Shown: positions 1-55,116 of the stretch, piece after piece
Layout: every line of letters starts with the position of its first letter
Position numbering within the stretch: position 1 is the first letter of the stretch
From: a virus
Taxonomy: Duplodnaviria; Caudoviricetes
Strand: one strand, 5' to 3'
Length of the DNA stretch: 55,116 nt
IMG/VR virus record: IMGVR_UViG_3300012930_000005
Span: 1-55,116 of that record
Made by a program: the position numbers and the translations under genes
The notes under the pieces: generated by a model
The model's input: only the letters and a program-made list of their open reading frames with translations
What the model was told of the DNA's origin: nothing
Database searches by the model: none

Positions 1-123
1 GAACAACGCCGTAAACCAGGCGACGACTGCCAACATCAGTTGAAGAGAATGGGATTCATCTTCCACCACCGCATGGTCCAGTACGACAATCGCAAGGTGG
101 ATGAGAACGCTTCGAACAAGGAA
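1..123. repeat. Terminal direct repeat (copy 1), identical to 54994-55116; circular assembly overlap
   Basis: gaacaacgcc...ttcgaacaaggaa is present at both contig ends; lies inside terL. Confidence 0.97.
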
Positions 124-459
124 TGATGGTTCACGAACACGTGGAGTCGTCCAATGCTCCTCGGAAGATTTATCGACGCGGTTGAGAACGGATGGCTTAT
201 CCTGAACTCACCATTCCTCATAGAAGAGGTGAAGTCCTTCGAAAGGAAGCTTACCGGCTCAGGTATGAGCAGGATTGAGCATCAACAAGATAAGAAAGAC
301 GACAGGATCTTCGCTCAAGCTATGGCATACTTCACCCGTCACGCTATGGATGTGATGCTGCAGAGAGCGAAGAAGCGCTACAACCTACCGAAAGGAAAAC
401 AACCCGTAATTGACACCACTCCGCACCAAGGGATGACGATCAACTTCGGAGGACTCTAA
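1..459 (+). CDS. terL: Terminase large subunit, 3' part (RNase H-like nuclease end); in-frame TGA at 124-126
   Basis: Same frame as 53341; reads ...NKE*WFTNTWSRPMLL...DKKDDRIFAQAMA, a typical TerL C-terminus. Confidence 0.88.
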
Positions 460-911
460 TGACTGATACCGCCACTATCACCGGATATACGCCTACCAAA
501 GCCGGGGCTAACGCTCACGGCCGAATTGAAACCATTGTGTACTTTGTCGCAGAGGACGGCTTCATCATCCTCGCGTTCAAGACCGACCAACCGACGCCAC
601 TTGGGTTCATGCGATGTGAAGCCAGTACTCTGGCGGAAGCAAGCTCTTTATCGAGGCGATTCAGCGAGCAACAACTCCGCAAGTTCTCCAAGATGGATAA
701 GCATGAGATGGTGAACCGTGAGAACTTCTTCGGAGGTTGTATCCGGCGAGCACGTACTACGATCAGCAAGTCCGCCACGACTCAAAAAGAAAAGGATTTC
801 CTGCGAAATAAGATGATTCCGCAGTGGGAAGCATCGATCAAGGAAACCCGGATCATGCGTGAGTTCTACTTCCACGCCGAAGCATATGAAGCTGGACACG
901 GAGACGACTAG
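459..911 (+). CDS. Hypothetical protein between terL and portal
   Basis: 150 aa ORF, TAATG coupling, RBS ggagga. Confidence 0.75.
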   Translation: MTDTATITGYTPTKAGANAHGRIETIVYFVAEDGFIILAFKTDQPTPLGFMRCEASTLAEASSLSRRFSEQQLRKFSKMDKHEMVNRENFFGGCIRRARTTISKSATTQKEKDFLRNKMIPQWEASIKETRIMREFYFHAEAYEAGHGDD

Positions 912-913
912 TC

Positions 914-2965
914 ATGGCAAAGCAAGATAGGCATTGGCAGGTACCACCATTCACGGCTTCGCCACAGGTACGCATGGCCTGGATACGCGATATCAACAGC
1001 GAAGCAGAGATGTGGATGAAGGGCCAAAATGCGTATAGGAACATACAAGCCAACCTAGCGCTTATTGCCGGTCAGCAGCCGCATAACGAAGAGCGATCAT
1101 CGCTACGAACGAACAAGCTGAAGTACAGCATCCGTAAGATCGTTGCAACTCTCGCACAGATCAAAGAAATAGGCACGTACGGCTCGGATGTAACGGAGTT
1201 CCAGAAGCAAGCAGAACAGCAGAACAGAGTCGTCAAAGCGATCTACAACGAGAGTTACTTCTCTCGCAACGTACGCAAGGCTCTGCAGTACGCAATGCCG
1301 ACCGGATGCGGGTACATCTGGACCAAGTACAAGAGAGGAAACTACGGATTCGGAGAAGGTAAGATCTACTTCGAACCGATGGGTCTTCTGGACGTGCTTC
1401 CGTTCCAGATGGACGACACCAACAGCATTCAGAGTTCCTATGCATGTACCTGCATCAAGTTCATGCCTATAGCGGAAGCTCATGCACGCTTCCCGCAGTT
1501 CGCTTCCTCTCTCATCCCAGTATCCAAAGGCCGCTATGACACTACGGTAGGGACCAGGCGTCTGGATATGGCTGAGATGTTCCGGTACGGCAGCACAAGC
1601 ACCAACTGGGCGGCTCTAAACTGCGAGATTCACTACACCTTCGTGCGCGATACCTCGACAAACGTCACCGGCCAGAAGATAGCGATGGGAACAGAGGGTA
1701 CGAGCTGGTATTACGAGATTCCGAGCAAAGGCGACTTGATAGCCGACTTCAACGGGAAAACGAAGATAGCAGACTACGAAGATGCGATGCTGTATCCGAA
1801 TCTTCGCCTCATGATTTCGTCGCCGTGCATGGATATTCCGATGTACGACGGACCGGCATTTGACTGGCACGGTGAGATTCCTCCGATTCAGTACTGCGTG
1901 GACGACTGGCCGTGGGAAGGGCTTGGCTACTCTCTGGTTGGAGACATCTCCTCCATCGAAGTAGCGAAACAGCGTGTCGAGCGCGGCATGGATCAGGTCG
2001 CAAAACACCGTCTAGATCCGGCACTCGCCTATGATCTTGGCGCGGGTCTCGGCACTAATCAGATGCAGACGCTAGACCCGTTCGAAGAGCGTTTGCGCCT
2101 GGGAATCCAGGGTAAGCCGAGAGACATGATCGACACCCTTCTGCCGGATGAGCTGTTGAACGTCCCAGAATGGATATTCAAGTACTACGAAGTCCTCGAC
2201 TCTCTGATCGACAAACAGCTTGGTCTCCAGGATCTTGGGAACCTGCAGAATATGAAGCTGAACGTCCAGGGAGAGCAAGCAGACAAGATGCTCTCAGAGA
2301 TTGGACCTCTGGCTAAGGACATCGAAGCTGGTATTGAGATCTGCAACGCACAAATCGCACACCAGTTGAAGTTCATTGTGCCGCAGTACTTCACAACGAA
2401 GCGGATGATGCAGTACATCGGACCGGACAAGATGAACCTGTCCACGTTCGACTTTGATCCGCAGTACCTCATCCCTGCACACATGCCGGAAGAGCTTGCG
2501 TCGTTCTCTCCGAACCTGGCTCTCCTTCCTCCATCGAACTATTCAATGCTTGAACGCGGCCGCAGGTTCGCAAAGAACCTTCGCCTATCGAGCGTTGCTG
2601 GAAGCGGTCATGAGATGACTGCAATGCAGGATCAGTTGAAGTATCTGCAGCTCTACCGTATGCCGAACTTCCCGATATCTCCGCACACCGTTGCGAAGAA
2701 GTTGGGTATCGAGAACTTCGGTGATATCGAGGGCGCAACAGAGGTTGAGAAGTGGGAGAACTGGCAGAAGAAGATGATTGAACTGAAAGCCGGTGCTGCT
2801 GAACTTCAACAAGCGGTAATGCCAGCACAGCCTGATCAGGGCGGTGGTGGTCCACAAAAAGGTGGAGGAGTGAATGGCCGACCAGCGAGCGGTAAGAAGC
2901 CGCCGAAGTTAGTACAAAAGGGCAAGAATAGCGGTAATCCGCGCACCACAATTACAGAGTCATAA
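914..2965 (+). CDS. Portal protein (P22-like)
   Basis: 683 aa, follows terL, helical; WEGLGYSLV clip-type segment; Q/G/P-rich tail; synteny. Confidence 0.82.
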   Translation: MAKQDRHWQVPPFTASPQVRMAWIRDINSEAEMWMKGQNAYRNIQANLALIAGQQPHNEERSSLRTNKLKYSIRKIVATLAQIKEIGTYGSDVTEFQKQAEQQNRVVKAIYNESYFSRNVRKALQYAMPTGCGYIWTKYKRGNYGFGEGKIYFEPMGLLDVLPFQMDDTNSIQSSYACTCIKFMPIAEAHARFPQFASSLIPVSKGRYDTTVGTRRLDMAEMFRYGSTSTNWAALNCEIHYTFVRDTSTNVTGQKIAMGTEGTSWYYEIPSKGDLIADFNGKTKIADYEDAMLYPNLRLMISSPCMDIPMYDGPAFDWHGEIPPIQYCVDDWPWEGLGYSLVGDISSIEVAKQRVERGMDQVAKHRLDPALAYDLGAGLGTNQMQTLDPFEERLRLGIQGKPRDMIDTLLPDELLNVPEWIFKYYEVLDSLIDKQLGLQDLGNLQNMKLNVQGEQADKMLSEIGPLAKDIEAGIEICNAQIAHQLKFIVPQYFTTKRMMQYIGPDKMNLSTFDFDPQYLIPAHMPEELASFSPNLALLPPSNYSMLERGRRFAKNLRLSSVAGSGHEMTAMQDQLKYLQLYRMPNFPISPHTVAKKLGIENFGDIEGATEVEKWENWQKKMIELKAGAAELQQAVMPAQPDQGGGGPQKGGGVNGRPASGKKPPKLVQKGKNSGNPRTTITES

Positions 2966-2979
2966 CAGGGAGAAACGCC

Positions 2980-3246
2980 ATGACACCGACCGCACCGCCG
3001 ACAGAAAAGCCAGTTGTAGTTCCATATGATCCAGACAGAGATGTCGAAGATTACGTGATAACCGAGAGCGTCTTCCCGCCAATGGAAGACCTCAATCTGC
3101 TCAAAGGATTCCTGAAGAAAGCCAAAACTACAGGAACGCTGAGAGTGGATTTCTCGCAGGGAACGATCAATAGAGTGTTCCTTCAGGAGAAGTCTTTGAA
3201 GGCAGATTTCGATCATGATGAGCGATCTGTAGGAGAACAACCGTAA
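2980..3246 (+). CDS. Hypothetical protein
   Basis: 88 aa, RBS agggag. Confidence 0.7.
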   Translation: MTPTAPPTEKPVVVPYDPDRDVEDYVITESVFPPMEDLNLLKGFLKKAKTTGTLRVDFSQGTINRVFLQEKSLKADFDHDERSVGEQP

Positions 3247-3265
3247 AGATAAATCTCGAATTTGT

Positions 3266-3294
3266 TTGACAACGTGTGAACACACGCGTAGAAC
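3266..3294 (+). promoter_or_regulatory. Sigma70-like promoter with a palindromic operator in the spacer
   Basis: TTGACA-17bp-TAGAAC; spacer contains CGTGTG-AA-CACACG. Confidence 0.6.
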
Positions 3295-3335
3295 CACAAA
3301 TAGAGATTCGCTACGTCCTCCTTTGGTGGTTACGC

Positions 3336-3381
3336 AAGCGGCTCGGATACAGCCTAACGGCTTCCGAGCCGCTTTTGCTTT
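3336..3381 (+). terminator. Intrinsic terminator/attenuator hairpin in the leader of the head operon
   Basis: 12-bp stem aagcggctcgga/tccgagccgctt followed by ttgcttt. Confidence 0.65.
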
Positions 3382-3404
3382 ATCCCAGACACAGGAGAAA
3401 CGAC

Positions 3405-3512
3405 ATGGCTCGCAAACACAAGCTGACAATCAAGGGTGCTCCGACCTCGAAGCACATGGGCAAAAAGCACAAGGGCGGCAAAAAGGGACACAAGAAGCAC
3501 TACAAGCGCTAA
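3405..3512 (+). CDS. Small highly basic K/H-rich peptide (35 aa), putative DNA-condensing core protein
   Basis: RBS aggag; MARKHKLTIKGAPTSKHMGKKHKGGKKGHKKHYKR. Confidence 0.75.
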   Translation: MARKHKLTIKGAPTSKHMGKKHKGGKKGHKKHYKR

Positions 3513-3517
3513 CAACT

Positions 3518-3546
3518 AGGGCCAGCCTTTCGAGGTTGGCCCTTTC
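3518..3546 (+). terminator. Stem-loop with UUCG loop (terminator or stabiliser)
   Basis: agggccagcct-ttcg-aggttggccct. Confidence 0.55.
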
Positions 3547-3576
3547 GCGTTTCCCTACACGAAAAGGATCATCATC

Positions 3577-3864
3577 ATGGCATCAGCTCCAGTAACTCCG
3601 AATCCGGCACCACAAGGCGCACCAGATCCTAACGCCGGTGGAGGAGCACCAGACCCCAACGCACAAGGTGGTGGTCAGCCAGCCGGTGGAGTCCCAGAGC
3701 CGGTTCGCATGATGGCTGCGATTGCAAGACTCGCGCAGCAAATCTCCCAAACCACGGCGGCTGTATCGCCTGAGATGCAGCAGATCACGCAGCTTGCTCA
3801 GACCTCGATACGCAAGTTCGTCATTCAATCACAGCAGCAGCAACCTCAAGCACCGCCACTGTAG
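3577..3864 (+). CDS. P/Q/G-rich hypothetical head-assembly protein
   Basis: 95 aa, RBS aaagga, GAPDPNA repeated twice. Confidence 0.7.
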   Translation: MASAPVTPNPAPQGAPDPNAGGGAPDPNAQGGGQPAGGVPEPVRMMAAIARLAQQISQTTAAVSPEMQQITQLAQTSIRKFVIQSQQQQPQAPPL

Positions 3865-3882
3865 TAAACGAGGGAACCCGCC

Positions 3883-4734
3883 ATGACTACCGAAGAAATT
3901 CTAAAAGACGCAGGGTTTTCGGAAGAGGACATCAAAGCCCTCGACCCGAAGATCATTGCAGGTGTCGGAAAGGTAGCTACAGAGTCCGCATCTATGCGAG
4001 CTGCAGCCGCCGCCGACAAAGCTACAGCAGATGAAGAGAAGCGTCGTATGGAAGCCTGGTTCAACGAAGACGTTATCCCTCAGATCAACACGAACTATAG
4101 CGAAGTCGCTTCGGCGAAAGCGACGGCTGAGTTCTACCGGCTCCAGAATGAGGGAGCGAGAGCCCAGGGCTTCGTTCCGAAGGATGCACCCGGATACGTC
4201 CCGGGAACCAAGACCGTTCCTAACAACGAACAGCAGCCGCGTGGTGAGGGGGGTCAATTCGTGCAGAACCAAGAGGTAGCAGGAAGCAAGTTCATCACGA
4301 AGGAAGACTTCTACAGCGCCATCACAAATTCGCAGTGGGCCGTGAATGAGTACTCTCGTCTCTACCCCGGACAGACCATCCCAGACGACATCCAGGTACT
4401 CGGAACCGAAGCGCAGAATCTTCGCAAGCCGTTCCGCGATCACGTCTCAGACAAATACAAATTCGAAGCTCGCCGTCAGGAGATTCAGGCTGCAAAGCAG
4501 CAAGAGCATGACGACAAGATCCGCAAGGATGAGCGCGAAAAGGTGGTAAAGGAAAACGCAGAGAAGTATGGGCCGAACCCAGATCTGCGTGTACCGCAAG
4601 GCGTGTCGAGCTTCTCCACTATCAGGGAGAATCCGAACGTCAACAAGAATCCAGGGAGCATGAACCCGAATGAGCGCCGTGCGGCTGTACGCAAGTTCAT
4701 TCAGGAACGTGTTTCGCAGCAAACAATTCAGTAA
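3883..4734 (+). CDS. Capsid scaffolding protein (putative)
   Basis: 283 aa charged coiled-coil immediately upstream of the MCP. Confidence 0.7.
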   Translation: MTTEEILKDAGFSEEDIKALDPKIIAGVGKVATESASMRAAAAADKATADEEKRRMEAWFNEDVIPQINTNYSEVASAKATAEFYRLQNEGARAQGFVPKDAPGYVPGTKTVPNNEQQPRGEGGQFVQNQEVAGSKFITKEDFYSAITNSQWAVNEYSRLYPGQTIPDDIQVLGTEAQNLRKPFRDHVSDKYKFEARRQEIQAAKQQEHDDKIRKDEREKVVKENAEKYGPNPDLRVPQGVSSFSTIRENPNVNKNPGSMNPNERRAAVRKFIQERVSQQTIQ

Positions 4735-4749
4735 TCGGGAAGGTAAGTC

Positions 4750-5931
4750 ATGGCAGATCCGCTATTCAATGAACTTTCAGCGACGACAAAGGTGGATATT
4801 CGTAATGCCGTCGTCTGGAACAACTACTGGGTTGACACCCCACTGCAGGATCACCTGCGTCGTAATGGAGCTGTAGACCCGTTCCTGGGCGGCAGCTCAA
4901 TGCAGGAGCCGATTCTCTATGGCGGACCGGACGGTGGCGCAATCAACCCCGGACAGACCGTAACTGTAACGCGTAAGCAGATCGTTGCTGCGTTCCAGTT
5001 CATGCCAAAGGCGTATGCATCGTGGTTCTCTTACGATGACTTCGAAATGGCACCCGATGAGGGCGGCGTCATGAACAGCGGTGAGCCAGCAGCGGTTGAC
5101 CTCTACCAGGTATACGTCGAAGGTCTGACGAGCCGGTTGAACACGCTGAATGAGCTTGACTTCTTCCGTCACGGACAGGCTTCGGCCACCAATGGCGGCG
5201 GAGCCGGTGTGGCTGATGATCGTTCGCTCGCTATCAACGGAGCTGCTGAAGCTTGTAACGATGGATTCACCCCATCATGGGATGGAAACATCTTCACAAA
5301 CTACGGCGCTCAGGTTCGTAACGGCGCGGTCCAGAACACCATCAACTCCATCCCGTACTTCTTCGGAAACCCTGACGGTTCGGCCGGTCAGATCAGCTTC
5401 GAGGGAATGCTGGAGATGTACCAGGGCTCATTCGAGCGGCCTGACATCGGAGTAACGTCCAAGATTGGATATACGTACATTGCAGCGCTCTATCAGCGTC
5501 AGCAGCGTTACGATACGTCGATCACAAAGGGCGATGGAATCCGCTGGAAGGGTCTGCAGTTCGAGGATGCGATCATCTATGACGACTGGCTCACTCCTTC
5601 GGCAGTTGACCCCGGCTACTTGCCAACGTCGTTGGTGGGCTCGGTCGGCGGTCAGCCCAACCTCACCGGCTCCTTCCTCTCACCAGCGAATCCTTCGCCA
5701 GCATCTCACCTTCCGGCGAGTACGAACATCACCGTCGGCGAGACGCTCTGGTTTCTCCACGGCGCAAGCTGGAAGATGAGAGCGACGAACAAGAAAGCGT
5801 GGTTCTTCGGTATCCGCGAGACTCAGGCTTACGACAACGTGAGCATGAACGCGATCTACATGAAGTGGGCCGGTAACATCTACAGCCCGATACCACGTAA
5901 CAATCGTCAGGGCTACGGATTTACCAGCTAA
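4750..5931 (+). CDS. Major capsid protein
   Basis: 393 aa; position after scaffold; HK97-fold-like composition; strong codon bias. Confidence 0.82.
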   Translation: MADPLFNELSATTKVDIRNAVVWNNYWVDTPLQDHLRRNGAVDPFLGGSSMQEPILYGGPDGGAINPGQTVTVTRKQIVAAFQFMPKAYASWFSYDDFEMAPDEGGVMNSGEPAAVDLYQVYVEGLTSRLNTLNELDFFRHGQASATNGGGAGVADDRSLAINGAAEACNDGFTPSWDGNIFTNYGAQVRNGAVQNTINSIPYFFGNPDGSAGQISFEGMLEMYQGSFERPDIGVTSKIGYTYIAALYQRQQRYDTSITKGDGIRWKGLQFEDAIIYDDWLTPSAVDPGYLPTSLVGSVGGQPNLTGSFLSPANPSPASHLPASTNITVGETLWFLHGASWKMRATNKKAWFFGIRETQAYDNVSMNAIYMKWAGNIYSPIPRNNRQGYGFTS

Positions 5932-5949
5932 TTTTCAGGAGATAGGTCG

Positions 5950-6768
5950 ATGTCAAACAAGCGGCTTGAATTTATACGGGGACCACTGAACCTGTCGAAC
6001 GATACGACAGATGGAGCCTTCACTGATCCGATTTCGGGTCAGAAGGTTCCTGGTGGTGGTCTCATCCTGGGTGACTACATCGAGCTAACCGATGCAGAAG
6101 CTCTAACCGTCTGCGACATCCCGACAGGTATCCTGTTCGGAGGTCGTTACCGACGCATCAAGCTGGATGCTGGAGCTACAGTTGCGAACGTCCTCAAGGG
6201 CAACGCAGCATTCGTAGTCCCAGGATCTTCAGTGTTCAATGTCGTCGCTACGGTAGTCGGTGTGGCGCTGACTCCTGGTACCTATCTCGTCAACGCTACT
6301 GGCGGCGGCGGAACCGGTGCTCAGATTTCAGTTGTAGTCGGTGCTGGTGGCACTGTTACGAGCACCACGCTTGTCAACGGTGGAAAGAACTACACCACGA
6401 CTCCGACGTTCACCCTTGCTGCAGGTGGAACGACCAATGCCACCTTCGTTGTCTTTATGGTCATCAACGATTACATCGTGACCACATCGAACATCGTTGG
6501 AGTCAACCTTTCCCAGGGACGCGGCGTGTTTCTCAACGTCATTACTCCTGGAAACTATGGTTGGATTCAGGAGAACGGTATCGCAACGTTCAACGTATCC
6601 ACGGCGGCGGGAGCTATAGGGGCACTTGTGACTGCGGTACAGGCCAGCAGCACATTCATCACGGCTGTTGCCGGACCTGCCTCACCAACATTCTTCGGAA
6701 CTGCATCGGATACTCCGGTAGTCGGCCTCGTACGCGGCTTGCTGGATCTTGCGGTGTGGCCGAGCTAA
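5950..6768 (+). CDS. Capsid decoration/cement protein with an inserted Gly/Thr-rich beta domain
   Basis: Follows MCP; GNYGWIQENG cement-type motif; insert GGGGTGA...GGKNYTTTPT. Confidence 0.6.
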   Translation: MSNKRLEFIRGPLNLSNDTTDGAFTDPISGQKVPGGGLILGDYIELTDAEALTVCDIPTGILFGGRYRRIKLDAGATVANVLKGNAAFVVPGSSVFNVVATVVGVALTPGTYLVNATGGGGTGAQISVVVGAGGTVTSTTLVNGGKNYTTTPTFTLAAGGTTNATFVVFMVINDYIVTTSNIVGVNLSQGRGVFLNVITPGNYGWIQENGIATFNVSTAAGAIGALVTAVQASSTFITAVAGPASPTFFGTASDTPVVGLVRGLLDLAVWPS

Positions 6769-6777
6769 GGGGGCTCT

Positions 6778-7095
6778 ATGTCGGGAACAGGACTAAAGGG
6801 TTACCCTTGCAGCATGGGCGGCAAGGTCGCTAAGGTGGGATTCATCAATGGGCCGGTACTGTACGTACCGGGTCCAACCGGTGGACTTCCCGTCCTCGAC
6901 ACTGCTTTTCGTAGCCTCGACTTTGTGTCGGCAGGAATTACGAGGAGTGGACTTTATTCGGTTGAAGCACAGCCCATTACTATCGGCAATGGAAAGCAGT
7001 GGAGACTGCGTTTCTTCGTCATAGCTACTGGACTGGAAGCTGCGGCTATCAACCTATCCGCTGAAGTGGTTCAGTTCTTGATTATCGGCGGATAA
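6778..7095 (+). CDS. Small virion structural protein
   Basis: 105 aa beta-rich; last gene before a terminator. Confidence 0.6.
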   Translation: MSGTGLKGYPCSMGGKVAKVGFINGPVLYVPGPTGGLPVLDTAFRSLDFVSAGITRSGLYSVEAQPITIGNGKQWRLRFFVIATGLEAAAINLSAEVVQFLIIGG

Positions 7096-7121
7096 ACGAC
7101 GTTTCACGGCGGTACGGCGGG

Positions 7122-7157
7122 AGGGGAATTTCGCGTGGCGGCGAGGTTCCCCTTTTT
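7122..7157 (+). terminator. Rho-independent terminator after the capsid genes
   Basis: aggggaatttcgc/gcgaggttcccct stem followed by tttt. Confidence 0.75.
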
Positions 7158-7168
7158 ATGTTGGGGGA

Positions 7169-8173
7169 ATGGATATGGCGTTCATTGATATGTGGCGAGA
7201 GATAGCGATAGAACTTGGTCCGATGCCTGGTGCGCTCGCTCGAACGAAGGTCAATGAAGCTCTAGGATTGGTGTACGACGAGAACAGATGGAGCTTCCAG
7301 CTTGGTACGAGCGGATGGCTTACACCTGGTCTACTGGGACCGCAGGGAACGACAGGGACGAGCCCTGGTCTTATCACGATAGCTCCATACTCAAACCAGG
7401 TTGTCGGTGATCCTACAGCGGCTACAGCGTGGCAGAATCTAATCGGTCGGCCGTTCATCTCGGAGATGCAGTTCCGCATCCCAGAGTTCGAGCTATACGA
7501 CATCATCGCGTTCGACGGTGTAAACACGCTGACCCTCGATAGACCGTGGATGGAGCCGAACCAGTTGAATCAGGGGTACATGATCTACCAGGCGTACTTC
7601 CCTGTGCCGGTGCAGGACTTCAGATCGTTTATTGCGATTAGAGATTTCACGAATACGCGTAACCTCGACTTCTCAAAGACGACTCGCGCTGACATGGCTG
7701 TGATCGACCCGCAGCGTATCGTATTCCAGCAGCCGACGAGAGCAGTGCCATTCGATCAGGATCATCGTCCAAACAGTGCGACGCCCGGATGGATGCGTTA
7801 TGAGCTGTGGCCGCATCCTCTATCCCAGTTGCCGTACTCGCTGGCGTTCATGAGGCGTGGTCCACTGCTGGTGAATCCATCGGACATGGTCCCGTATCCG
7901 TTCACGGAGGAGATGATCAAGTGGAGAGGGAAGAGCGTCTCGTATCTCTGGAAGGAGTCACAGAAGGGCGTAGACATGCAACGAGGTGCAGGAGCGAACT
8001 GGACGTTCCTGTCTCAAGCGGCCGACAAGCAATACACAAAGCTGTTACGACAAGCGCAGAGCAACGATAGAGACTTGTACAACCTGTACTGGACGAAGCT
8101 GAGACGTAACGGATGGGGAGAGGTTGGTCCATTCTTCTCTTCGGATGGTCACAATCTAACCATCGGGGGATAG
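7169..8173 (+). CDS. Head-tail adaptor-like virion protein
   Basis: 334 aa; adaptor-like N-terminal helices and ELWPHP motif; synteny. Confidence 0.55.
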   Translation: MDMAFIDMWREIAIELGPMPGALARTKVNEALGLVYDENRWSFQLGTSGWLTPGLLGPQGTTGTSPGLITIAPYSNQVVGDPTAATAWQNLIGRPFISEMQFRIPEFELYDIIAFDGVNTLTLDRPWMEPNQLNQGYMIYQAYFPVPVQDFRSFIAIRDFTNTRNLDFSKTTRADMAVIDPQRIVFQQPTRAVPFDQDHRPNSATPGWMRYELWPHPLSQLPYSLAFMRRGPLLVNPSDMVPYPFTEEMIKWRGKSVSYLWKESQKGVDMQRGAGANWTFLSQAADKQYTKLLRQAQSNDRDLYNLYWTKLRRNGWGEVGPFFSSDGHNLTIGG

Positions 8174-8175
8174 GC

Positions 8176-11100
8176 ATGAAATTCCGCATCATCTTTGCGT
8201 TACTGATGCTTTCGGTGTTTGGAGGAGTCGCACACTCCCAGGCACAGATTCGATACAACGGGTTGTGCTCGGCAAATGGTCTTCAGGTCACAACGCAAGG
8301 ATTGAAGTCTACCGGATACTTTGAATCTGCTTATCCCAGGTGCTTGGTGCGTGTCTTCGTTCACGGATCGAGCACGTTGGCGCCTATCACGACAAACGGG
8401 ACGGTACCCCTACCCAATCCATTCACGGCGGAAGCAGATGCCTCGTTCGCCTTCTATGCCTCGAATACCACTCACTACGACATCACGATGAGCGGTGCTG
8501 GCATGGTGACGACCACAATCTCTGATGTAGCGCTTCCGGGTGCTGGTGGTGGAGGTATCCTTCCACAGTCGGCCCCATTGCAGCCAGGTAACGCCCTGGG
8601 GAGCTACGACGCCACAACTGGACTGTTTACCTACACACCGGCCTCAGGAGGCGGAGGAGCCCCTGCAGGAAGCGTTCTGGACATACAAATCAAGAGCACA
8701 GCGACGACATTCGGGAATGTAGCTGGACTGGCGGCAATTCCGAACGGAGGTCTGGGAGTCGGTTTGAACAATCCTACGAACCCAGACCTTACCTTCGGGT
8801 ACTTCAGCGCCAAGAATCCGAACGGAAACTGCAACGTCAAGCTGTGGGACAGTAGCAGCACGTCCACGGGTAACGGGTTCAACAACGCGCTTGGAGCCGG
8901 TTGCAACAACCTGCAGCAGTTTCCAGACGACGTAAAGTCGGATGATCTACCGGCAGGACAGACTTACCCTGGACCGCAGGTATGGCAGCATCACGAAGGA
9001 CCAGGCTACAACTGGAACCAGTACTACAACTCGATTCTGGCGAAGAGAGAGCACTACAACCTGAGTACACGCATCTACCCTGATTCGGCCGGAACAGAGC
9101 AGATCACAGAAGACTTCGCACCAGGTTGGAACTTCGGCAACGTCTCGAACGTGACTGGAAACCTCTGGTCTACGACGAAGATGATGAACAGCGTCACCCA
9201 GTTCCTAAATGCCGGTATCAAACAGATGTGGGCAGGAGTGAACTTCTGTAACGGTGGAGGCGATTGCTCGACAAGCTACACCTACACTCACTGCAACGGA
9301 TGGACACCTGACGCCTCGGGTGAAGGTTGCGGAGGAAGCACGCAGCAAGTCTTCGAAGAGAACATTGATTACATCCGTGCGATCACCTCTTCTTCGACTC
9401 TGCCGGATGGATCTACGCAGATCATCTCGAACATCTTGGATGGAAACCCAGGAGCCCAGAGAATCGCTCTGAGCTTGGCAGCGATCAACGTTGTTGCTAT
9501 CGCGTCAGGAGAAACACCGTACAACGGGTTCACGGAGTACTCTCTGCAGTCAGGAACGTTGACCGGATCTGCTGGCATCTTGGCCGGTGTAGTGACTGCA
9601 ACGAACTCGGACTATGCGAACACGCAGACCTTCTACCGAAGCGATACGGCGACGATGGCGGTCGTCACAACAGCTATCCCAGTAGGAACTCAGTACGGAT
9701 GCGCGTTCGGATCATTCTTCAGCGAGAACGTAACCTTCACCGGGATAAGCAATCCTTCTGGAGGGAACCAGACCTTGACGTTTCGTCACCGATACCCATA
9801 CAACGGTCAGACGATGATGGCTGCTGGCAACTGCCAGTACTTGTCAATGTCTCTGGATGAGGGTGCGTACGGTCTACGCGAGTCGTTCCCGATGATATCA
9901 ATCGATGCGACTCACTTCGTATCGCAGCGCTATGGATATGGTTCTCACACACCGCTGACAAAGATCTTCCAGGTTGGCTCTGCAAAGCTTCCAGATCCAG
10001 CATTCCCCACGGTGGATGTACAGAGACTAGCGAACGGAGACACGTATGTAACGGTGAATCCGCAGGTAGCAGGTTCCTACGTACCAGGGACACAGCTCAC
10101 CACGTTCTGTTCGTCTGATTCATCCTTCAACGGACAGTTCACGGCCGCATTTGTATCACCCGTGGCCGACGCCGGTGGAAACTACTACATCCAATATCCG
10201 ACGAGCGCAACGAGCGTAGCGTCCTGCCCTGCAGCGAACGCAACCATCACTCTCTTCGGTCTGAACGGAGGTCACATCTACAACGGAGCTGAAGTCATCC
10301 ACGTAGACCTGAGCACCGGCCAGGACGTGTTGACGCTCGAACAGAACAGCACAGCATGGGTACCGGGTCAGCAGATCGACGTAGCGCATGGGATGAACCT
10401 CCAGATGCACAACGCAACGGATCAGACTACGCAGCTCTCGGTAGACTCTTCTGGCGGTAACAACGTGTTCACGCACTTCGTGAATGGAACCCAGGCACAG
10501 CTTGAACAGTGGGGCGGCATGAACGCTCTCGATCTAGCTCTGATGCGTGGTAACGGTGGACAGCGGCCGGTACCGAACTACATGGTGTTCCACATGCCCA
10601 TCAACAACCTCTTCAACGTGGTTGATTCACCGGACCACGGGTCTACGAAGTTCATCTTCGCTTGCTATGGATTCACCAGCGATCTAGCAACGAACTGCGG
10701 TAGGACACCAGACTTCAACCTCTTCAACTTCGAAGGTAAGGCGGCGAACGGAAACCTGGTTGGTACGACGATGACCTTCTCCCCGTCAACGTCCAGGTTC
10801 GCAATCAGAGCGCAGCTCATGGACTTCTCTTCTACGAACTTCCAGGTGGACGAAAACGTCGGCGTAAAGATCGTTCTCCCACCGACTGCCGTCAACACTG
10901 TACCTCTCACGTTGACGAGTCAGCAGACGAATGCAGGTAATGCCGGTATCAGCATGACGTTGAGTGCAGAGCACGACTTGCTGATGGGATACTTCGGACC
11001 TGGCAATGGAGCAGGGCTCGCAGGGACATACGGATTCTTCGATCAGAACAACCAGTGGTTCTCATGGAACTCGAATCAACTTAGTGATTTCTGTTTGGGT

Positions 11101-11334
11101 ACACCGTTGTCAGGTGGTAACGTAGCAGCTTGCACGGGCGCTCCGTGGATCTTCAACAAGTCTGCGAACACTACAACGCTCACTGGAACGTTGGCCGCAG
11201 GAACAGCAGTTACAGCCCCGAATCTGATCCAAGTTACGAGTGCAGTACAGCCGAGCGGTTGCTCGCTAACTGCAGGAAAGTTCGTTCAGGCAACCATCAA
11301 CGGAGTGTCTGTAAACATACCGGTGTGCAACTAA
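8176..11334 (+). CDS. Large tail spike/fibre-like protein with N-terminal signal peptide (1052 aa)
   Basis: Start MKFRIIFALLMLSVFGGVAHS|Q; spike N-domain motif PLPNPFTA..FAFYA..HYD; T/S/G/N-rich, many Cys. Confidence 0.75.
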   Translation: MKFRIIFALLMLSVFGGVAHSQAQIRYNGLCSANGLQVTTQGLKSTGYFESAYPRCLVRVFVHGSSTLAPITTNGTVPLPNPFTAEADASFAFYASNTTHYDITMSGAGMVTTTISDVALPGAGGGGILPQSAPLQPGNALGSYDATTGLFTYTPASGGGGAPAGSVLDIQIKSTATTFGNVAGLAAIPNGGLGVGLNNPTNPDLTFGYFSAKNPNGNCNVKLWDSSSTSTGNGFNNALGAGCNNLQQFPDDVKSDDLPAGQTYPGPQVWQHHEGPGYNWNQYYNSILAKREHYNLSTRIYPDSAGTEQITEDFAPGWNFGNVSNVTGNLWSTTKMMNSVTQFLNAGIKQMWAGVNFCNGGGDCSTSYTYTHCNGWTPDASGEGCGGSTQQVFEENIDYIRAITSSSTLPDGSTQIISNILDGNPGAQRIALSLAAINVVAIASGETPYNGFTEYSLQSGTLTGSAGILAGVVTATNSDYANTQTFYRSDTATMAVVTTAIPVGTQYGCAFGSFFSENVTFTGISNPSGGNQTLTFRHRYPYNGQTMMAAGNCQYLSMSLDEGAYGLRESFPMISIDATHFVSQRYGYGSHTPLTKIFQVGSAKLPDPAFPTVDVQRLANGDTYVTVNPQVAGSYVPGTQLTTFCSSDSSFNGQFTAAFVSPVADAGGNYYIQYPTSATSVASCPAANATITLFGLNGGHIYNGAEVIHVDLSTGQDVLTLEQNSTAWVPGQQIDVAHGMNLQMHNATDQTTQLSVDSSGGNNVFTHFVNGTQAQLEQWGGMNALDLALMRGNGGQRPVPNYMVFHMPINNLFNVVDSPDHGSTKFIFACYGFTSDLATNCGRTPDFNLFNFEGKAANGNLVGTTMTFSPSTSRFAIRAQLMDFSSTNFQVDENVGVKIVLPPTAVNTVPLTLTSQQTNAGNAGISMTLSAEHDLLMGYFGPGNGAGLAGTYGFFDQNNQWFSWNSNQLSDFCLGTPLSGGNVAACTGAPWIFNKSANTTTLTGTLAAGTAVTAPNLIQVTSAVQPSGCSLTAGKFVQATINGVSVNIPVCN

Positions 11335-12779
11335 TGAAGAAGCTCCTACAATTCGCGTTCCTGATCACCTTCTCTTCCCTGTGTTATGCCCAGAACTTGA
11401 ACTACAACGGAAGCTGCAGCCAGGGCTCAGTCAAAGCTCTTACCAGTGGTTCTCCATCATCGAACTACCTCCAAAGCGCTGTACCGGGATGCTTGGTTAG
11501 CGTATACGTCCATAGTTCACAGGTACTAGCGGCGATCTTTATCGAAGATGGAACGCCGAAACCGAATCCCTTTACCGCACAGAGCAACGCTGCGTTCAAC
11601 TTCTACGCATCGTCTAATTCGCACTACGACGTAACGATGCGAGCGTCTGGGATGACGACCACGACACTCACAGATGTCTCGCTAGGATCTGGAGGAGCTG
11701 GAGGTTCAGTTACGAGCGTGAGCGGTGGCGTAGGTGGTGGCATGACGGTGAACGTAGCTAATCCCACCACAACGCCTAACATCACAGTTGCCGCAGATGG
11801 TAGTCACTACATCCCGAACACCGGCGACGTGTCGAATTGGAATGGCAAGGTGAATCGTACTGGCGATACGATGACGGGACCGCTGAACATAGCAGCCTTC
11901 CCAGTCAATTCGACGGAAGTAACGAACAAGAACTATGTGGATACGCTGAACGCACAGGCTCAAGCTGCAGCGGCCGCAGCTCAGGCAACAGCGAATGCAG
12001 CTCAACCACAGTCACAAAAGAACCAGGTGAATGGATATGCAGGACTGGATGCAACAGCTCGCGTACCACGCGCCTTCCTTCCCAACGCTATCGCATACAC
12101 CGATACAGCGAACGCATTCAGTCAAAGCCAGTCGATAACAGGAAACCTCTCTGCATCGGGAGATGTGAAAGGTGGAACAGTTTCAGGTGGAGCGCTTGGG
12201 AACGTTAGGATGATGAACACTCCTATCGGGACTGCTATAAGCTGTTTGACGCTGAACGGATCGTGCTCTACCGCAGGTGTTGGTGCAGTAGGTTTGATCT
12301 ACAACAACACGGTTCCGAATGATCTTGTACTCGCCTATGGAGTGTCAGGACATCTATCGATTCAAAATAACGGAGTCGGAGCGGTCAATCAATTTATCTT
12401 CGACAGTGTAGGAAACCTGACTATACCTGGCGTTGTTGGTGGAGGATTCATTTCTTCCGGTACGACTACCGGACCTATCGCCATCTCCGCTTTCAACTGT
12501 GGACCGGGAAACCAGAACTGCAGGAATTACACCGGACAGTTCACAACCCAATTCAACGGTACCGGCGCTGCAGGGCAGGTAGGTACGATCACGTTCGCTC
12601 CAGCAGCACTCAGTACACAGATGTGTCTGGTGAACGGAGTCACGAGCACTCCGAATATCGCAGCGCTCGATATAGCTGTGTCTGGAACCACGAATACCGT
12701 TTATACGTTCAACCTCGTCAACGGAGCGGCAAACACTGCAGGGGCAATCCTTACCGTAAAGTACATCTGTTCGTTCTAG
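11334..12779 (+). CDS. Tail fibre-like protein with signal peptide (481 aa)
   Basis: MKKLLQFAFLITFSSLCYA|Q; N-domain paralogous to 8176; fibre motifs GDTMTGPL, TNKNYVD, NGYAGLD; TAATG coupling. Confidence 0.78.
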   Translation: MKKLLQFAFLITFSSLCYAQNLNYNGSCSQGSVKALTSGSPSSNYLQSAVPGCLVSVYVHSSQVLAAIFIEDGTPKPNPFTAQSNAAFNFYASSNSHYDVTMRASGMTTTTLTDVSLGSGGAGGSVTSVSGGVGGGMTVNVANPTTTPNITVAADGSHYIPNTGDVSNWNGKVNRTGDTMTGPLNIAAFPVNSTEVTNKNYVDTLNAQAQAAAAAAQATANAAQPQSQKNQVNGYAGLDATARVPRAFLPNAIAYTDTANAFSQSQSITGNLSASGDVKGGTVSGGALGNVRMMNTPIGTAISCLTLNGSCSTAGVGAVGLIYNNTVPNDLVLAYGVSGHLSIQNNGVGAVNQFIFDSVGNLTIPGVVGGGFISSGTTTGPIAISAFNCGPGNQNCRNYTGQFTTQFNGTGAAGQVGTITFAPAALSTQMCLVNGVTSTPNIAALDIAVSGTTNTVYTFNLVNGAANTAGAILTVKYICSF

Positions 12780-12805
12780 AGCATCTGAAGTTATAGGGAA
12801 TCGAC

Positions 12806-14440
12806 ATGAATATAAAAAATACAATACGATGCACACTTCTTCTCTTATTCGGCGGTCTGGAAAGTTACGCGCAGAGCAATCCTAAGCCAGCAGGAGCATA
12901 CATCAACGCTGGTGCAGGATGGACACCATTACTCGGTACAGCAACAGCCGGAGCGATCACGTATAACCCTGTACCTACAGCTTTGTTCATCTACAACACC
13001 AGCTTGGCTAAATGGGTTCCTTGGGATGGAACGAGCAGTGGTGGAGGAGGCACAGGGACAGTAACGAGTGTCTCTGCCACCGGTAATGCATTGGTGGCGG
13101 TGAACGTCACCGACCCAACGACGACACCATTGATTGTATTGACGCTTCCGAACCAAAACGCCAATAGCGTTTTCGGGAACTTTACAGGATCGAGCGCGGT
13201 TCCTACTTTTTCGTCTACCCCGCAATTCAACGGCGCAAATATCACCGGTTTGAACTTCACTCAAATCGGCGGCTCGGCCTCTATTGCACAGCTCCCGGCC
13301 ACGGTAATCCAGACAGTGGGAACTGCTACTGCCAATGTGATTCTCAAGCGAACCACTAGCAATACTGCGACCGACTCATCCTTGACAGACAACGGGACAA
13401 CCATAACGACGACTGAGGCTATAAATGCAGGAGCGGTAGCTACCACTGGCAACATCACGGCGCAAGGAACGGTGAACTCTACAGCCAACACAAGTCCGGC
13501 AAGTATCACAAACTCCGGTGTGGCCCTATCGGCATCTCCTACGGTTGCCGATGTTGTCTATTACGATGCAAGTCGAACTACGAATAACCACGTTGCAGAC
13601 GCTCTCTGGTTGAGTGGTTCATATTCGCTTCGATTCAAAAGCGATGACCAAGCCAGTGCAACTACCTTCTTCGCGGCTGCAGGCGGTCAGGCATCTGGCA
13701 TAACAGGTATCACCTCAAGTAGCGGCACAGGAACGTGGACGCACACTGGACCGTTTACGGCTACAGGGAACATCACAGCACCATCCTTCATCGGCAACGC
13801 TTCGTCAGCTACGAACCTACCTGGTGGGCTCCTGGGCTCCATGCCCTATCAGTCGGCCGCGTCAACTACTGCAATGCTCGCTGGAAGCACCTCTTCAGCG
13901 ATTGCAGTGCTCACTCAGCAAGGCAACGGAACGATCAGTGCAATTCCAGCATGGAACGCTGCTACCGGAACAGGTTTGGTAGTATTCGCAACTTCACCAA
14001 CCATCGCAACACCTACGCTTACAGGAACCACGAACAGTGGACCGATAACAGCGAACGGAGCCCTGACGACAAACCTGAGCTTGGTATCCACTCGGGCGAC
14101 CGGCACAGCTCCTCTGACCGTAACCTCCGTCACTCCAGTAGCGAATATGGTAGTGGCGAAACATCCAACCGCTCTGTATTGCGGAACGGCAGCGGCTTGT
14201 ACCGCAACCGCCGCACTCAACAGTCAGATGGTCTATGGATCAGCCACACTCACAACTGGAGCGGTAACAGTCACGGGAATATCACCAGCGTTCGCAGATA
14301 CAGCGTATATCTGCACGGTTACTTCGAAGACAACATCTAGCGCAGCAATCTTCAATGTACAAAACGTATCGACATCCTCTTTCACCATCAACGGGAGCGG
14401 TTCCGCTGGTGACGTAGTAGGTTACATTTGCGTTCGTTGA
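12806..14440 (+). CDS. Tail fibre-like Thr/Ala/Gly-rich protein with signal peptide
   Basis: MNIKNTIRCTLLLLFGGLESYA|Q; fibre repeats (TGTGLVVFATSPTI); C-terminus VGYICVR. Confidence 0.72.
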   Translation: MNIKNTIRCTLLLLFGGLESYAQSNPKPAGAYINAGAGWTPLLGTATAGAITYNPVPTALFIYNTSLAKWVPWDGTSSGGGGTGTVTSVSATGNALVAVNVTDPTTTPLIVLTLPNQNANSVFGNFTGSSAVPTFSSTPQFNGANITGLNFTQIGGSASIAQLPATVIQTVGTATANVILKRTTSNTATDSSLTDNGTTITTTEAINAGAVATTGNITAQGTVNSTANTSPASITNSGVALSASPTVADVVYYDASRTTNNHVADALWLSGSYSLRFKSDDQASATTFFAAAGGQASGITGITSSSGTGTWTHTGPFTATGNITAPSFIGNASSATNLPGGLLGSMPYQSAASTTAMLAGSTSSAIAVLTQQGNGTISAIPAWNAATGTGLVVFATSPTIATPTLTGTTNSGPITANGALTTNLSLVSTRATGTAPLTVTSVTPVANMVVAKHPTALYCGTAAACTATAALNSQMVYGSATLTTGAVTVTGISPAFADTAYICTVTSKTTSSAAIFNVQNVSTSSFTINGSGSAGDVVGYICVR

Positions 14441-14461
14441 CAAAGTACGACGGGGCACAAC

Positions 14462-14803
14462 ATGAAAAACCGAATCTTACTGAGTATTTGCATCATCATT
14501 ATCTACGCCTTGGGTCGAATAGCTTTCCGTCCACTGGAGAAGGTCTTAGCTGACTCTCCGAACGCGGATCTAGTAGGCTCTCTCACGGTAGCCTCTGGAG
14601 CGACAACAGCAGCAACACCATATACGTTCGCTCATGCTGGAACACACATATGCGTGATATCAACACAGACGGCGACAGCGAGCGTTCTTTCTGCATCTGG
14701 ACCGCTCGTACCGCAAGTAACATCAACGACTCTCAATGTTCAATTTGCTAACGCCGTGGCATCAGCTACGGTCGTGGGGTATATCTGTCATGGAACGTTC
14801 TAG
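14462..14803 (+). CDS. Small exported fibre-tip-like domain protein
   Basis: N-terminal hydrophobic leader; C-terminal VGYICHGTF similar to the 12806 C-terminus. Confidence 0.68.
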   Translation: MKNRILLSICIIIIYALGRIAFRPLEKVLADSPNADLVGSLTVASGATTAATPYTFAHAGTHICVISTQTATASVLSASGPLVPQVTSTTLNVQFANAVASATVVGYICHGTF

Positions 14804-15725
14804 ACTTATCAAAATCTCGGTTGGTTTCATCTTCTTCGCGTTCGCTCTCGCGCTCACGATACCCCTCCATTCACAGCAAGGTATTCTCAGTACTCGAACC
14901 ATCGGAAGCATCGGCGTAAATGCCGGTCAGCCTGTCTACAGCGTTGCTTGCACGACGAGCGTCTACCTCTGCGTTATACCGACAGATGGAACCCAGGCCT
15001 CTGCTGGTCTAGCGCTCGATACAGGTAATCCTGGCGAGCTCACAACCATCGTGACCTACGGACGTGCTCCGTGTGTCTATGACAACACCCCGATTCAAGG
15101 AAACATCGCTATCGTCGGTAATGGGGTTTGCCACGACAGTGGATTTACGAACCTCGCCAACATCTCGAACACACAGCTTGTATCAGGGAAGATCCTTCAA
15201 GTTCTGAGCCCCACCACGGCGCTCACGAACTTCCTCTGCCCTGGTTGTACAGGGAACCTGATCGAAGTCTCAACGATCAAACAGGCAGATCTGACAACGT
15301 ATATTCAGGCACACCAGCTTACGAGTGCCGGTCCTACTGGGCCAACGGGTGCGACAGGTGCTACTGGAGCAACTGGAACTACCGGCGCAACGGGTCCAGC
15401 GGGAGTCCTTTACTACAACTCGGCCGGTGCAGTAGCGAATATGAAGTGCTTCAATTCGGGAGCGTTCACTACCACCACATCAGGAACCTGGACGATGAGC
15501 TTCTCAGCCGCCAGCATAACTACGATTCGGAAGGTGAATGCGATGCCTATTTCACCGGCGACAACCAACGCCACGGATCAATATGTCGCCATCGTGAATC
15601 CAATCTCAGGATCTACTATTTCAGGCAAGGTTGTGTCTGGAACAGGAATCCTCTTACTCGGAGCTTCTTCGCTTATTCCGATAACGGTCGCTGCTACCAT
15701 TTATGTGGAAGTTTGCGGGACGTAA
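14790..15725 (+). CDS. Collagen-repeat fibre protein with signal peptide
   Basis: MERSRLIKISVGFIFFAFALALTIPLHS|QQ; eight GXY triplets at 15330-15404; Cys pairs. Confidence 0.72.
   Translation: MERSRLIKISVGFIFFAFALALTIPLHSQQGILSTRTIGSIGVNAGQPVYSVACTTSVYLCVIPTDGTQASAGLALDTGNPGELTTIVTYGRAPCVYDNTPIQGNIAIVGNGVCHDSGFTNLANISNTQLVSGKILQVLSPTTALTNFLCPGCTGNLIEVSTIKQADLTTYIQAHQLTSAGPTGPTGATGATGATGTTGATGPAGVLYYNSAGAVANMKCFNSGAFTTTTSGTWTMSFSAASITTIRKVNAMPISPATTNATDQYVAIVNPISGSTISGKVVSGTGILLLGASSLIPITVAATIYVEVCGT
15330..15404 (+). repeat. Collagen-like Gly-X-Y repeat
   Basis: GPTGPTGATGATGATGTTGATGPAG. Confidence 0.9.
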
Positions 15726-15803
15726 AACTGGAGTCTCTTGTTACACTTTGCGTAAAAGAACAATCTCCGCAGTAGAGCAAAATTACGGAATGGGGCCATT
15801 GCC

Positions 15804-16091
15804 TTGGCAAATTCAGAGAATCCTTCTATCGGCGAAATTCTCACGCGGCTTGGTGATCTAGAGGTTGAACAGGCCACTTTCGCAGCTCATCAGGAATGGG
15901 CGACCGGGAGAATAAAGAAGCATGACAAGGATCTCTACGAGGGTAATGGTTTGCCAGCTATAACTCAAAGGCTGTCAACCCTGGAGATGATCGCAGGGAT
16001 GGCTAAAGCTATGGTGGGACTCGCAGCGCTGAATACGATTGCGCTGTTCGTGTTCCTTTTCAAATTCTGGGTGAGTAAAGGGGGGAAGTAA
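15804..16091 (+). CDS. Holin-like protein (coiled-coil plus C-terminal TM helix)
   Basis: TTG start; single C-terminal TM segment; upstream of the endolysin. Confidence 0.5.
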   Translation: MANSENPSIGEILTRLGDLEVEQATFAAHQEWATGRIKKHDKDLYEGNGLPAITQRLSTLEMIAGMAKAMVGLAALNTIALFVFLFKFWVSKGGK

Positions 16092-16104
16092 TCCCCCCTC
16101 TCTT
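16078..16104. terminator. Hairpin between convergent genes, probably a bidirectional terminator
   Basis: gggggg-aagtaat-cccccc, preceded by aaa and followed by tctctt. Confidence 0.55.
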
Positions 16105-16105
16105 G

Positions 16106-16246
16106 CTACCCACCGTGACCAGGTCGCGGTGTTGGTTCGCCGGAATCGTCGGCTGTTGCGGCGGTAGAAGACTCGTCCGTTTCGCACTCTTCTGCGTCAA
16201 CTTCCTTCTCTTCTTCAGGCTTGTGCTCGTGCTCGTGCTTACTCAT
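16106..16246 (-). CDS. Small acidic peptide (46 aa) ending DDSGEPTPRPGHGG
   Basis: RBS aaagga; ATGAGTAA overlap with the stop of the upstream membrane-protein gene. Confidence 0.72.
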   Translation of the reverse strand: MSKHEHEHKPEEEKEVDAEECETDESSTAATADDSGEPTPRPGHGG

Positions 16247-16685
16247 ATTGTTGGTCCTTTCCGGGCTTGATAAATAGGAAAGCCGCTGTCCAGAGGATAA
16301 AGCAAGCAAGGTTGAAAAGGTTCAACACCTCATGACCTTGCTGGAATGTATCGTCTGTGACGAAGTGTTTGGAGAGATAGACAACGAGCTTCATCACCAG
16401 GAAAGCAACCATCGGAATCCAGACGTACCAGATATCCTGCTTTCTGCATTCCCAGATAGCAACCATGTAAAGAGCGATGTTTATGATGCCGATGGTGAAC
16501 ACCGCGGTGAAGTATTCCCAAGATCCTCTCCCGTAAACGGACAGGATTCCGATGAAGAAAACAGTCTCCATCAGATCTGCAAGGATCACGGCCGGAAAGC
16601 TCAGGAGCCTCCAGCGACGACGGTACAGCGTGAGCAGGATTACGAAGTGCAGAATATTTACTAATGCCCAGAGTGCATTATCCAT
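16239..16685 (-). CDS. Polytopic membrane protein (about 5 TM, 148 aa), antisense within the lysis module
   Basis: MDNALWALVNILHFVILL...; several hydrophobic helices; TATCAT 6 nt upstream of the ATG (leaderless-type start). Confidence 0.78.
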   Translation of the reverse strand: MDNALWALVNILHFVILLTLYRRRWRLLSFPAVILADLMETVFFIGILSVYGRGSWEYFTAVFTIGIINIALYMVAIWECRKQDIWYVWIPMVAFLVMKLVVYLSKHFVTDDTFQQGHEVLNLFNLACFILWTAAFLFIKPGKDQQYE

Positions 16686-16715
16686 GCGAAGATGATAGTT
16701 GAAGCGGGGAAGAAA

Positions 16716-17222
16716 ATGGATATTACCAGCGAAACTCGTTTGTCGCAAGTTGACCCTGTTCTGGAGAAGAAGGTTCACATTGCGGTCGCACAGATCGCTC
16801 TCGAACACGGTATTGAGGTTCATGTTGCACAAGCTCTCCGTTCTGTAGCGGACCAGGATGCGCTCTACGCCAAGGGAAGGACGGTACTCAAAGATGCAAG
16901 CGGGAAGGCAGTCCATATCGTCACGTACGCGAGAGGCGGATACAGCTCGCACAACTTCGGTTTGGCAGTCGATCTTGTCCCAGGGGTACTTGGCAAGATC
17001 GTTTGGACTCCCAACTGGGACTCCGAAGATCCAGCCTATGGGTATATGGCAAGCGCTTGCAAAGCCGCAGGGTTGAAGTGGGGCGGTGACTGGATAGGAA
17101 AAAAGAAAGACTTGCCTCACTTCTACATCGGACCGGACACCCCAACTGATCTAATGCGTCTAGCCCTGAACGTCCACGGTTTGCAGTATGTGTGGGACCA
17201 GGTAGCGGCAGGGACTTACTAA
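16716..17222 (+). CDS. Endolysin, M15-family L-Ala-D-Glu peptidase
   Basis: RS..DQDALYAKGRT, SSHNFGLAVD, WGGDW...DLPHF motifs. Confidence 0.9.
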   Translation: MDITSETRLSQVDPVLEKKVHIAVAQIALEHGIEVHVAQALRSVADQDALYAKGRTVLKDASGKAVHIVTYARGGYSSHNFGLAVDLVPGVLGKIVWTPNWDSEDPAYGYMASACKAAGLKWGGDWIGKKKDLPHFYIGPDTPTDLMRLALNVHGLQYVWDQVAAGTY

Positions 17223-17440
17223 TGTGCATCGTCCGATTGGGTGAACACACCTTCAGTGCAGACCTCATCACCTGCATGAAAAAGGGAGACAAGAAAGGCA
17301 CCACGCTTGTGTGGGTTGCCGGTCAGTCTGCCATCGATGGCAATTTCATTGTGGATGAAGAGCATGACACGGCAGTAGACTTGTGGCTTAGGGCTCTGCA
17401 CGGTGAAGACGAAGACGAGGAGGAAGACGATGCCAGCTAG
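17222..17440 (+). CDS. Hypothetical protein with acidic tail
   Basis: TAATG coupling; 72 aa. Confidence 0.65.
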   Translation: MCIVRLGEHTFSADLITCMKKGDKKGTTLVWVAGQSAIDGNFIVDEEHDTAVDLWLRALHGEDEDEEEDDAS

Positions 17441-17606
17441 CGAAGTGATGGACGACTTCAAAGAAGGAAAGCTCCACAGCGGTAAATCGGGGAAGATCGT
17501 CAAGAACAAGAAACAGGCCAAGGCCATCCAACTCAGCTACCTCCGCAAGGAAGGTAAGATCGGTCCACGCAAGCCTTCGAAGAAGAAGAAGCAATACAAA
17601 CGGTGA
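17430..17606 (+). CDS. Small basic protein, DUF6496-like
   Basis: VMDDFKEGKLHSGKSGKIVKNKKQAKAI matches the recalled family signature; RBS gaggagg. Confidence 0.75.
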   Translation: MPASEVMDDFKEGKLHSGKSGKIVKNKKQAKAIQLSYLRKEGKIGPRKPSKKKKQYKR

Positions 17607-17609
17607 TCG

Positions 17610-18956
17610 ATGCCCTACACGTACCTGACCTTCGCACAGGCTCGGCAGCAACTCGCATCTAAGCTAGCAGATGAGGGAAACGTTAGATGGACCGACACCG
17701 AAAATAGGTTCTACATCTACGAAGCGTTGAGAATGTGGAACTGCCTTACTGCTACGTGGAAGACGGACTGGTCTTTCAACTTCAATACCGGTACTACCGT
17801 TACATGGATCAATTCCGGCACCGGACTTCCAGGCAATCCTTCTCCTCGTCTGCAGCAAGTCACCTACGGCCAGCTCTATCAGATGATGCAGTACCATCTC
17901 CAGCAGCCAGCTTCCGGTGAAGTGTGGACAGGAACGACTCAGTTCCAGATGGTAGATCTGATCGGAGCGGTGAATCGCCATCGTGCAGAGATTCAACAGC
18001 AGACAGCTTGCAACACGATCATCTTCAATCTTCCAGCAGTGTCAGATAGCAGAGCTGCGGTATTGCCGGACACGATACTTGAGGTCATCCGAGCACGATG
18101 GGTACCTGCGTTCCCGACCGATGGACCGCCTGTAACGTTGGTGCGCGATGACCGTCTTGGTGAGATGTACTACGAAGCCGGTTACGTACAAGCTCCGGCG
18201 GGTATTCCGAGTGACTACGATGTGTCGAGCGTTGCTCCGCTGCAATTCTTCGTAGACATCGCTCCGAACGTACCTGGTCGATACGAGATTGTTGCTATCC
18301 AGGCGAGCCCGGACTCAACATCACCTCCGACCACTACCGGAATCTTCATACCGGATGACTTCATCTGGGTTCTGAAGAATGGAGCGATGGCAGACATCCT
18401 CGGTCGTGAGTCAGAAGCTACCGACCGGCCGCGTGCGGAGTACTTCCAGAAGCGCTACCAGGACGGCCTCAAGCTCCTGCAGAACACCCCGTGGATACTG
18501 ACGGCGTACATCAACAACGTTCCTGTCGATACGCCCTCTCTGGTGGAGCAAGACGGCTACGCTGCTGAGTGGGATTCGAAGCCAGCAACGCTGCAGGAGA
18601 TTATCACCACGGGTATCGACTTCTTCGCTGTTGTGCCGGACATCAACAATCCGACAAGCGTAACGCTTTCCATGCTTGGCAATGCACCGTTACCAGTGTT
18701 GGACTCAGATCCTATCCAGGTAAGCCGTGATGTGCTGGAAGCGATCATCGATTACGCACAGTTTCTCGCCACGATAAAGATCGGTGGTGCGGAGTTCCAG
18801 TCAGCACTACCGCTAGAGGCTAACTTCATCAGGCTTGCTTCTATGACGAACGGCCGTCTGGTAAAGACAGGCGCATTCATCGATGTTCTGTATAAGCAAG
18901 GCGCACGGCAGGAAGACTATCAAGAGCGGTTCTCTACGAAGACACAGGAAGAATAA
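17610..18956 (+). CDS. Tail adaptor/tubular protein (two adaptor-like repeats)
   Basis: 448 aa; adaptor-type N-terminus (WTDTENRFYIYEAL); directly before the nozzle. Confidence 0.6.
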   Translation: MPYTYLTFAQARQQLASKLADEGNVRWTDTENRFYIYEALRMWNCLTATWKTDWSFNFNTGTTVTWINSGTGLPGNPSPRLQQVTYGQLYQMMQYHLQQPASGEVWTGTTQFQMVDLIGAVNRHRAEIQQQTACNTIIFNLPAVSDSRAAVLPDTILEVIRARWVPAFPTDGPPVTLVRDDRLGEMYYEAGYVQAPAGIPSDYDVSSVAPLQFFVDIAPNVPGRYEIVAIQASPDSTSPPTTTGIFIPDDFIWVLKNGAMADILGRESEATDRPRAEYFQKRYQDGLKLLQNTPWILTAYINNVPVDTPSLVEQDGYAAEWDSKPATLQEIITTGIDFFAVVPDINNPTSVTLSMLGNAPLPVLDSDPIQVSRDVLEAIIDYAQFLATIKIGGAEFQSALPLEANFIRLASMTNGRLVKTGAFIDVLYKQGARQEDYQERFSTKTQEE

Positions 18957-21900
18957 TGGCGCGAGCGCAGGACTACAAACGGGAACAAGACGGAATCCGG
19001 TTTGCCCTCAAAGGCATGAACACCATCCTTCCGCCTGACGCACAGCCGCAGGGTAAGTTCCCATATCTGCAGAACGTCAGATCCTATCGAGGGAACCAGG
19101 CGCGAGGACGAGCGACACAGTCAACACCGCTCTTCGCTCTTCCGGCTCCAGTACATACCCTGCGTCGAATGAACGACCTTACACCCGCAGGGCCGGTTGG
19201 AGGGTTCACCATCATCGGGGGCGCTGGTGGTGGACTCTTCAACAACGCAACGCAGGTTGATTCCGGTTATAGCGGCAACCCGCTATCGTTCGTTCCGTTC
19301 CGGCCGAACCAGAGTGTCCAACCTTGGATGTACGTCGCCGACTCTCTGAAGATGTCCAAAGTACGCTCAGACGGTCTTACGTACAAGGATGGCGTAGCAG
19401 AGCCTCAGGCGGCTCCGGTAGTAGGAACAGAGAACACCACGGTTTCAGGCAGCGTGTTCGTACCTGGTACGACGATGCCGTGGCTTACAGCCGGTGGTCA
19501 GAACCCAAGCTATAATTACGGAGCTGGCGGCGGTACCGGACCAGTGTCTATTACAGCGGCCGCTGGCACCACGATTACGCTCACGGCGTCCGGTACCGTC
19601 AACACATCCTACGGCGTAGGACAAAGCCCAGGGAGCGTAGGGCCGGTCACCTCGAACAGTCCAGGGTTCTTTGTACCAGGTGGAAGCTGCAGAGTGCTCT
19701 GCGGAGCGTTCACAGATGCCTCTGGCAACGTCATTACGCCGACTGTGGGCAGTGGACCTGTCTCGATAGGTGCGAGCGCGTCCTTTCTCGTCCCAGTAGG
19801 AGCTACAAAGCTTCAAATCGGTATAGACGACACGGCCTACGGATCAAACAGCGGCACGTTCACCGTGAACTACACGGTGACGACTTCTGCTATTACAACC
19901 GTACCGGCGCTTATTGGGGATGTGACGGTCTACTACTGGGGAGACTCTCCGCACTCGGGTCCGGTAGCGCAGTACATCTGGAAGAATGTATCGGATAGCG
20001 GTGGATCTGGACCGGTCAGAAGCATCTCTGATGCTGCAGGAACTACCACCGGCAACTCACTCATCTTCGATTCGACTCCAAGTGCAGGTTCGAGCCCAGT
20101 TGCATGGTCAGTCTTCGATAGCACCGGCACAATCACCGGAACGAAGTCTCTGTTTCAGCCAGCTCTAGAGAGCCAGGGGTACCAGGATTTCAATGCGACT
20201 GTACAGGCAACGCTGTTTATCCCTGCAGCGGGTACGTACAGCGTCAACATCACGTACAAAGACAACATCCTTTGGGGTATCGGAAACAACGCCAACTGGC
20301 CTAGCCGTGGTTCGGTGGTTGGGACATCAGGACAGAGTGTCACAGTCCTCGATAGGCTTCCTCTTCTACCGGCACCAACCATCTCCGGTAACGGTGGTGT
20401 GATCGGTAGCTCTACGGTAGCCGTCACCTTCCCCGGTGCAGGATCTTATCCGATTGAGTTGAACTGGGACTACTGGTTCCATAGCGGTAGAACGTTGGTT
20501 GTTACGATCAACGGCCTGAATCCAGCACCGCTCTCGAACACGGTAAAGACGAACGTCCAGTACCGCTACATCTATCGCTCCTCTATCACCGGAGCTTTGT
20601 CGAATCCTTCACCGGCCAGCGCACAGCAGCAAGTGCCGGTTCAGGCAAATACGGTAACACCGGCATTCTCTACTGATCCGCAGGTAGACAAGGTTGACTA
20701 CTACCGCATCGATTCGAGTGTCGATGATTACACCTATGTCGGCACCGGACCGAACACGAATCCTCCGACGCCGTTCACGGATGCAACGCTCGATTCGGAC
20801 ATCTCTGGAAACCCGATTCTGCAGCTCGACAACTTCGAGCCGTTCCCGTCTATCGATCTACCGAAGAAGGGGGTAATCAACGTCACCTCCGGCATCGCAA
20901 CATGGGTGAGCGGTGACCAGTTCAATATCCGCTGGCTACCGGGAACGATCATCAACTCAGGTGGTATCAACTACGTCTTTGATCGTCGGCCGACATCGGC
21001 AACCTCGCTCACTGCAGTAGGGATTACAGACGGCATCAACTTGCCGTATGAAATACGACAGCCCAAACTGGCCGCACAACCGATGCCATCCATGTGGGGG
21101 CCGACTGACGAAGCTGCATACATGTTTGCGTGCGGTGATCCTCTGCGTCCAGGGACGTTGTACTTCACAAAAGGCAACAACCCTGACTCCGCACCGGACA
21201 CAAACCAGATCGAGATTACGAGCCCGTCAGAGCCTCTGATGAACGGCATCATTCTTGACGGAAACGGCATGGTGTTCTCGACAGAGAGAGCATGGGACTT
21301 GTATCCGAACTTCACTAGCGCTACGGCTACGGTTACAGGCGTTCTGGGAAGCGCGTTCAGGCCGATTGAAGCGATCAGTGATCGAGGTCTGTACATCCGC
21401 AACGCGATCTGCACGGATGGAGGAAAGAGAGGCTTCTTCCGCGCTAAGGATGGTATCAGTGCTTGTGTTGCGAGTGGTGGAACTCAGTCGATCAGCGATG
21501 GTGACATCTGGAACCTCTTCCCGCATGAGGGATTCAAGCCAACTGCGATCACCCTGGGCGGGTTCACCGTGTTCCCACCAGACGATACCAAGCCAGAGAA
21601 GCAATCGATGCGCTTTGGCAACGGATATCTCTACTACGACTATCAGGATGTGAATGGCAACCCGCGCACTCTTGTCTATGACGTAGTGATGGGCGGATGG
21701 AGTGTGGATGTCTACCAGTTCGTCGTAACGACGCATGAGGTGGAGGAAGGTCCAAACATCAACGGAACGTACACAGGGTGCAACGACGGCTCTGTACGCG
21801 TCCTGACGAATAACGGTGTAGAAGTAGCTACATCAGTGATTCTCACCGCAAGCTTCAACGGCGGCGAGGCGAGAGCGAACAAGATGTTGGGAGATGTTTT

Positions 21901-22801
21901 CGTCAGGGCTCAGGTTGATACCTCGGCTCCGGTGAACTTCTCTGTACTCGCAACACAGAGCCGCGAGCTTATCCTCGGAATCACCCCGCCTAACCTGACG
22001 GGAAACGGAGCGCTGCAGGACTTCATCCTCGACTTCGCTGATGGTGGACCAAGAGACATCAGAGATGTATCGATGCTGTTCCAGTGGCCTACGGTCAACA
22101 GCACCTACCTCGATCTATGGCAACCGGACTGGGTTCCACAGCCGGAAGTAACGCAGGATCGGCCGACAGATTGGGACGATGCTGGATCACAGGGAAACAT
22201 GTTCATCCAGGGGATGCTTCTGGAGTGCAACACCTTCGGCCGACCGAAGAGCTTTGCACTGCAGTCCTCGGATGACAACAGTCTCCACTTCCCAGATCAG
22301 AACCCGATTACGACAAACGGACAGACGAAGGTAGCCTTGACGTTCACGCCTCCATTCGTGGCGCACAGCTATCGCATCGTTTCGACTGATGGAGTGCCGT
22401 GGAGAGTCTTTAGCTCAAGCCTCAAGTACTCGGCTTATCCCGAGTCAACGACTGAATGGCAGACAGAGTTCACTTCGCACGGTATGGATGGATGGTTGTC
22501 GATCTTGCCGGTCATCAATATCGCGCATAACTCGACAGCAGATCTTACGCTGACGCTGGTGTTCGACCACTGGCCGACGATAGTGCTGAACGTACCGAAC
22601 TCAGGTGGCGTGCAGAGGAAAGACAAGATTGTTGTTCCAATCAACAACTTCAAACTGGTTAGCTATCGCCTGAACTCCAGTGCTCCATTCGCACTTTTCG
22701 CTAGCCAATGCGAGGTAAAGATAGGACAATGGGGTCGTAGCAGCCTTGCGCGTGTAGTTACACCGTTCGGTGGCCCAGACGAAACGAAGGCAGAAGTGTA
22801 G
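18956..22801 (+). CDS. Tail nozzle/DNA stabilisation protein (P22 gp10-like) with inserted carbohydrate-binding-like domains
   Basis: 1281 aa, beta-rich; start FALKGMN...LQNVR; motifs TLYFTKGNNPDS and RTLVYD...WS; synteny. Confidence 0.65.
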   Translation: MARAQDYKREQDGIRFALKGMNTILPPDAQPQGKFPYLQNVRSYRGNQARGRATQSTPLFALPAPVHTLRRMNDLTPAGPVGGFTIIGGAGGGLFNNATQVDSGYSGNPLSFVPFRPNQSVQPWMYVADSLKMSKVRSDGLTYKDGVAEPQAAPVVGTENTTVSGSVFVPGTTMPWLTAGGQNPSYNYGAGGGTGPVSITAAAGTTITLTASGTVNTSYGVGQSPGSVGPVTSNSPGFFVPGGSCRVLCGAFTDASGNVITPTVGSGPVSIGASASFLVPVGATKLQIGIDDTAYGSNSGTFTVNYTVTTSAITTVPALIGDVTVYYWGDSPHSGPVAQYIWKNVSDSGGSGPVRSISDAAGTTTGNSLIFDSTPSAGSSPVAWSVFDSTGTITGTKSLFQPALESQGYQDFNATVQATLFIPAAGTYSVNITYKDNILWGIGNNANWPSRGSVVGTSGQSVTVLDRLPLLPAPTISGNGGVIGSSTVAVTFPGAGSYPIELNWDYWFHSGRTLVVTINGLNPAPLSNTVKTNVQYRYIYRSSITGALSNPSPASAQQQVPVQANTVTPAFSTDPQVDKVDYYRIDSSVDDYTYVGTGPNTNPPTPFTDATLDSDISGNPILQLDNFEPFPSIDLPKKGVINVTSGIATWVSGDQFNIRWLPGTIINSGGINYVFDRRPTSATSLTAVGITDGINLPYEIRQPKLAAQPMPSMWGPTDEAAYMFACGDPLRPGTLYFTKGNNPDSAPDTNQIEITSPSEPLMNGIILDGNGMVFSTERAWDLYPNFTSATATVTGVLGSAFRPIEAISDRGLYIRNAICTDGGKRGFFRAKDGISACVASGGTQSISDGDIWNLFPHEGFKPTAITLGGFTVFPPDDTKPEKQSMRFGNGYLYYDYQDVNGNPRTLVYDVVMGGWSVDVYQFVVTTHEVEEGPNINGTYTGCNDGSVRVLTNNGVEVATSVILTASFNGGEARANKMLGDVFVRAQVDTSAPVNFSVLATQSRELILGITPPNLTGNGALQDFILDFADGGPRDIRDVSMLFQWPTVNSTYLDLWQPDWVPQPEVTQDRPTDWDDAGSQGNMFIQGMLLECNTFGRPKSFALQSSDDNSLHFPDQNPITTNGQTKVALTFTPPFVAHSYRIVSTDGVPWRVFSSSLKYSAYPESTTEWQTEFTSHGMDGWLSILPVINIAHNSTADLTLTLVFDHWPTIVLNVPNSGGVQRKDKIVVPINNFKLVSYRLNSSAPFALFASQCEVKIGQWGRSSLARVVTPFGGPDETKAEV

Positions 22802-22822
22802 GGAACGTAAAAGGAGAAGCAC

Positions 22823-23200
22823 ATGGGCGGTATAGCGTTCGTAAATCCGGTAACAGGCGTATGGCCTTTTGGGTTCGTAGCAACAGTTGCCGCTGGCACA
22901 CCGGTTCCGATTACGGTCAACGTCGGTTCGCAGAGGCAGAAGAGTCCTCATTTGTATGCGAATAAGTGCCTACAGATCACGATCACGGCACCCACTACCA
23001 ACACCGGAGCGATCTACATCCTCAAGCCGGGTTATACCAAGACTCAGACGAATGGCCTGATAAAGAAGCTCCTTCCTGGCGACCCTCCGTTGAACTTGCC
23101 TGAAGGATTCCCTTTCCCTGGTGGACTCATGCCGGACGACCTCTGGCTTGATTCAGATACCTCCGGTGAGGGAGCCCAGGTATACGGCATCAGGGGGTAA
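22823..23200 (+). CDS. Virion structural protein (hypothetical)
   Basis: 125 aa, RBS aaggag. Confidence 0.65.
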   Translation: MGGIAFVNPVTGVWPFGFVATVAAGTPVPITVNVGSQRQKSPHLYANKCLQITITAPTTNTGAIYILKPGYTKTQTNGLIKKLLPGDPPLNLPEGFPFPGGLMPDDLWLDSDTSGEGAQVYGIRG

Positions 23201-23203
23201 GTC

Positions 23204-24178
23204 ATGGCGACAACGCCAGCCATCCCGCCAGCGTATTGGCCTAACACAGACGGTAAGGCAGAGCCGGAGGTTAGCCGCGCTCTGCGTCTCGTCTATGACT
23301 CGCTGAACGACCACAATAACGCTATCTCTGAACTCAAGTCTCAGGTGGATCTAAAGAACGGTGTAACCCCTGTAACCCCCCCTGTAACCCCTCCAGCCAC
23401 AGGCGGGGGTGGAACATCTCCAAACACCAATCTTCACCCTATCAATCTTCAGAGTTCGGATTACACGCTACAGAACGGGGATAACAACGGCCTTGTGTCG
23501 ATGAACTCTGCGGCCGCTACGACGATTACCCTGAACGCCGCCATGACCATCGGTTCTATGGTCACGCTTGAGAACATCAACACCGGACCGGTAGCGATCA
23601 CACCCTCATCTGGAACGATCAACGGGCAGACCTCGATCAGCCTCGCTCAGAACCAGGGATGCATCGTCTTCTTCGATGGGACGAACTGGTGGGGTCTAAC
23701 GACGCCGAACCCAGTAACCTTCCAGACGAACGGAGCCCTGAACGGTTCGCAAGTCCTACTCAACCTGATAGCCGGTTCAAACATCACCCTGGCCGACAAC
23801 GGTTCTGGTGGGGTCACGATCACAGCAACCGGAAGTGGTAGCGCTCCAACGATCACCACGAATGCTAATGGAACAGCCGTGGCGTTCTCCGGTGGATACG
23901 TACACCAGTTTGGAGCAAGTTCGGCATCTCCGACCGGCGTGGCTAAGTCAACGGTTGCGGTTACCTTCCCCATCACATTCGGCGGGATACCAAGGGTAGT
24001 TTGTAACGTGGACAACAACGCCGATAGTTTCGGAACGAGCGTCTTCTCCTGCTACCCTTCATCTATCACCGCAAACGGCTTTATAGCCAACTTCGCTTGT
24101 GGTGTCATCATTGGTGGATCTGGTGCAGGAAACATCACTAACGTAGTACATGCGAACTGGGAAGCTGACTTCGCATAA
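23204..24178 (+). CDS. Tail fibre protein (no signal peptide)
   Basis: DYTLQNGDN / FDGTNWW fibre domain; C-terminal gp53-like tip (HQFG...VTFPITF...ITANGF...WEA). Confidence 0.72.
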   Translation: MATTPAIPPAYWPNTDGKAEPEVSRALRLVYDSLNDHNNAISELKSQVDLKNGVTPVTPPVTPPATGGGGTSPNTNLHPINLQSSDYTLQNGDNNGLVSMNSAAATTITLNAAMTIGSMVTLENINTGPVAITPSSGTINGQTSISLAQNQGCIVFFDGTNWWGLTTPNPVTFQTNGALNGSQVLLNLIAGSNITLADNGSGGVTITATGSGSAPTITTNANGTAVAFSGGYVHQFGASSASPTGVAKSTVAVTFPITFGGIPRVVCNVDNNADSFGTSVFSCYPSSITANGFIANFACGVIIGGSGAGNITNVVHANWEADFA

Positions 24179-24188
24179 GGAGTACATC

Positions 24189-24722
24189 ATGGCGTTTCTC
24201 GGTGGATTGTTCGGTGGTCTAAGCGATGATCAGAAGAAGTCAATGGACGCTCTGTCGAATAGCGCAGGGTTCGCGTCCAATATGGGACAGAATGACCTGT
24301 CCACGGCTAGCAACTTCTTCAGCGGCATTCTCAGCAGTCCGAATAAGGCCATGAGCGTTCTTGCTCCTCAGGTGAGCAGCATCACGAACCAGGGACAACA
24401 GCAGAAGAATGTCATGGGGGAGTTTGGTGATCGCAGTGGTGGAAACACTGCAGCGGCCGCGAACATCGATGACTCAACGCATAAGCAGATCAACGATCTT
24501 ATCGCCAACCTCACGGGTACTGCGGCGACGAACCTGGGACAGATCGGAACGTCTACGTTGAACACCGGCGTAACGGCTCAGAATGACCTACTGTCCTCGG
24601 CCAATGAACAGCAGAAACAGCGTCAGGCGGCTCTATCGGGGATAGGTGGTGCTGTTGGTTCAGTAGCAGGAGATGTGTTCGCACCAGGATTGTCTAAGGC
24701 ATTTTCAACCTGGCTGAATTAG
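24189..24722 (+). CDS. Ejection/DNA pilot protein 1
   Basis: RBS aaggag; G/A/S/Q/N-rich; start MAFLGGLFGG. Confidence 0.65.
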   Translation: MAFLGGLFGGLSDDQKKSMDALSNSAGFASNMGQNDLSTASNFFSGILSSPNKAMSVLAPQVSSITNQGQQQKNVMGEFGDRSGGNTAAAANIDDSTHKQINDLIANLTGTAATNLGQIGTSTLNTGVTAQNDLLSSANEQQKQRQAALSGIGGAVGSVAGDVFAPGLSKAFSTWLN

Positions 24723-24731
24723 GAGTGAGAC

Positions 24732-26288
24732 ATGGGTTTCTTCGGTGGATTCGCTGGTGGCTTCGGTCAGCAGCTAACAAACCAGATCGATCAGAACCGC
24801 AAGTCAGAAGCGGACAAGCAGGAAGCTCTACTTGAGACTCAGGTAGCTCCTATAGCGGCACGCCTGAAAGATCCTAACCTCTCACCGGAGGACAGGAACA
24901 CTCTCAACACTCAACTAATGAAGGTGTACGGCCCCCAGAACAGCCACAAGGCGCTGGCGAAGATGAATGAGGTCTATGGAATCTCTACCGCTCCCCCTCT
25001 TGTTGGTAAAACGACCGCTACTCCCTCGGTTCCTATCGCGCTTCCTGGCGGTCCAATGGGAGCTGCAGCGCCATCGCTCGAAACTGGAGCGGGACCAACG
25101 GTTACACCCAAGCCTCCGTCCACGGTAGACGAGATTCTGGCGTCAGCTCCGAAGAGTCAGCCCAAGCCTCTACCTGGTGCGAAAGCATACAAGGATCAGG
25201 CGACCGGTAAGTTCTTCGTCTCTGCTACGGATAGTCAAGGCAAGATCGTAGCTCTTCCGATGCCGGACAACTATACGGAGAAGTCTCACGCCCAGACGAT
25301 CAGAGACGATTACAAGACTCTGACCGGCAAGGATCTGGATGCGACAGAGGACGAAGCGAAGCTCGCTATCGGCCTAAAGCCGAAGACTGGTGGCAAGCGT
25401 ACGGCTGAAGAAGAGAAGCTTGATATCTTCGCCAAGAGCCTCGGTCTAGATGATCGTAGCCAACTGTCTTTCGATCAGTTGAAGCAAGGCATATCTGAGA
25501 TATCGAAGCCTAAGTTCAAGCAGTCCGCAGAAGAGGTAAATAAGGAGATATTCGCTCGCACCATCGGCAAACCTGTGAATGAGTGGACTTCGAAGGATCT
25601 CACCCGCTACGAGAACATGCAGGGTATCGCAAAGAATCCTATCGGCGTGGGAAACCTGGCAGTCAACAACAGGCGCAACCAGCTTATGGAGAGGTCTATC
25701 GATAACGCGCAATCTAGATCGGACCTTGCTGGATTCCAGGCGATCAATAAGACTATCGAGCCCTACGTCAAGATCGGTGAGCGTGCGAAAAACGCTGAAG
25801 AGAACACGAAGAAGCCGAGCGGCCCTGGTGACTTCGAGCAGATGATGACCTTTGTTGAAGCAACTAAGCCGTCGTCTGGATTCCGCTTCTCCGATACAGA
25901 GAAGAGAACTATCGAGCAGACCAGAGGCTTGATGGATGCGGCACAGTCGAGCGTGGACAAGGTCCGGTTAGGTACATTCTTCGGTCCAGAGCAGCGCGAG
26001 ATGATGAACAACATCATCCAGACAGCGGCCGAGCAGTCGAATGACCGTATGAACCAGATCCTAGATTCGGTGAACACTCTTGCTCCGCGTGTCGGTGGTG
26101 CTGTAACTCCGAGGAGTGCAAAGGATCTGAAGGAAGGCGCTCCCAAGAGGGGCGGCAAGAATGCACCGGCGACTGGCGGGAAGAAACACTCTCTCAAAGC
26201 GGCGATGAGCCTACCATTCAACCAGGGGAAGACAGAGGATCAGGTTAGAGCGGATCTGGTAAAGCACGGCTATGAGGTGCTTCCGTAA
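24732..26288 (+). CDS. Ejection protein 2
   Basis: 518 aa helical; start MGFFGGFAGGFG; synteny. Confidence 0.6.
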   Translation: MGFFGGFAGGFGQQLTNQIDQNRKSEADKQEALLETQVAPIAARLKDPNLSPEDRNTLNTQLMKVYGPQNSHKALAKMNEVYGISTAPPLVGKTTATPSVPIALPGGPMGAAAPSLETGAGPTVTPKPPSTVDEILASAPKSQPKPLPGAKAYKDQATGKFFVSATDSQGKIVALPMPDNYTEKSHAQTIRDDYKTLTGKDLDATEDEAKLAIGLKPKTGGKRTAEEEKLDIFAKSLGLDDRSQLSFDQLKQGISEISKPKFKQSAEEVNKEIFARTIGKPVNEWTSKDLTRYENMQGIAKNPIGVGNLAVNNRRNQLMERSIDNAQSRSDLAGFQAINKTIEPYVKIGERAKNAEENTKKPSGPGDFEQMMTFVEATKPSSGFRFSDTEKRTIEQTRGLMDAAQSSVDKVRLGTFFGPEQREMMNNIIQTAAEQSNDRMNQILDSVNTLAPRVGGAVTPRSAKDLKEGAPKRGGKNAPATGGKKHSLKAAMSLPFNQGKTEDQVRADLVKHGYEVLP

Positions 26289-28561
26289 TGGCAGAGCAAG
26301 ATCCTTACGCAGCTACGGCAGTACAAGACCCTTATGCGGCGACAGCCGTACAAGCTGCACCGCCTACGAAGAAGCCAGATGAGAAGCCGACAACTCCGGC
26401 TCCGGCACCTGGTCTGATCGCTCGCGGATGGGCAGCTCTGAATAGACCGATTGGTGAGCACTCCAAGAGCTACCAGACTGAAGAAGAGAAGCTCGGCAAA
26501 CTGACGAAGCCTACAACGACCCTTGCCGAGGCTGAAGAGCGCGGCAAGCACCCCATCAGTTCAGCAGTGAAGAGCTTTATCGCTGGTATGGAGCAAGATC
26601 TAGGCAGCGTGTTGACTCCTGCTTTTGTAGCCACGGGGCTAGCCGGTCCGGCCGCAGAAGCCGTTACAGCGTTCGCACCAGAAGCAGCGGCCGCCGTAGC
26701 CGGTACTAAAGCCTTCCGTGCTGGCTCCAGGGTAGCCAAGGCAGCGATTCCGACCGCAATGGTAGGCCAGGGGGGTTCCCAGGCGGTAGAAGGCGTCACA
26801 GCGAAGGATATGACGCCAGAGGAGCGTATCAAGGCAGTCGGTGGTGGCCTTGCATCTATCGTCGGTGGAGCTGCAGGGATGGGAGACGCGGCCAAGACCG
26901 GCAGAGAGCGCTTGTTGGAACTTGGACAGAAGCTCACCGGAACCGGCCCAAGCCTGACAAGAGAGAAGGTTGGTGGAGCTGCTGAAAAGGCTCAGGCAGT
27001 AGCGGAAGCTCGTCCAGAGGTCATAAAGGACTGGGCGAAGGAAGTTATCAAAGCGAAGAAGTCTAACGTCGAAACTGGGACTAAGAACAAGCAAGGCATC
27101 GTTCCAGAGCAGAATATGCAAGATCGTAAGGCGGCTCTTCAGGCGGGACACGAAGCTCTAGCCACCACGGTAGGAGAGCAGATCAAAGCTCTCGATAAGA
27201 GCGTACGCGGAGAAGCGAATGGTAAATACGCTACGGTGCGTGCGAAGATCGGCGATGCGTCTGCACAGCCCGAAGTAATGGCCGATTATGTAAGAAAAGC
27301 CTCGGCCAAGCTCAAGGGTTCAGAAGAGAACATCAAAGTCTTCCGAGACATCCTACGCAGGGTTCCCGAGGGAGAGCAGTACGTTGTTTCTGGAGGGTCC
27401 AAGTTTGGACCTGGTTCAGCGCCATTCGAAGCGGTTCTCAAGTCAGAAGGACCGAACTCTCCTGCGATTGAAGGTGGGTCGGCCGATGCTGGACCAATGC
27501 CGTTCGGTGATCTTCAGGGATATTACACAGAGCTTGGCGAGGAGATGGCGAAAGGCACTCTTCCAGGGGATGTCTACCAGGCTATAAAGAGCTTGCGCGA
27601 CGACATCGGTAAAGAGATGCACACCATAGCGAAGTCTAACGGTGCAGATAAAGATCTGAAAGAAGCCCAGAGCTTCTATCACGACTACATGGATACCTTC
27701 CATGAACCAGCGGGACCGAGCGGTTCAGGTTCTCCAGTAGCTCAGGCTCTCCGTGCGAAAGATCCAGCACAGTTCGCCAAGCCGTTCTCAGGCGATGCTG
27801 GTAACAGAGGTATCGAATCTCTCGCCAGGTACTCACCGGAGCTTGCAGAGAAGACAAACAATCTGCGGAGAATCGGTAGAGAGATAGACTCCATCGGGGC
27901 TCCAACCAAGCCGAAGGCAATCCCAGAGAAGCCGGAACAGGCTAAGGCTCCTGTAGTGGATGTCCAGGCTGAGAAGACAAAGCAGATCGAGAAGATGGCG
28001 AAGCAGTGGGGAACATTCAATGCCAGAGACATCGGCATCCTGTCCTCATCGATCATTGCTCGTCCACTCCTACGCTTGCTCGGAGGTGGTGCTGGATTCG
28101 GCGAAGCGATTGCAGGAGCCGCAGCCTCTTACGAAGGCGGAAAGCTGGCGGCGTCGAAGGTTCTCGAAAAGCCAGCGATTATCAAGTTCCTGTCTCAGCC
28201 GACAGCAGCGGACATGCGGGTTATCGAGAAAATACCAGGTGCAGATCGCGTAAAGATCATCAACGGCTTTACGGATGCGGCGGTAGAGTCTGGACATTCT
28301 GGACGTAAGGTGAAGCTTTCACCGGCTATTTCGCGGTTCCTAGGCGTAGCGAATGTAGCCAAGATCCTAGCGGCCAACAACTCACCGGCTATCCAGGGTA
28401 ACGGTCCGAAGAAAGATCGTCAGGCTCTTATCAACTCTGCAGGGCAGACCGCAGGACAACCGGCTAGCACGCAACAGCAGGGAGAGACGCCAGCTCCCGT
28501 AAATCAACCACCGGCCGATGAAGACGAAGAGATTACTACCGAGGGTGACATCCCACAGTGA
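26288..28561 (+). CDS. Ejection protein 3 (large)
   Basis: 757 aa Ala/Gly-rich with TM-like segments; N-terminal QDPYAATAV repeated twice. Confidence 0.62.
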   Translation: MAEQDPYAATAVQDPYAATAVQAAPPTKKPDEKPTTPAPAPGLIARGWAALNRPIGEHSKSYQTEEEKLGKLTKPTTTLAEAEERGKHPISSAVKSFIAGMEQDLGSVLTPAFVATGLAGPAAEAVTAFAPEAAAAVAGTKAFRAGSRVAKAAIPTAMVGQGGSQAVEGVTAKDMTPEERIKAVGGGLASIVGGAAGMGDAAKTGRERLLELGQKLTGTGPSLTREKVGGAAEKAQAVAEARPEVIKDWAKEVIKAKKSNVETGTKNKQGIVPEQNMQDRKAALQAGHEALATTVGEQIKALDKSVRGEANGKYATVRAKIGDASAQPEVMADYVRKASAKLKGSEENIKVFRDILRRVPEGEQYVVSGGSKFGPGSAPFEAVLKSEGPNSPAIEGGSADAGPMPFGDLQGYYTELGEEMAKGTLPGDVYQAIKSLRDDIGKEMHTIAKSNGADKDLKEAQSFYHDYMDTFHEPAGPSGSGSPVAQALRAKDPAQFAKPFSGDAGNRGIESLARYSPELAEKTNNLRRIGREIDSIGAPTKPKAIPEKPEQAKAPVVDVQAEKTKQIEKMAKQWGTFNARDIGILSSSIIARPLLRLLGGGAGFGEAIAGAAASYEGGKLAASKVLEKPAIIKFLSQPTAADMRVIEKIPGADRVKIINGFTDAAVESGHSGRKVKLSPAISRFLGVANVAKILAANNSPAIQGNGPKKDRQALINSAGQTAGQPASTQQQGETPAPVNQPPADEDEEITTEGDIPQ

Positions 28562-29499
28562 GTACCGCCAATATCCTCACAGACTACGAGACATGCGAAC
28601 GTAAAGGCACATGGTCGTTGGATTGGGAGTCTATCAAGCTCCATCCGACCGAGATGCTCTATCGAGCGCAGCGCTCGGGCCTGATGCAGGATGAGCGAGA
28701 AGACGCTGCTGAATACGCTGGCGAACAGGTCATAGGCATGGCCGCAGAGCGTGGACCCGATACGAAGGTTCACAACGTCTACGACTCCATGATGTCTCAT
28801 GCGTGTCTCGCAGACATCCTTACAGCGCATCTCAGGAAAGACGGAGAGGCTCCCTGGAGGCTTCCAGGCACCACGATGATAGGAAACCACGTCTGGGAGC
28901 CAGAAGCGTTCCTGAGGGGCAACCGGCTCACAAGGATCATCATGGTAGACCACTGGTCAGATGACCGGCATCTATCGGAGTATCGCTCATGGAAGACCTT
29001 AGGAGAGGTCGTGGCTTACCAGATGCCCATGATCGAGATAGTGATGGTGCTTGGCGCTAGTCGAGGCGGTAAGCGGCATTCACCCTGGACTAAGGGACTT
29101 CTTCATCCGAAGAATCGAAAGCTCAGGTTCCGCAAGAAAGAGGCCAAGAGCATTAGCGGCTTCACTGGAAGCTGGATACCGGTATGGAGAGAAGAGCGTC
29201 AAGAGATAAGCAGGGAGAGATGGCTTGAGGCGTTGGAAGAAGACGACGTGCTGAGAGACATCTGCTTTGCAGTGGACATCCCTGTACCGTCGCCGGAGAT
29301 GCAGAAGAGAGTCAAGGACATTGCAGAGCGCACCCTGGACAAGCTTATGAGCAGTACCGAGCTTGCAGAGTCTAAGCTATCGGTATGTGACTCCCCGCGA
29401 CCATGCCAGTTTCACTTTTGCTGCCACGGGAAGACACCAAGCGTTCCAGACCAAGACAACTTCGTCTATCTCAGTACGGACCTTCACCGTCGCTCATAA
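28558..29499 (+). CDS. Cas4/AddB-like PD-(D/E)XK-fold protein with Fe-S staple cysteines
   Basis: N-terminal YETCERK and C-terminal CDSPRPCQFHFCC; GTGA overlap. Confidence 0.55.
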   Translation: MSTANILTDYETCERKGTWSLDWESIKLHPTEMLYRAQRSGLMQDEREDAAEYAGEQVIGMAAERGPDTKVHNVYDSMMSHACLADILTAHLRKDGEAPWRLPGTTMIGNHVWEPEAFLRGNRLTRIIMVDHWSDDRHLSEYRSWKTLGEVVAYQMPMIEIVMVLGASRGGKRHSPWTKGLLHPKNRKLRFRKKEAKSISGFTGSWIPVWREERQEISRERWLEALEEDDVLRDICFAVDIPVPSPEMQKRVKDIAERTLDKLMSSTELAESKLSVCDSPRPCQFHFCCHGKTPSVPDQDNFVYLSTDLHRRS

Positions 29500-29908
29500 C
29501 GATGTTTCGCAGCATCTCAACCTCACTCTTCTTCATTGGAGGAGGTACCGGCTGTGGTACATTCACCGGCATATGCATGGGATTCGGAGCTGTGATCCTG
29601 CGTAGCTCGGCTTCTGCAGAGCCATCCTCAAGCATATTTTGGACAACGGCCTGTGGTTGTCTTGGTACGGCGCTAGGAGACGGATTCAGGGCTTGCTTAC
29701 GAGGGTTGAGCTGTTCCTTCAAAGCGGTGACGGTGCGCTCTAACGATGGTATCTCCACTTCCAAGTGAGCAAGCTTGTTGTAGCAGAGCGTGCGCTCATC
29801 GATAGCCATCTCAAGACGCTTACAGGCCGCATCGAGTGCATGGCGGAATGGATCTGAGGGACGTTCTTTGGTAGCGATAGTGGCGGGAATCTTCTTAGCG
29901 CGTGGCAT
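29471..29908 (-). CDS. Hypothetical coiled-coil protein
   Basis: Start MPRAKK with RBS gaggt; divergent from the RHH gene. Confidence 0.7.
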   Translation of the reverse strand: MPRAKKIPATIATKERPSDPFRHALDAACKRLEMAIDERTLCYNKLAHLEVEIPSLERTVTALKEQLNPRKQALNPSPSAVPRQPQAVVQNMLEDGSAEAELRRITAPNPMHMPVNVPQPVPPPMKKSEVEMLRNIVMSDGEGPY

Positions 29909-29972
29909 GTATGACCTCAATAAATAAAATACCATATTGTGCCGTTTGGAACCTTGTGGTACAAATTGGGTC

Positions 29973-30158
29973 ATGGCAAATAAGACAAAACCTGGCTCAC
30001 CCGCAAAGAGGCAGGAGCTGGATAAAATATCGATCCACCTCCACAAACCACAGTATGAGTTCTTCGCTAAACAAGCGCTCGAAGAGAGACGTAAGATCAA
30101 ACATCTCGCCGAGCTTGTCATCACCCAGTGGATAGAAGGGAAAGGTTTCAAGGCATGA
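29973..30158 (+). CDS. Ribbon-helix-helix (Arc-like) regulator
   Basis: KISIHLHKPQYEFFAKQALEERRKIKHLAELVITQW; no RBS, likely leaderless. Confidence 0.65.
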   Translation: MANKTKPGSPAKRQELDKISIHLHKPQYEFFAKQALEERRKIKHLAELVITQWIEGKGFKA

Positions 30159-31117
30159 GCGAAATAATGAAGTACGGACAGACGATTGCTCTAACAGAGT
30201 GGCGTGATCCAGAAGCACACCTGGCAGAAGCACAGCAAGCGGCCGCAGCTCTGGGACGTGTGATTGCGATGAAGCCCAAGCCTGTCATCTTCAATGGTGA
30301 GCAATATCTGGAACTGGAAGACTGGCAAACAGTCGGTAAGTTCTACGGGTTCACGGCGAAGGTTGAGTCTACCAACCACGTTGAGTACGGTGGCGTGACT
30401 GGATGGGAAGCAACGGCTGTTGTGATCGACAAGCACGGTACCGAAGTAGGACGTGCGGAGTCGATGTGCATGACAGACGAAAAGAACTGGGGTGCGGTTC
30501 CTGTGTACGAATGGCAGGACGTGCTCGACAAGAACGGGAAGAAGATATGGGACGAATCCAAAAAGCGTTACAAGTCCAACAAGGTTCAGACCGGAACAGA
30601 GCCCAAACCAACCTTTCAGCTTCGCTCTATGGCTCAGACCCGTGCGTGTGCCAAGGCTTTCCGCCAAGTGCTCTCATGGGTAGTTGTGTTGGGTGGGTTC
30701 AAGCCAAACGTAGCAGAGGAGCTTATCGATTCGCAGATGGAAGAGAAGAAAGAGCAGCCAACACAGACAGGACCGGCACCACAGATCGGTCGCAAGAGCG
30801 AGAAGTCTTCAAACGAAGTGGTACCAGAAGGCGGACAGCAACAACAGAAAGGGCATTCGGAAGGTGATCCAGATCCGAAGCTACTCGCGTGGAAAGAGAA
30901 CAACGAACACGACGAGAAGATCCACATCAGCTATCCACAGAGCAAGCTGTTGTTCGTGGTGATGAAGAAGACCAACGTGAACGAAGAGGCGATGAAGGCG
31001 ATTCTTAAAGCCAGCTACAACGTTGAGCACTTCAACAACATCCTGAAGAAGGACTTCAACGGGATACTCGACGGTCTAGATCCAGAGATGGAGTTCCACA
31101 AGCCGCTAGAGAAGTAA
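30155..31117 (+). CDS. Single-strand annealing recombinase (Rad52/Sak-superfamily-like)
   Basis: GEQYLELEDWQ, SMAQTRACAKAFR, AEE motifs; ATGA overlap. Confidence 0.7.
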   Translation: MSEIMKYGQTIALTEWRDPEAHLAEAQQAAAALGRVIAMKPKPVIFNGEQYLELEDWQTVGKFYGFTAKVESTNHVEYGGVTGWEATAVVIDKHGTEVGRAESMCMTDEKNWGAVPVYEWQDVLDKNGKKIWDESKKRYKSNKVQTGTEPKPTFQLRSMAQTRACAKAFRQVLSWVVVLGGFKPNVAEELIDSQMEEKKEQPTQTGPAPQIGRKSEKSSNEVVPEGGQQQQKGHSEGDPDPKLLAWKENNEHDEKIHISYPQSKLLFVVMKKTNVNEEAMKAILKASYNVEHFNNILKKDFNGILDGLDPEMEFHKPLEK

Positions 31118-31126
31118 GGAGTCTTT

Positions 31127-31360
31127 ATGCCGAGATGGTTCTGGTTGTGGGCTCATGATCGAGCGGAGGATCTATGGCATTGGATCTGGAAGAAGAAGCT
31201 CGAACCCGAGTTCCTGAAAAGCATGAAGAAGGTAGCAGAAGATCATCACAACACGATCTACTCCTATCAAAACAAAAACAGTCGAACGGGCTTACTTTCC
31301 GACCCATCACCGTTCATACCATTCGAAGAGGAGAAACAGAGTGATCAAAGTCACGATTGA
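31127..31360 (+). CDS. Hypothetical protein
   Basis: RBS aagga. Confidence 0.6.
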   Translation: MPRWFWLWAHDRAEDLWHWIWKKKLEPEFLKSMKKVAEDHHNTIYSYQNKNSRTGLLSDPSPFIPFEEEKQSDQSHD

Positions 31361-31643
31361 GAAAGTCACCAAAACGAAGTACACAAAGAATACGAACTAC
31401 ATCTCCAAGTCAACGCCAACCGATATCTGCGAGAAGGATGCATACAGCGGCGGGAGCACGAAGGTGAAGTGCGAAGAGGAGTACGTCGTACTTCCCGAAG
31501 AGATGGAGCGAACAGAAACCCTCAAGCTCTATGAGCAGGTGATCGAGGATGATGAGTTGTTCGACATCACACGTGTCATCTCTGCAGTGAACGAAGCGCC
31601 TTGGACAGACGAGATGCATCGGAGAGGGGTGGAAGGTGATTGA
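31341..31643 (+). CDS. Hypothetical protein
   Basis: GTG start, RBS gaggag. Confidence 0.65.
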   Translation: MIKVTIEKVTKTKYTKNTNYISKSTPTDICEKDAYSGGSTKVKCEEEYVVLPEEMERTETLKLYEQVIEDDELFDITRVISAVNEAPWTDEMHRRGVEGD

Positions 31644-32301
31644 GGTTCTAACCGAAGCCGATGGTGTACGTCTCGTCGAAACGGCGACGGAGCACCAGTA
31701 CTACCTCAACGATAAGAAGATTCCTGGTTGCACGTCGATTATCCAGGGATGCGGAATATCGGACTTGAGCGGGATACCGCGCTTCATCCTCGACAAGAAG
31801 AGCGCTCTCGGTAATGCAGTTCATGAGTACACACACTGGTGGGACGAGAACGACTTGGATCTGAACGACCTCAAGCCGTTCCCGGATTACTACAACCGTA
31901 CTCTGGGATGGACACAGTTCCGAGAGGACTGGAACTATAAGCCACACGCGACTGAAATTGTGCTGGCGATACGAGTCAATGGTATGACCTTCGGAGTGAA
32001 GCCGGACAGCTTAGGTACCGGCAACTTCGGAACAAATGGCGAGCCCTGGTTAGCTACGGTTGAGAAGAAGTGCACGGTTGATATCGAACCGGCGCACGAG
32101 ATTCAAACTGCAGCTCAGGCACTCGCGTTGAAGGCAGACTGTCCGATTCCAGCACGCATCATCGTGCAGCTACTACCGGAGCCGGACAAGCTTGGAAAGT
32201 ACTACCACATGCAGGAGTGCAAGGAACCTTCAGACGAACGAGTCTTCCTCTCTGCACTCGCTATCGAGACGTACAAACGCAACAGAAAAATCATAAGGTG
32301 A
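31636..32301 (+). CDS. PD-(D/E)XK exonuclease, partner of the SSAP
   Basis: HQY...PGCTSII, GNAVH, GVKPD...VEKK, QTAA motifs. Confidence 0.75.
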   Translation: MIEVLTEADGVRLVETATEHQYYLNDKKIPGCTSIIQGCGISDLSGIPRFILDKKSALGNAVHEYTHWWDENDLDLNDLKPFPDYYNRTLGWTQFREDWNYKPHATEIVLAIRVNGMTFGVKPDSLGTGNFGTNGEPWLATVEKKCTVDIEPAHEIQTAAQALALKADCPIPARIIVQLLPEPDKLGKYYHMQECKEPSDERVFLSALAIETYKRNRKIIR

Positions 32302-32302
32302 G

Positions 32303-32608
32303 GTGAGGAGCATGGAAGAGATAGAGCTTACGTTTTACGCAGAAAAGAGGGCGGATGGTTGGTATGTCCGCATGGCGGGTCAGGGCATTCCTGATCGATT
32401 CGAAGGTCCGATGCGTAGCAGAGAAGTTGCGATGAAGCATATCGATCTTTTCCTCGCTCTCAACTTCAACAAGGTTGATCCGAACGAATCAGCCGAGCCC
32501 ATCATCATCGTCAGGAAGGCTCCTGCAGTTGAGGTTTTCGTAAACATCCTCATGAACATGCGCTCAAGGATGCCCTCTACTCCGATAGACAGAAGCACCG
32601 CCAACTAA
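32303..32608 (+). CDS. Hypothetical protein
   Basis: ORF in operon; start may be the ATG at 32312. Confidence 0.6.
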   Translation: MRSMEEIELTFYAEKRADGWYVRMAGQGIPDRFEGPMRSREVAMKHIDLFLALNFNKVDPNESAEPIIIVRKAPAVEVFVNILMNMRSRMPSTPIDRSTAN

Positions 32609-32619
32609 GAAAGGAACAC

Positions 32620-33330
32620 ATGCCGCCGAAGAAGACCGCCACGGTCGTAGTGAAGGAACCGGAAACCGCCATCATCGTCACACAAACCTCAACGCTCGAA
32701 GAGCAAGCCGCCGCCATCGTTGTAAGCGATAAGAAGTCAGCAGACAAAGCAGCCGAGCTACGCTCTTCTGCCAAGACTCTACTCGCCCAGGTGAACGACA
32801 CCTTCGACCCTTCTATCGGAGATGCGTTCAAGCTTCATCGCGGGTTGATAGCAACGAAGAAGAAGTTCGCTACGCCTATCGAGGAGGTCATCTCTGGACT
32901 CGGCTTTAGACTGAGTCGTTACGCTAACGAGCAAGAGGCGCTACGCCTAGCAGAACAGCGCAAGCTGCAGGAACAGGCACGCAGAGACCAGGAAGAGGCA
33001 GCGCTCGCTCAGGCGGCTCTGTACCAGCAGCAAGGCAACGAAGAGGCAGCGGAAGAGGTAATGCGTGATGCCATCGAATCGGACGCTCCTACGGTCATTG
33101 TGCCGAGAGAGAAGATCGAGGGTGTATCGTTCCGCAAGGTAGTGAAGTGGGAGATTACGGATATCACGAAGATTCCTCTCAACTTCCTGCAGATCGCACG
33201 GAACCCTTCTAACGGATTGAACCAAGAGATTAGCACCAGCGGGTTAGGTGCTTACATACGGTCGCAGGGAGTATCTGCGATGAAAGTCATCCAGGGCGTT
33301 CGCGTCTGGGAAGATTCCACTACCGTCTAA
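32620..33330 (+). CDS. Coiled-coil protein of the recombination module
   Basis: Long helical region; KIEGVSFRKVVKWEITDITKIP...IQGVRVWE motif common in phage recombination modules. Confidence 0.65.
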   Translation: MPPKKTATVVVKEPETAIIVTQTSTLEEQAAAIVVSDKKSADKAAELRSSAKTLLAQVNDTFDPSIGDAFKLHRGLIATKKKFATPIEEVISGLGFRLSRYANEQEALRLAEQRKLQEQARRDQEEAALAQAALYQQQGNEEAAEEVMRDAIESDAPTVIVPREKIEGVSFRKVVKWEITDITKIPLNFLQIARNPSNGLNQEISTSGLGAYIRSQGVSAMKVIQGVRVWEDSTTV

Positions 33331-33373
33331 CCGCAACGTCCAATCTCGGACATAACCAGAAAGAGAGACACAC

Positions 33374-33619
33374 ATGGCAGAAGTAGAAGCAGTAAACGGC
33401 TTACATCCTGATGTAGCAGAGAAGCTTCGTCAGCAAGAGATGCAGGAGCAGGTCGCAGCTCAAGCGGCACCCGCACCACCTGACCATAAGGAACAGCTCA
33501 TGGGTCGTCGTGCGGACTACATCAACCGTATCGCCAACATCGATCACCTGATCGAACTGTACGAAGCCAACCCCATCATCGGCGAGTTCCTGGTTTACTC
33601 ACAGACGAACGCGATCTAA
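33374..33619 (+). CDS. Hypothetical protein
   Basis: 81 aa; conserved leader shared with the next gene. Confidence 0.7.
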   Translation: MAEVEAVNGLHPDVAEKLRQQEMQEQVAAQAAPAPPDHKEQLMGRRADYINRIANIDHLIELYEANPIIGEFLVYSQTNAI

Positions 33620-33654
33620 CCACAACGCCTCACAGCCGTGAAAGAGAGTTACAC

Positions 33655-33981
33655 ATGAATGAGTTTGTAAAAGAAAAGTTGGATCAGATGAAGGCGAACG
33701 CCGAAGCTGCAAAGTCGCAAGGCGCGGTTGGTTCCTTGTACGAGAACGCGGCGATGGAGCCAGTACCAGGTCCAGACTGGACGCAGGAACAATGCGATTA
33801 CCCGGTACAGCTCAGAGAAGCACGTGTTCCCTTACGCGAGAAGCTACAAAAGGATCTGCGACGTACGGGAGAAAGTTACGACCGTAGGAAGCGTATGCTC
33901 ATGATCCTCGACGCGCATCCTGAGTTCGAGTTGTTCCTGGAACTTCAGGATCTAATGAACCACAACGAGTACCCGTTCTAA
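33655..33981 (+). CDS. Hypothetical protein, possible paralog of 33374
   Basis: 108 aa; similar C-terminal helix. Confidence 0.7.
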   Translation: MNEFVKEKLDQMKANAEAAKSQGAVGSLYENAAMEPVPGPDWTQEQCDYPVQLREARVPLREKLQKDLRRTGESYDRRKRMLMILDAHPEFELFLELQDLMNHNEYPF

Positions 33982-34002
33982 ACCGAAAGGAAGTACCGCC
34001 GC

Positions 34003-34551
34003 ATGGCCGAATCATTCGTAAGCAAACGCATCAGAGTAACACTCCACGGCGCAGATCTTCTCCGTATCAGAGACGAGAAACGCCACCACTTTCGGATGTC
34101 AATCAACCTTAGCGAAGACGGTATGCTTGCCGGGTTTGCTGAGTGGGTTCAGAACAACTATTCACACATGCAGAAGTCGATCAACTCCGCTGATAAGACC
34201 AAGTTAGCGAAGAAGCTTGAGAGTATGTCTTTGGGTTTCTGGGCCACTGAGAAGATAAGAAGCAAGTTCTTTTCTCAGGTGAACGAAGCTACATTGACCG
34301 GCTTCCGTATGGAACGGCACGGAGACGGCGACGAAGCCCAGGTTTTCCTGTACTTTAGCGCGTACTTCCCAGGCAGAGAAGAGATTCATGCTTGGACGTG
34401 GGATCACAAGACGATGGACTTCTGGATGGACTTCGAACAGCAACAGCGTGATCTGGATCTGGAAGAGACGAATGACTTCGATTCGGAACAATCAGACAAT
34501 GATCGCGGTGAAGATGACGATGAAGAAGTTGACGAAGAAGACGAAGAGTAG
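34003..34551 (+). CDS. Hypothetical protein with long acidic tail
   Basis: 182 aa; RBS aaagga; D/E-rich C-terminus. Confidence 0.7.
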   Translation: MAESFVSKRIRVTLHGADLLRIRDEKRHHFRMSINLSEDGMLAGFAEWVQNNYSHMQKSINSADKTKLAKKLESMSLGFWATEKIRSKFFSQVNEATLTGFRMERHGDGDEAQVFLYFSAYFPGREEIHAWTWDHKTMDFWMDFEQQQRDLDLEETNDFDSEQSDNDRGEDDDEEVDEEDEE

Positions 34552-34595
34552 TGTAACCTAGGTGGTATCAGATCGCTGGCGCGTGATGATATCAG

Positions 34596-34667
34596 CTCTC
34601 AGGTAGCTCCTGAGAGTAGGTGGGGGGAGTTCTCAGGCTCCCCCTTACCGCCTTACCTGAGAGAGGA
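34596..34667 (+). promoter_or_regulatory. Structured leader of the replication initiator with alternative pairings
   Basis: Two TCTCAGG and two CCTGAGA elements, one overlapping the RBS. Confidence 0.55.
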
Positions 34668-34671
34668 ATGA

Positions 34672-35559
34672 ATGAAGCTCATCCAGATAATCGACCGACC
34701 AATTGCCTTTCAAAGATCATTCGTCTACATGACGAAGAGCATAAACGCAGCTCTGATGCTATCCCAGGCCGTGTACTGGTCTAACAGAACCACGCTCTCT
34801 GACGGTTGGTTTTACAAGGTACGCGATGAGTGGGAAAACGAGACAGGACTCACCCGCACAGAGCAAGAGACTGCCCGTAAAATACTTCGGAATCTAGGGA
34901 TACTGGAAGAGAATCTCCGTGGTGTTCCGGCTAAGATGCACTATCGAATCAACGAAGACAACCTGCGGACTTGCTTGCTGGAAACCAGCCGTACAGTTGG
35001 CGGGAAACCTGCCGACAGTGATGTAGGAAACCTGCCAACATATATAGGAACAGAGACTACTACAGAGACTACAGCAGAGAGCACAACTAAGGCGCTTTCT
35101 ACGAAAGCTGTATCGAAGTTCCGTCTCCCTGATTGGATTGATTCCGAGAGATGGAACGACTATGAGGACATGCGGAAGAAGTTGAAGAAGCCTATGACGG
35201 ACAAGGCTCGCTCTCTCGCGGTCGGCAAGCTGGTGGAACTAGAGGTACAGGGCTCGCCGCACGAAGCAGTTCTAGAGCAATCAATCATGAACTCATGGCA
35301 AGGTCTGTTCCCTGTTAGGGACGAAGGAGGAGCACGTGGAACTTCAAAGGCACAACAGCGGACCACTGGAATGGTCAACGCCGGAAGAGAGGTTATCGCC
35401 GGAATATCTCAAATGGATCGTAACGGAGCTTACGCGAATCGGAGTGATGGTGGGACAGGAGGTGAGCAAGGAGCGCCTACTCTTGACGGCAGAGTGCATA
35501 CGCGACAACGGAGTCGAGCGCTTACGGATGGAGAAAGCATTCCTGAAAGCTCAGACTGA
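34672..35559 (+). CDS. Replication initiator (lambda O-like organisation)
   Basis: N-terminal wHTH (AALMLSQAVYW...GWFYK...WENETGL), internal iterons, TETTTET linker, LEQSIMNSWQGLF domain. Confidence 0.82.
   Translation: MKLIQIIDRPIAFQRSFVYMTKSINAALMLSQAVYWSNRTTLSDGWFYKVRDEWENETGLTRTEQETARKILRNLGILEENLRGVPAKMHYRINEDNLRTCLLETSRTVGGKPADSDVGNLPTYIGTETTTETTAESTTKALSTKAVSKFRLPDWIDSERWNDYEDMRKKLKKPMTDKARSLAVGKLVELEVQGSPHEAVLEQSIMNSWQGLFPVRDEGGARGTSKAQQRTTGMVNAGREVIAGISQMDRNGAYANRSDGGTGGEQGAPTLDGRVHTRQRSRALTDGESIPESSD
34980..35082 (+). repeat. Putative replication origin: three iterons plus AT-rich/ACAGAGACTA repeats
   Basis: GGAAACC(A/T)GCC at 34980, 35003 and 35026 (23-bp period), then tatata and ACAGAGACTA twice. 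Confidence 0.7.
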
Positions 35560-35704
35560 GTGCACATTCTTTCCCTGCCCTGTAGATGTGCTCAAGCACA
35601 TAGATCGAAGCTGGCAAGCTGCACCGAAGCAACCAAAGATTGAAGAGAAGGAAGAGCGATGGATTCCGCCAACGTGGTACACGGAGAAGTTCGGGACAGA
35701 ATAG
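35336..35704 (+). CDS. Putative helicase loader
   Basis: GTG start with strong RBS aaggagg; CTFFPCPVDV motif; between initiator and DnaB. Confidence 0.6.
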   Translation: MELQRHNSGPLEWSTPEERLSPEYLKWIVTELTRIGVMVGQEVSKERLLLTAECIRDNGVERLRMEKAFLKAQTECTFFPCPVDVLKHIDRSWQAAPKQPKIEEKEERWIPPTWYTEKFGTE

Positions 35705-37050
35705 CACCACACACAGAGCTTGCGATTCTCGGAGCGATGTTGCTTGACGCCAACTCAGTTACAACCGCCACGCTGAGTTTGGAACCAGGCGACTTCTCTC
35801 TTGAGTCTCACCGCGTGATCTATCGCACGATGCGAGAGATGAACACGTTAGGTGAGCCCATAGACTACCTCACGCTGCAACATGCTTTGGTCAAGAGGGG
35901 CCAGTTGCAGTCCGTGGGGGGTCTGGGGTACCTGCTACACCTGACGGAGGGCATACCGCGAAACCTGAACATCGCGTCCTACGTCAAGATCGTAAAGAAC
36001 AGCAGTGCATTGCGACAGATTGCAACGATGGCCGAAGTAGCAACCATCCGAGCTACGTCGCCGGACGAAGAAGCGACCGAAGTGCTACGCGACATGCAAG
36101 AGCGTATTACGGAGATAAGCGCAGACAGCAGCCGTGAGGTAGCCAAGTCGTTCGCTGAGATTGCACCTATGGTTGTAGAGACGATGCGTGCGCGTTCAGT
36201 AGCAGCGTCAGACGAGATAACGATGGGATTCACAACGACTCTACCGGATCTAGACCTGATCACGATGGGACTACAGAGGAAAGAGATGTCGGTCTGGGGT
36301 GGGTACCAGTCAGATGGCAAGACTTCGATAGCTCTGCAGATCGTGGGAGCGAACGCGAAGATTGGGATAGGTTGTGCGATCTTCTCGCATGAGAGCACGG
36401 AGGAATCAGTGTTCAAGCGCGTTACATCGCAGATATCGGGAATACCATTCAAGTACTTCAAAGACCCGCGACTAGTCCGAAATGAACTTCTGTTCGATCA
36501 GATTGGTACAGACTGGAAAGCGATAGAACGCTGCAGCAAGATAGTGGCCGACTATCCCATCTGGGTCATCTCGGGACGCATGAGCATAGCCAAGATACGT
36601 GCCGTTACAAAGATGCTGAAGGATCTTCACAACATCGGAATCATCGTGATCGACTTCGTGCAGAAAGTCATCACAGCAGAGAAAGACATGCGTATGAGGA
36701 TCACTTCAGCTTCGGAAGAGATACGCACATTGACGATGGAGACAGACACGCACGCCATCGTTCTATCGCAGCTCAACATGCCGGATAAGAAGATCAAAAC
36801 ACCACCGACGTTATGGAGTATGCGTGAGTCGCAAGGACCGGCAGATGACGCTCACCTGGTGTGTGGACTCTATCGGCCGCTGAATGAAGAAGGTAAGTTC
36901 CTAGGACTCGACAAGATCCACATCCTCAAGAATCGTGAGGGTGAGATGAACACGGATATCGATGTGGTTTACGACACGAAGATGATGATGTACGTGCCGA
37001 AGAAGCTACCGGATTACAACCAAACCTACGCATACGGAGAGCAGGGATGA
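35659..37050 (+). CDS. dnaB: Replicative DNA helicase, DnaB family
   Basis: N-domain ELAILGAMLL; Walker A GYQSDGKT; FSHES, IVIDFVQ, LSQLN, KNREG. Confidence 0.93.
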   Translation: MDSANVVHGEVRDRIAPHTELAILGAMLLDANSVTTATLSLEPGDFSLESHRVIYRTMREMNTLGEPIDYLTLQHALVKRGQLQSVGGLGYLLHLTEGIPRNLNIASYVKIVKNSSALRQIATMAEVATIRATSPDEEATEVLRDMQERITEISADSSREVAKSFAEIAPMVVETMRARSVAASDEITMGFTTTLPDLDLITMGLQRKEMSVWGGYQSDGKTSIALQIVGANAKIGIGCAIFSHESTEESVFKRVTSQISGIPFKYFKDPRLVRNELLFDQIGTDWKAIERCSKIVADYPIWVISGRMSIAKIRAVTKMLKDLHNIGIIVIDFVQKVITAEKDMRMRITSASEEIRTLTMETDTHAIVLSQLNMPDKKIKTPPTLWSMRESQGPADDAHLVCGLYRPLNEEGKFLGLDKIHILKNREGEMNTDIDVVYDTKMMMYVPKKLPDYNQTYAYGEQG

Positions 37051-37268
37051 AGATGACGAAAGAGGAAGCAGAGAATCTCTGCAAGGACATCGGAGAGCAC
37101 CTCACCCAGATATCGAGGTACTTTCCTGAGCAATTCAAGTTCTCTCTGGTGGGTCGTGATCCTTCAGATCCAGATGGAGGGGTGATCGTAACCAGCGATG
37201 ACTACTTCGCACTGGCCGAGATGGTGCATAGAGTGGCACTCGGTAAAGACAAGACAAAGGTGAACTGA
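37047..37268 (+). CDS. Hypothetical protein
   Basis: ATGA coupling. Confidence 0.65.
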   Translation: MKMTKEEAENLCKDIGEHLTQISRYFPEQFKFSLVGRDPSDPDGGVIVTSDDYFALAEMVHRVALGKDKTKVN

Positions 37269-37543
37269 TGAACAATCATCCGACCGGAGAACTCACAGAC
37301 GAAGTACTCGCAGCATGGCCGAACTGTTCTGTGCCTGACTGCGAGTACAAGGTAACGCACGACTCAGACAAATGCTTTCCTCACACGCATGGATGGGAAG
37401 CGGTGAGAGAGAACTTACGCAAGCAAATCAAAGATGCGTATGAGGTCTTCGAGTTTTCTGGAGACATGGACGAAGTGAAAGAAGCATACGCAGAGATAGC
37501 GCAATGCAAATTAGAACTCGAACAGATCAAGAATAGGAAGTAG
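37268..37543 (+). CDS. Small Cys/His (zinc-finger-like) protein
   Basis: CSVPDC...CFPH. Confidence 0.6.
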   Translation: MNNHPTGELTDEVLAAWPNCSVPDCEYKVTHDSDKCFPHTHGWEAVRENLRKQIKDAYEVFEFSGDMDEVKEAYAEIAQCKLELEQIKNRK

Positions 37544-37545
37544 CG

Positions 37546-38418
37546 ATGACAGCGGACATGTTGAGCGACAAGTTATGCGAGTGCGGATGCGGTGAGTTTA
37601 CTTACATCGCTACGAGGTCAGATTCGAGACGCAGCCAGGTCAAAGGTCAACCGATGCGGTATCTACCAGCACATAGCTCTGCAACAGCGGCTATGCGAAA
37701 CTTTGGCGCAGCCACACGTCCTATCTTGGACGTTGCCGACCGCGAGATAACCGAAGCCGACATCCTCAACCTACGTGATGTGGATGAGCTTCAAGCCGCC
37801 GATATCTTCGATGCACGTGTACGACGCTTAGAAGCAAGGCATCGTGCAACCTTCGTTGAGATGGGTTTGATCCTGATGGAGATGGAAGACCGAGAGCTGT
37901 ACAGAGTCTTGGTAGATCCTGCAACCGGCCACTACTGGACATCGTATGACCGCTGGCTCTGCAACGCAGCTCCTATCTCACGTAGCGGTGGCTACGCCGC
38001 AGTCAAGGCGATGCGTAACACGGTCATTCCAATCTCAGACCTGAGAGAGATGCCACGCTTCGCAGTAGAGACGATAAGCCAGCTCTCACCGGCTGTTCAA
38101 CGCAACCCTGTGGTGATCATCTCGGCTAAGAACGATACAGAGGAAGTGTTCAGAGAGAAGCTCGAAAAGAACTTCCCAGACCAGCACATCGAAACGAAGA
38201 AGAGCGTACGCCTGAAGACCGACAAAAGCTCACGTGTGGTGTTCGACAAGGCTGTAGAGGCCATGATGGTTCTCTATGAGGCGGCGACAAGGGAAGAGGC
38301 TATCGGCTTCCTCTGCACGCGGTTCCTGAGCGAGACGTGCGAGGTTGAGGAGTACGCGATGCTGACGAACGAGCTGGCGTTAGAGGAAGTGAAGCTCAGC
38401 AGGAAGAGGGCATCATGA
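37546..38418 (+). CDS. Hypothetical protein with N-terminal CECGCG zinc-knuckle motif
   Basis: LCECGCG...RYLPAH motif as seen in phage endonuclease-associated proteins. Confidence 0.65.
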   Translation: MTADMLSDKLCECGCGEFTYIATRSDSRRSQVKGQPMRYLPAHSSATAAMRNFGAATRPILDVADREITEADILNLRDVDELQAADIFDARVRRLEARHRATFVEMGLILMEMEDRELYRVLVDPATGHYWTSYDRWLCNAAPISRSGGYAAVKAMRNTVIPISDLREMPRFAVETISQLSPAVQRNPVVIISAKNDTEEVFREKLEKNFPDQHIETKKSVRLKTDKSSRVVFDKAVEAMMVLYEAATREEAIGFLCTRFLSETCEVEEYAMLTNELALEEVKLSRKRAS

Positions 38419-38666
38419 GCCCATTCCACCTGAAGGTAATCTCAGACTACGCGAAAGGGATACCGCGATCACAGATAGCGAAATGGGCTCATTGTTCTCA
38501 ACAGAGGATCTACGTGGTAACGGGTAGAACCGAATACTATACCAATGGATATAGCGCACCAGCAAGATGTTGTAGATATGCTCAGGAACGCAGAGAACGT
38601 TTCAAGCAGATGCAGGAGTACATCAGAGAGTATGAAGCGATCACCAATCCGCAAGTCACGCAGTAA
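38415..38666 (+). CDS. Small HTH-like protein
   Basis: GIPRSQIAKWAHCSQQRIY. Confidence 0.55.
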   Translation: MSPFHLKVISDYAKGIPRSQIAKWAHCSQQRIYVVTGRTEYYTNGYSAPARCCRYAQERRERFKQMQEYIREYEAITNPQVTQ

Positions 38667-38916
38667 GCCAAGGCCCGGACGCCTGAAGGACGAAGACATG
38701 ACAGCGCTTCGCCTGACAGCATTTATCCGAGACGAAGGTCAATGTGTAGCTTGCGGGAAGATGCTGGACTGGAACACGTTCCACTTAGCTCACATCAGGA
38801 ACAAACGAATGTGGGGAGATAAGCTTGAGAATGTCTGTTGTAAATGCTTCGATTGCCACATCGTAAAAGAACACAATCCAAAATCCGTGCCAGCGAAAGT
38901 GAGACCGCCACAATGA
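38632..38916 (+). CDS. HNH-type endonuclease (NinG-like)
   Basis: RDEGQCVACG...HLAHI...ENVCCKCFDCH. Confidence 0.75.
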   Translation: MKRSPIRKSRSKPRPGRLKDEDMTALRLTAFIRDEGQCVACGKMLDWNTFHLAHIRNKRMWGDKLENVCCKCFDCHIVKEHNPKSVPAKVRPPQ

Positions 38917-39161
38917 GTAAACCGATGTTAGTGACACACAGACCAGCAGGGGATGTATGGAATCATGGAGTGATGATGTGCCAAGACTGTGGATTCCTCT
39001 TCCTCGCCGAGGACGGGATAGTTAGGCACCCTAGCGGAGACGAAGGATATCACTCCGAAACAAAGAAAGAGATGCTAAAAAGCTGCAGCAACGCCGGAAA
39101 ATCCTTCACCTTTCCCCCCGAGGATCCTGTCGTAGGAATCGAGGTCACCGAATGCAAATAA
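38913..39161 (+). CDS. Small Cys-containing protein
   Basis: ATGA coupling; CQDC...H...C. Confidence 0.6.
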   Translation: MSKPMLVTHRPAGDVWNHGVMMCQDCGFLFLAEDGIVRHPSGDEGYHSETKKEMLKSCSNAGKSFTFPPEDPVVGIEVTECK

Positions 39162-39712
39162 CATTCAAGGTACAGGAGAAGCCACAGCCGCAGGGTTCGA
39201 TGCAAGCGTTCATCTTGCCTAGCAGAGAGTCCGCGTACTCTGCAGCGTGGGCAGTCATCAAAGCCAGGACATCGGATGCCGATAAGATCTACGACATCAT
39301 CGCAGCCTACGGCAAACGCTTACGTACCATCGTGACCTCTGACAATAAGAAGCTCAAGCCGTGGCGTGCAGCCGTTCGAGGCGCAGCGATGAGAGCGATG
39401 CAGGAATGCGGCCAGCACATGATCGAGGCACAAGCACCGGCCAGGTTGACGTTAGACTTCTACTTCCTCAAGCCGCCATCAGTGAAGAAGCGCAGGTTCA
39501 TGACTGTAAAACCAGATCTGGACAAGCTCATTCGTTCCACTATGGATGCTCTCTCGGAGGTGATCTATGCGGACGACTCGCAGGTGGTCATCCTCAATGT
39601 AACAAAGAACTACGGCCCCATTGAAGGAGTTGCCATAAGCGCCGCGAGTGTGGAAACAGAAGAAAATGGCACCCTTTTCTCGTTAGAAGAGCTGGAAGCA
39701 GAGGTATTCTAG
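39152..39712 (+). CDS. rusA: RusA-family Holliday junction resolvase
   Basis: PQPQGS, LKPWR, KPDLDKLIRSTMDAL...DDSQV motifs. Confidence 0.9.
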   Translation: MQITFKVQEKPQPQGSMQAFILPSRESAYSAAWAVIKARTSDADKIYDIIAAYGKRLRTIVTSDNKKLKPWRAAVRGAAMRAMQECGQHMIEAQAPARLTLDFYFLKPPSVKKRRFMTVKPDLDKLIRSTMDALSEVIYADDSQVVILNVTKNYGPIEGVAISAASVETEENGTLFSLEELEAEVF

Positions 39713-39728
39713 CCGCAGGAGAACAATC

Positions 39729-40073
39729 ATGCATGTTCTGATGCTATTTCTATTCGCATTCACAATTCCACCGGCAGCAAAGGTTATTGCAGTAGCGGTG
39801 GTCGTGTACGGGGTACTTCAGGGTTTGAAGAAGGCTCCCGTATTCAGCACTTTTCTCTCTGGTACCTGGGCTCTAGTATTCAACATTGCCTTCTCAGTCT
39901 TAGGCGTGTTGGTAGTAGCGGCACCCGGTACTTTGTATAGCGTGGACACCTTGAACGACATCTTTATGGTTATTGGAACCGCTCTAGCCGCAGCCGGGAT
40001 ACACGGCACTACAAAGACTCTGGCACCAGCGACACCTGCACCCGTAGTACCAGCAACGCCACCTACGCCGTAA
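39729..40073 (+). CDS. Membrane protein (3-4 TM), holin-like
   Basis: Hydrophobic helices; AAAGIH near the C-terminus; RBS aggag. Confidence 0.65.
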   Translation: MHVLMLFLFAFTIPPAAKVIAVAVVVYGVLQGLKKAPVFSTFLSGTWALVFNIAFSVLGVLVVAAPGTLYSVDTLNDIFMVIGTALAAAGIHGTTKTLAPATPAPVVPATPPTP

Positions 40074-40083
40074 AAGGAGCAGT

Positions 40084-40449
40084 ATGAAGAAAGTTACAGC
40101 AGCATTCGCCAGCCTTATGCTGTGCGTCCTGTTCATCACAGGATGCTCAGGATTCGAGCGGACGACACTCCAGACGCTCTCTGCGTCTAAGGTAACTATC
40201 GATGGAGCCCATGCAGACTATGAGTCTGGAAAGCTTCCTCACACACAGGCCGTCAACGACGTGATCACCAAAGCTATTGCGATTCAGAAGACCGCAGTAG
40301 ATGCGATGGTGGTCTATGAGCAGATGAAGATAACAGGACAGACTTCAGCTCTGCCGGAGCAAGAAACGGTCGTTCTGGTAGCTCTCGTCAACCTTCCAAC
40401 CATCCTCACCGACGTAAAAGGGCTTTACTCAACCGGAGGTGCTAAGTGA
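40084..40449 (+). CDS. Lipoprotein
   Basis: Signal MKKVTAAFASLMLCVLF followed by lipobox ITG|C. Confidence 0.78.
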   Translation: MKKVTAAFASLMLCVLFITGCSGFERTTLQTLSASKVTIDGAHADYESGKLPHTQAVNDVITKAIAIQKTAVDAMVVYEQMKITGQTSALPEQETVVLVALVNLPTILTDVKGLYSTGGAK

Positions 40450-40706
40450 GCACAGCATCAGACGTATCAACAGCCGTAGCAGAAGTACAAGCCGTAGCCG
40501 ACGCCATCCTGAAGCTGATTGAGGTAGATGTACCTCCGGTAGCAGGAGAAGCAGCCGTAAGCCAGAGCATACTGGATGAGATCGCCACTCTTCTCCTGAA
40601 GGCTCTAGCGGCATATCAAGCTGCCGCAGGTACTCCGATTACCGTAGAAGCTTTCCAGGCTCTCTACGCCGACAGTACACCCCTAACCCCGCCGGACGCG
40701 TCTTAG
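40446..40706 (+). CDS. Amphipathic helical hypothetical protein
   Basis: GTG start, RBS ggaggt. Confidence 0.65.
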   Translation: MSTASDVSTAVAEVQAVADAILKLIEVDVPPVAGEAAVSQSILDEIATLLLKALAAYQAAAGTPITVEAFQALYADSTPLTPPDAS

Positions 40707-40711
40707 TCTGT

Positions 40712-41221
40712 ATGTGGCCCTTCCACCGTCACCGCCGCCTAAAGAATATCGAGCGTTTAGTAGAGCGCTCGGTAGCTCTCCAGTGCGAGTCTTTGTTCGT
40801 CCTGAAACGTATCGAGGATAAGCTAGGCCCGAAGCCGGAGGTAAGAAGCTTCAAAATCACACAACGCACCGAAGGAGAAACGAACATGGCAGATCAGCAG
40901 CCCGTCAAGGGAATCGTACCCGGGACATCAGCAACGTTTGACGCTACGCCCCAGGACGCCGCAGGAAACACCATCACGGAGCCAGTTGGTACTGTACCGA
41001 CCTGGATATCCTCTGACCCCGTAAACGCCCCTGTAGTGGCTTCTACAGACGGATTGAGCGCAAGCATCACAGCAAGCCCCACAGCACCTCTGAATACAAG
41101 CTTCACCCTGTCTGTAAGCCTCACTAACTCAGACGGAACCGTAGCAAATGGATCTACTCCTGTCCCATTCATCGCAGCATCTGTAACAGTTGCCTCGTTC
41201 ATAATTACGCAGCGTGCATAA
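40712..41221 (+). CDS. Ig-like domain protein with a second in-frame start at 40886
   Basis: TFDATPQDAAGN...PTWISSDP Big_2-like motif; RBS aaggag before ATG 40886. Confidence 0.68.
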   Translation: MWPFHRHRRLKNIERLVERSVALQCESLFVLKRIEDKLGPKPEVRSFKITQRTEGETNMADQQPVKGIVPGTSATFDATPQDAAGNTITEPVGTVPTWISSDPVNAPVVASTDGLSASITASPTAPLNTSFTLSVSLTNSDGTVANGSTPVPFIAASVTVASFIITQRA

Positions 41222-41660
41222 CCTATATCAATTACCGGAAAGAATCTCGTCCAAGATCTCAGTAGCCAGCAATGGCTGCTGGGAATGGACGGGATGCAGA
41301 TGTTCGGGAGGGTACGGCCAAGTACGATTCATGGGTAAAGTTTGCAGAGCACACAGGGTCGTTTATGTACTTCTCAAGGGAGAGATACCCTATGGTCTTG
41401 TCTTAGATCATCGGTGCAGAAATAGAAAATGTACGAATCCTGATCATGTTGAACCTGTGACAGAAAAGGTAAACATCCTAAGAGGAGTAGGAGCTTGTGC
41501 CGTTCACGCGAGGAAGGAAACCTGCATTCGAGGCCACTACCTAGAGAAACGGTGGAAAGTGGAAGGGCAAAGAGTTTGTCGGATATGTTGCCGAGAGAGC
41601 GTTAGGTTAGCAATGAAAAGATACCGTGAGCGTAAAAAGAGGCAACAGCTTATTTCTTGA
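41214..41660 (+). CDS. HNH homing endonuclease
   Basis: GCWEWTG...GYG...AHRVVY...LDHRCRNRKCTNPDHVEPVT..N; more AT-rich than flanks. Confidence 0.92.
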   Translation: MHNLYQLPERISSKISVASNGCWEWTGCRCSGGYGQVRFMGKVCRAHRVVYVLLKGEIPYGLVLDHRCRNRKCTNPDHVEPVTEKVNILRGVGACAVHARKETCIRGHYLEKRWKVEGQRVCRICCRESVRLAMKRYRERKKRQQLIS

Positions 41661-41665
41661 CATAA

Positions 41666-41697
41666 GAAAGGCCCCCTAAACATCTGGGAGCCTTTCG
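41666..41697. terminator. Hairpin between convergent transcription units
   Basis: gaaaggccccc/gggagcctttc. Confidence 0.55.
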
Positions 41698-41718
41698 CGT
41701 GAGAGAAGAGGAGTGGGT

Positions 41719-41940
41719 CTAGACTAACCCAAGTCGTACCCGATGTTCAATATGACTCCATTCGGTAGCTGAAATAAATAGCGGAGCACAACGCGCTCTC
41801 TCAGGATGTAAGCGAAGATCGTGGGCGGTTTTAGCATCAGGATGGTCTACAACAGGCGCGTTGCAGCGTGGACAGTAGAAGACTTCTCTACCGTTGGTTT
41901 GAGCGATGATAAGAGGCATACTGTCAGACATTCGAGCCAT
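41719..41940 (-). CDS. Small zinc-finger protein
   Basis: FYCPRC...H....H; RBS ggagg. Confidence 0.65.
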   Translation of the reverse strand: MARMSDSMPLIIAQTNGREVFYCPRCNAPVVDHPDAKTAHDLRLHPERARCAPLFISATEWSHIEHRVRLGLV

Positions 41941-41967
41941 TAGAAATACCCTCCAAAGCAGATTGAG

Positions 41968-42696
41968 TTACAAAGCTGGTGACAATTGAACGTTTTCAAC
42001 AACTTGCACATCGTGTTTTTGTAATTGACTTGGAATCTGTTGCCCTGCGGCGAATCGGATAAGAATCTTACCGACAGTCGCAGCCTTCCATTCACCCCCA
42101 TTTCTCGCATATTGACCAACGTAATTGAGGTTCTTTGCGATATCGAGATAGGTCAAACCTTCGTCTCTCATGCGCCGCATCCAGTCCAAGGTTGGACGCT
42201 CATCCTCGTTCGCGCCGTATGGCTTCCTTCCTTCGCAGCGACCGTGGGATATCTTGTGGCGCTGCCGAGCCCCACGAAGCCGTAGAACGATTACGCTCTT
42301 CTCGTATTCAGCGATGCATCCGAAGATCTGGCGTACCAGAACGCGGGAAGGATCAGAGGAGCAAAGATCAGGTTCAGCGGTAGAGAGAAGCTCATAGCCG
42401 CGCTTCTGCATATCGGCTATCAGAGTCTCCTGAACCATCAGGTCACGTGCGAGTCGGTCCAGCTTCTCGATCAGGACGACCTTTACATCGTTGTCCTCTA
42501 GATCCACGAAGAGGCTTTGTAGAGCCGGACGGTCGTCCAGCTCCTTTGTGCCGGAGACGCCCTCTTCGCGGTAAGTCTTGACTATCTCGATACCGCGTTG
42601 AGCAGCGTACGCTTCACACGCCAAGTACTGACGTCGGAAGCCGTCACCCTCAACCTGTCCGGCACCTGAGACGCGGAGGTATACGTAAGCCTTCAT
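41968..42696 (-). CDS. Serine recombinase (resolvase-type catalytic domain plus short DNA-binding domain)
   Basis: YLRVS (catalytic Ser), EEGVSG, RPAL, KLDRLAR, GRKPYG. Confidence 0.92.
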   Translation of the reverse strand: MKAYVYLRVSGAGQVEGDGFRRQYLACEAYAAQRGIEIVKTYREEGVSGTKELDDRPALQSLFVDLEDNDVKVVLIEKLDRLARDLMVQETLIADMQKRGYELLSTAEPDLCSSDPSRVLVRQIFGCIAEYEKSVIVLRLRGARQRHKISHGRCEGRKPYGANEDERPTLDWMRRMRDEGLTYLDIAKNLNYVGQYARNGGEWKAATVGKILIRFAAGQQIPSQLQKHDVQVVENVQLSPAL

Positions 42697-43292
42697 TCTT
42701 CACCTCGTGCTTTCTTGAGTGCTGCTGAGGCTCGTGCGCGTATTTCTTCAGGATTCCACAGAGATTGACCTTGGCCGACTTCTTCGAGGAAACTCAGGCA
42801 CTCAGTCAAGGATTCGTACATCTCAGGAGCCGCTGCAGCCATAAGGCGATCTTTGGGTTCAGGCTGTAGCTTGAACACGACATTGCGTGCGTGCAGTACT
42901 CCCTTCGACAAAGCATCGCAAGCGCTGTTCTGGGCTCTTGGTATCCACGACATCTTCACTCGCGGCTTGTTGATCATGTAGAGGTACAGCGCCTCTTGAT
43001 AGTGCGGGAAGTATAGTCCACCTTTGGCTTTCCACTTACGCTGAACCTGCATGATGACAAGCTTTGAGTCGCCGTAGATGTGGATGTTGCCGACGTACTT
43101 TACGGCCTCTGTAAGAGCAGCGATGAATCCTCGATACTCCGCAACGTTGTTGGACATCTTATCGCCTACGCCGACGTAACCACCTTCTGCGTAGACTTCC
43201 ACTCCGTCAACCTTGACGAGAGCACCCCATGATGCGTGACCACCTGGGTTACGTGGTTCACACGCTCCATCGAACCAAGCTTCAATACTCAT
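42693..43292 (-). CDS. rnhA: Ribonuclease HI-family protein
   Basis: WFDGAC..NPG, SNNVAEY, GDSKLV, WIPRAQN..CD. Confidence 0.9.
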   Translation of the reverse strand: MSIEAWFDGACEPRNPGGHASWGALVKVDGVEVYAEGGYVGVGDKMSNNVAEYRGFIAALTEAVKYVGNIHIYGDSKLVIMQVQRKWKAKGGLYFPHYQEALYLYMINKPRVKMSWIPRAQNSACDALSKGVLHARNVVFKLQPEPKDRLMAAAAPEMYESLTECLSFLEEVGQGQSLWNPEEIRARASAALKKARGEE

Positions 43293-43504
43293 TCAGCACC
43301 CGCTCTCTTGTTGTTGGCAGAACGTAGCTCGACAAGCTCCATCTCTGCCTTGAAAAGAGCGTCATAGACATCGCCGGAAGCGACGATATGTTTGGGCGGT
43401 AAGAAGTCGTTGACGGTTACAGTAACGCCCTTGAGAATGGACGACTGCAGGAAAACAGGATCAGTAAGTATCGGCAGTTGCGGCATAACAGCCCTCTCTA
43501 GCAC
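43289..43504 (-). CDS. Hypothetical protein
   Basis: ATGA coupling to the RNase H gene. Confidence 0.55.
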   Translation of the reverse strand: MLERAVMPQLPILTDPVFLQSSILKGVTVTVNDFLPPKHIVASGDVYDALFKAEMELVELRSANNKRAGAE

Positions 43505-43521
43505 CTTTTGGTGCTCAATCG

Positions 43522-43662
43522 TTAGCGGTGGAAGAACTCCAGAATAGACAGGACTCTGAACAGTCCATAGCCACAGATAACAGGAACCACAAGCAGGATG
43601 AAGATAGCTATCGTGGCATTGACTAGACCGTCAATAGCAGTAGGGTGATGGTGTTGAATCAT
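43522..43662 (-). CDS. Small single-TM protein (46 aa)
   Basis: MIQHHHPTAIDGLVNATIAIFILLVVPVICGYG...; RBS ggag. Confidence 0.55.
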   Translation of the reverse strand: MIQHHHPTAIDGLVNATIAIFILLVVPVICGYGLFRVLSILEFFHR

Positions 43663-43832
43663 GTTCGACTCTCCGTTTCAGTTGACGCTGTTGGAAGCGG
43701 GACAAGTCGGCACTTCGTCGGCTACGCTGGCGCTTCATATCGGGATGTGGGACTATCCTGCAGCAGAGAATCTCAGACAAGATAGAGCGGATGTTTAGAG
43801 AGCTGGCGCGCTTCACTACAACGATCATGGGA

Positions 43833-44051
43833 CTACCTCGGAATGAGGATCTTAGTAGCTGTGAGAGGCTTTGAAGACTTCGCAGGAACCCGCGAGATGA
43901 CGATGCGTTGAGCCACAAGCGGTCGTGATGGTTGAGCGATGCTGACAGGCTTGATATGTACCGGTTCTGCACAGCAAAGCAGTGAGTAGATGAGGAAAAA
44001 GAGGAAAACTCCCCCCGCACGTTTCAGTTCGGTCTTTGTGTGTTGCGTCAT
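43833..44051 (-). CDS. Small signal-anchored protein
   Basis: RBS aaagg; hydrophobic segment VFLFFLIYSLLCC. Confidence 0.5.
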   Translation of the reverse strand: MTQHTKTELKRAGGVFLFFLIYSLLCCAEPVHIKPVSIAQPSRPLVAQRIVISRVPAKSSKPLTATKILIPR

Positions 44052-44053
44052 GG

Positions 44054-44203
44054 CTAAACCTTTCCGTTACGGCTAGAGAAACGCCACTTGCCGTCTTTGT
44101 TGATAAAGATGTTGACGAGAATGATGAAAACGATGCAGATGACCGCTGCAGAGAACAGCAGCACAACCACGGTGGACAGGATGAGTAAAGCTAGATGGAT
44201 CAC
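44054..44203 (-). CDS. Small membrane protein (49 aa)
   Basis: MIHLALLILSTVVVLLFSAAVICIVFIILVNIF...; RBS ggaagg. Confidence 0.55.
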   Translation of the reverse strand: MIHLALLILSTVVVLLFSAAVICIVFIILVNIFINKDGKWRFSSRNGKV

Positions 44204-44208
44204 GGTAA

Positions 44209-44406
44209 TTACCTTCCTTCGAGCATTCTGTTGTATAGATCGTTGTAGGCGAGGATGAGCTTAGTACTGTCATCGACCGCGCTTTGCATCTCTGCGTCAC
44301 GTTCGATGAAAGCAGGAGTATGGCAGCGGATAAGCTCCTTCTCGCTGGCGATAGCCGTAGTCAGAGCGATCATGAGATTCGTTCGTTCAGTGACAGACAA
44401 TCTCAC
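44209..44406 (-). CDS. Hypothetical protein
   Basis: GTGA coupling. Confidence 0.55.
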   Translation of the reverse strand: MRLSVTERTNLMIALTTAIASEKELIRCHTPAFIERDAEMQSAVDDSTKLILAYNDLYNRMLEGR

Positions 44407-44540
44407 AGGATTACCGCTCCATTCGTGTTGTACAGCTCTTCAGCGTAGTCAATCCAGATGAGTGGCGAGGAGCCGCCATGCTGGAAGTACAAAGCTCGCG
44501 CCATGCGAACGATGACATCGGTTTTGTCGAAGTGTTTCAT
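44403..44540 (-). CDS. Hypothetical protein (45 aa)
   Basis: MKHFDKTDVIVRMARALY...; RBS aaagg. Confidence 0.55.
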   Translation of the reverse strand: MKHFDKTDVIVRMARALYFQHGGSSPLIWIDYAEELYNTNGAVIL

Positions 44541-44653
44541 GGTGTAACACCTTTCCTTTCCTGTAAGACCTTCGTTTCATATGTGACCCTGCAAGACAAA
44601 ATGTGTGCCTTATCAGAGTCCGCTAGGGTCTTTCGACAATATGGGCACTTCAC
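44537..44653 (-). CDS. C2HC zinc-finger mini-protein (38 aa)
   Basis: MKCPYCRKTLADSDKAHILSC...; coupled at both ends. Confidence 0.55.
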   Translation of the reverse strand: MKCPYCRKTLADSDKAHILSCRVTYETKVLQERKGVTP

Positions 44654-44826
44654 TCTATACCCGCACGTTTCTTAGCATCCGCGAGAGACTTTCCGTATAC
44701 CGTGACGGTCTCGCGGTGAACGGTAGCGAGTCCCAACTCAACCATGAACGTTGGAGGCACGATCATAACCTCGACTTTGAACGGACGGAAACCCTCTTTA
44801 GCCATTACTTCGTGTGCTGTTTGCAT
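44650..44826 (-). CDS. Hypothetical protein
   Basis: MQTAHEV... Confidence 0.55.
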   Translation of the reverse strand: MQTAHEVMAKEGFRPFKVEVMIVPPTFMVELGLATVHRETVTVYGKSLADAKKRAGIE

Positions 44827-44827
44827 A

Positions 44828-44992
44828 TCAATCACCCTTTCTAAGTTGAGAAACCTTGTTGATCCAAGCGGAGAAAGCTCCGCACTCTTTGCAGCGTCTT
44901 GGCTTGCCGGAGTCGCTCACCATGCGGTTGTGGCAGGTGATGCACTCGAACACTTCCCAGACGCGGGGAACAACCTTCTTACGCCGCCGCAT
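44828..44992 (-). CDS. Zinc-ribbon mini-protein (54 aa)
   Basis: FECITC...RRCKECG. Confidence 0.6.
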   Translation of the reverse strand: MRRRKKVVPRVWEVFECITCHNRMVSDSGKPRRCKECGAFSAWINKVSQLRKGD

Positions 44993-45386
44993 AAGCCGCT
45001 TCCACGACCCTTACAGCACGTGCCACATTCTGTAGCTCTCTGAAAACTTCATCCTTCTTATCGCGGGAAAAGGAATCTCCGAGCATCTGTCTCTCTTCAC
45101 ACAGGTAATCCAGAACCCGCTGTAGCTTCTGGCACGCGTAAGCCGATGGAGTAACGAGAACCCACACGGAGTTACCATTCTTCAGGTCGCCGCCCATGAT
45201 ATCGCCGTGGTGCTGGCTATTCCACTGATGTAGCTCACACAGCCTTAGAGCGGCAGCGCGATGGTTGCTGTCAAGGCTGAGACAGTGATCGTAAGGAACC
45301 GTCACGCTACCGGCCCAGGCCGTCGCTTTGATACGTGAGCCCTTCGTGTTTGTGGGGCCAATGTACTTCGTCTCGATAGCTTGCAT
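44979..45386 (-). CDS. Conserved phage hypothetical protein
   Basis: MQAIETKYIGPTNTKGSRIKA...NHRAAA motif. Confidence 0.75.
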   Translation of the reverse strand: MQAIETKYIGPTNTKGSRIKATAWAGSVTVPYDHCLSLDSNHRAAALRLCELHQWNSQHHGDIMGGDLKNGNSVWVLVTPSAYACQKLQRVLDYLCEERQMLGDSFSRDKKDEVFRELQNVARAVRVVEAAYAAA

Positions 45387-45544
45387 TACCGCACCTCCAC
45401 TACAAAGCGCTCACTGCCGTGATACATCTCATACTGCGTAGCTTCGTGCAGATTCAGAGCACGCGCCATCTGATCAGCGTGGTATTGAGTGTAGTAAATA
45501 CGCTCCGCAATCTTGCTCAGGCTGTCTTTGACTATGTATTTCAT
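45386..45544 (-). CDS. Hypothetical protein (52 aa), first gene of the leftward operon
   Basis: RBS ggagag; TAATG coupling to the next gene. Confidence 0.6.
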   Translation of the reverse strand: MKYIVKDSLSKIAERIYYTQYHADQMARALNLHEATQYEMYHGSERFVVEVR

Positions 45545-45580
45545 CTCGTCTCTCCGTATCGCTCAATCTGCGACTTCCAA

Positions 45581-45612
45581 TGTATAGCGAAATGTTGCAC
45601 ACCGTGTCAACA
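45581..45612 (-). promoter_or_regulatory. Leftward promoter overlapped by an imperfect palindrome
   Basis: TTGACA-18bp-TATACA on the minus strand; tgttgcacac-c-gtgtcaaca. Confidence 0.55.
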
Positions 45613-45653
45613 AAATAATATACAAACACTGAAAATAGTTCTAATATCGGTCT

Positions 45654-45959
45654 ATGACTGATAAAGAGGTACTGGCGGGAATCATCAAAAAGATGCGCGG
45701 AACCACCACAATGGCCGCGTTTGGAGCGAAGTACGGGGTGAAGCGTGCAGCGGTCTACAACTGGGAAACTGCACGCTCCGCACCGTCTGACGAGATACTG
45801 AAGCTAATGAAGATCGAGCGTCTATATCAGGTAACAGAGGACGGCTTCACTAGCTGGCACTATCCAGATGGAGGTGTGATCTTCCAAACCGGGACGCGAG
45901 AGCCGCAAGTGCTGTATTGGTCAAAGAACAGTGATCTTGATAAGTTGCCGGAGATGTAA
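45654..45959 (+). CDS. Cro/XRE-like HTH regulator
   Basis: TMAAFGAKYGVKRAAVYNWETARSAPS. Confidence 0.78.
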   Translation: MTDKEVLAGIIKKMRGTTTMAAFGAKYGVKRAAVYNWETARSAPSDEILKLMKIERLYQVTEDGFTSWHYPDGGVIFQTGTREPQVLYWSKNSDLDKLPEM

Positions 45960-45961
45960 TA

Positions 45962-45992
45962 AGAAACCCCTCGATTAGAGGGGTTTTCTGTT
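45962..45992. terminator. Bidirectional intrinsic terminator
   Basis: aaacccctc-gatta-gaggggttt between convergent genes. Confidence 0.8.
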
Positions 45993-46540
45993 TAGCGACA
46001 CTTCGTAGCCAGTTCACACAACCACTCGGCTAACAATGGCGGTGTAGCCTCTCGTTCTCTCTTCGTGACTTCGAGCCGGCTCTTATCGGAGGAAGCTATA
46101 ACGTGAGTCGCATATCCAAGGGTGAGAGGCCAACTAGGGACATCTTCAGGAGAGCAACCAACGATGTAAAGCCAAGTCGCCTTCTCTGCTTTGTGGCCGA
46201 ACCAATATTGAAGTATCGGAAGTGTCCAGCCGCCATAGATATCGAAGTTTCCAGGTAAAGGGAGTCGTTGATCTTCCCACAGCTTGGAGCCCTTGGGATG
46301 CTCCAAAACGCCGCCATTCTCGCGCACCATCCGAACGGCGAAGCGTGCCAGGTCCATCTCGTCCACTCGCGGGTTAGCAAAGTGTCTAAGACGGCCCCAG
46401 GCTCGGCAAGGTGGATGAGCGATACATGGATTACCGTTTCGCCAATTGCGCGCATCACGCTCGATATCCCATACGTCACACTGCGGCATCGTCTTATAGA
46501 CGCTGTCGGAGCGTGCGAATAGGACGGTGATCTTATCCAC
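45992..46540 (-). CDS. Short C5 cytosine methyltransferase-like protein
   Basis: IAHPPC (motif IV), VLEHP (motif VI-like), Q.WFGH..EKATWLY, RE.TP..LAEWL. Confidence 0.68.
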   Translation of the reverse strand: MDKITVLFARSDSVYKTMPQCDVWDIERDARNWRNGNPCIAHPPCRAWGRLRHFANPRVDEMDLARFAVRMVRENGGVLEHPKGSKLWEDQRLPLPGNFDIYGGWTLPILQYWFGHKAEKATWLYIVGCSPEDVPSWPLTLGYATHVIASSDKSRLEVTKREREATPPLLAEWLCELATKCR

Positions 46541-46970
46541 GTTCAGCCGTCCTTTCTGCACGTCTAAGCAGCTTCCACGCGGGTATGCCGAGAGCGTCTC
46601 CAAACCGCAATAGAGACTCTAGATTAGGTTCAACGAGTCCACCTTCGACTCTTGTGACATAAGAGCGAACGACGCCCATCTTCTCTGCTAACTGGCGCTG
46701 ATTGAGCTTTGCCAGTTCACGCGCAAGCTTGATGGTTTGACCGATGTTGATCAGAGCTACAGGCTTAGAGCGCTTCGCGTTACGCGCTTTAGGCCGTGAA
46801 AGAGAAGAAACGTCAGAGAGAGCCGCAACTCTATTCGCAACGTGCTCTATGCGTTCTGCAAGCGTTCTCGGCATGACATAGCCGAAACGCTGATTATATG
46901 GAGCACCCTGCCACGGTGGGACAGGACGCAATAGGTTCTCGCTTGGCGCGTAAGTATCAATCTTGCTCAT
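46533..46970 (-). CDS. XRE-family HTH regulator
   Basis: IKLARELAKLNQRQLAEKMGVVRSYVTRVEGGLVEPNLESL. Confidence 0.88.
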   Translation of the reverse strand: MSKIDTYAPSENLLRPVPPWQGAPYNQRFGYVMPRTLAERIEHVANRVAALSDVSSLSRPKARNAKRSKPVALINIGQTIKLARELAKLNQRQLAEKMGVVRSYVTRVEGGLVEPNLESLLRFGDALGIPAWKLLRRAERTAERG

Positions 46971-47143
46971 CTGTCACCTCCAAAAACCATAAGCGAAAGC
47001 ATTCCAGTAATCCCCGCGACCACCAATGCGAAGAAAAACACGGCAAGATGCTCATGACGTGTGATATCTGAGCCCATGCAGCAAAGTAGGCTTATCCACA
47101 TGAAACAAGCAACCACTTTGAATGGAGTATCAGTCCTGTTCAT
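46967..47143 (-). CDS. Small 2-TM membrane protein (58 aa)
   Basis: RBS gaggtg; two hydrophobic segments; ATGA coupling. Confidence 0.55.
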   Translation of the reverse strand: MNRTDTPFKVVACFMWISLLCCMGSDITRHEHLAVFFFALVVAGITGMLSLMVFGGDR

Positions 47144-47651
47144 AGATCACCTCTCGATCTACAGCCGGAGACTCGAAAGCATCCTGAGCTGGCTTTGGGT
47201 TACGTGGTGGTAGATCAGAAGCACGCTTTACGCCTTTGATCTTCGTGAGTGTTCCCACTCTCTGAGCCTTGCTGGTAAGTACTTCGTGCAATGGTGAATC
47301 CGGCCCAATCTCCACCATCTCGCGTGGTTCGTCAAACACCTTCGCAATGGCCGAAAGCCGCACAGCGTCGTGCTGTAGCTTATCAACTCCTTTGAACACA
47401 ATGGCCGCTTCCTGCTGTACAACCGGCAAAGAACCGCGCTCATGTGGGTTTACGCCCGAAAGCCGCGCAGAAGAGAACCCTGCTCGTAAGTCAGTAGACT
47501 CCGAACTCTTCACAAACTTCCCCCCCAACTGAACAGCTATGTTCAGGTTCGCTATGATCCACTCGCGTAACGATATGCCCGCATCTAGCGCATTCGCCTT
47601 CATTTCACGTATCAACTCAACATCTACATCCCTTACATTCAAGTTGCCCAT
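47130..47651 (-). CDS. Ribbon-helix-helix (FitA/Arc-like) N-terminal domain protein
   Basis: MGNLNVRDVDVELIREMKANALDAGISLREWII; RBS gagg. Confidence 0.72.
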   Translation of the reverse strand: MGNLNVRDVDVELIREMKANALDAGISLREWIIANLNIAVQLGGKFVKSSESTDLRAGFSSARLSGVNPHERGSLPVVQQEAAIVFKGVDKLQHDAVRLSAIAKVFDEPREMVEIGPDSPLHEVLTSKAQRVGTLTKIKGVKRASDLPPRNPKPAQDAFESPAVDREVIYEQD

Positions 47652-48137
47652 CTTGTTATCCTCTCTTCTCTTGATTCACAACATGCACAAGATAACACAC
47701 TCCACCATGTTTACCATTGTTACTTCATCAAACCCCGCAGGTTCAGGAGCAGAAAGCAGTATTCGCCTCTCTACGATCTTTTGACGCTTATCGTAGAACC
47801 AAACCATGAGAAGAGCGCGATGTCCTGAGACGTGAGAGTGCGACGGTGTCCGAGAGGGCTTGAACTGGTGTTATCTGCAGGTGACCACCCCGTAGATCGC
47901 TGATTCCCCAGATAGAGCGATTCCCACGTGCCGGAGGGTGCTAGGCGATGTCGAAGGAGTAATCCTCTAGGCCATTGGTTGGCACGAAGAGTTGGAGGTT
48001 GTCCGGCCCCACGGCCTGAAAGAAAAGTCTTAGACGGGTTCTGTTCGATCACACACAGAAATGGTCTTTGGGGCGGAATGTAGGAATTGGTTAGGAATAT
48101 GGGAGTGTACCTAATTTTTTTAGTAGGTAGAAGGTTG

Positions 48138-48167
48138 TTGACGTGGGTATAGGAAGAGGATAGGAAT
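48138..48167 (+). promoter_or_regulatory. Rightward promoter
   Basis: TTGACG-17bp-TAGGAA(T) upstream of 48177. Confidence 0.45.
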
Positions 48168-48176
48168 AGAGGGGAG

Positions 48177-48542
48177 ATGAAGAGATTGGTATTGAAGCCT
48201 CGGAGTGACGGGATAAGCCGGATGGAGATGGGGAGACTTATGGCCTTTGACGAGTGTTACGTGGAGAAGTGGGAACCGAGGGTAGGATGGACGAGGTTAT
48301 GGACTCAGGGGTGTGTGTTGGACGAGGAGACTGCGTTTTACTTTGCGGAAAAGTATCGCGGAGTGGTTGCGCCGTATGTGAATGTGAGGGTGGTGGATGC
48401 TTACGGGCATGAGCGGCGTCAGGGCGTCTCTCGTGACCTTCCAGTAGCGATTGAGAGCGTTGGTGGCATCTCGATGGAGATCATGGGTCTGGAGCCGACT
48501 ACCTGGCCTACGTATGGTGGGTTGAAGAGAGGTGAGGAATGA
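48177..48542 (+). CDS. Hypothetical protein
   Basis: RBS gagggg. Confidence 0.65.
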   Translation: MKRLVLKPRSDGISRMEMGRLMAFDECYVEKWEPRVGWTRLWTQGCVLDEETAFYFAEKYRGVVAPYVNVRVVDAYGHERRQGVSRDLPVAIESVGGISMEIMGLEPTTWPTYGGLKRGEE

Positions 48543-48904
48543 GACAGGTATGTTTTTACTCTGAGAACTTGGGTCGCAACACCGTCATGGTTGATGCGGA
48601 GCAGATTGAGGCTGTTCTCAACAACGGGGTTGGAGATTCGATGCTTTGCATGAAGTCTGGAGACCGGCTGTACATCCCAGAACCTGTCGATGTTGTTCTG
48701 ATGATGATCGGTTGGAAGACGAGGATGCAACTTGAACTTGAGAAACGGACCAGAGAGGATTACAGGGACTTTCAAAACCAGATGGAGTGCAAGGTTGGCT
48801 ACGGGAAGGACGAGATGCCTCTACCTGACTTGAACAGGGCCAGCGGTAAACCGACGCCAGCGATCTGGGAAAGGCCGAAAGAAGATGACGACATCCCGTT
48901 CTAG
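48539..48904 (+). CDS. FlbD/SwrD-like N-domain protein with SSB-type C-terminal tail
   Basis: VDAEQIEAV...LCMKSGDRLYIPEPVDVV; ends EDDDIPF. Confidence 0.6.
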   Translation: MRQVCFYSENLGRNTVMVDAEQIEAVLNNGVGDSMLCMKSGDRLYIPEPVDVVLMMIGWKTRMQLELEKRTREDYRDFQNQMECKVGYGKDEMPLPDLNRASGKPTPAIWERPKEDDDIPF

Positions 48905-49286
48905 ACAACTCGGAGACGGAGAGAAGCCAAAGGCGATTGAGCCGACTGAGGTGTTCTCTCCTGGTAGCGAGCACCACATCGACGCGGCCGAAGTGGAGAG
49001 AATCCAATCCCAAGAGGAATACTTGCGGAAGATGAGATGGGCTCAAGAGGAAGCCTGTCGAAGGGCAGGAGTAGATTTTGGAGGTTCATACCAGGTCTGG
49101 ACGAATACACCTCATTGGCATAATAGGCAGGACAGACCTGCGGAGACGGTCGAGGTAAGGCTTCCAGTTCAGAGAAAAGATTTCGGAAAACCTGTTGATT
49201 CAAACGAAGATCCTCTCCCAGAGTTCAGTATCAGGCAGGTTTACATGGACATTGAAGAAGCAAAGAGGAAGTTAGGTATCAAGTGA
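48885..49286 (+). CDS. Hypothetical protein
   Basis: ORF in operon. Confidence 0.55.
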   Translation: MTTSRSRQLGDGEKPKAIEPTEVFSPGSEHHIDAAEVERIQSQEEYLRKMRWAQEEACRRAGVDFGGSYQVWTNTPHWHNRQDRPAETVEVRLPVQRKDFGKPVDSNEDPLPEFSIRQVYMDIEEAKRKLGIK

Positions 49287-49426
49287 ATCATTGGGATTGG
49301 TTTTGGAGAGACAAACGCGATATGCGCGACAAGTTCTCAGGCAGGTCGATCTATCGCAACGGCTCAGAGGTGATCGCGGTCATCTGGATGTTCTGGAGAG
49401 TTTCTGTCGGTTGGTTCAAGGAGTAG
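49283..49426 (+). CDS. Small Trp-rich hypothetical protein (47 aa)
   Basis: GTGA coupling; MNHWDWFWRDKR... Confidence 0.45.
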   Translation: MNHWDWFWRDKRDMRDKFSGRSIYRNGSEVIAVIWMFWRVSVGWFKE

Positions 49427-49428
49427 AG

Positions 49429-49635
49429 ATGGAAGACGATTCGGTCGCGTACACAATCAAGCAGACCCTACCTCCAGAACTTGAGTATCGGTTCCTGAAG
49501 ATGCTGGACAAGTGGGCTTCCTACATAACAATCGACAACACCACGGGAAGGCTAGTTGGTTACGGGATACCGAAGAATCAGAACGAGAACTTCATGTTCT
49601 GGCTGTACGTGAGCGTTATGGATAGCGAGGAGTAA
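49429..49635 (+). CDS. Hypothetical protein
   Basis: RBS aaggag before ATG 49429. Confidence 0.6.
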   Translation: MEDDSVAYTIKQTLPPELEYRFLKMLDKWASYITIDNTTGRLVGYGIPKNQNENFMFWLYVSVMDSEE

Positions 49636-49637
49636 TC

Positions 49638-49778
49638 ATGATCTGGAAAATGGTTCTGTTCAATCTGCTGTCCTACATCATCGGAAACCTTCTGGGATAT
49701 CGAGCTGGTTACAGGAGAGCGAACAGCGACAAGGAAGAGCTGAAGCGATATCTGCAGGGAAGGTTTCGAGATAGGTAA
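49638..49778 (+). CDS. Small single-TM protein (46 aa)
   Basis: RBS gaggag; MIWKMVLFNLLSYIIGNLLG. Confidence 0.55.
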   Translation: MIWKMVLFNLLSYIIGNLLGYRAGYRRANSDKEELKRYLQGRFRDR

Positions 49779-49782
49779 ACAC

Positions 49783-49911
49783 ATGTGGAAGCGATTCGCA
49801 GCATTCATGATCGGAGTTCCATTGTGTCCTGTCTGTAACGGGCAACTTCACTTCAAGCATGGTACCTGGGCGTGCAGAGAGTTCTGCGACCCATACGAGG
49901 AGAGAGACTAG
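49783..49911 (+). CDS. Zinc-ribbon mini-protein (42 aa)
   Basis: LCPVCNG...WACREFC. Confidence 0.55.
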   Translation: MWKRFAAFMIGVPLCPVCNGQLHFKHGTWACREFCDPYEERD

Positions 49912-50619
49912 ATGACACCACTGAAGAGACAGATGATGATCGTGTTCGTATCGTTCCTGGCGTGCATCCTGGCGATAGGCGTGTGTTGCTCTGTGTCGCG
50001 CTCACAGACGAAGAGTGTGGTTACGCCTCCGGTTGACCCTGGAATATCTCATCACGAAGACAATGAGCTAAAGGTAGAAAACGAGCTAAATGTCAAAGGT
50101 AAATTGACGTGGGCAACGGCCGATGGGTTAGGAAGCAGTTTGAAGATAGATGCAGAGGTTCCTAAAGCAACGGCTGTGGTTATTGAGGGAGAAGGAGTAG
50201 CGAACACTGTCACGGTTCCCAAAGGAAGCTACATCGTGGTGATCACACCACCACCTCAACCATTGGTGCTAGAGACTCAAGATCCTAAGAACACTCCGAT
50301 ATATACGCCACGGGTTGTTCCTGGGTTATTCAATTCAGAAATAGAAAACAGATCGATGGTTGGTGGTGGAGTTCCGCCGGTACCGACGTTCCTAGTTACT
50401 GCGGACAAAACAAAGACTGAGATTACCGTAAGGGCTTTTTGTCCTACAGGGTATATCGTCGAACTCCCTTATCTCGGATGGACTGAGAACGCTCCTGAGA
50501 GGTTGCAAGCCATATTGAACTCTAAATGCGAAACGTCCAGATTCGTTCGGCCAGGTGACATGACTCCCACACTAACATTCACATTGAATCTGCGGAATTG
50601 GTCGAAGGAAAAGAAGTGA
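49912..50619 (+). CDS. Exported/membrane-anchored hypothetical protein
   Basis: N-terminal signal-like segment; RBS gaggag. Confidence 0.65.
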   Translation: MTPLKRQMMIVFVSFLACILAIGVCCSVSRSQTKSVVTPPVDPGISHHEDNELKVENELNVKGKLTWATADGLGSSLKIDAEVPKATAVVIEGEGVANTVTVPKGSYIVVITPPPQPLVLETQDPKNTPIYTPRVVPGLFNSEIENRSMVGGGVPPVPTFLVTADKTKTEITVRAFCPTGYIVELPYLGWTENAPERLQAILNSKCETSRFVRPGDMTPTLTFTLNLRNWSKEKK

Positions 50620-50705
50620 AAAGGCGATGGATGGAGGACGTAGCTCTCGCCATCTTCATCGCCCTGTGTTGGATGTACATCACGAACAGTTGAAAGAGGA
50701 GACAG

Positions 50706-50840
50706 ATGACTTTTGGAGATAAGTTAGCAATCAGAATACTTCTGCTGGTAGCACGCATGGTGGTATCGGAGGAGTGGAGACAGGACATAAAGGACACTGC
50801 AACACACATCAGCGTTCACGCGAAAGAGGTAGCTGCATGA
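50706..50840 (+). CDS. Hypothetical protein (44 aa)
   Basis: RBS gaggag; ATGA coupling. Confidence 0.55.
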   Translation: MTFGDKLAIRILLLVARMVVSEEWRQDIKDTATHISVHAKEVAA

Positions 50841-51025
50841 AACAGAGAATGACACAGAAGAATCTGGTACTGGGTGTCTACATCGGCGACAAGGACAGCG
50901 TTCGTCCAGGGCTCAACATCTGGTGGAAGGGTCGCTACATATGGCCGATGGGTGTGAAGAAGATCAAGGTCATCGTGGAAGCGCAGCAAGACCTTCCGCT
51001 TGGATCTGGAGAGGAGACAGCCTAA
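50837..51025 (+). CDS. Hypothetical protein
   Basis: RBS gaggt. Confidence 0.55.
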   Translation: MKQRMTQKNLVLGVYIGDKDSVRPGLNIWWKGRYIWPMGVKKIKVIVEAQQDLPLGSGEETA

Positions 51026-51459
51026 TGGGACTTTCTCAAAGCAGAGAATCTTCTATAGCGATAGAGAAGATTATCCTCGATAAAATATCCGTTCAACTAT
51101 CGGGAATAATCGAAGACTTCGGGCTCGACTTCAATGTGAAAGCGATGCCCCTTGTCGGTGAAGGAGCTGCCTATATTGGAGAGCAATTCGCGGTAGCTAT
51201 ACGAGCATATTTTATGGGAAGTGCAATCGAAGACAAACAGGAAACTAAGTCGATTCCATTCCCTAAAAATCCCTGGGAACACTTCAAATTGAAATACGCT
51301 CCCAAGTGGTTCAAGCGACGATGGCCGGTGAAGATGGATAACTTCTACTACATCTATCGCTACACGCAATACAACGTATGTCCTCACATAGGACCGATGA
51401 GGGACAACAGATCGCATGTGGAGTTCTTTCGAACGATCCATACAGAGAGGAGAGACTAA
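51025..51459 (+). CDS. Hypothetical protein
   Basis: TAATG coupling; P.NPWEHFK...PKWFKRRWPV motif. Confidence 0.65.
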   Translation: MGLSQSRESSIAIEKIILDKISVQLSGIIEDFGLDFNVKAMPLVGEGAAYIGEQFAVAIRAYFMGSAIEDKQETKSIPFPKNPWEHFKLKYAPKWFKRRWPVKMDNFYYIYRYTQYNVCPHIGPMRDNRSHVEFFRTIHTERRD

Positions 51460-51695
51460 TGGCAGGAGCACCAGCGAACACACCTTCAGAGAAGGCAGAT
51501 CGTAAGAAGAGAGCGCAACAGTGGAAGAGACTGCGTAAGCGCAACTTCCTTTCACAGAAGCACCTCTCTGAGCTTCTCGACGTATCGCACGCTACTGTGT
51601 GGCTGATCGAGAACGAACTTGTAACACCTCGATACAAGATACTCGCCACATTCGAGGCGTTGAAGAAGCAGTATGATCGAGAGGCCAGAGCATGA
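51459..51695 (+). CDS. XRE-family HTH protein
   Basis: LRKRNFLSQKHLSELLDVSHATVWLIENELVTP. Confidence 0.85.
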   Translation: MAGAPANTPSEKADRKKRAQQWKRLRKRNFLSQKHLSELLDVSHATVWLIENELVTPRYKILATFEALKKQYDREARA

Positions 51696-51964
51696 TTGAT
51701 CAGGTTCCAGAAGGATGGGAGTTGAAGCCGAGACATTTTTACGCTCGCATCAGTGAAGACATCTACGGTAACTTTGTCCACTCCTTCATCGCCTGGAAAA
51801 ACAATGTCAAGCATACGTTTTCTGCATATACGAGAGAAAAAGTTCCAAGCGAACGAACGATCAGAATAGCTACCCAGTGGTTCGAGAATCACAAGTGCAG
51901 CGGACCGAAGTGCAACTGGGACTCAATATCAACCTGGGAAGACCTAACAGAGGAGAACGAGTAA
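51692..51964 (+). CDS. Hypothetical protein
   Basis: ATGA coupling. Confidence 0.6.
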   Translation: MIDQVPEGWELKPRHFYARISEDIYGNFVHSFIAWKNNVKHTFSAYTREKVPSERTIRIATQWFENHKCSGPKCNWDSISTWEDLTEENE

Positions 51965-52365
51965 TGTCGATTACATTGAAGAAAGCAATTGGAGCTGCAG
52001 AGCTTCGCAAAGCGATCCTGTTCGATCTGGAGAAGTCGATGTGCCGCGACTGCAACCTGGCCGACCACATGTCGTATGGTTCAGCGAAGTTCAAGATACG
52101 TGTCGATGTAGAACTGTACGACGCCACCAGCGGGAAGGTAACCAACACAGCTCACGAAGCCAAGCTGCAGGAAGGCGAGATAACCGAAGACGAGGACGGC
52201 GAGAAGTACAACTTCGAACTCCTACGTGACCACCAGGGTCCGAACGAGCTACGCAAGGAAACAGAACAGGGTATTCCTACCCTAGTGAAGGATGAGGACG
52301 GCAAGGTCACAGAGAAAGCAATCACCTACCGTGACGCATCGTTTGCAGGTAAAAAGCGTAAGTAA
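51964..52365 (+). CDS. Hypothetical protein
   Basis: TAATG coupling, RBS gaggag. Confidence 0.7.
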   Translation: MSITLKKAIGAAELRKAILFDLEKSMCRDCNLADHMSYGSAKFKIRVDVELYDATSGKVTNTAHEAKLQEGEITEDEDGEKYNFELLRDHQGPNELRKETEQGIPTLVKDEDGKVTEKAITYRDASFAGKKRK

Positions 52366-52370
52366 TTGAG

Positions 52371-52449
52371 TTTCCGATAGGGAATTGCCTCCATATCGGG
52401 AGTAGTGGCAGGGAACACATTCTTCCAGGGGCGCGTTCCCTGCCCACTA
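52371..52449 (+). promoter_or_regulatory. Twin-hairpin RNA element upstream of the packaging operon
   Basis: Stems ttccgata/tatcggga and tagtggcagggaac/gttccctgcccacta. Confidence 0.55.
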
Positions 52450-52461
52450 AAAGGAGATGAC

Positions 52462-52764
52462 GTGGACGAACAACTGGCACTTGAAAAGGTACTTGAGCTA
52501 CTGGAAAAAATCTCCCAGGGGCTCGGAACTCTTGCTGCAGCGCAGATGGAGCGATGTAAGATCGAGGCACAGAGGCTCGCTCTAGAGTTCCCAGTGCGCG
52601 AGCAGAAAGAGGCCATCGTTGGCAAGGCCAAGTTCAAAGCTCACCGCGACACCAAAGTCCAGGGCGAAGTCGAAGCGGAAACCGGTGAAGAAGACTTCTT
52701 CAAGTACGCTCATCTTGGCCCCCGCGAAAGGGCGCTTCTCAAAAGGAATCCAGCGGCGGAATGA
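52462..52764 (+). CDS. Hypothetical protein
   Basis: GTG start after RBS aaaggag. Confidence 0.6.
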   Translation: MDEQLALEKVLELLEKISQGLGTLAAAQMERCKIEAQRLALEFPVREQKEAIVGKAKFKAHRDTKVQGEVEAETGEEDFFKYAHLGPRERALLKRNPAAE

Positions 52765-53341
52765 AGCCCTACGACGCATCGGCGTGACGCCGGAGCAGAT
52801 GCTAGGCAAGGCCATCATCACACCACAGCTCAAGATGGCAGTTGGTGGCCTCAAAGCCGTCCTAGAGGCTCTCAGGGCTTCGGAAGATGAGGACGCGGTA
52901 GCATTCCTCTCCAAGTACGACCAGGTACCTGTAGGTGACAGGGAGAAGCTCACATGGGAAGAGATTGCGGTTGCTGCAGGCATTTCACCGAAGGTTTTGA
53001 TGGGGGCATCCATGATTGCCCTACGCGATGTGCAGCAGAACACAGCGAGCATCATGGCGATGACGAACCATCCGAAGATAATGCAGAAGCGGATAGCGTT
53101 CGCAAAGCGCGAAGGCGGCGTGAGAGACAGAGACGCTATCGACACGCATCTTGGATTCCTACCGACTAAGAACGGGGCAGTGATCAACAACCGTATCCAG
53201 GTTGCTAACCTTCCAAGCGGTCCTAACGGAGATAGGGAAGAGCGGGAGATAGAGGTTCCGCAAGACCTGCAGATGATGGACGATGTACTACCGGAGTGGA
53301 ACAACATTCGAGTCAAGCTTCTGGAAGGGGCTCGTGACTAA
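52619..53341 (+). CDS. Terminase small subunit (putative)
   Basis: Directly upstream of and coupled to terL; HTH-like LTWEEIAVAAGISP; basic N-terminus. Confidence 0.6.
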   Translation: MARPSSKLTATPKSRAKSKRKPVKKTSSSTLILAPAKGRFSKGIQRRNEALRRIGVTPEQMLGKAIITPQLKMAVGGLKAVLEALRASEDEDAVAFLSKYDQVPVGDREKLTWEEIAVAAGISPKVLMGASMIALRDVQQNTASIMAMTNHPKIMQKRIAFAKREGGVRDRDAIDTHLGFLPTKNGAVINNRIQVANLPSGPNGDREEREIEVPQDLQMMDDVLPEWNNIRVKLLEGARD

Positions 53342-55116
53342 TGTATTCCGAAAAGGTAGTACTCAAGACTCTCGTTGCATTCAGAGCCAGCCAAGGTTGG
53401 ATGCCGGAGCCCCACTCTATCGATGAAGTAGATGACTTCAAAGAACACATGGACAAGATCGTCGATATCACCTCGAACAGCAAGAGTTCGACGATCATAC
53501 CGAAGCGCGATCTGACTGCTAGAGAGTTGCGATGGATAGCGAACGAACGTGCGATGTGTTGGGCGTCCGCAGAGTACTTTGAGAGCCGATACGCCTATAT
53601 CTGCGATGCTTCAAACAACATCTACCGATTCAAAAACAGAAAGAGCCAGGAAGCTCTCGATATGGTCCTGGCCGACTTTGACGAACGGCACGTTGCTATC
53701 GAGATACTTCTACTGAAGGCACGACAGCTCGGGATGTCAACGAAGGTAGCTCTCAGGTTCATCCACCGACTACTCTTCGTACCGCGCACCCAGGCGATTA
53801 TGGCCTCGGTAAACGAAGAGACAAGCTCTTTGTTGCAGAGAATGACAACAACCTGCACAGAGATGCTCCCGTGGTGGCTACCACCAGGCCGTAAGCGTAA
53901 TCGAGAGGGAAAGCTACTCGAATTCAACACAGGATCGATTCTCTCCATCCAGTCAGGCGCTCAGAAGATGGGTATCGGTCAAGGATGGACGCCAACCCTC
54001 GTCCACATCTCAGAGTGCGGAGACTATCCGAATCCGAAGAAGACTCTGGAAGAGGGTCTGATGCGTGCAACCCACCCTTCCTCGTCGCTATTCGCCGTAT
54101 ACGAAGGTACCGGCAACGGGAACACAGGATGGTGGGCAGACTCATGGCGCTCTGCCAAAGAACTCTATCCACGCGGCCGTGGACGCTTACTTCCTCTTTT
54201 TCTACCGTGGGTGATGGCTCCAGACCTGTATCCAATGCCGGATTGGTTGACTAAATATCCTGTACCTCGTAACTGGGACGACGAGATTCGAAAGGAAACC
54301 AAGGCTCACGTCGCTAAGTGCGAGGCATACATCAACTCAACTCCCATCCTCACGCGCATCATGGGAATGAGTTGGAAGATGCCGGTGGAGCAGCAATGGT
54401 TCTGGCAGTTCAACTATGAAGAAGCCCTATCCAAACACACCGCTAAGATCTGGCTACAGCAGATGCCAGCAGACGATTTTGAGGCTCTACAGGGAAAGAA
54501 TGACAGCGTATTCGGTCAGGAAACCATCGAAGTCCTCGACGACAGTCGAAAGAAGAAATACGACGTGTACGCCATCGTTGGAGAGGGAATTGACGATGAG
54601 TTCTATCCGATGGACGATGCGATCGATTGGACAAAACCGCGTATCGCTATCAGTTGGCAGTCTCCGAAAGAGGACTACTACGATTGGGAACTGATCCCAC
54701 TCCTGCCGATAGACGAGAGCGATGAACGCAGCTCTATGGGCAAGCTCCTGGTATTCGAAGAGCCCAGAGTAGGCTTTGACTATTCGGAAGGAATCGATTG
54801 TTCTGACGGTATCGGTGGTGATCGAGCCGTATGCAACATCACTCGCAACGGTACCGATGAGAACTGCGATCACCAGGTTGCAGAGTTCGCCAGCGATAGA
54901 GTGAATGCGCCTCAAATGGTTGGATTCGCGGCTTGTCTAGCGGCTTGGTACGGTAGCGCGACCAGAGACCAGAGAGGCGTCAAGTTCATCATCGAACAAC
55001 GCCGTAAACCAGGCGACGACTGCCAACATCAGTTGAAGAGAATGGGATTCATCTTCCACCACCGCATGGTCCAGTACGACAATCGCAAGGTGGATGAGAA
55101 CGCTTCGAACAAGGAA
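53341..55116 (+). CDS. terL: Terminase large subunit, 5' part (continues across the origin to 459)
   Basis: Frame open to the contig end; Walker A LLKARQLGMST, Walker B LVHISE, coupling motif EGTGNG, nuclease motif GIDCSDGIGGD; TAATG overlap with the upstream gene. Confidence 0.93.
   Translation, partial: MYSEKVVLKTLVAFRASQGWMPEPHSIDEVDDFKEHMDKIVDITSNSKSSTIIPKRDLTARELRWIANERAMCWASAEYFESRYAYICDASNNIYRFKNRKSQEALDMVLADFDERHVAIEILLLKARQLGMSTKVALRFIHRLLFVPRTQAIMASVNEETSSLLQRMTTTCTEMLPWWLPPGRKRNREGKLLEFNTGSILSIQSGAQKMGIGQGWTPTLVHISECGDYPNPKKTLEEGLMRATHPSSSLFAVYEGTGNGNTGWWADSWRSAKELYPRGRGRLLPLFLPWVMAPDLYPMPDWLTKYPVPRNWDDEIRKETKAHVAKCEAYINSTPILTRIMGMSWKMPVEQQWFWQFNYEEALSKHTAKIWLQQMPADDFEALQGKNDSVFGQETIEVLDDSRKKKYDVYAIVGEGIDDEFYPMDDAIDWTKPRIAISWQSPKEDYYDWELIPLLPIDESDERSSMGKLLVFEEPRVGFDYSEGIDCSDGIGGDRAVCNITRNGTDENCDHQVAEFASDRVNAPQMVGFAACLAAWYGSATRDQRGVKFIIEQRRKPGDDCQHQLKRMGFIFHHRMVQYDNRKVDENASNKE
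54994..55116. repeat. Terminal direct repeat (copy 2)
   Basis: Exact match to 1-123. Confidence 0.97.

Follow-up and report, generated by a model that had tools for sequence, protein, structure and literature searches.

Five consecutive genes of a soil bacteriophage appear, judging from sequence, to encode tailspike- or fibre-type appendage proteins that are made as Sec pre-proteins and dock onto virions at lysis. We give this reading a probability of about 0.5. Its first part, export of the five proteins, is very probable, and the odds of its second part, docking at lysis, are about even. The window (the whole stretch of DNA analysed, 55,116 nucleotides) is a complete 55-kb podophage genome with relatives in the Tunturiibacter (Acidobacteriota) phages Tunturi 1 and Tunturi 2 (PP887698, PP885685), and its phage would be a Tunturi-like podophage of Acidobacteriaceae. 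If the reading is true, a lineage of phages builds its host-recognition proteins outside the cytoplasm.

The five genes and their neighbourhood

The five open reading frames are located where a preliminary description of this DNA had placed them, with starts at 8176, 11334, 12806, 14462 and 14790 that overlap or adjoin the preceding stop codon. Shine-Dalgarno-like G-rich runs were found upstream of four of these starts. An arrow marks the predicted cut.

ORF1, 8176..11334, + strand: 1052 aa; MKFR, a hydrophobic core, then AHS↓Q or SQA↓Q
ORF2, 11334..12779, + strand: 481 aa; leader at residues 1-19, ending LCYA↓Q
ORF3, 12806..14440, + strand: 544 aa; leader at residues 1-22, ending ESYA↓Q
ORF4, 14462..14803, + strand: 113 aa; strong hydrophobic core, a leader or signal anchor
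ORF5, 14790..15725, + strand: 311 aa; leader at residues 1-28, ending PLHS↓Q

ORF1 consists of a leader (residues 1-21 or 1-23), an N-domain with a Cys pair that extends to about residue 125, a Gly-rich linker and a long variable part. Its N-terminal 118 residues are 46% identical to ORF2, where the leader is followed by an N-domain (residues 20 to about 125) and a fibre-like remainder, and it was retrieved as representative P0004 in the family search with the ORF2 N-part. In ORF3 the leader precedes a Thr/Ser/Gly-rich fibre-like body and a C-terminal knob ending in VGYICVR. Most of its 34 homologues start with leaders on visual reading of the printed N-termini, and a large subset ends in Y[IVT]C[VI]R or YICVG. 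Beyond its leader, ORF4 is a stand-alone copy of this type of knob with two Cys (29% identity to the ORF3 C-terminus over 78 aa, both Cys aligned, E 0.025 in a single comparison), and no homologue of it was found in the 80 related loci. ORF5 comprises a leader, a Cys-rich N-part, a collagen-like GXY run and a C-terminal domain; the run scores under the cut-off for Pfam Collagen (E 0.0012) and is matched by PHROG tail-fibre families. The homologues of ORF5 are few, three of them (P0157, P0158 and P0161) being non-collagen-only with hydrophobic N-termini.

The sequence motifs cited earlier, which we take to be fibre hallmarks, were all observed: NPFTA..F.FYA..HYD in ORF1 and ORF2, GDTMTGPL, TNKNYVD and NGYAGLD in ORF2, and GXY in ORF5. 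ORF1-4 gave no matches in Pfam, PHROG or PDB sequence searches, and nothing was found for the mid-part of ORF2 by tblastn against 50,697 phage records. The fibre or spike nature of ORF1-4 is thinly supported by sequence and is based on the fold of the N-domain, the gene context and the relatives. The neighbouring genes relevant to this context are as follows.

7169..8173, + strand: adaptor-like tail protein, 334 aa, no Cys, no leader; adjoins the leader-bearing genes upstream
15804..16091, + strand: holin candidate, 95 aa, one C-terminal transmembrane stretch
16692..17222, + strand: endolysin (Peptidase_M15_4 / VanY), no leader; Pfam E 1.9e-11, above cut-off
17610..18956, + strand: second adaptor candidate, SU10_adaptor-like; Pfam E 5.2e-05, 24.2 bits, under the 27-bit cut-off
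23204..24178, + strand: leaderless fibre-like protein, 324 aa; weak H-type lectin-like C-terminus (H_lectin E 3.5e-4, under cut-off)

The AF2 model of the 7169 product (pLDDT 83) gave seven Foldseek matches in the PDB at E<=0.001. The matched chains, each 202-228 residues long, all belong to the podophage portal-tail or tail complexes A4, VP1, Pa223, GP4 (two chains) and SU10 (two chains). The size of these chains and the weak matches of the product to T7 gp11 and tail tubular protein A suggest that they are the adaptors. The 80 related loci contain 57 homologues of the 7169 product, and many of these end just upstream of a leader-bearing gene. No sequence relation between the 7169 and 17610 products was detectable by hhalign. 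The 15804..16091 product has no family match and is probably a holin from its sequence and position. A homologue of the 23204 fibre is present in a phage contig (L005) of a Terracidiphilus MAG. Among 109 ORFs lying within four genes downstream of leader runs in the related loci, seven match SU10_adaptor and about eight a family of cell-wall hydrolases or peptidoglycan-binding proteins, which mirrors the gene order of the window.

Leaders, cysteines and the N-terminal domain

Leaders were called by a home-made strict heuristic rule, not SignalP. The rule flags nine of the 62 window ORFs of at least 100 aa, and five of these nine are the contiguous five. Of the remaining four, 40084 is a lipoprotein and 49912 a membrane or exported protein; 24150 probably has a wrong start, and 52326, on the minus strand, is probably not a gene. 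The background rate is 4/57. Under the same rule no leader was found on the 4750 head protein, the portal-like 914 product, 7169, 17610, 18956 or the 23204 fibre, and the large tail proteins likewise have none. The earlier statement had named the capsid, the nozzle and the 23204 fibre as lacking one. The leaders are of the Sec/signal-peptidase-I type, with Gln at +1 after the predicted cut in four of the five. The preliminary description had proposed leaders with cleavage sites on all five proteins; the leaders stand, and the KVLA↓D site of ORF4 is doubtful, being located 13 residues past the hydrophobic core and behind charged residues. The leader of ORF4 may act as a signal anchor or have its cut further upstream.

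A search with the ORF2 N-part (residues 1-134) gathered a family of 1654 clusters at E<=1e-3. Among the best 150 of these, 135 passed the rule at the annotated start, and the 15 failures were long mis-called starts with an internal leader, 5' fragments or near misses. Conservation of the leaders in related phages had been proposed as a check and was borne out here, as well as in gp12, gp13, gp14 and gp16 of Tunturi_1. The leaders are kept across families as a physicochemical pattern, and most family members share small residues at -3 and -1, Gln at +1 and a fixed distance to the domain. The distance from the predicted cut to the first conserved Cys is a median of 8 residues (IQR 7-8) in the representatives. 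As the conserved domain begins 7-8 residues past the cut, with no in-frame start between leader and domain, a downstream start is impossible. The family is present on 80 related viral contigs, many with runs of leader-bearing ORFs; because these loci were selected on the N-domain and some are near-duplicates of one another, counts drawn from them lack independence. Flagged homologues in these loci numbered 0/46 for the head protein, 0/37 for 5950, 0/42 for 17610, 0/19 for the portal, 0/29 for 3883, 3/57 for 7169 and 2/19 for 18956. These observations confirm that the leader is a trait common to a whole phage lineage, wider than the earlier reading had it.

In the Terracidiphilus MAG, which harbours a related phage contig, 26 of 30 exported CarboxypepD_reg proteins have leaders ending in A, G or S before Q; the phage leaders thus resemble those of the host lineage. 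This MAG encodes three Thioredoxin_4 (DsbA-like) proteins, while searches of this single, possibly incomplete, genome yielded no DsbB, VKOR or papaya-type glutaminyl cyclase. No Dsb, signal peptidase or chaperone of the phage's own was found among 62 further window ORFs, and therefore host machinery would serve.

The five proteins contain 43 Cys in 2501 residues (1.7%), against 33 in 6284 (0.5%) for sixteen other late proteins, and the mature counts for ORF1-5 (18, 8, 4, 2 and 8) are all even. C28 and C53 (ORF2 numbering) were observed to be invariant in a 19-sequence alignment. Among the leader-bearing representatives that reach 300 aa, 108 of 116 have an even mature count. For ORFs of at least 300 aa having any Cys in the 80 loci, even counts were observed in 99/122 leader-bearing against 138/291 other ORFs (Fisher p 1.3e-10), and Cys content in these loci is 1.79% against 0.84%. 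Such Cys-rich, even-count mature parts fit periplasmic disulfides.

The AF2 model of ORF2 residues 1-134 (pLDDT 76) has the Pan3 (E 8e-3) and Pam1 (E 1.2e-2) tail complexes as its top PDB matches, and in BFVD it matches 19 viral tailspike-type models at E<=1e-3 (best 1.9e-6), including named tail spike, EPS-depolymerase and pectate-lyase-type phage proteins. The N-domain profile also weakly matches the Pan3 'Tail spike protein' chains (E 0.06). By its modelled fold, the N-domain is predicted to be a tailspike-type N-terminal module. It is strictly conserved across the 1654 clusters while the C-terminal parts vary freely, an arrangement typical of virion-anchored receptor-binding proteins.

Export, docking and the alternatives

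In the proposed mechanism, the five proteins would cross the inner membrane by export late in infection. Host signal peptidase I would then cut the leader, leaving an N-terminal Gln in four of the five, 7-8 residues ahead of the first conserved Cys, and folding and disulfide formation would take place in the periplasm. The proteins would encounter DNA-filled, tail-bearing particles only once the downstream-encoded holin and endolysin open the inner membrane and wall, and would dock onto the tail through the conserved N-domain, the adaptor-like 7169 product being a candidate site. Docking would need to occur in the brief interval around lysis. Of the interpretation in the preliminary description, export with oxidative folding is strongly but indirectly supported by the leader conservation, the host-like A↓Q signature, the even-Cys bias and the invariant Cys pair. 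That description offered two fates for the exported proteins, docking on virions at lysis or display as adhesins or decoys. For docking speak the tailspike-type N-domain and the position of the genes directly after the adaptor-like gene in many relatives; against docking as a necessity speaks the leaderless 23204 fibre. Since this fibre is kept in a relative, the five proteins may be dispensable for adsorption.

The export evidence would equally support proteins that never join the virion and act from the periplasm, or free after type II secretion or lysis, a possibility that we consider rather unlikely. They could be polysaccharide depolymerases or lectins that loosen host exopolysaccharide for progeny release, that cover or remove receptors of the infected cell and its debris, or that work as soluble decoys. 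Free proteins avoid the topological problem of arming a cytoplasmic virion, and the 23204 fibre with the large tail protein could suffice for adsorption. Beta-helix pectate lyases of plant-pathogenic enterobacteria provide a good precedent, with Sec export, DsbA oxidation and type II secretion. Furthermore, secreted glycan-active domains occur in leader-bearing relatives (CHB_HEX_C_1 in three, Pect-lyase_RHGA_epim in two, BNR_2, F5_F8_type_C and DUF2961), although most of the 69 relatives scanned gave no match. However, a free enzyme has no evident need for a strictly conserved tailspike-type N-module with variable C-terminal parts, the genes lie within the late morphogenesis operon, directly 3' of the adaptor-like gene in many related contigs, and five large paralogous proteins would be excessive for receptor masking.

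It is improbable that the hydrophobic N-termini stay uncleaved, as membrane tethers or assembly handles on proteins folded largely in the cytoplasm, an arrangement that might keep the fibres bound to the inner membrane up to lysis or provide contacts within the trimer or with the tail. ORF4 and some ORF5 homologues do resemble signal anchors more than cleavable leaders, but the small -3/-1 residues and Gln at +1 recur at a fixed distance and match the exported proteins of the host, and the even-Cys bias and invariant Cys pair indicate an oxidising compartment. Even without cleavage, a positive N-terminus and hydrophobic core with no further transmembrane stretch would place the bulk outside the cytoplasm. 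As for chance or a start-codon artefact, longer upstream frames are possible for two ORFs (8113 and 11130) and ORF5 could start at 14736. This explanation is effectively refuted by the family conservation, with leaders retained at a constant spacing from the domain in hundreds of independent sequences, and by the unflagged homologues of leaderless proteins. The leaders are also present in the deposited annotation of a cultured phage, and the missing in-frame start and low background rate likewise oppose an artefact.

Comparison with known systems

No described tailed phage is known to have tailspike or fibre proteins made as Sec pre-proteins, and full-text literature searches returned no published description of such genes. 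Nor are we aware of any tailed phage whose particle takes up components from the periplasm. The closest known systems include Tunturi_1 and Tunturi_2, cultured podophages of Acidobacteriota whose head protein is 32% identical to that of the window. The 7169 product is 30% identical to Tunturi_1 gp11 (annotated 'tail protein') and ORF2 is 38% identical to residues 1-114 of gp12, leader included. Tunturi_1 gp12, gp13, gp14 ('tail spike protein') and gp16 all have leaders, occupy the same place after gp11 and have mostly even Cys counts, whereas C-terminal parts, gene number and gene sizes differ from the window. The main text of the Tunturi paper contains neither 'signal peptide' nor virion proteomics or 'mass spectrometry' (PMC11924767). 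Because Tunturi 1 is cultured, the fate of these proteins is testable.

Passages of a study of Porphyromonas gingivalis phages describe five signal-peptide genes of unknown function that obey the Bacteroidetes Q-rule and are discussed as host-surface modifiers (PMC10367356). As in the window, their host-adapted signal-peptidase-I leaders expose an N-terminal Gln, but they are not tail-spike-type genes of a morphogenesis operon, and their host belongs to another phylum.

Pan3 (9vyg, 'Tail spike protein'), Pam1 (7eeq) and the BFVD models share the beta-sandwich N-terminal module, with TM 0.43-0.56 normalised by query and modest PDB E-values of about 1e-2. The motif ..Y.TGT.T.A.IY.D....L.NP..A...G. 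is common to podophage tailspike N-modules and the N-domain here. In Pan3 it is located at chain residues 21-61, with no space for a leader, whereas here it is preceded by a predicted cleavable leader and an extra hairpin with the invariant Cys pair.

The adsorption protein g3p (pIII) of Ff filamentous phages has a Sec leader and is disulfide-bonded in the periplasm before joining the particle, and is thus a receptor-binding phage protein on a pathway like that proposed here. This topology is natural for Ff particles, which are extruded through the envelope, whereas the phage of the window has a DNA-filled icosahedral head and short tail that are assembled in the cytoplasm and set free by lysis. 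Other leader-bearing genes beside tail genes are those for phage envelope proteins encoded in late or tail regions, such as lambda Lom and Bor and T5 Llp. They are small, either outer-membrane proteins or lipoproteins, and show no fibre architecture, unlike the genes here, which are up to 1052 aa long, lack a lipobox and bear N-domains of the tailspike type.

Late region of the genome and related loci

The five ORFs lie in the morphogenesis operon of a complete virus record of 55,116 bp with direct terminal repeats, where the gene order runs from 7169 through the five to the lysis genes and then to 17610 (genes are named by their start positions).

Genes of the late region
914: portal-like, with a weak P22_portal match
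4750: head protein
5950 and 6778: two genes between the head gene 4750 and 7169
7169: adaptor-like by fold, directly 5' of the five ORFs
8176-11334, plus strand: ORF1
11334-12779, plus strand: ORF2
12806-14440, plus strand: ORF3
14462-14803, plus strand: ORF4
14790-15725, plus strand: ORF5
15804: holin candidate with one transmembrane segment, directly 3' of the five ORFs
16239-16700, minus strand: membrane-protein gene between 15804 and 16692
16692: endolysin (Peptidase_M15_4)
17610: SU10_adaptor-like, Pfam match slightly under the cut-off
18956: tail protein of 1281 aa
23204: leaderless fibre-like protein with a weak H-lectin match
24189, 24732, 26288 and 28558: four further proteins after 23204, without family match

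The gene at 16239-16700 is the sole antisense gene of the late region, and the last ~150 codons of its ORF encode a polytopic membrane protein. A promoter and terminator scan of positions 3000-19000 returned fewer sites than were found in shuffles and is therefore uninformative on transcription units. No Dsb, signal peptidase or chaperone family was found among the other 62 ORFs of the window. Outside 1-30 kb, the 62 ORFs scanned include a Resolvase-type serine recombinase, several HTH repressor-like proteins, a DnaB helicase, RusA and an RNase H/RVT_3 domain; the phage may be temperate. Two proteins encoded at a distance from the lysis genes could be spanin-like or exclusion proteins, namely a 121-aa protein with a lipoprotein-type leader (40084-40449; ..LFITG|C) and a 235-aa protein whose N-terminus is long and hydrophobic (49912-50619).

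The head protein is 32% identical over its full length to its counterpart in Tunturi_1 and Tunturi_2 and has no other match among 50,697 phage records; a search of the phage records with ORF2 also matched Tunturi 1 and 2 only. Counterparts of the terminase, portal, head protein and 7169 product were all observed in Tunturi_1. Both are described as short-tailed phages in culture that infect Tunturiibacter psychrotolerans (Acidobacteriota), from tundra soil (PMC11924767).

IMG/VR was scanned with a six-sequence alignment of the N-domain, the conserved N-terminal domain of ORF1 and ORF2 that follows the leader and extends to about residue 125. Of the 83 stretches confirmed, 80 loci were retained, and their contigs measure 8-138 kb; the ORF sets in these loci are greedy longest-ORF calls with some non-genes among them. 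Since the loci were picked for the N-domain and include near-duplicates (such as L006/L007, L012/L013/L020, L016/L017 and L038/L039), the counts describe the lineage and not phages at large. BLAST of the window proteins against the 80 loci found homologues of the head protein (46), 5950 (37), 7169 (57) and 17610 (42), so that the loci belong largely to the same phage lineage. A scan of viral contigs by the head protein alone returned one locus. Seven of the viral contigs (L021, L024, L025, L028, L031, L035 and L050) carry the head protein, a 7169-like protein and a run of leader-bearing ORFs on 121-138 kb, far more than the 55-63 kb of the window and the two Tunturi genomes.

Two N-domain matches were found in bacterial bins, one in an Acidobacteriaceae MAG and one in a Terracidiphilus MAG. 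The Terracidiphilus contig is a related phage with homologues of 18956, 23204, 24150 and 28558, and its leader-bearing genes come after the 28558 homologue. In both bin contigs (L004 and L005) it is a 28558 homologue, and not a 7169 homologue, that stands directly upstream of the leader-bearing genes. This protein (28558-29499; L004:745-1644; L005:9023-9904) has 300 aa and is rich in cysteine (7-9 residues), leaderless and without a family match.

Leaders on the five ORFs and in their homologues

Leaders were assessed with our own strict rule, a heuristic and not SignalP, which uses as Sec/signal peptidase I criteria a positive n-region, an uncharged core of 8-16 residues, small residues at -3/-1 and a total length of about 15-35 residues. 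Each of the five proteins was observed to begin with 1-3 basic residues and an uncharged hydrophobic run of 10-16 residues, with small residues at -3/-1. The preliminary description had proposed Sec leaders on five consecutive ORFs, and all five pass the rule; however, the site that it gave for ORF4 (KVLA|D) is atypical, and this ORF satisfies the rule only if cut early, at IYA|L. Its hydrophobic core is the strongest of the five, but a clean cut site is lacking, so it may carry a signal anchor. Glutamine was found at +1 in ORF1, ORF2, ORF3 and ORF5. The rule flags nine of the 62 window ORFs of at least 100 aa, and five of these nine are the contiguous five. It was also claimed that the capsid, the nozzle and the 23204 fibre have no such leaders; in our analysis the head protein, the portal-like protein, 7169, 17610 and 18956 are unflagged and 23204 is leaderless. 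G-rich ribosome-binding-like runs and the abutment of stop and start codons back the start positions.

The leaders were found to be widely conserved. ORF2 residues 1-134 were compared with 1.84 billion representative proteins and matched 1654 clusters at E<=1e-3, 273 of them at E<=1e-10. Among the 150 matches listed, the members range from 104 to 2034 aa with the N-part alone in common, and nearly all align from their own first residues. The strict rule is passed at the annotated start by 135 of these 150 best representatives, and the other 15 are over-long gene calls with an internal leader, 5'-truncated fragments or near misses. The leader sits at the true N-terminus of the homologues and is kept in kind though not in sequence. 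The first conserved cysteine follows the predicted cut at a median distance of 8 residues (IQR 7-8), and glutamine occurs at +1 in 71 of the 135 by the same heuristic. A separate homologue search with the ORF2 N-part gave nine metagenome proteins with uninformative names.

In Tunturi_1, the genes that follow gp11, the 7169 homologue, behave likewise, in that gp12 (ASA|Q), gp13 (GFA|Q), gp14 (ANA|T) and gp16 (ANA|Q) each start with a leader that ends as shown; gp12 can be aligned to ORF2 from residue 1 and gp14 was deposited as a 'tail spike protein'. Most of the 34 ORF3 homologues begin with leaders, as read by eye from the printed N-termini, and a large subset ends in ..Y[IVT]C[VI]R or ..YICVG. 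For ORF5, only three homologues remain once matches to the collagen run are set aside, and the N-termini of all three are hydrophobic. No homologue of ORF4 was found in the related loci; the protein is weakly like the C-terminal knob of ORF3, with both cysteines aligned.

In the 80 loci, 50-52 of 61 ORF1/ORF2 homologues were flagged as leader-bearing, and none of the homologues of the head protein, 5950, 17610, the portal or 3883. The leader-bearing ORFs are clustered, with 20 runs of at least three and up to six (counting plus-strand ORFs of at least 150 aa), and many 7169 homologues end shortly 5' of the first of them. Among the ORFs after these runs (109 scanned of 154), about eight matched cell-wall-hydrolase or peptidoglycan-binding families and seven matched SU10_adaptor, so the order of export genes, lysis genes and adaptor is kept at least sometimes. 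Two proteins of 177-179 aa located 3' of leader runs (L031:19791-20324 and L007:14649-15188) have a twin-arginine-like start, MNRRxF[LM]K.., a hint that phages of this lineage also encode Tat-exported proteins.

Other origins of the leaders on the five ORFs were considered and rejected. A start-codon artefact is ruled out by the conservation of the leader and its fixed distance to the domain; for Tat signals the twin-arginine motif is not consistent, and for lipoprotein signals there is no lipobox ahead of the cut. A host island within a prophage was discarded because the genes are inside the late operon of a complete terminal-repeat genome and are also found in lytic isolates. The leaders are a real, non-random and lineage-wide feature, and on this sequence evidence the five are very probably exported through Sec.

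The cut sites were also compared with those of a host-type genome, the Terracidiphilus MAG. Its 30 best CarboxypepD_reg proteins, which we take to be typical exported outer-membrane-type proteins, were read by eye, and 26 have leaders of the form A/G/S|Q, one has C|Q and three have neither, in a sample of one protein family from one genome (L086-L115). As four of the five ORFs have the same form, the phage leaders carry the local dialect of the signal peptidase I site. In PMC5837995 this Q-rule (glutamine at +1) is called specific to Bacteroidetes and Acidobacteria are not mentioned; our sample hints that it also occurs in Acidobacteriaceae. The relatives and carrier genomes are Acidobacteriaceae and not Bacteroidota, and the papaya-type glutaminyl cyclase (Glu_cyclase_2, PF05096), the one cyclase family searched, was not found in the MAG. 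The likeness to the Bacteroidetes rule is therefore one of pattern only.

Domain architecture, cysteines and adaptor candidates

Searches by sequence say little about the nature of the five proteins. Pfam and PHROG gave no match for ORF1-4, and ORF5 matches only through its collagen-like run. PDB sequence searches with ORF1, ORF2, ORF3 and 7169 returned nothing meaningful; the ORF2 matches to PF16 and gyrase B (E 0.0035 or weaker) were taken as chance. The middle part of ORF2, which carries the 'fibre motifs', had no tblastn match in the 50,697 phage records.

Structural comparison of the N-domain points to tail spikes. Among PDB structures, its AF2 model (pLDDT 76, from a 19-row alignment) is closest to the tail-spike chains in the tail complex of the cyanopodophage Pan3 (E 8e-3) and to one chain of the Pam1 tail machine (E 1.2e-2), and the N-domain profile touches the Pan3 chains alone in the PDB (E 0.06; motif PxxxxxxYxTGTxT...NPxxAxxxG). 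Against predicted viral structures, 19 matches were found at E<=1e-3 with names that include tail spike, EPS-depolymerase and pectate lyase superfamily, and among weaker ones (E 1e-3 to 1e-2) are proteins called minor tail, tail collar and tail fibre. Leads from a protein atlas were viral clusters and a transthyretin/CarboxypepD_reg-like sandwich. In this family the N-module is constant, a Gly-rich linker comes next and the distal parts vary freely. Collagen runs and pectate-lyase-like, sialidase-like (BNR), discoidin and chitobiase-C domains were found in a minority of the leader-bearing relatives scanned (69 taken at random from 106 eligible ORFs). A constant N-terminal and variable C-terminal part is the architecture of virion-anchored receptor-binding proteins, and it applies to ORF1 and ORF2 only.

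The cysteines of the five proteins are consistent with oxidative folding outside the cytoplasm. Their cysteine content is 1.7% against 0.5% in 16 other late proteins, or about three times as high, and the mature counts of ORF1 to ORF5 are 18, 8, 4, 2 and 8, all even. C28 and C53 of the N-domain (ORF2 numbering) are invariant. An even-cysteine bias of exported proteins is known from comparative work on Dsb systems as a mark of periplasmic disulfide formation. Of the 116 representatives with a leader and a length of 300 aa or more, 108 have an even mature count. For ORFs of at least 300 aa with any cysteine in the 80 loci, the count is even in 99 of 122 leader-bearing ORFs as opposed to 138 of 291 others (Fisher p 1.3e-10); the cysteine content of leader-bearing ORFs in the loci is about twice that of the others. 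The host-type MAG has three Thioredoxin_4 (DsbA-like) genes. Searches of this genome for DsbB and VKOR found neither; the genome may be incomplete, or another oxidase may be at work.

The 7169 protein had no significant match as an adaptor in family or PDB sequence searches. Its AF2 model gave seven Foldseek matches in the PDB at E<=1e-3, all to podophage portal-tail or tail-complex chains of ~200-230 residues (complexes of A4, VP1, Pa223, GP4 and SU10), which we infer to be the adaptor chains. The genome thus holds two different adaptor candidates, 7169 by fold and 17610 by its sub-threshold SU10_adaptor match, and hhalign revealed no sequence relation between them. A complex prediction with two copies of 7169 and three of the mature N-domain, run without controls, gave a score of 0.00 and no answer, and is evidence neither way.

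Proposed pathway and comparison with known systems

The preliminary description of a periplasm-matured virion appendage system remains plausible from sequence. In the pathway that we propose, the five proteins would be exported late in infection, their leaders would be cut by host signal peptidase I and they would then fold oxidatively in the periplasm. The holin and endolysin encoded right after them would breach the inner membrane and wall, so that the proteins meet the particles and dock on them through the N-module. The phage itself encodes neither a Dsb protein nor a signal peptidase nor a chaperone, and the proposed steps would draw on host machinery. Tailspike-less P22 heads and fibreless T4 particles can be armed in vitro, which makes late spontaneous attachment biochemically feasible; we give docking on virions an even chance. 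The main rival is that the five stay off the virion altogether and work as secreted depolymerases, lectins or receptor maskers. The conserved leaderless fibre 23204 makes this reading viable, and the N-module of ORF1 and ORF2, with its tail-spike likeness, speaks for anchoring; we consider a purely free role rather unlikely. The most far-reaching form of the proposed pathway, at a probability of roughly 0.45, is that a widespread lineage of Acidobacteriota soil podophages, including Tunturi 1 and 2, builds its host-recognition apparatus in the periplasm. Its spikes and fibres would be Sec-exported, leader-cleaved, possibly pyroglutamate-capped and disulfide-locked, and would be added to otherwise complete cytoplasmic particles only at the moment when holin and endolysin join the two compartments.

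If the proteins are exported and yet found on virions, assembly would span two compartments and be coupled to lysis. This would change how receptor-binding proteins are thought to be stabilised (disulfides and blocked N-termini) and how selection acts on lysis timing, and it would call for periplasmic rather than cytoplasmic expression in structural work or engineering. A periplasmic build would presumably provide oxidatively cross-linked, acid- and protease-hardy receptor-binding proteins for soil life. If the proteins are not virion parts, 1654 clusters (50% identity) of 'tailspikes' would be enzymes or lectins secreted to remodel the envelope or matrix of infected Acidobacteria, a group among the most abundant of soil bacteria. 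Because cultures exist of both Tunturi phages and of their host, the choice between virion part and free protein is directly testable.

Tailed-phage assembly is wholly cytoplasmic in the textbook view. To our knowledge only lysis and exclusion proteins of tailed phages use the Sec pathway, and we know of no tailed phage with two-compartment assembly. Searches of the full-text literature, in which subscription journals are only sparsely covered, found no description of tailed phages whose tail fibres or spikes have Sec leaders. The closest relatives of the five are Tunturi gp12-16, which are unstudied; the main text of the Tunturi paper holds no virion proteomics (PMC11924767). Five leader-bearing genes of Porphyromonas phages are described in PMC10367356 as of unknown function and as obeying the Bacteroidetes Q-rule. 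Unlike the five ORFs, these are not of tailspike type. The closest mechanistic analogue is g3p of filamentous phages, an adsorption protein that is likewise exported and disulfide-bonded; filamentous particles, however, are assembled at the membrane, and the analogy ends there. The five are best filed as tailspike/fibre proteins, a known kind, that are new in having functional-looking Sec leaders, and they would be new whether they are virion parts or free proteins.

What the first reader, a model, noticed from the sequence alone, without database searches (positions are those of the whole stretch)
8176..15725. Conserved cysteine pairs and a shared C-terminal Cys motif in the signal-peptide fibres
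Seen: the paralogous N-domains keep two Cys at equivalent positions (YNGLCS...YPRCLV vs YNGSCS...VPGCLV). All five proteins have a Cys within the last five residues (NIPVCN, VKYICSF, VGYICVR, VGYICHGTF, YVEVCGT), and several have short Cys loops (CGPGNQNC, CGTAAAC, CNGGGDC). Inference: these are structural disulfides that need the periplasmic Dsb system, which supports export independently of the leader sequences.
Basis: partly seen in the sequence, partly recalled or inferred. Interest (0 to 1): 0.7.

Follow-up and report, generated by a model that had tools for sequence, protein, structure and literature searches.

The report
Exported, disulfide-stapled phage tail fibres
Five fibre proteins of a soil phage carry secretion signals and conserved paired cysteines, which suggests that these host-recognition parts fold with disulfide bonds outside the cytoplasm, unlike the rest of a tailed-phage particle.

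Summary
Every quoted motif is present. After leader removal the five proteins have 18, 8, 4, 2 and 8 Cys. Cys lies in the last five residues in 5 of 5 fibres against 1 of 61 other ORFs.

The window is a complete 55-kb podovirus genome, distantly related to the cultured Tunturiibacter (Acidobacteriaceae) phages Tunturi 1/2. Their gp12-gp16 show the same design.

The disulfide reading holds up in relatives:
- The only invariant columns of the shared C-terminal tip domain (9 sequences, 14-47% identity) are its two Cys.
- The N-domain pair is kept in 115 of 118 database homologues.
- Mature Cys counts are even in 27 of 29 and 101 of 118 proteins.
- Cys are gained and lost two at a time.

The strongest result is a natural comparison. 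In 64 viral-contig N-domains, 51 of 53 with a leader keep the pair, against 1 of 11 without one. Leaderless relatives have half the Cys density, chance parity and no C-terminal Cys.

Not shown: SG-SG distances (no coordinates were available), cleavage, host Dsb, or presence in virions. The C-terminal Cys is common but not universal (22 of 118).

This scan noted the same phenomenon before in at least eight other genomes. My four literature searches found no description of it.

The parts
8176..11334 (+). F1, 1052-aa fibre or spike. Leader aa 1-21 (8176-8238). N-anchor domain with C31/C56 (codons 8266-8268, 8341-8343). Nine Cys couplets. Tip pair C1029/C1051 (11260-11262, 11326-11328).
   Evidence: Couplet spacing permutation test p 0.0025. 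ATG lies 3 nt after the stop of 7169-8173.
11334..12779 (+). F2, 481-aa fibre. Leader aa 1-19 (11334-11390). N-anchor domain with C28/C53 (11415-11417, 11490-11492). Loops C304/C311 and C389/C396. Tip pair C431/C479 (12624-12626, 12768-12770).
   Evidence: The start overlaps the F1 stop (TAATG). All six Cys of the shared part are kept in the 40%-identical P0002.
12806..14440 (+). F3, 544-aa fibre. Leader aa 1-22 (12806-12871). Second type of N-anchor (AYINAGAGWTPLLGTAT...). Loop C459/C465. Tip pair C503/C542 (14312-14314, 14429-14431).
   Evidence: A 99%-identical phage variant (L021) has one extra pair, C86/C97.
14462..14803 (+). F4, 113 aa. An atypical leader or signal anchor (aa 1-30, 14462-14551) followed by the tip domain alone. 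Pair C64/C109 (14651-14653, 14786-14788).
   Evidence: AF2 model of aa 34-113: pLDDT 85.6, with both Cys inside beta-strands.
14790..15725 (+). F5, 311-aa collagen-repeat fibre. Leader aa 1-28 (14790-14873). Pairs C54/C61, C95/C114, C150/C153. Tip pair C220/C309 (15447-15449, 15714-15716).
   Evidence: Against its 60%-identical relative, three pairs are present or absent as pairs.
12522..12776 (+). C-terminal tip domain of F2. The same domain is at 14183-14437 in F3 and 14561-14800 in F4.
   Evidence: Alignments A2, A4 and A5. Profile search gave 11 hits in 1.84 billion representatives. Fold resembles tailspike C-termini.
7169..8173 (+). Leaderless, Cys-free 334-aa protein directly upstream of F1. 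Homologue of Tunturi_1 gp11 'tail protein'. SU10-adaptor-like by language-model features and by the Atlas's own model. Candidate docking partner (inferred only).
   Evidence: The binding test gave no verdict.
15804..16091 (+). 95-aa protein with one C-terminal membrane helix, directly after F5. Holin candidate (inferred).
   Evidence: No family hit. A similar gene follows the fibre block in L004.
16692..17222 (+). Endolysin, peptidase M15 / VanY type, without a leader.
   Evidence: Pfam Peptidase_M15_4 E 1.9e-11; PHROG endolysin E 1e-23.

Best explanation
F1-F5 are the receptor-binding fibres and tip proteins of a Tunturi-like podovirus of Acidobacteriaceae. They are made as Sec pre-proteins.

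Proposed steps:
- Each is translocated and cut after an AxA-type site, mostly leaving Gln at +1.
- It is folded oxidatively in the periplasm.
- Cysteines pair mostly with their nearest neighbour in sequence.
- One disulfide staples the conserved N-terminal anchor domain (F1 C31-C56, F2 C28-C53).
- One ties the last beta-strand to an inner strand of the C-terminal beta-sandwich tip (F2 C431-C479, F3 C503-C542, F4 C64-C109, F5 C220-C309, F1 C1029-C1051).
- Short loops add further staples.

Shown here: the leaders, and the conservation, parity, pairwise turnover and leader-dependence of the Cys.

Inferred: that the bonds form, that the host's Dsb-type machinery makes them, and that the oxidised fibres dock by their N-domains onto the cytoplasm-built particle once the holin has breached the inner membrane.
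For: Leaders:
- 5 of 5 fibres have a charged n-region, an uncharged hydrophobic core and small residues at -3/-1. At most 6 of 61 other ORFs match the loose rule.
- The starts are fixed by coupling to the upstream stops.
- No internal Met could skip the leader, because the conserved domains begin right after it.

Cys conservation:
- In the tip domain, only the two Cys are invariant in 9 sequences.
- The N-domain pair is kept in 115 of 118 homologues.
- All six Cys of F2's shared part are kept at 40% identity.

Pairwise turnover:
- F5 has C95+C114 and C150+C153 where its relative has none. The relative has C132+C167 where F5 has none.
- The L021 variant of F3 gained C86+C97.
- P0003 and P0010 each carry one extra pair inside otherwise conserved domains.

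Parity:
- 27 of 29 hand-curated leader proteins are even (binomial 8e-7). The other window ORFs split 17 even to 23 odd.
- 101 of 118 N-domain homologues are even, and 77 of 89 clusters at 50% identity.
- Couplet spacing has permutation p<0.01 in 12 of the 23 proteins tested, including 11 of the 12 longer than 600 aa.
- An even-number bias is a published sign of disulfides in exported proteins (PMC2823432, passages).

Leader dependence:
- 51 of 53 leader-bearing against 1 of 11 leaderless N-domains keep the pair.
- Complete ORFs with a leader (n=44): 1.64 Cys per 100 aa, 33 even, 10 with a C-terminal Cys.
- Complete ORFs without a leader (n=19): 0.87 Cys per 100 aa, 10 even, none with a C-terminal Cys.
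- Among 14 generic fibres, the 3 with leaders have 18-20 Cys and the 11 without have 0-4.

Fibre nature:
- The genes sit in the structural module between the head genes and the lysis genes.
- They are syntenic with Tunturi_1 gp11-gp16.
- The N-domain heads 550 database proteins whose distal parts include beta-helix, pectate-lyase-like and collagen domains.
- The tip fold is closest to tailspike and pyocin-fibre C-termini.
- Tips are swapped between 99%-identical phages.
Against: - No coordinates could be obtained, so no SG-SG distance was measured.
- The N-domain model failed, pLDDT 44.6.
- No signal-peptide predictor was available. Cleavage sites were set by hand, so the count of Gln at +1 is partly circular.
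- F4's leader is atypical: charged residues follow the hydrophobic core.
- Parity is not perfect. Odd counts occur in 2 of 29, 17 of 118 and 11 of 44 proteins.
- Leaderless relatives still carry Cys. P0069 and P0094 have 8 each.
- The C-terminal Cys is absent from L004_A and from 96 of 118 homologues.
- Phylogenetic independence is only partly shown. The best tree needs 9 leader changes, but well-supported branches force only 2, and the paired test has too few pairs.
- The fold matches are below the usual bar (Z 7.2; Foldseek E 0.036 and 6e-3).
- No virion proteomics exist for any relative. The Tunturi paper has no mention of signal peptides or mass spectrometry.
- No route is known by which periplasmic fibres join a cytoplasmic particle.
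- The host's Dsb genes were not examined.
Confidence: 0.7

Rival explanations
1. The proteins are exported and disulfide-bonded but never join the virion. They are released as free fibre-like adhesins or polysaccharide-modifying enzymes. These could clear or mask the host's surface polymer at lysis, or serve a lysogen.
For: - Relatives carry enzyme domains behind leaders: a GDSL esterase in L004_C, L003_C and P0012, and an arabinofuranosidase B domain in L009.
- Bdellovibrio MAT fibres show that cells can export phage-fibre-like trimers (PMC10769870, passages).
- The block abuts the lysis genes.
- The phage has a leaderless candidate binding protein in its tail module (23204-24178, weak H_lectin match).
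- F4 is a bare tip domain without an anchor.
Against: - The N-domains behave like virion anchors. They are conserved while the distal parts vary.
- The same N-domain heads leaderless proteins in the same genomic setting in related phages. A gp11-like gene lies upstream in 16 of 22 leaderless and 31 of 54 leader-bearing loci. This suggests one shared docking site.
- In the myovirus-type loci L007 and L009 the leader-bearing fibre occupies the usual tail-fibre slot after the baseplate genes.
- The periplasm alone gives no access to the cell surface.
Confidence: 0.2
2. The N-terminal hydrophobic segments do not drive export. The fibres fold in the cytoplasm, and the Cys oxidise only after release into oxic soil, or bind metal.
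For: - Tailed-phage assembly is cytoplasmic as far as is known (own knowledge).
- Disulfides can form in air after lysis.
- No export assay exists.
- F5 has one CPGC motif.
Against: - The leaders are conserved in form although not in sequence, across 114 of 118 homologues and in all relatives' fibres.
- Leader loss goes with loss of the Cys pair, half the Cys density and chance parity. Post-lysis oxidation would not predict this.
- The Cys are spaced as couplets 6-45 residues apart, not as CxxC metal sites.
Confidence: 0.07
3. The Cys pattern is a chance or compositional effect in Ser/Thr/Gly-rich proteins.
For: The proteins are low in complexity. F2, F3 and F4 share one domain, so the five C-terminal Cys are not five independent events.
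Against: - Fisher 6.7e-7 against the rest of the genome, and about 1e-4 to 6e-4 for three independent tips.
- The Cys are the only invariant columns at 14-47% identity.
- Parity binomial 5e-16 in 118 homologues.
Confidence: 0.02

Closest known systems
Tunturiibacter phage Tunturi_1 (PP887698) gp11-gp16, and Tunturi_2. Cultured podoviruses of Tunturiibacter psychrotolerans X5P2 (PMC11924767).
   Same: - Same gene order: portal, major head protein, gp11-like protein, then a block of leader-bearing proteins.
- Identities: portal 28%, head protein 32%, gp11 30%, gp12 N-domain about 40% with both Cys kept.
- gp12, gp13 and gp14 have 20, 10 and 20 mature Cys.
   Different: - The distal parts and tips are unrelated.
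- gp16 has a single mature Cys.
- The record annotates gp12 and gp13 as hypothetical and gp14 as tail spike.
- The paper's text holds no mention of signal peptides or mass spectrometry (term search). Its supplements were not read.
[quoted passage not shown]
   Same: - Modular build: a conserved N-terminal anchor with a variable distal part.
- The F4 tip model aligns with their C-terminal domains. VIA Z 7.2, 7.0 and 7.0 over 75-78 of 80 residues; R2 pyocin fibre Z 5.7-5.8, with Foldseek TM 0.63.
   Different: - To my knowledge those proteins have no leader and fold in the cytoplasm.
- The match scores are below the level that proves kinship.
- No Pfam Head_binding hit. A language-model look-alike scored only 0.79.
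Bdellovibrio bacteriovorus MAT (mosaic adhesive trimer) fibres (PMC10769870).
   Same: A signal peptide followed by a conserved beta-rich N-domain of about 130 aa, then phage-like fibre shafts and diverse tips. Several tips contain disulfides (passages).
   Different: They are encoded by a bacterium and found on a predator vesicle, not in a phage structural operon. Sequence relation to F1-F5 was not tested.
Filamentous-phage g3p and g8p; spanins (own knowledge, not checked here).
   Same: Phage proteins that use Sec leaders. g3p and the outer spanins have periplasmic disulfides.
   Different: Filamentous phages assemble at the membrane. Spanins are lysis proteins, not virion parts of a tailed phage.

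Membership tests
Sec-type (signal peptidase I) signal peptide | Basic n-region followed by an uncharged hydrophobic core of 10 or more residues within the first ~35 aa | tested here: met
   5 of 5 fibres by a simple rule of my own. At most 6 of 61 other ORFs match. No dedicated predictor was available.
Sec-type (signal peptidase I) signal peptide | Small residues at -3 and -1 of a cleavage site after the core | tested here: met
   F1 AHS|Q, F2 CYA|Q, F3 SYA|Q and F5 LHS|Q. F4 is atypical (VLA|D, 12 residues after the core). Sites were chosen by hand.
Sec-type (signal peptidase I) signal peptide | Actual export and cleavage | not testable with these tools
   Needs PhoA fusions or N-terminal sequencing.
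Exported disulfide-bonded proteins (Dsb-type substrates) | Bias to even Cys numbers in the mature chain | tested here: met
   5 of 5 here, 27 of 29 curated and 101 of 118 homologues. Control: 17 even to 23 odd. The criterion comes from PMC2823432.
Exported disulfide-bonded proteins (Dsb-type substrates) | Cys conserved, and gained or lost, as pairs | tested here: met
Exported disulfide-bonded proteins (Dsb-type substrates) | Paired SG atoms within bonding distance | not testable with these tools
   The model has both tip Cys in beta-strands, but no coordinates are given. The N-domain model failed.
Exported disulfide-bonded proteins (Dsb-type substrates) | Host has DsbA/DsbB or VKOR | not tested
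   No host genome handle could be reached.
Phage tail fibre / tailspike (receptor-binding protein) | Encoded in the virion-structure module | tested here: met
   Lies between the head genes and the lysis and adaptor genes. Syntenic with Tunturi_1.
Phage tail fibre / tailspike (receptor-binding protein) | Sequence match to curated fibre families | tested here: inconclusive
   F5 only: PHROG tail-fibre families at E 3e-5 to 7e-3, and Pfam Collagen at 19 bits, below the 27.2 cut-off. F1-F4 gave nothing.
Phage tail fibre / tailspike (receptor-binding protein) | Conserved N-terminal anchor with exchangeable distal parts | tested here: met
   550 N-domain proteins of 197-2000 aa with varied Pfam content. 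Tip swap in the 99% variant L021.
Phage tail fibre / tailspike (receptor-binding protein) | Tip fold of known fibres or spikes | tested here: inconclusive
   VIA Z 5.7-7.2 to tailspike and pyocin-fibre C-termini. Foldseek E 0.036 (PDB) and 6e-3 (BFVD).
Phage tail fibre / tailspike (receptor-binding protein) | Present in the virion | not testable with these tools
   No proteomics is mentioned in the text of the only paper on cultured relatives.
P22 tailspike head-binding domain (Pfam PF09008) | Profile match of the N-domain | tested here: not met
   No Pfam hit at E<=0.01. A look-alike cluster by language-model features scored only 0.79, which is a lead only.
Bdellovibrio MAT fibres | Leader, then a conserved beta-rich N-domain, then variable disulfide-containing tips | tested here: met
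   The architecture is matched. Homology was not tested.
Bdellovibrio MAT fibres | Chromosomal genes of a predatory bacterium | tested here: not met
   The window is a complete virus record with terminal repeats.

The most novel reading that the evidence does not exclude
Tailed phages of Acidobacteriaceae, and other soil phages, build their particles in two compartments. Heads and tails assemble in the cytoplasm. The host-recognition fibres are exported by Sec, oxidised in the periplasm, and attach to the particle only after the holin opens the inner membrane. Leader and disulfides are gained and lost together as lineages switch between the two routes.
Probability: 0.4. Interest if true: 0.85.

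Novelty: new variant of a known kind. Interest (0 to 1): 0.7.

Why it matters
Textbook assembly of tailed phages takes place wholly in the reducing cytoplasm. Here the receptor-binding proteins carry working-looking secretion signals and export-dependent cysteine pairs. That would mean a periplasmic folding step and a late, post-breach attachment step.

Consequences if true:
- It bears on how host range evolves in soil phages.
- It bears on how such fibres should be expressed for structural or applied work: in the periplasm or in oxidising strains.
- It changes annotation, because leader-bearing ORFs in structural modules would no longer be dismissed as non-virion genes.

The idea can therefore be tested at the bench.

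Tried and rejected
- AF2 of the F1/F2 N-domain with a 4-row alignment gave pLDDT 44.6, which is unusable.
- SG-SG distances could not be measured. No model coordinates are delivered to the script machine.
- Complex prediction of the adaptor-like 7169-8173 protein (32-row alignment) with the F2 N-domain (50-row alignment) gave no verdict, score 0.00. It counts neither for nor against binding.
- Host search by prophage relatives in genome contigs failed. The F5 alignment found nothing. The F3-anchor alignment found only a 21-aa match in a Bacteroidales MAG, which I take as chance.
- Single-protein scans of viral contigs with F2, F5 and P0094 found nothing new. The called starts of P0069 and P0094 could therefore not be checked on DNA. 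The leaderless class was confirmed on DNA in other loci.
- No tRNA genes.
- Pfam found no thiol oxidoreductase among the 54 ORFs of the window that I scanned, out of 66 curated.
- T9SS, PEP-CTERM or pilin-type C-terminal signals were considered for the shared C-terminal domain. No Pfam hit supports them, and the fold points to fibre tips instead.
- Literature: four searches and passages of PMC5723332, PMC13001222 and PMC5026251 gave no description of leader-bearing tail fibres in tailed phages.
- The Cellulophaga phi10:1 lead from earlier notes was not followed beyond one search listing.

Full report
**What the window is.** The window is a complete virus record of 55,116 bp with direct terminal repeats. 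It encodes:
- a P22-like portal (914-2965);
- a major head protein (4750-5931);
- an M15-type endolysin (16692-17222);
- an SU10-type adaptor (17610-18956);
- a DnaB helicase, RusA, a serine recombinase and an HTH regulator.

It is therefore a tailed, probably temperate phage. In the collection of cultured phages, only Tunturiibacter phages Tunturi_1 and Tunturi_2 match F2, over residues 1-114 at 38.5%. These are podoviruses of the acidobacterium Tunturiibacter psychrotolerans (PMC11924767, passages). Gene order is the same in both genomes. Identities are portal 28%, head protein 32%, gp11 'tail protein' 30% (equivalent to window 7169-8173), and gp12 N-domain about 40%. The window's phage is thus a distant Tunturi-like podovirus, and its host is probably in the Acidobacteriaceae. 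That last point is an inference.

**The observation.** Five consecutive + strand genes fill 8176-15725.

The starts are well fixed:
- F1's ATG lies 3 nt after the stop of the upstream gene.
- F2's ATG overlaps F1's stop (TAATG).
- The conserved domains begin directly behind the leaders, so no internal start could skip them.

Each protein opens with a basic n-region, an uncharged hydrophobic core and small residues at -3/-1. F4 is atypical. By the same loose rule at most 6 of 61 other ORFs qualify.

After removal of the leaders the Cys counts are 18, 8, 4, 2 and 8. Cys density is 1.7% against 0.96% in the rest of the genome. Other virion proteins are nearly Cys-free: scaffold-like protein 0, head protein 1, the 334-aa upstream protein 0, and the 518- and 757-aa proteins 0.

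A Cys in the last five residues occurs in 5 of 5 fibres and 1 of 61 others (Fisher 6.7e-7). F2, F3 and F4 share one tip domain. The honest count is therefore about three independent tips, which still gives P of about 1e-4 to 6e-4.

**Close relatives.** F2 and F1 have few full-length relatives (3 and 2 hits). Two viral contigs, L003 and L004, carry a syntenic block of five fibres. All five have leaders and even mature Cys counts: 4, 8, 14 or 16, 2 and 6.

- F2 and its 40%-identical relative share all six Cys of the common part, although one loop differs in length.
- F5 and its 60%-identical relative differ by three Cys pairs, each present or absent as a pair. F5 alone has C95+C114 and C150+C153. 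The relative alone has C132+C167.
- A 99%-identical variant of this phage (L021) has an F3 with one extra pair. Its F1 has a different tip that again holds a Cys pair ending two residues from the C-terminus.

**The C-terminal tip domain.** A profile of the last ~85 residues of F2, F3, F4 and relatives found only 11 proteins in 1.84 billion representatives. One of them, P0011, is a repeat protein that I take as unrelated. In the alignment of nine members at 14-47% identity, the two Cys are the only invariant columns.

AF2 models the F4 domain with mean pLDDT 85.6 as a small beta-sandwich. C64 lies in an inner strand and C109 in the last strand.

Its nearest solved folds are C-terminal domains of phage tailspikes: LKA1 gp49 at Z 7.2, AP22 gp54 at 7.0, phi297 gp61 at 7.0, K64-1 S2-4 at 6.9 and Pam1 at 6.6. 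H-type lectins and the R2 pyocin fibre tip follow. Foldseek gives the same picture at weak E-values. These scores suggest kinship with fibre tips but do not prove it.

**The N-terminal domain.** A profile of the F1/F2 N-domain found 550 proteins at E<=1e-3 among 8000 scored candidates. They are 197-2000 aa long and many carry beta-helix, pectate-lyase-like or collagen domains. I analysed 118 of them: the 116 newly listed hits plus P0003 and P0005.

- 115 keep both Cys.
- Two of the three exceptions (P0069 with S/S, P0094 with V/A) are the only ones that begin directly at the domain, without any leader.
- Mature Cys counts are even in 101 of 118, and in 77 of 89 clusters at 50% identity.
- A C-terminal Cys is present in 22 of 118. 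That is above the 8 expected, but far from universal.

**The natural experiment.** The same profile recovered 78 viral-contig loci, with 76 distinct N-domain ORFs read from DNA. Of these, 54 have a hydrophobic leader between an in-frame start and the domain, and 22 do not. In the leaderless ones the upstream in-frame sequence is short or polar.

Where the first Cys column is covered:

| Class | Keep the pair | Notes |
|---|---|---|
| Leader-bearing | 51 of 53 | |
| Leaderless | 1 of 11 | The one exception, L084, has a borderline leader just under my threshold |

Fisher's test gives 4.6e-9.

Among complete ORFs:

| Class | n | Cys per 100 aa | Even counts | C-terminal Cys |
|---|---|---|---|---|
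| Leader-bearing | 44 | 1.64 | 33 of 44 | 10 |
| Leaderless | 19 | 0.87 | 10 of 19 | 0 |

The Mann-Whitney test on Cys density gives 5e-5.

Both classes sit downstream of a gp11-like gene: 31 of 54 and 16 of 22 loci, by single-sequence search.

A tree of the domain, with the Cys columns masked, scatters the leaderless forms among leader-bearing sisters and needs 9 changes on the best tree. The domain is short, however. Well-supported branches force only 2 changes, and the paired test has too few pairs to be significant.

A small independent sample points the same way. Among 14 generic fibres pulled in by a common fibre motif, the 3 with leaders have 18-20 Cys and the 11 without have 0-4.

**Pooled parity.** I set the leaders of 29 leader-bearing proteins by hand. 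These were the window's five, relatives, the Tunturi_1 proteins gp12-gp16, and neighbours of the myovirus-type fibres in L007 and L009. Of these, 27 have even mature Cys counts (binomial 8e-7). The odd ones are Tunturi gp16 and L009_245. The other ORFs of the window that contain Cys split 17 even to 23 odd.

Cys occur as close couplets. The permutation test gives p<0.01 in 12 of the 23 proteins tested, including 11 of the 12 longer than 600 aa. An even-number bias is an accepted indicator of disulfide formation in exported proteins (PMC2823432, passages).

**Mechanism.**
- Shown: Sec-type leaders, conserved and co-varying Cys pairs, and their dependence on the leader.
- Inferred: export, cleavage, oxidation by the host's periplasmic machinery, and trimer formation there.
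- Most speculative: attachment to the particle.

The N-domains look like virion anchors. The Cys-free, leaderless protein just upstream (7169-8173) resembles SU10-type adaptors by language-model features (0.98) and by the Atlas's own model (TM about 0.7). That would make it a plausible docking platform once the holin has joined the two compartments. A complex prediction gave no verdict. The main rival keeps export and disulfides, but has the proteins released as free adhesins or enzymes.

**Comparison and novelty.**
- The nearest cultured case is Tunturi_1 gp12-gp16. Two of these are annotated hypothetical and one as tail spike. The paper's text holds no mention of signal peptides. Its supplements were not read.
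- The nearest functional analogue is the Bdellovibrio MAT fibre family, which has a leader, a conserved N-domain, and tips with disulfides.
- Four literature searches found no account of leader-bearing fibres in tailed phages.
- This scan has noted the same phenomenon in at least eight other genomes.

Noticed in passing
window 39729-40073 and 40084-40449: A small N-terminally membrane-anchored protein is followed by a lipoprotein-like ORF (leader ending LFITGC). This is a candidate spanin pair, 23 kb away from the endolysin.
   Followed up: no
window 23204-24178: A leaderless 324-aa protein in the tail module has a weak H-type lectin match (E 3.5e-4, 21.1 bits, below the 24-bit cut-off). It is a possible second, cytoplasm-folded binding protein.
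   Followed up: no
window 7169-8173 and 17610-18956: There are two SU10-adaptor-like proteins in one genome. One (Pfam E 5e-5) sits in the tail module. The other is seen only by language-model and model similarity, and sits directly upstream of the leader-bearing fibres.
   Followed up: partly
window 14462-14803 (F4): F4 is only a leader plus the tip domain. Its relatives P0010 (166 aa) and L004_D (291 aa) carry an F3-type anchor domain in between. F4 may be a trimmed form or a free tip protein.
   Followed up: partly
L021 18-575 and 2050-3711: A 99%-identical variant of this phage has a different F1 tip and a 9-residue-longer F3 with an extra Cys pair. This is recent tip exchange within one phage population.
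   Followed up: partly
L004 11323-15402; L003 11315-14911; P0012: Leader-bearing fibres with an internal GDSL/SGNH esterase domain (Pfam E 9e-15, 2e-6, 2e-8).
   Followed up: partly
L009 8183-13273; L007 8420-12510: In myovirus-type contigs, the fibre gene after the baseplate genes has a leader and 18-20 Cys. It is followed by further leader-bearing ORFs, one with an arabinofuranosidase B catalytic domain (E 3e-30).
   Followed up: partly
leaders of 29 proteins: Gln is the first mature residue in 24 of 29 hand-set cleavage sites (AxA|Q). This would allow an N-terminal pyroglutamate. The count is partly circular, because the sites were chosen by eye.
   Followed up: no
P0011 (780 aa): A tandem-repeat protein with a Cys pair in each ~90-aa repeat matched the tip-domain profile (E 3.4e-9, 9 stretches). 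It is probably an unrelated Ig-like surface protein.
   Followed up: no
window 41968-43292 (- strand), 46533-46970 (- strand): A serine recombinase, an RNase H-like protein and an HTH regulator lie on the minus strand. They suggest a temperate lifestyle.
   Followed up: no
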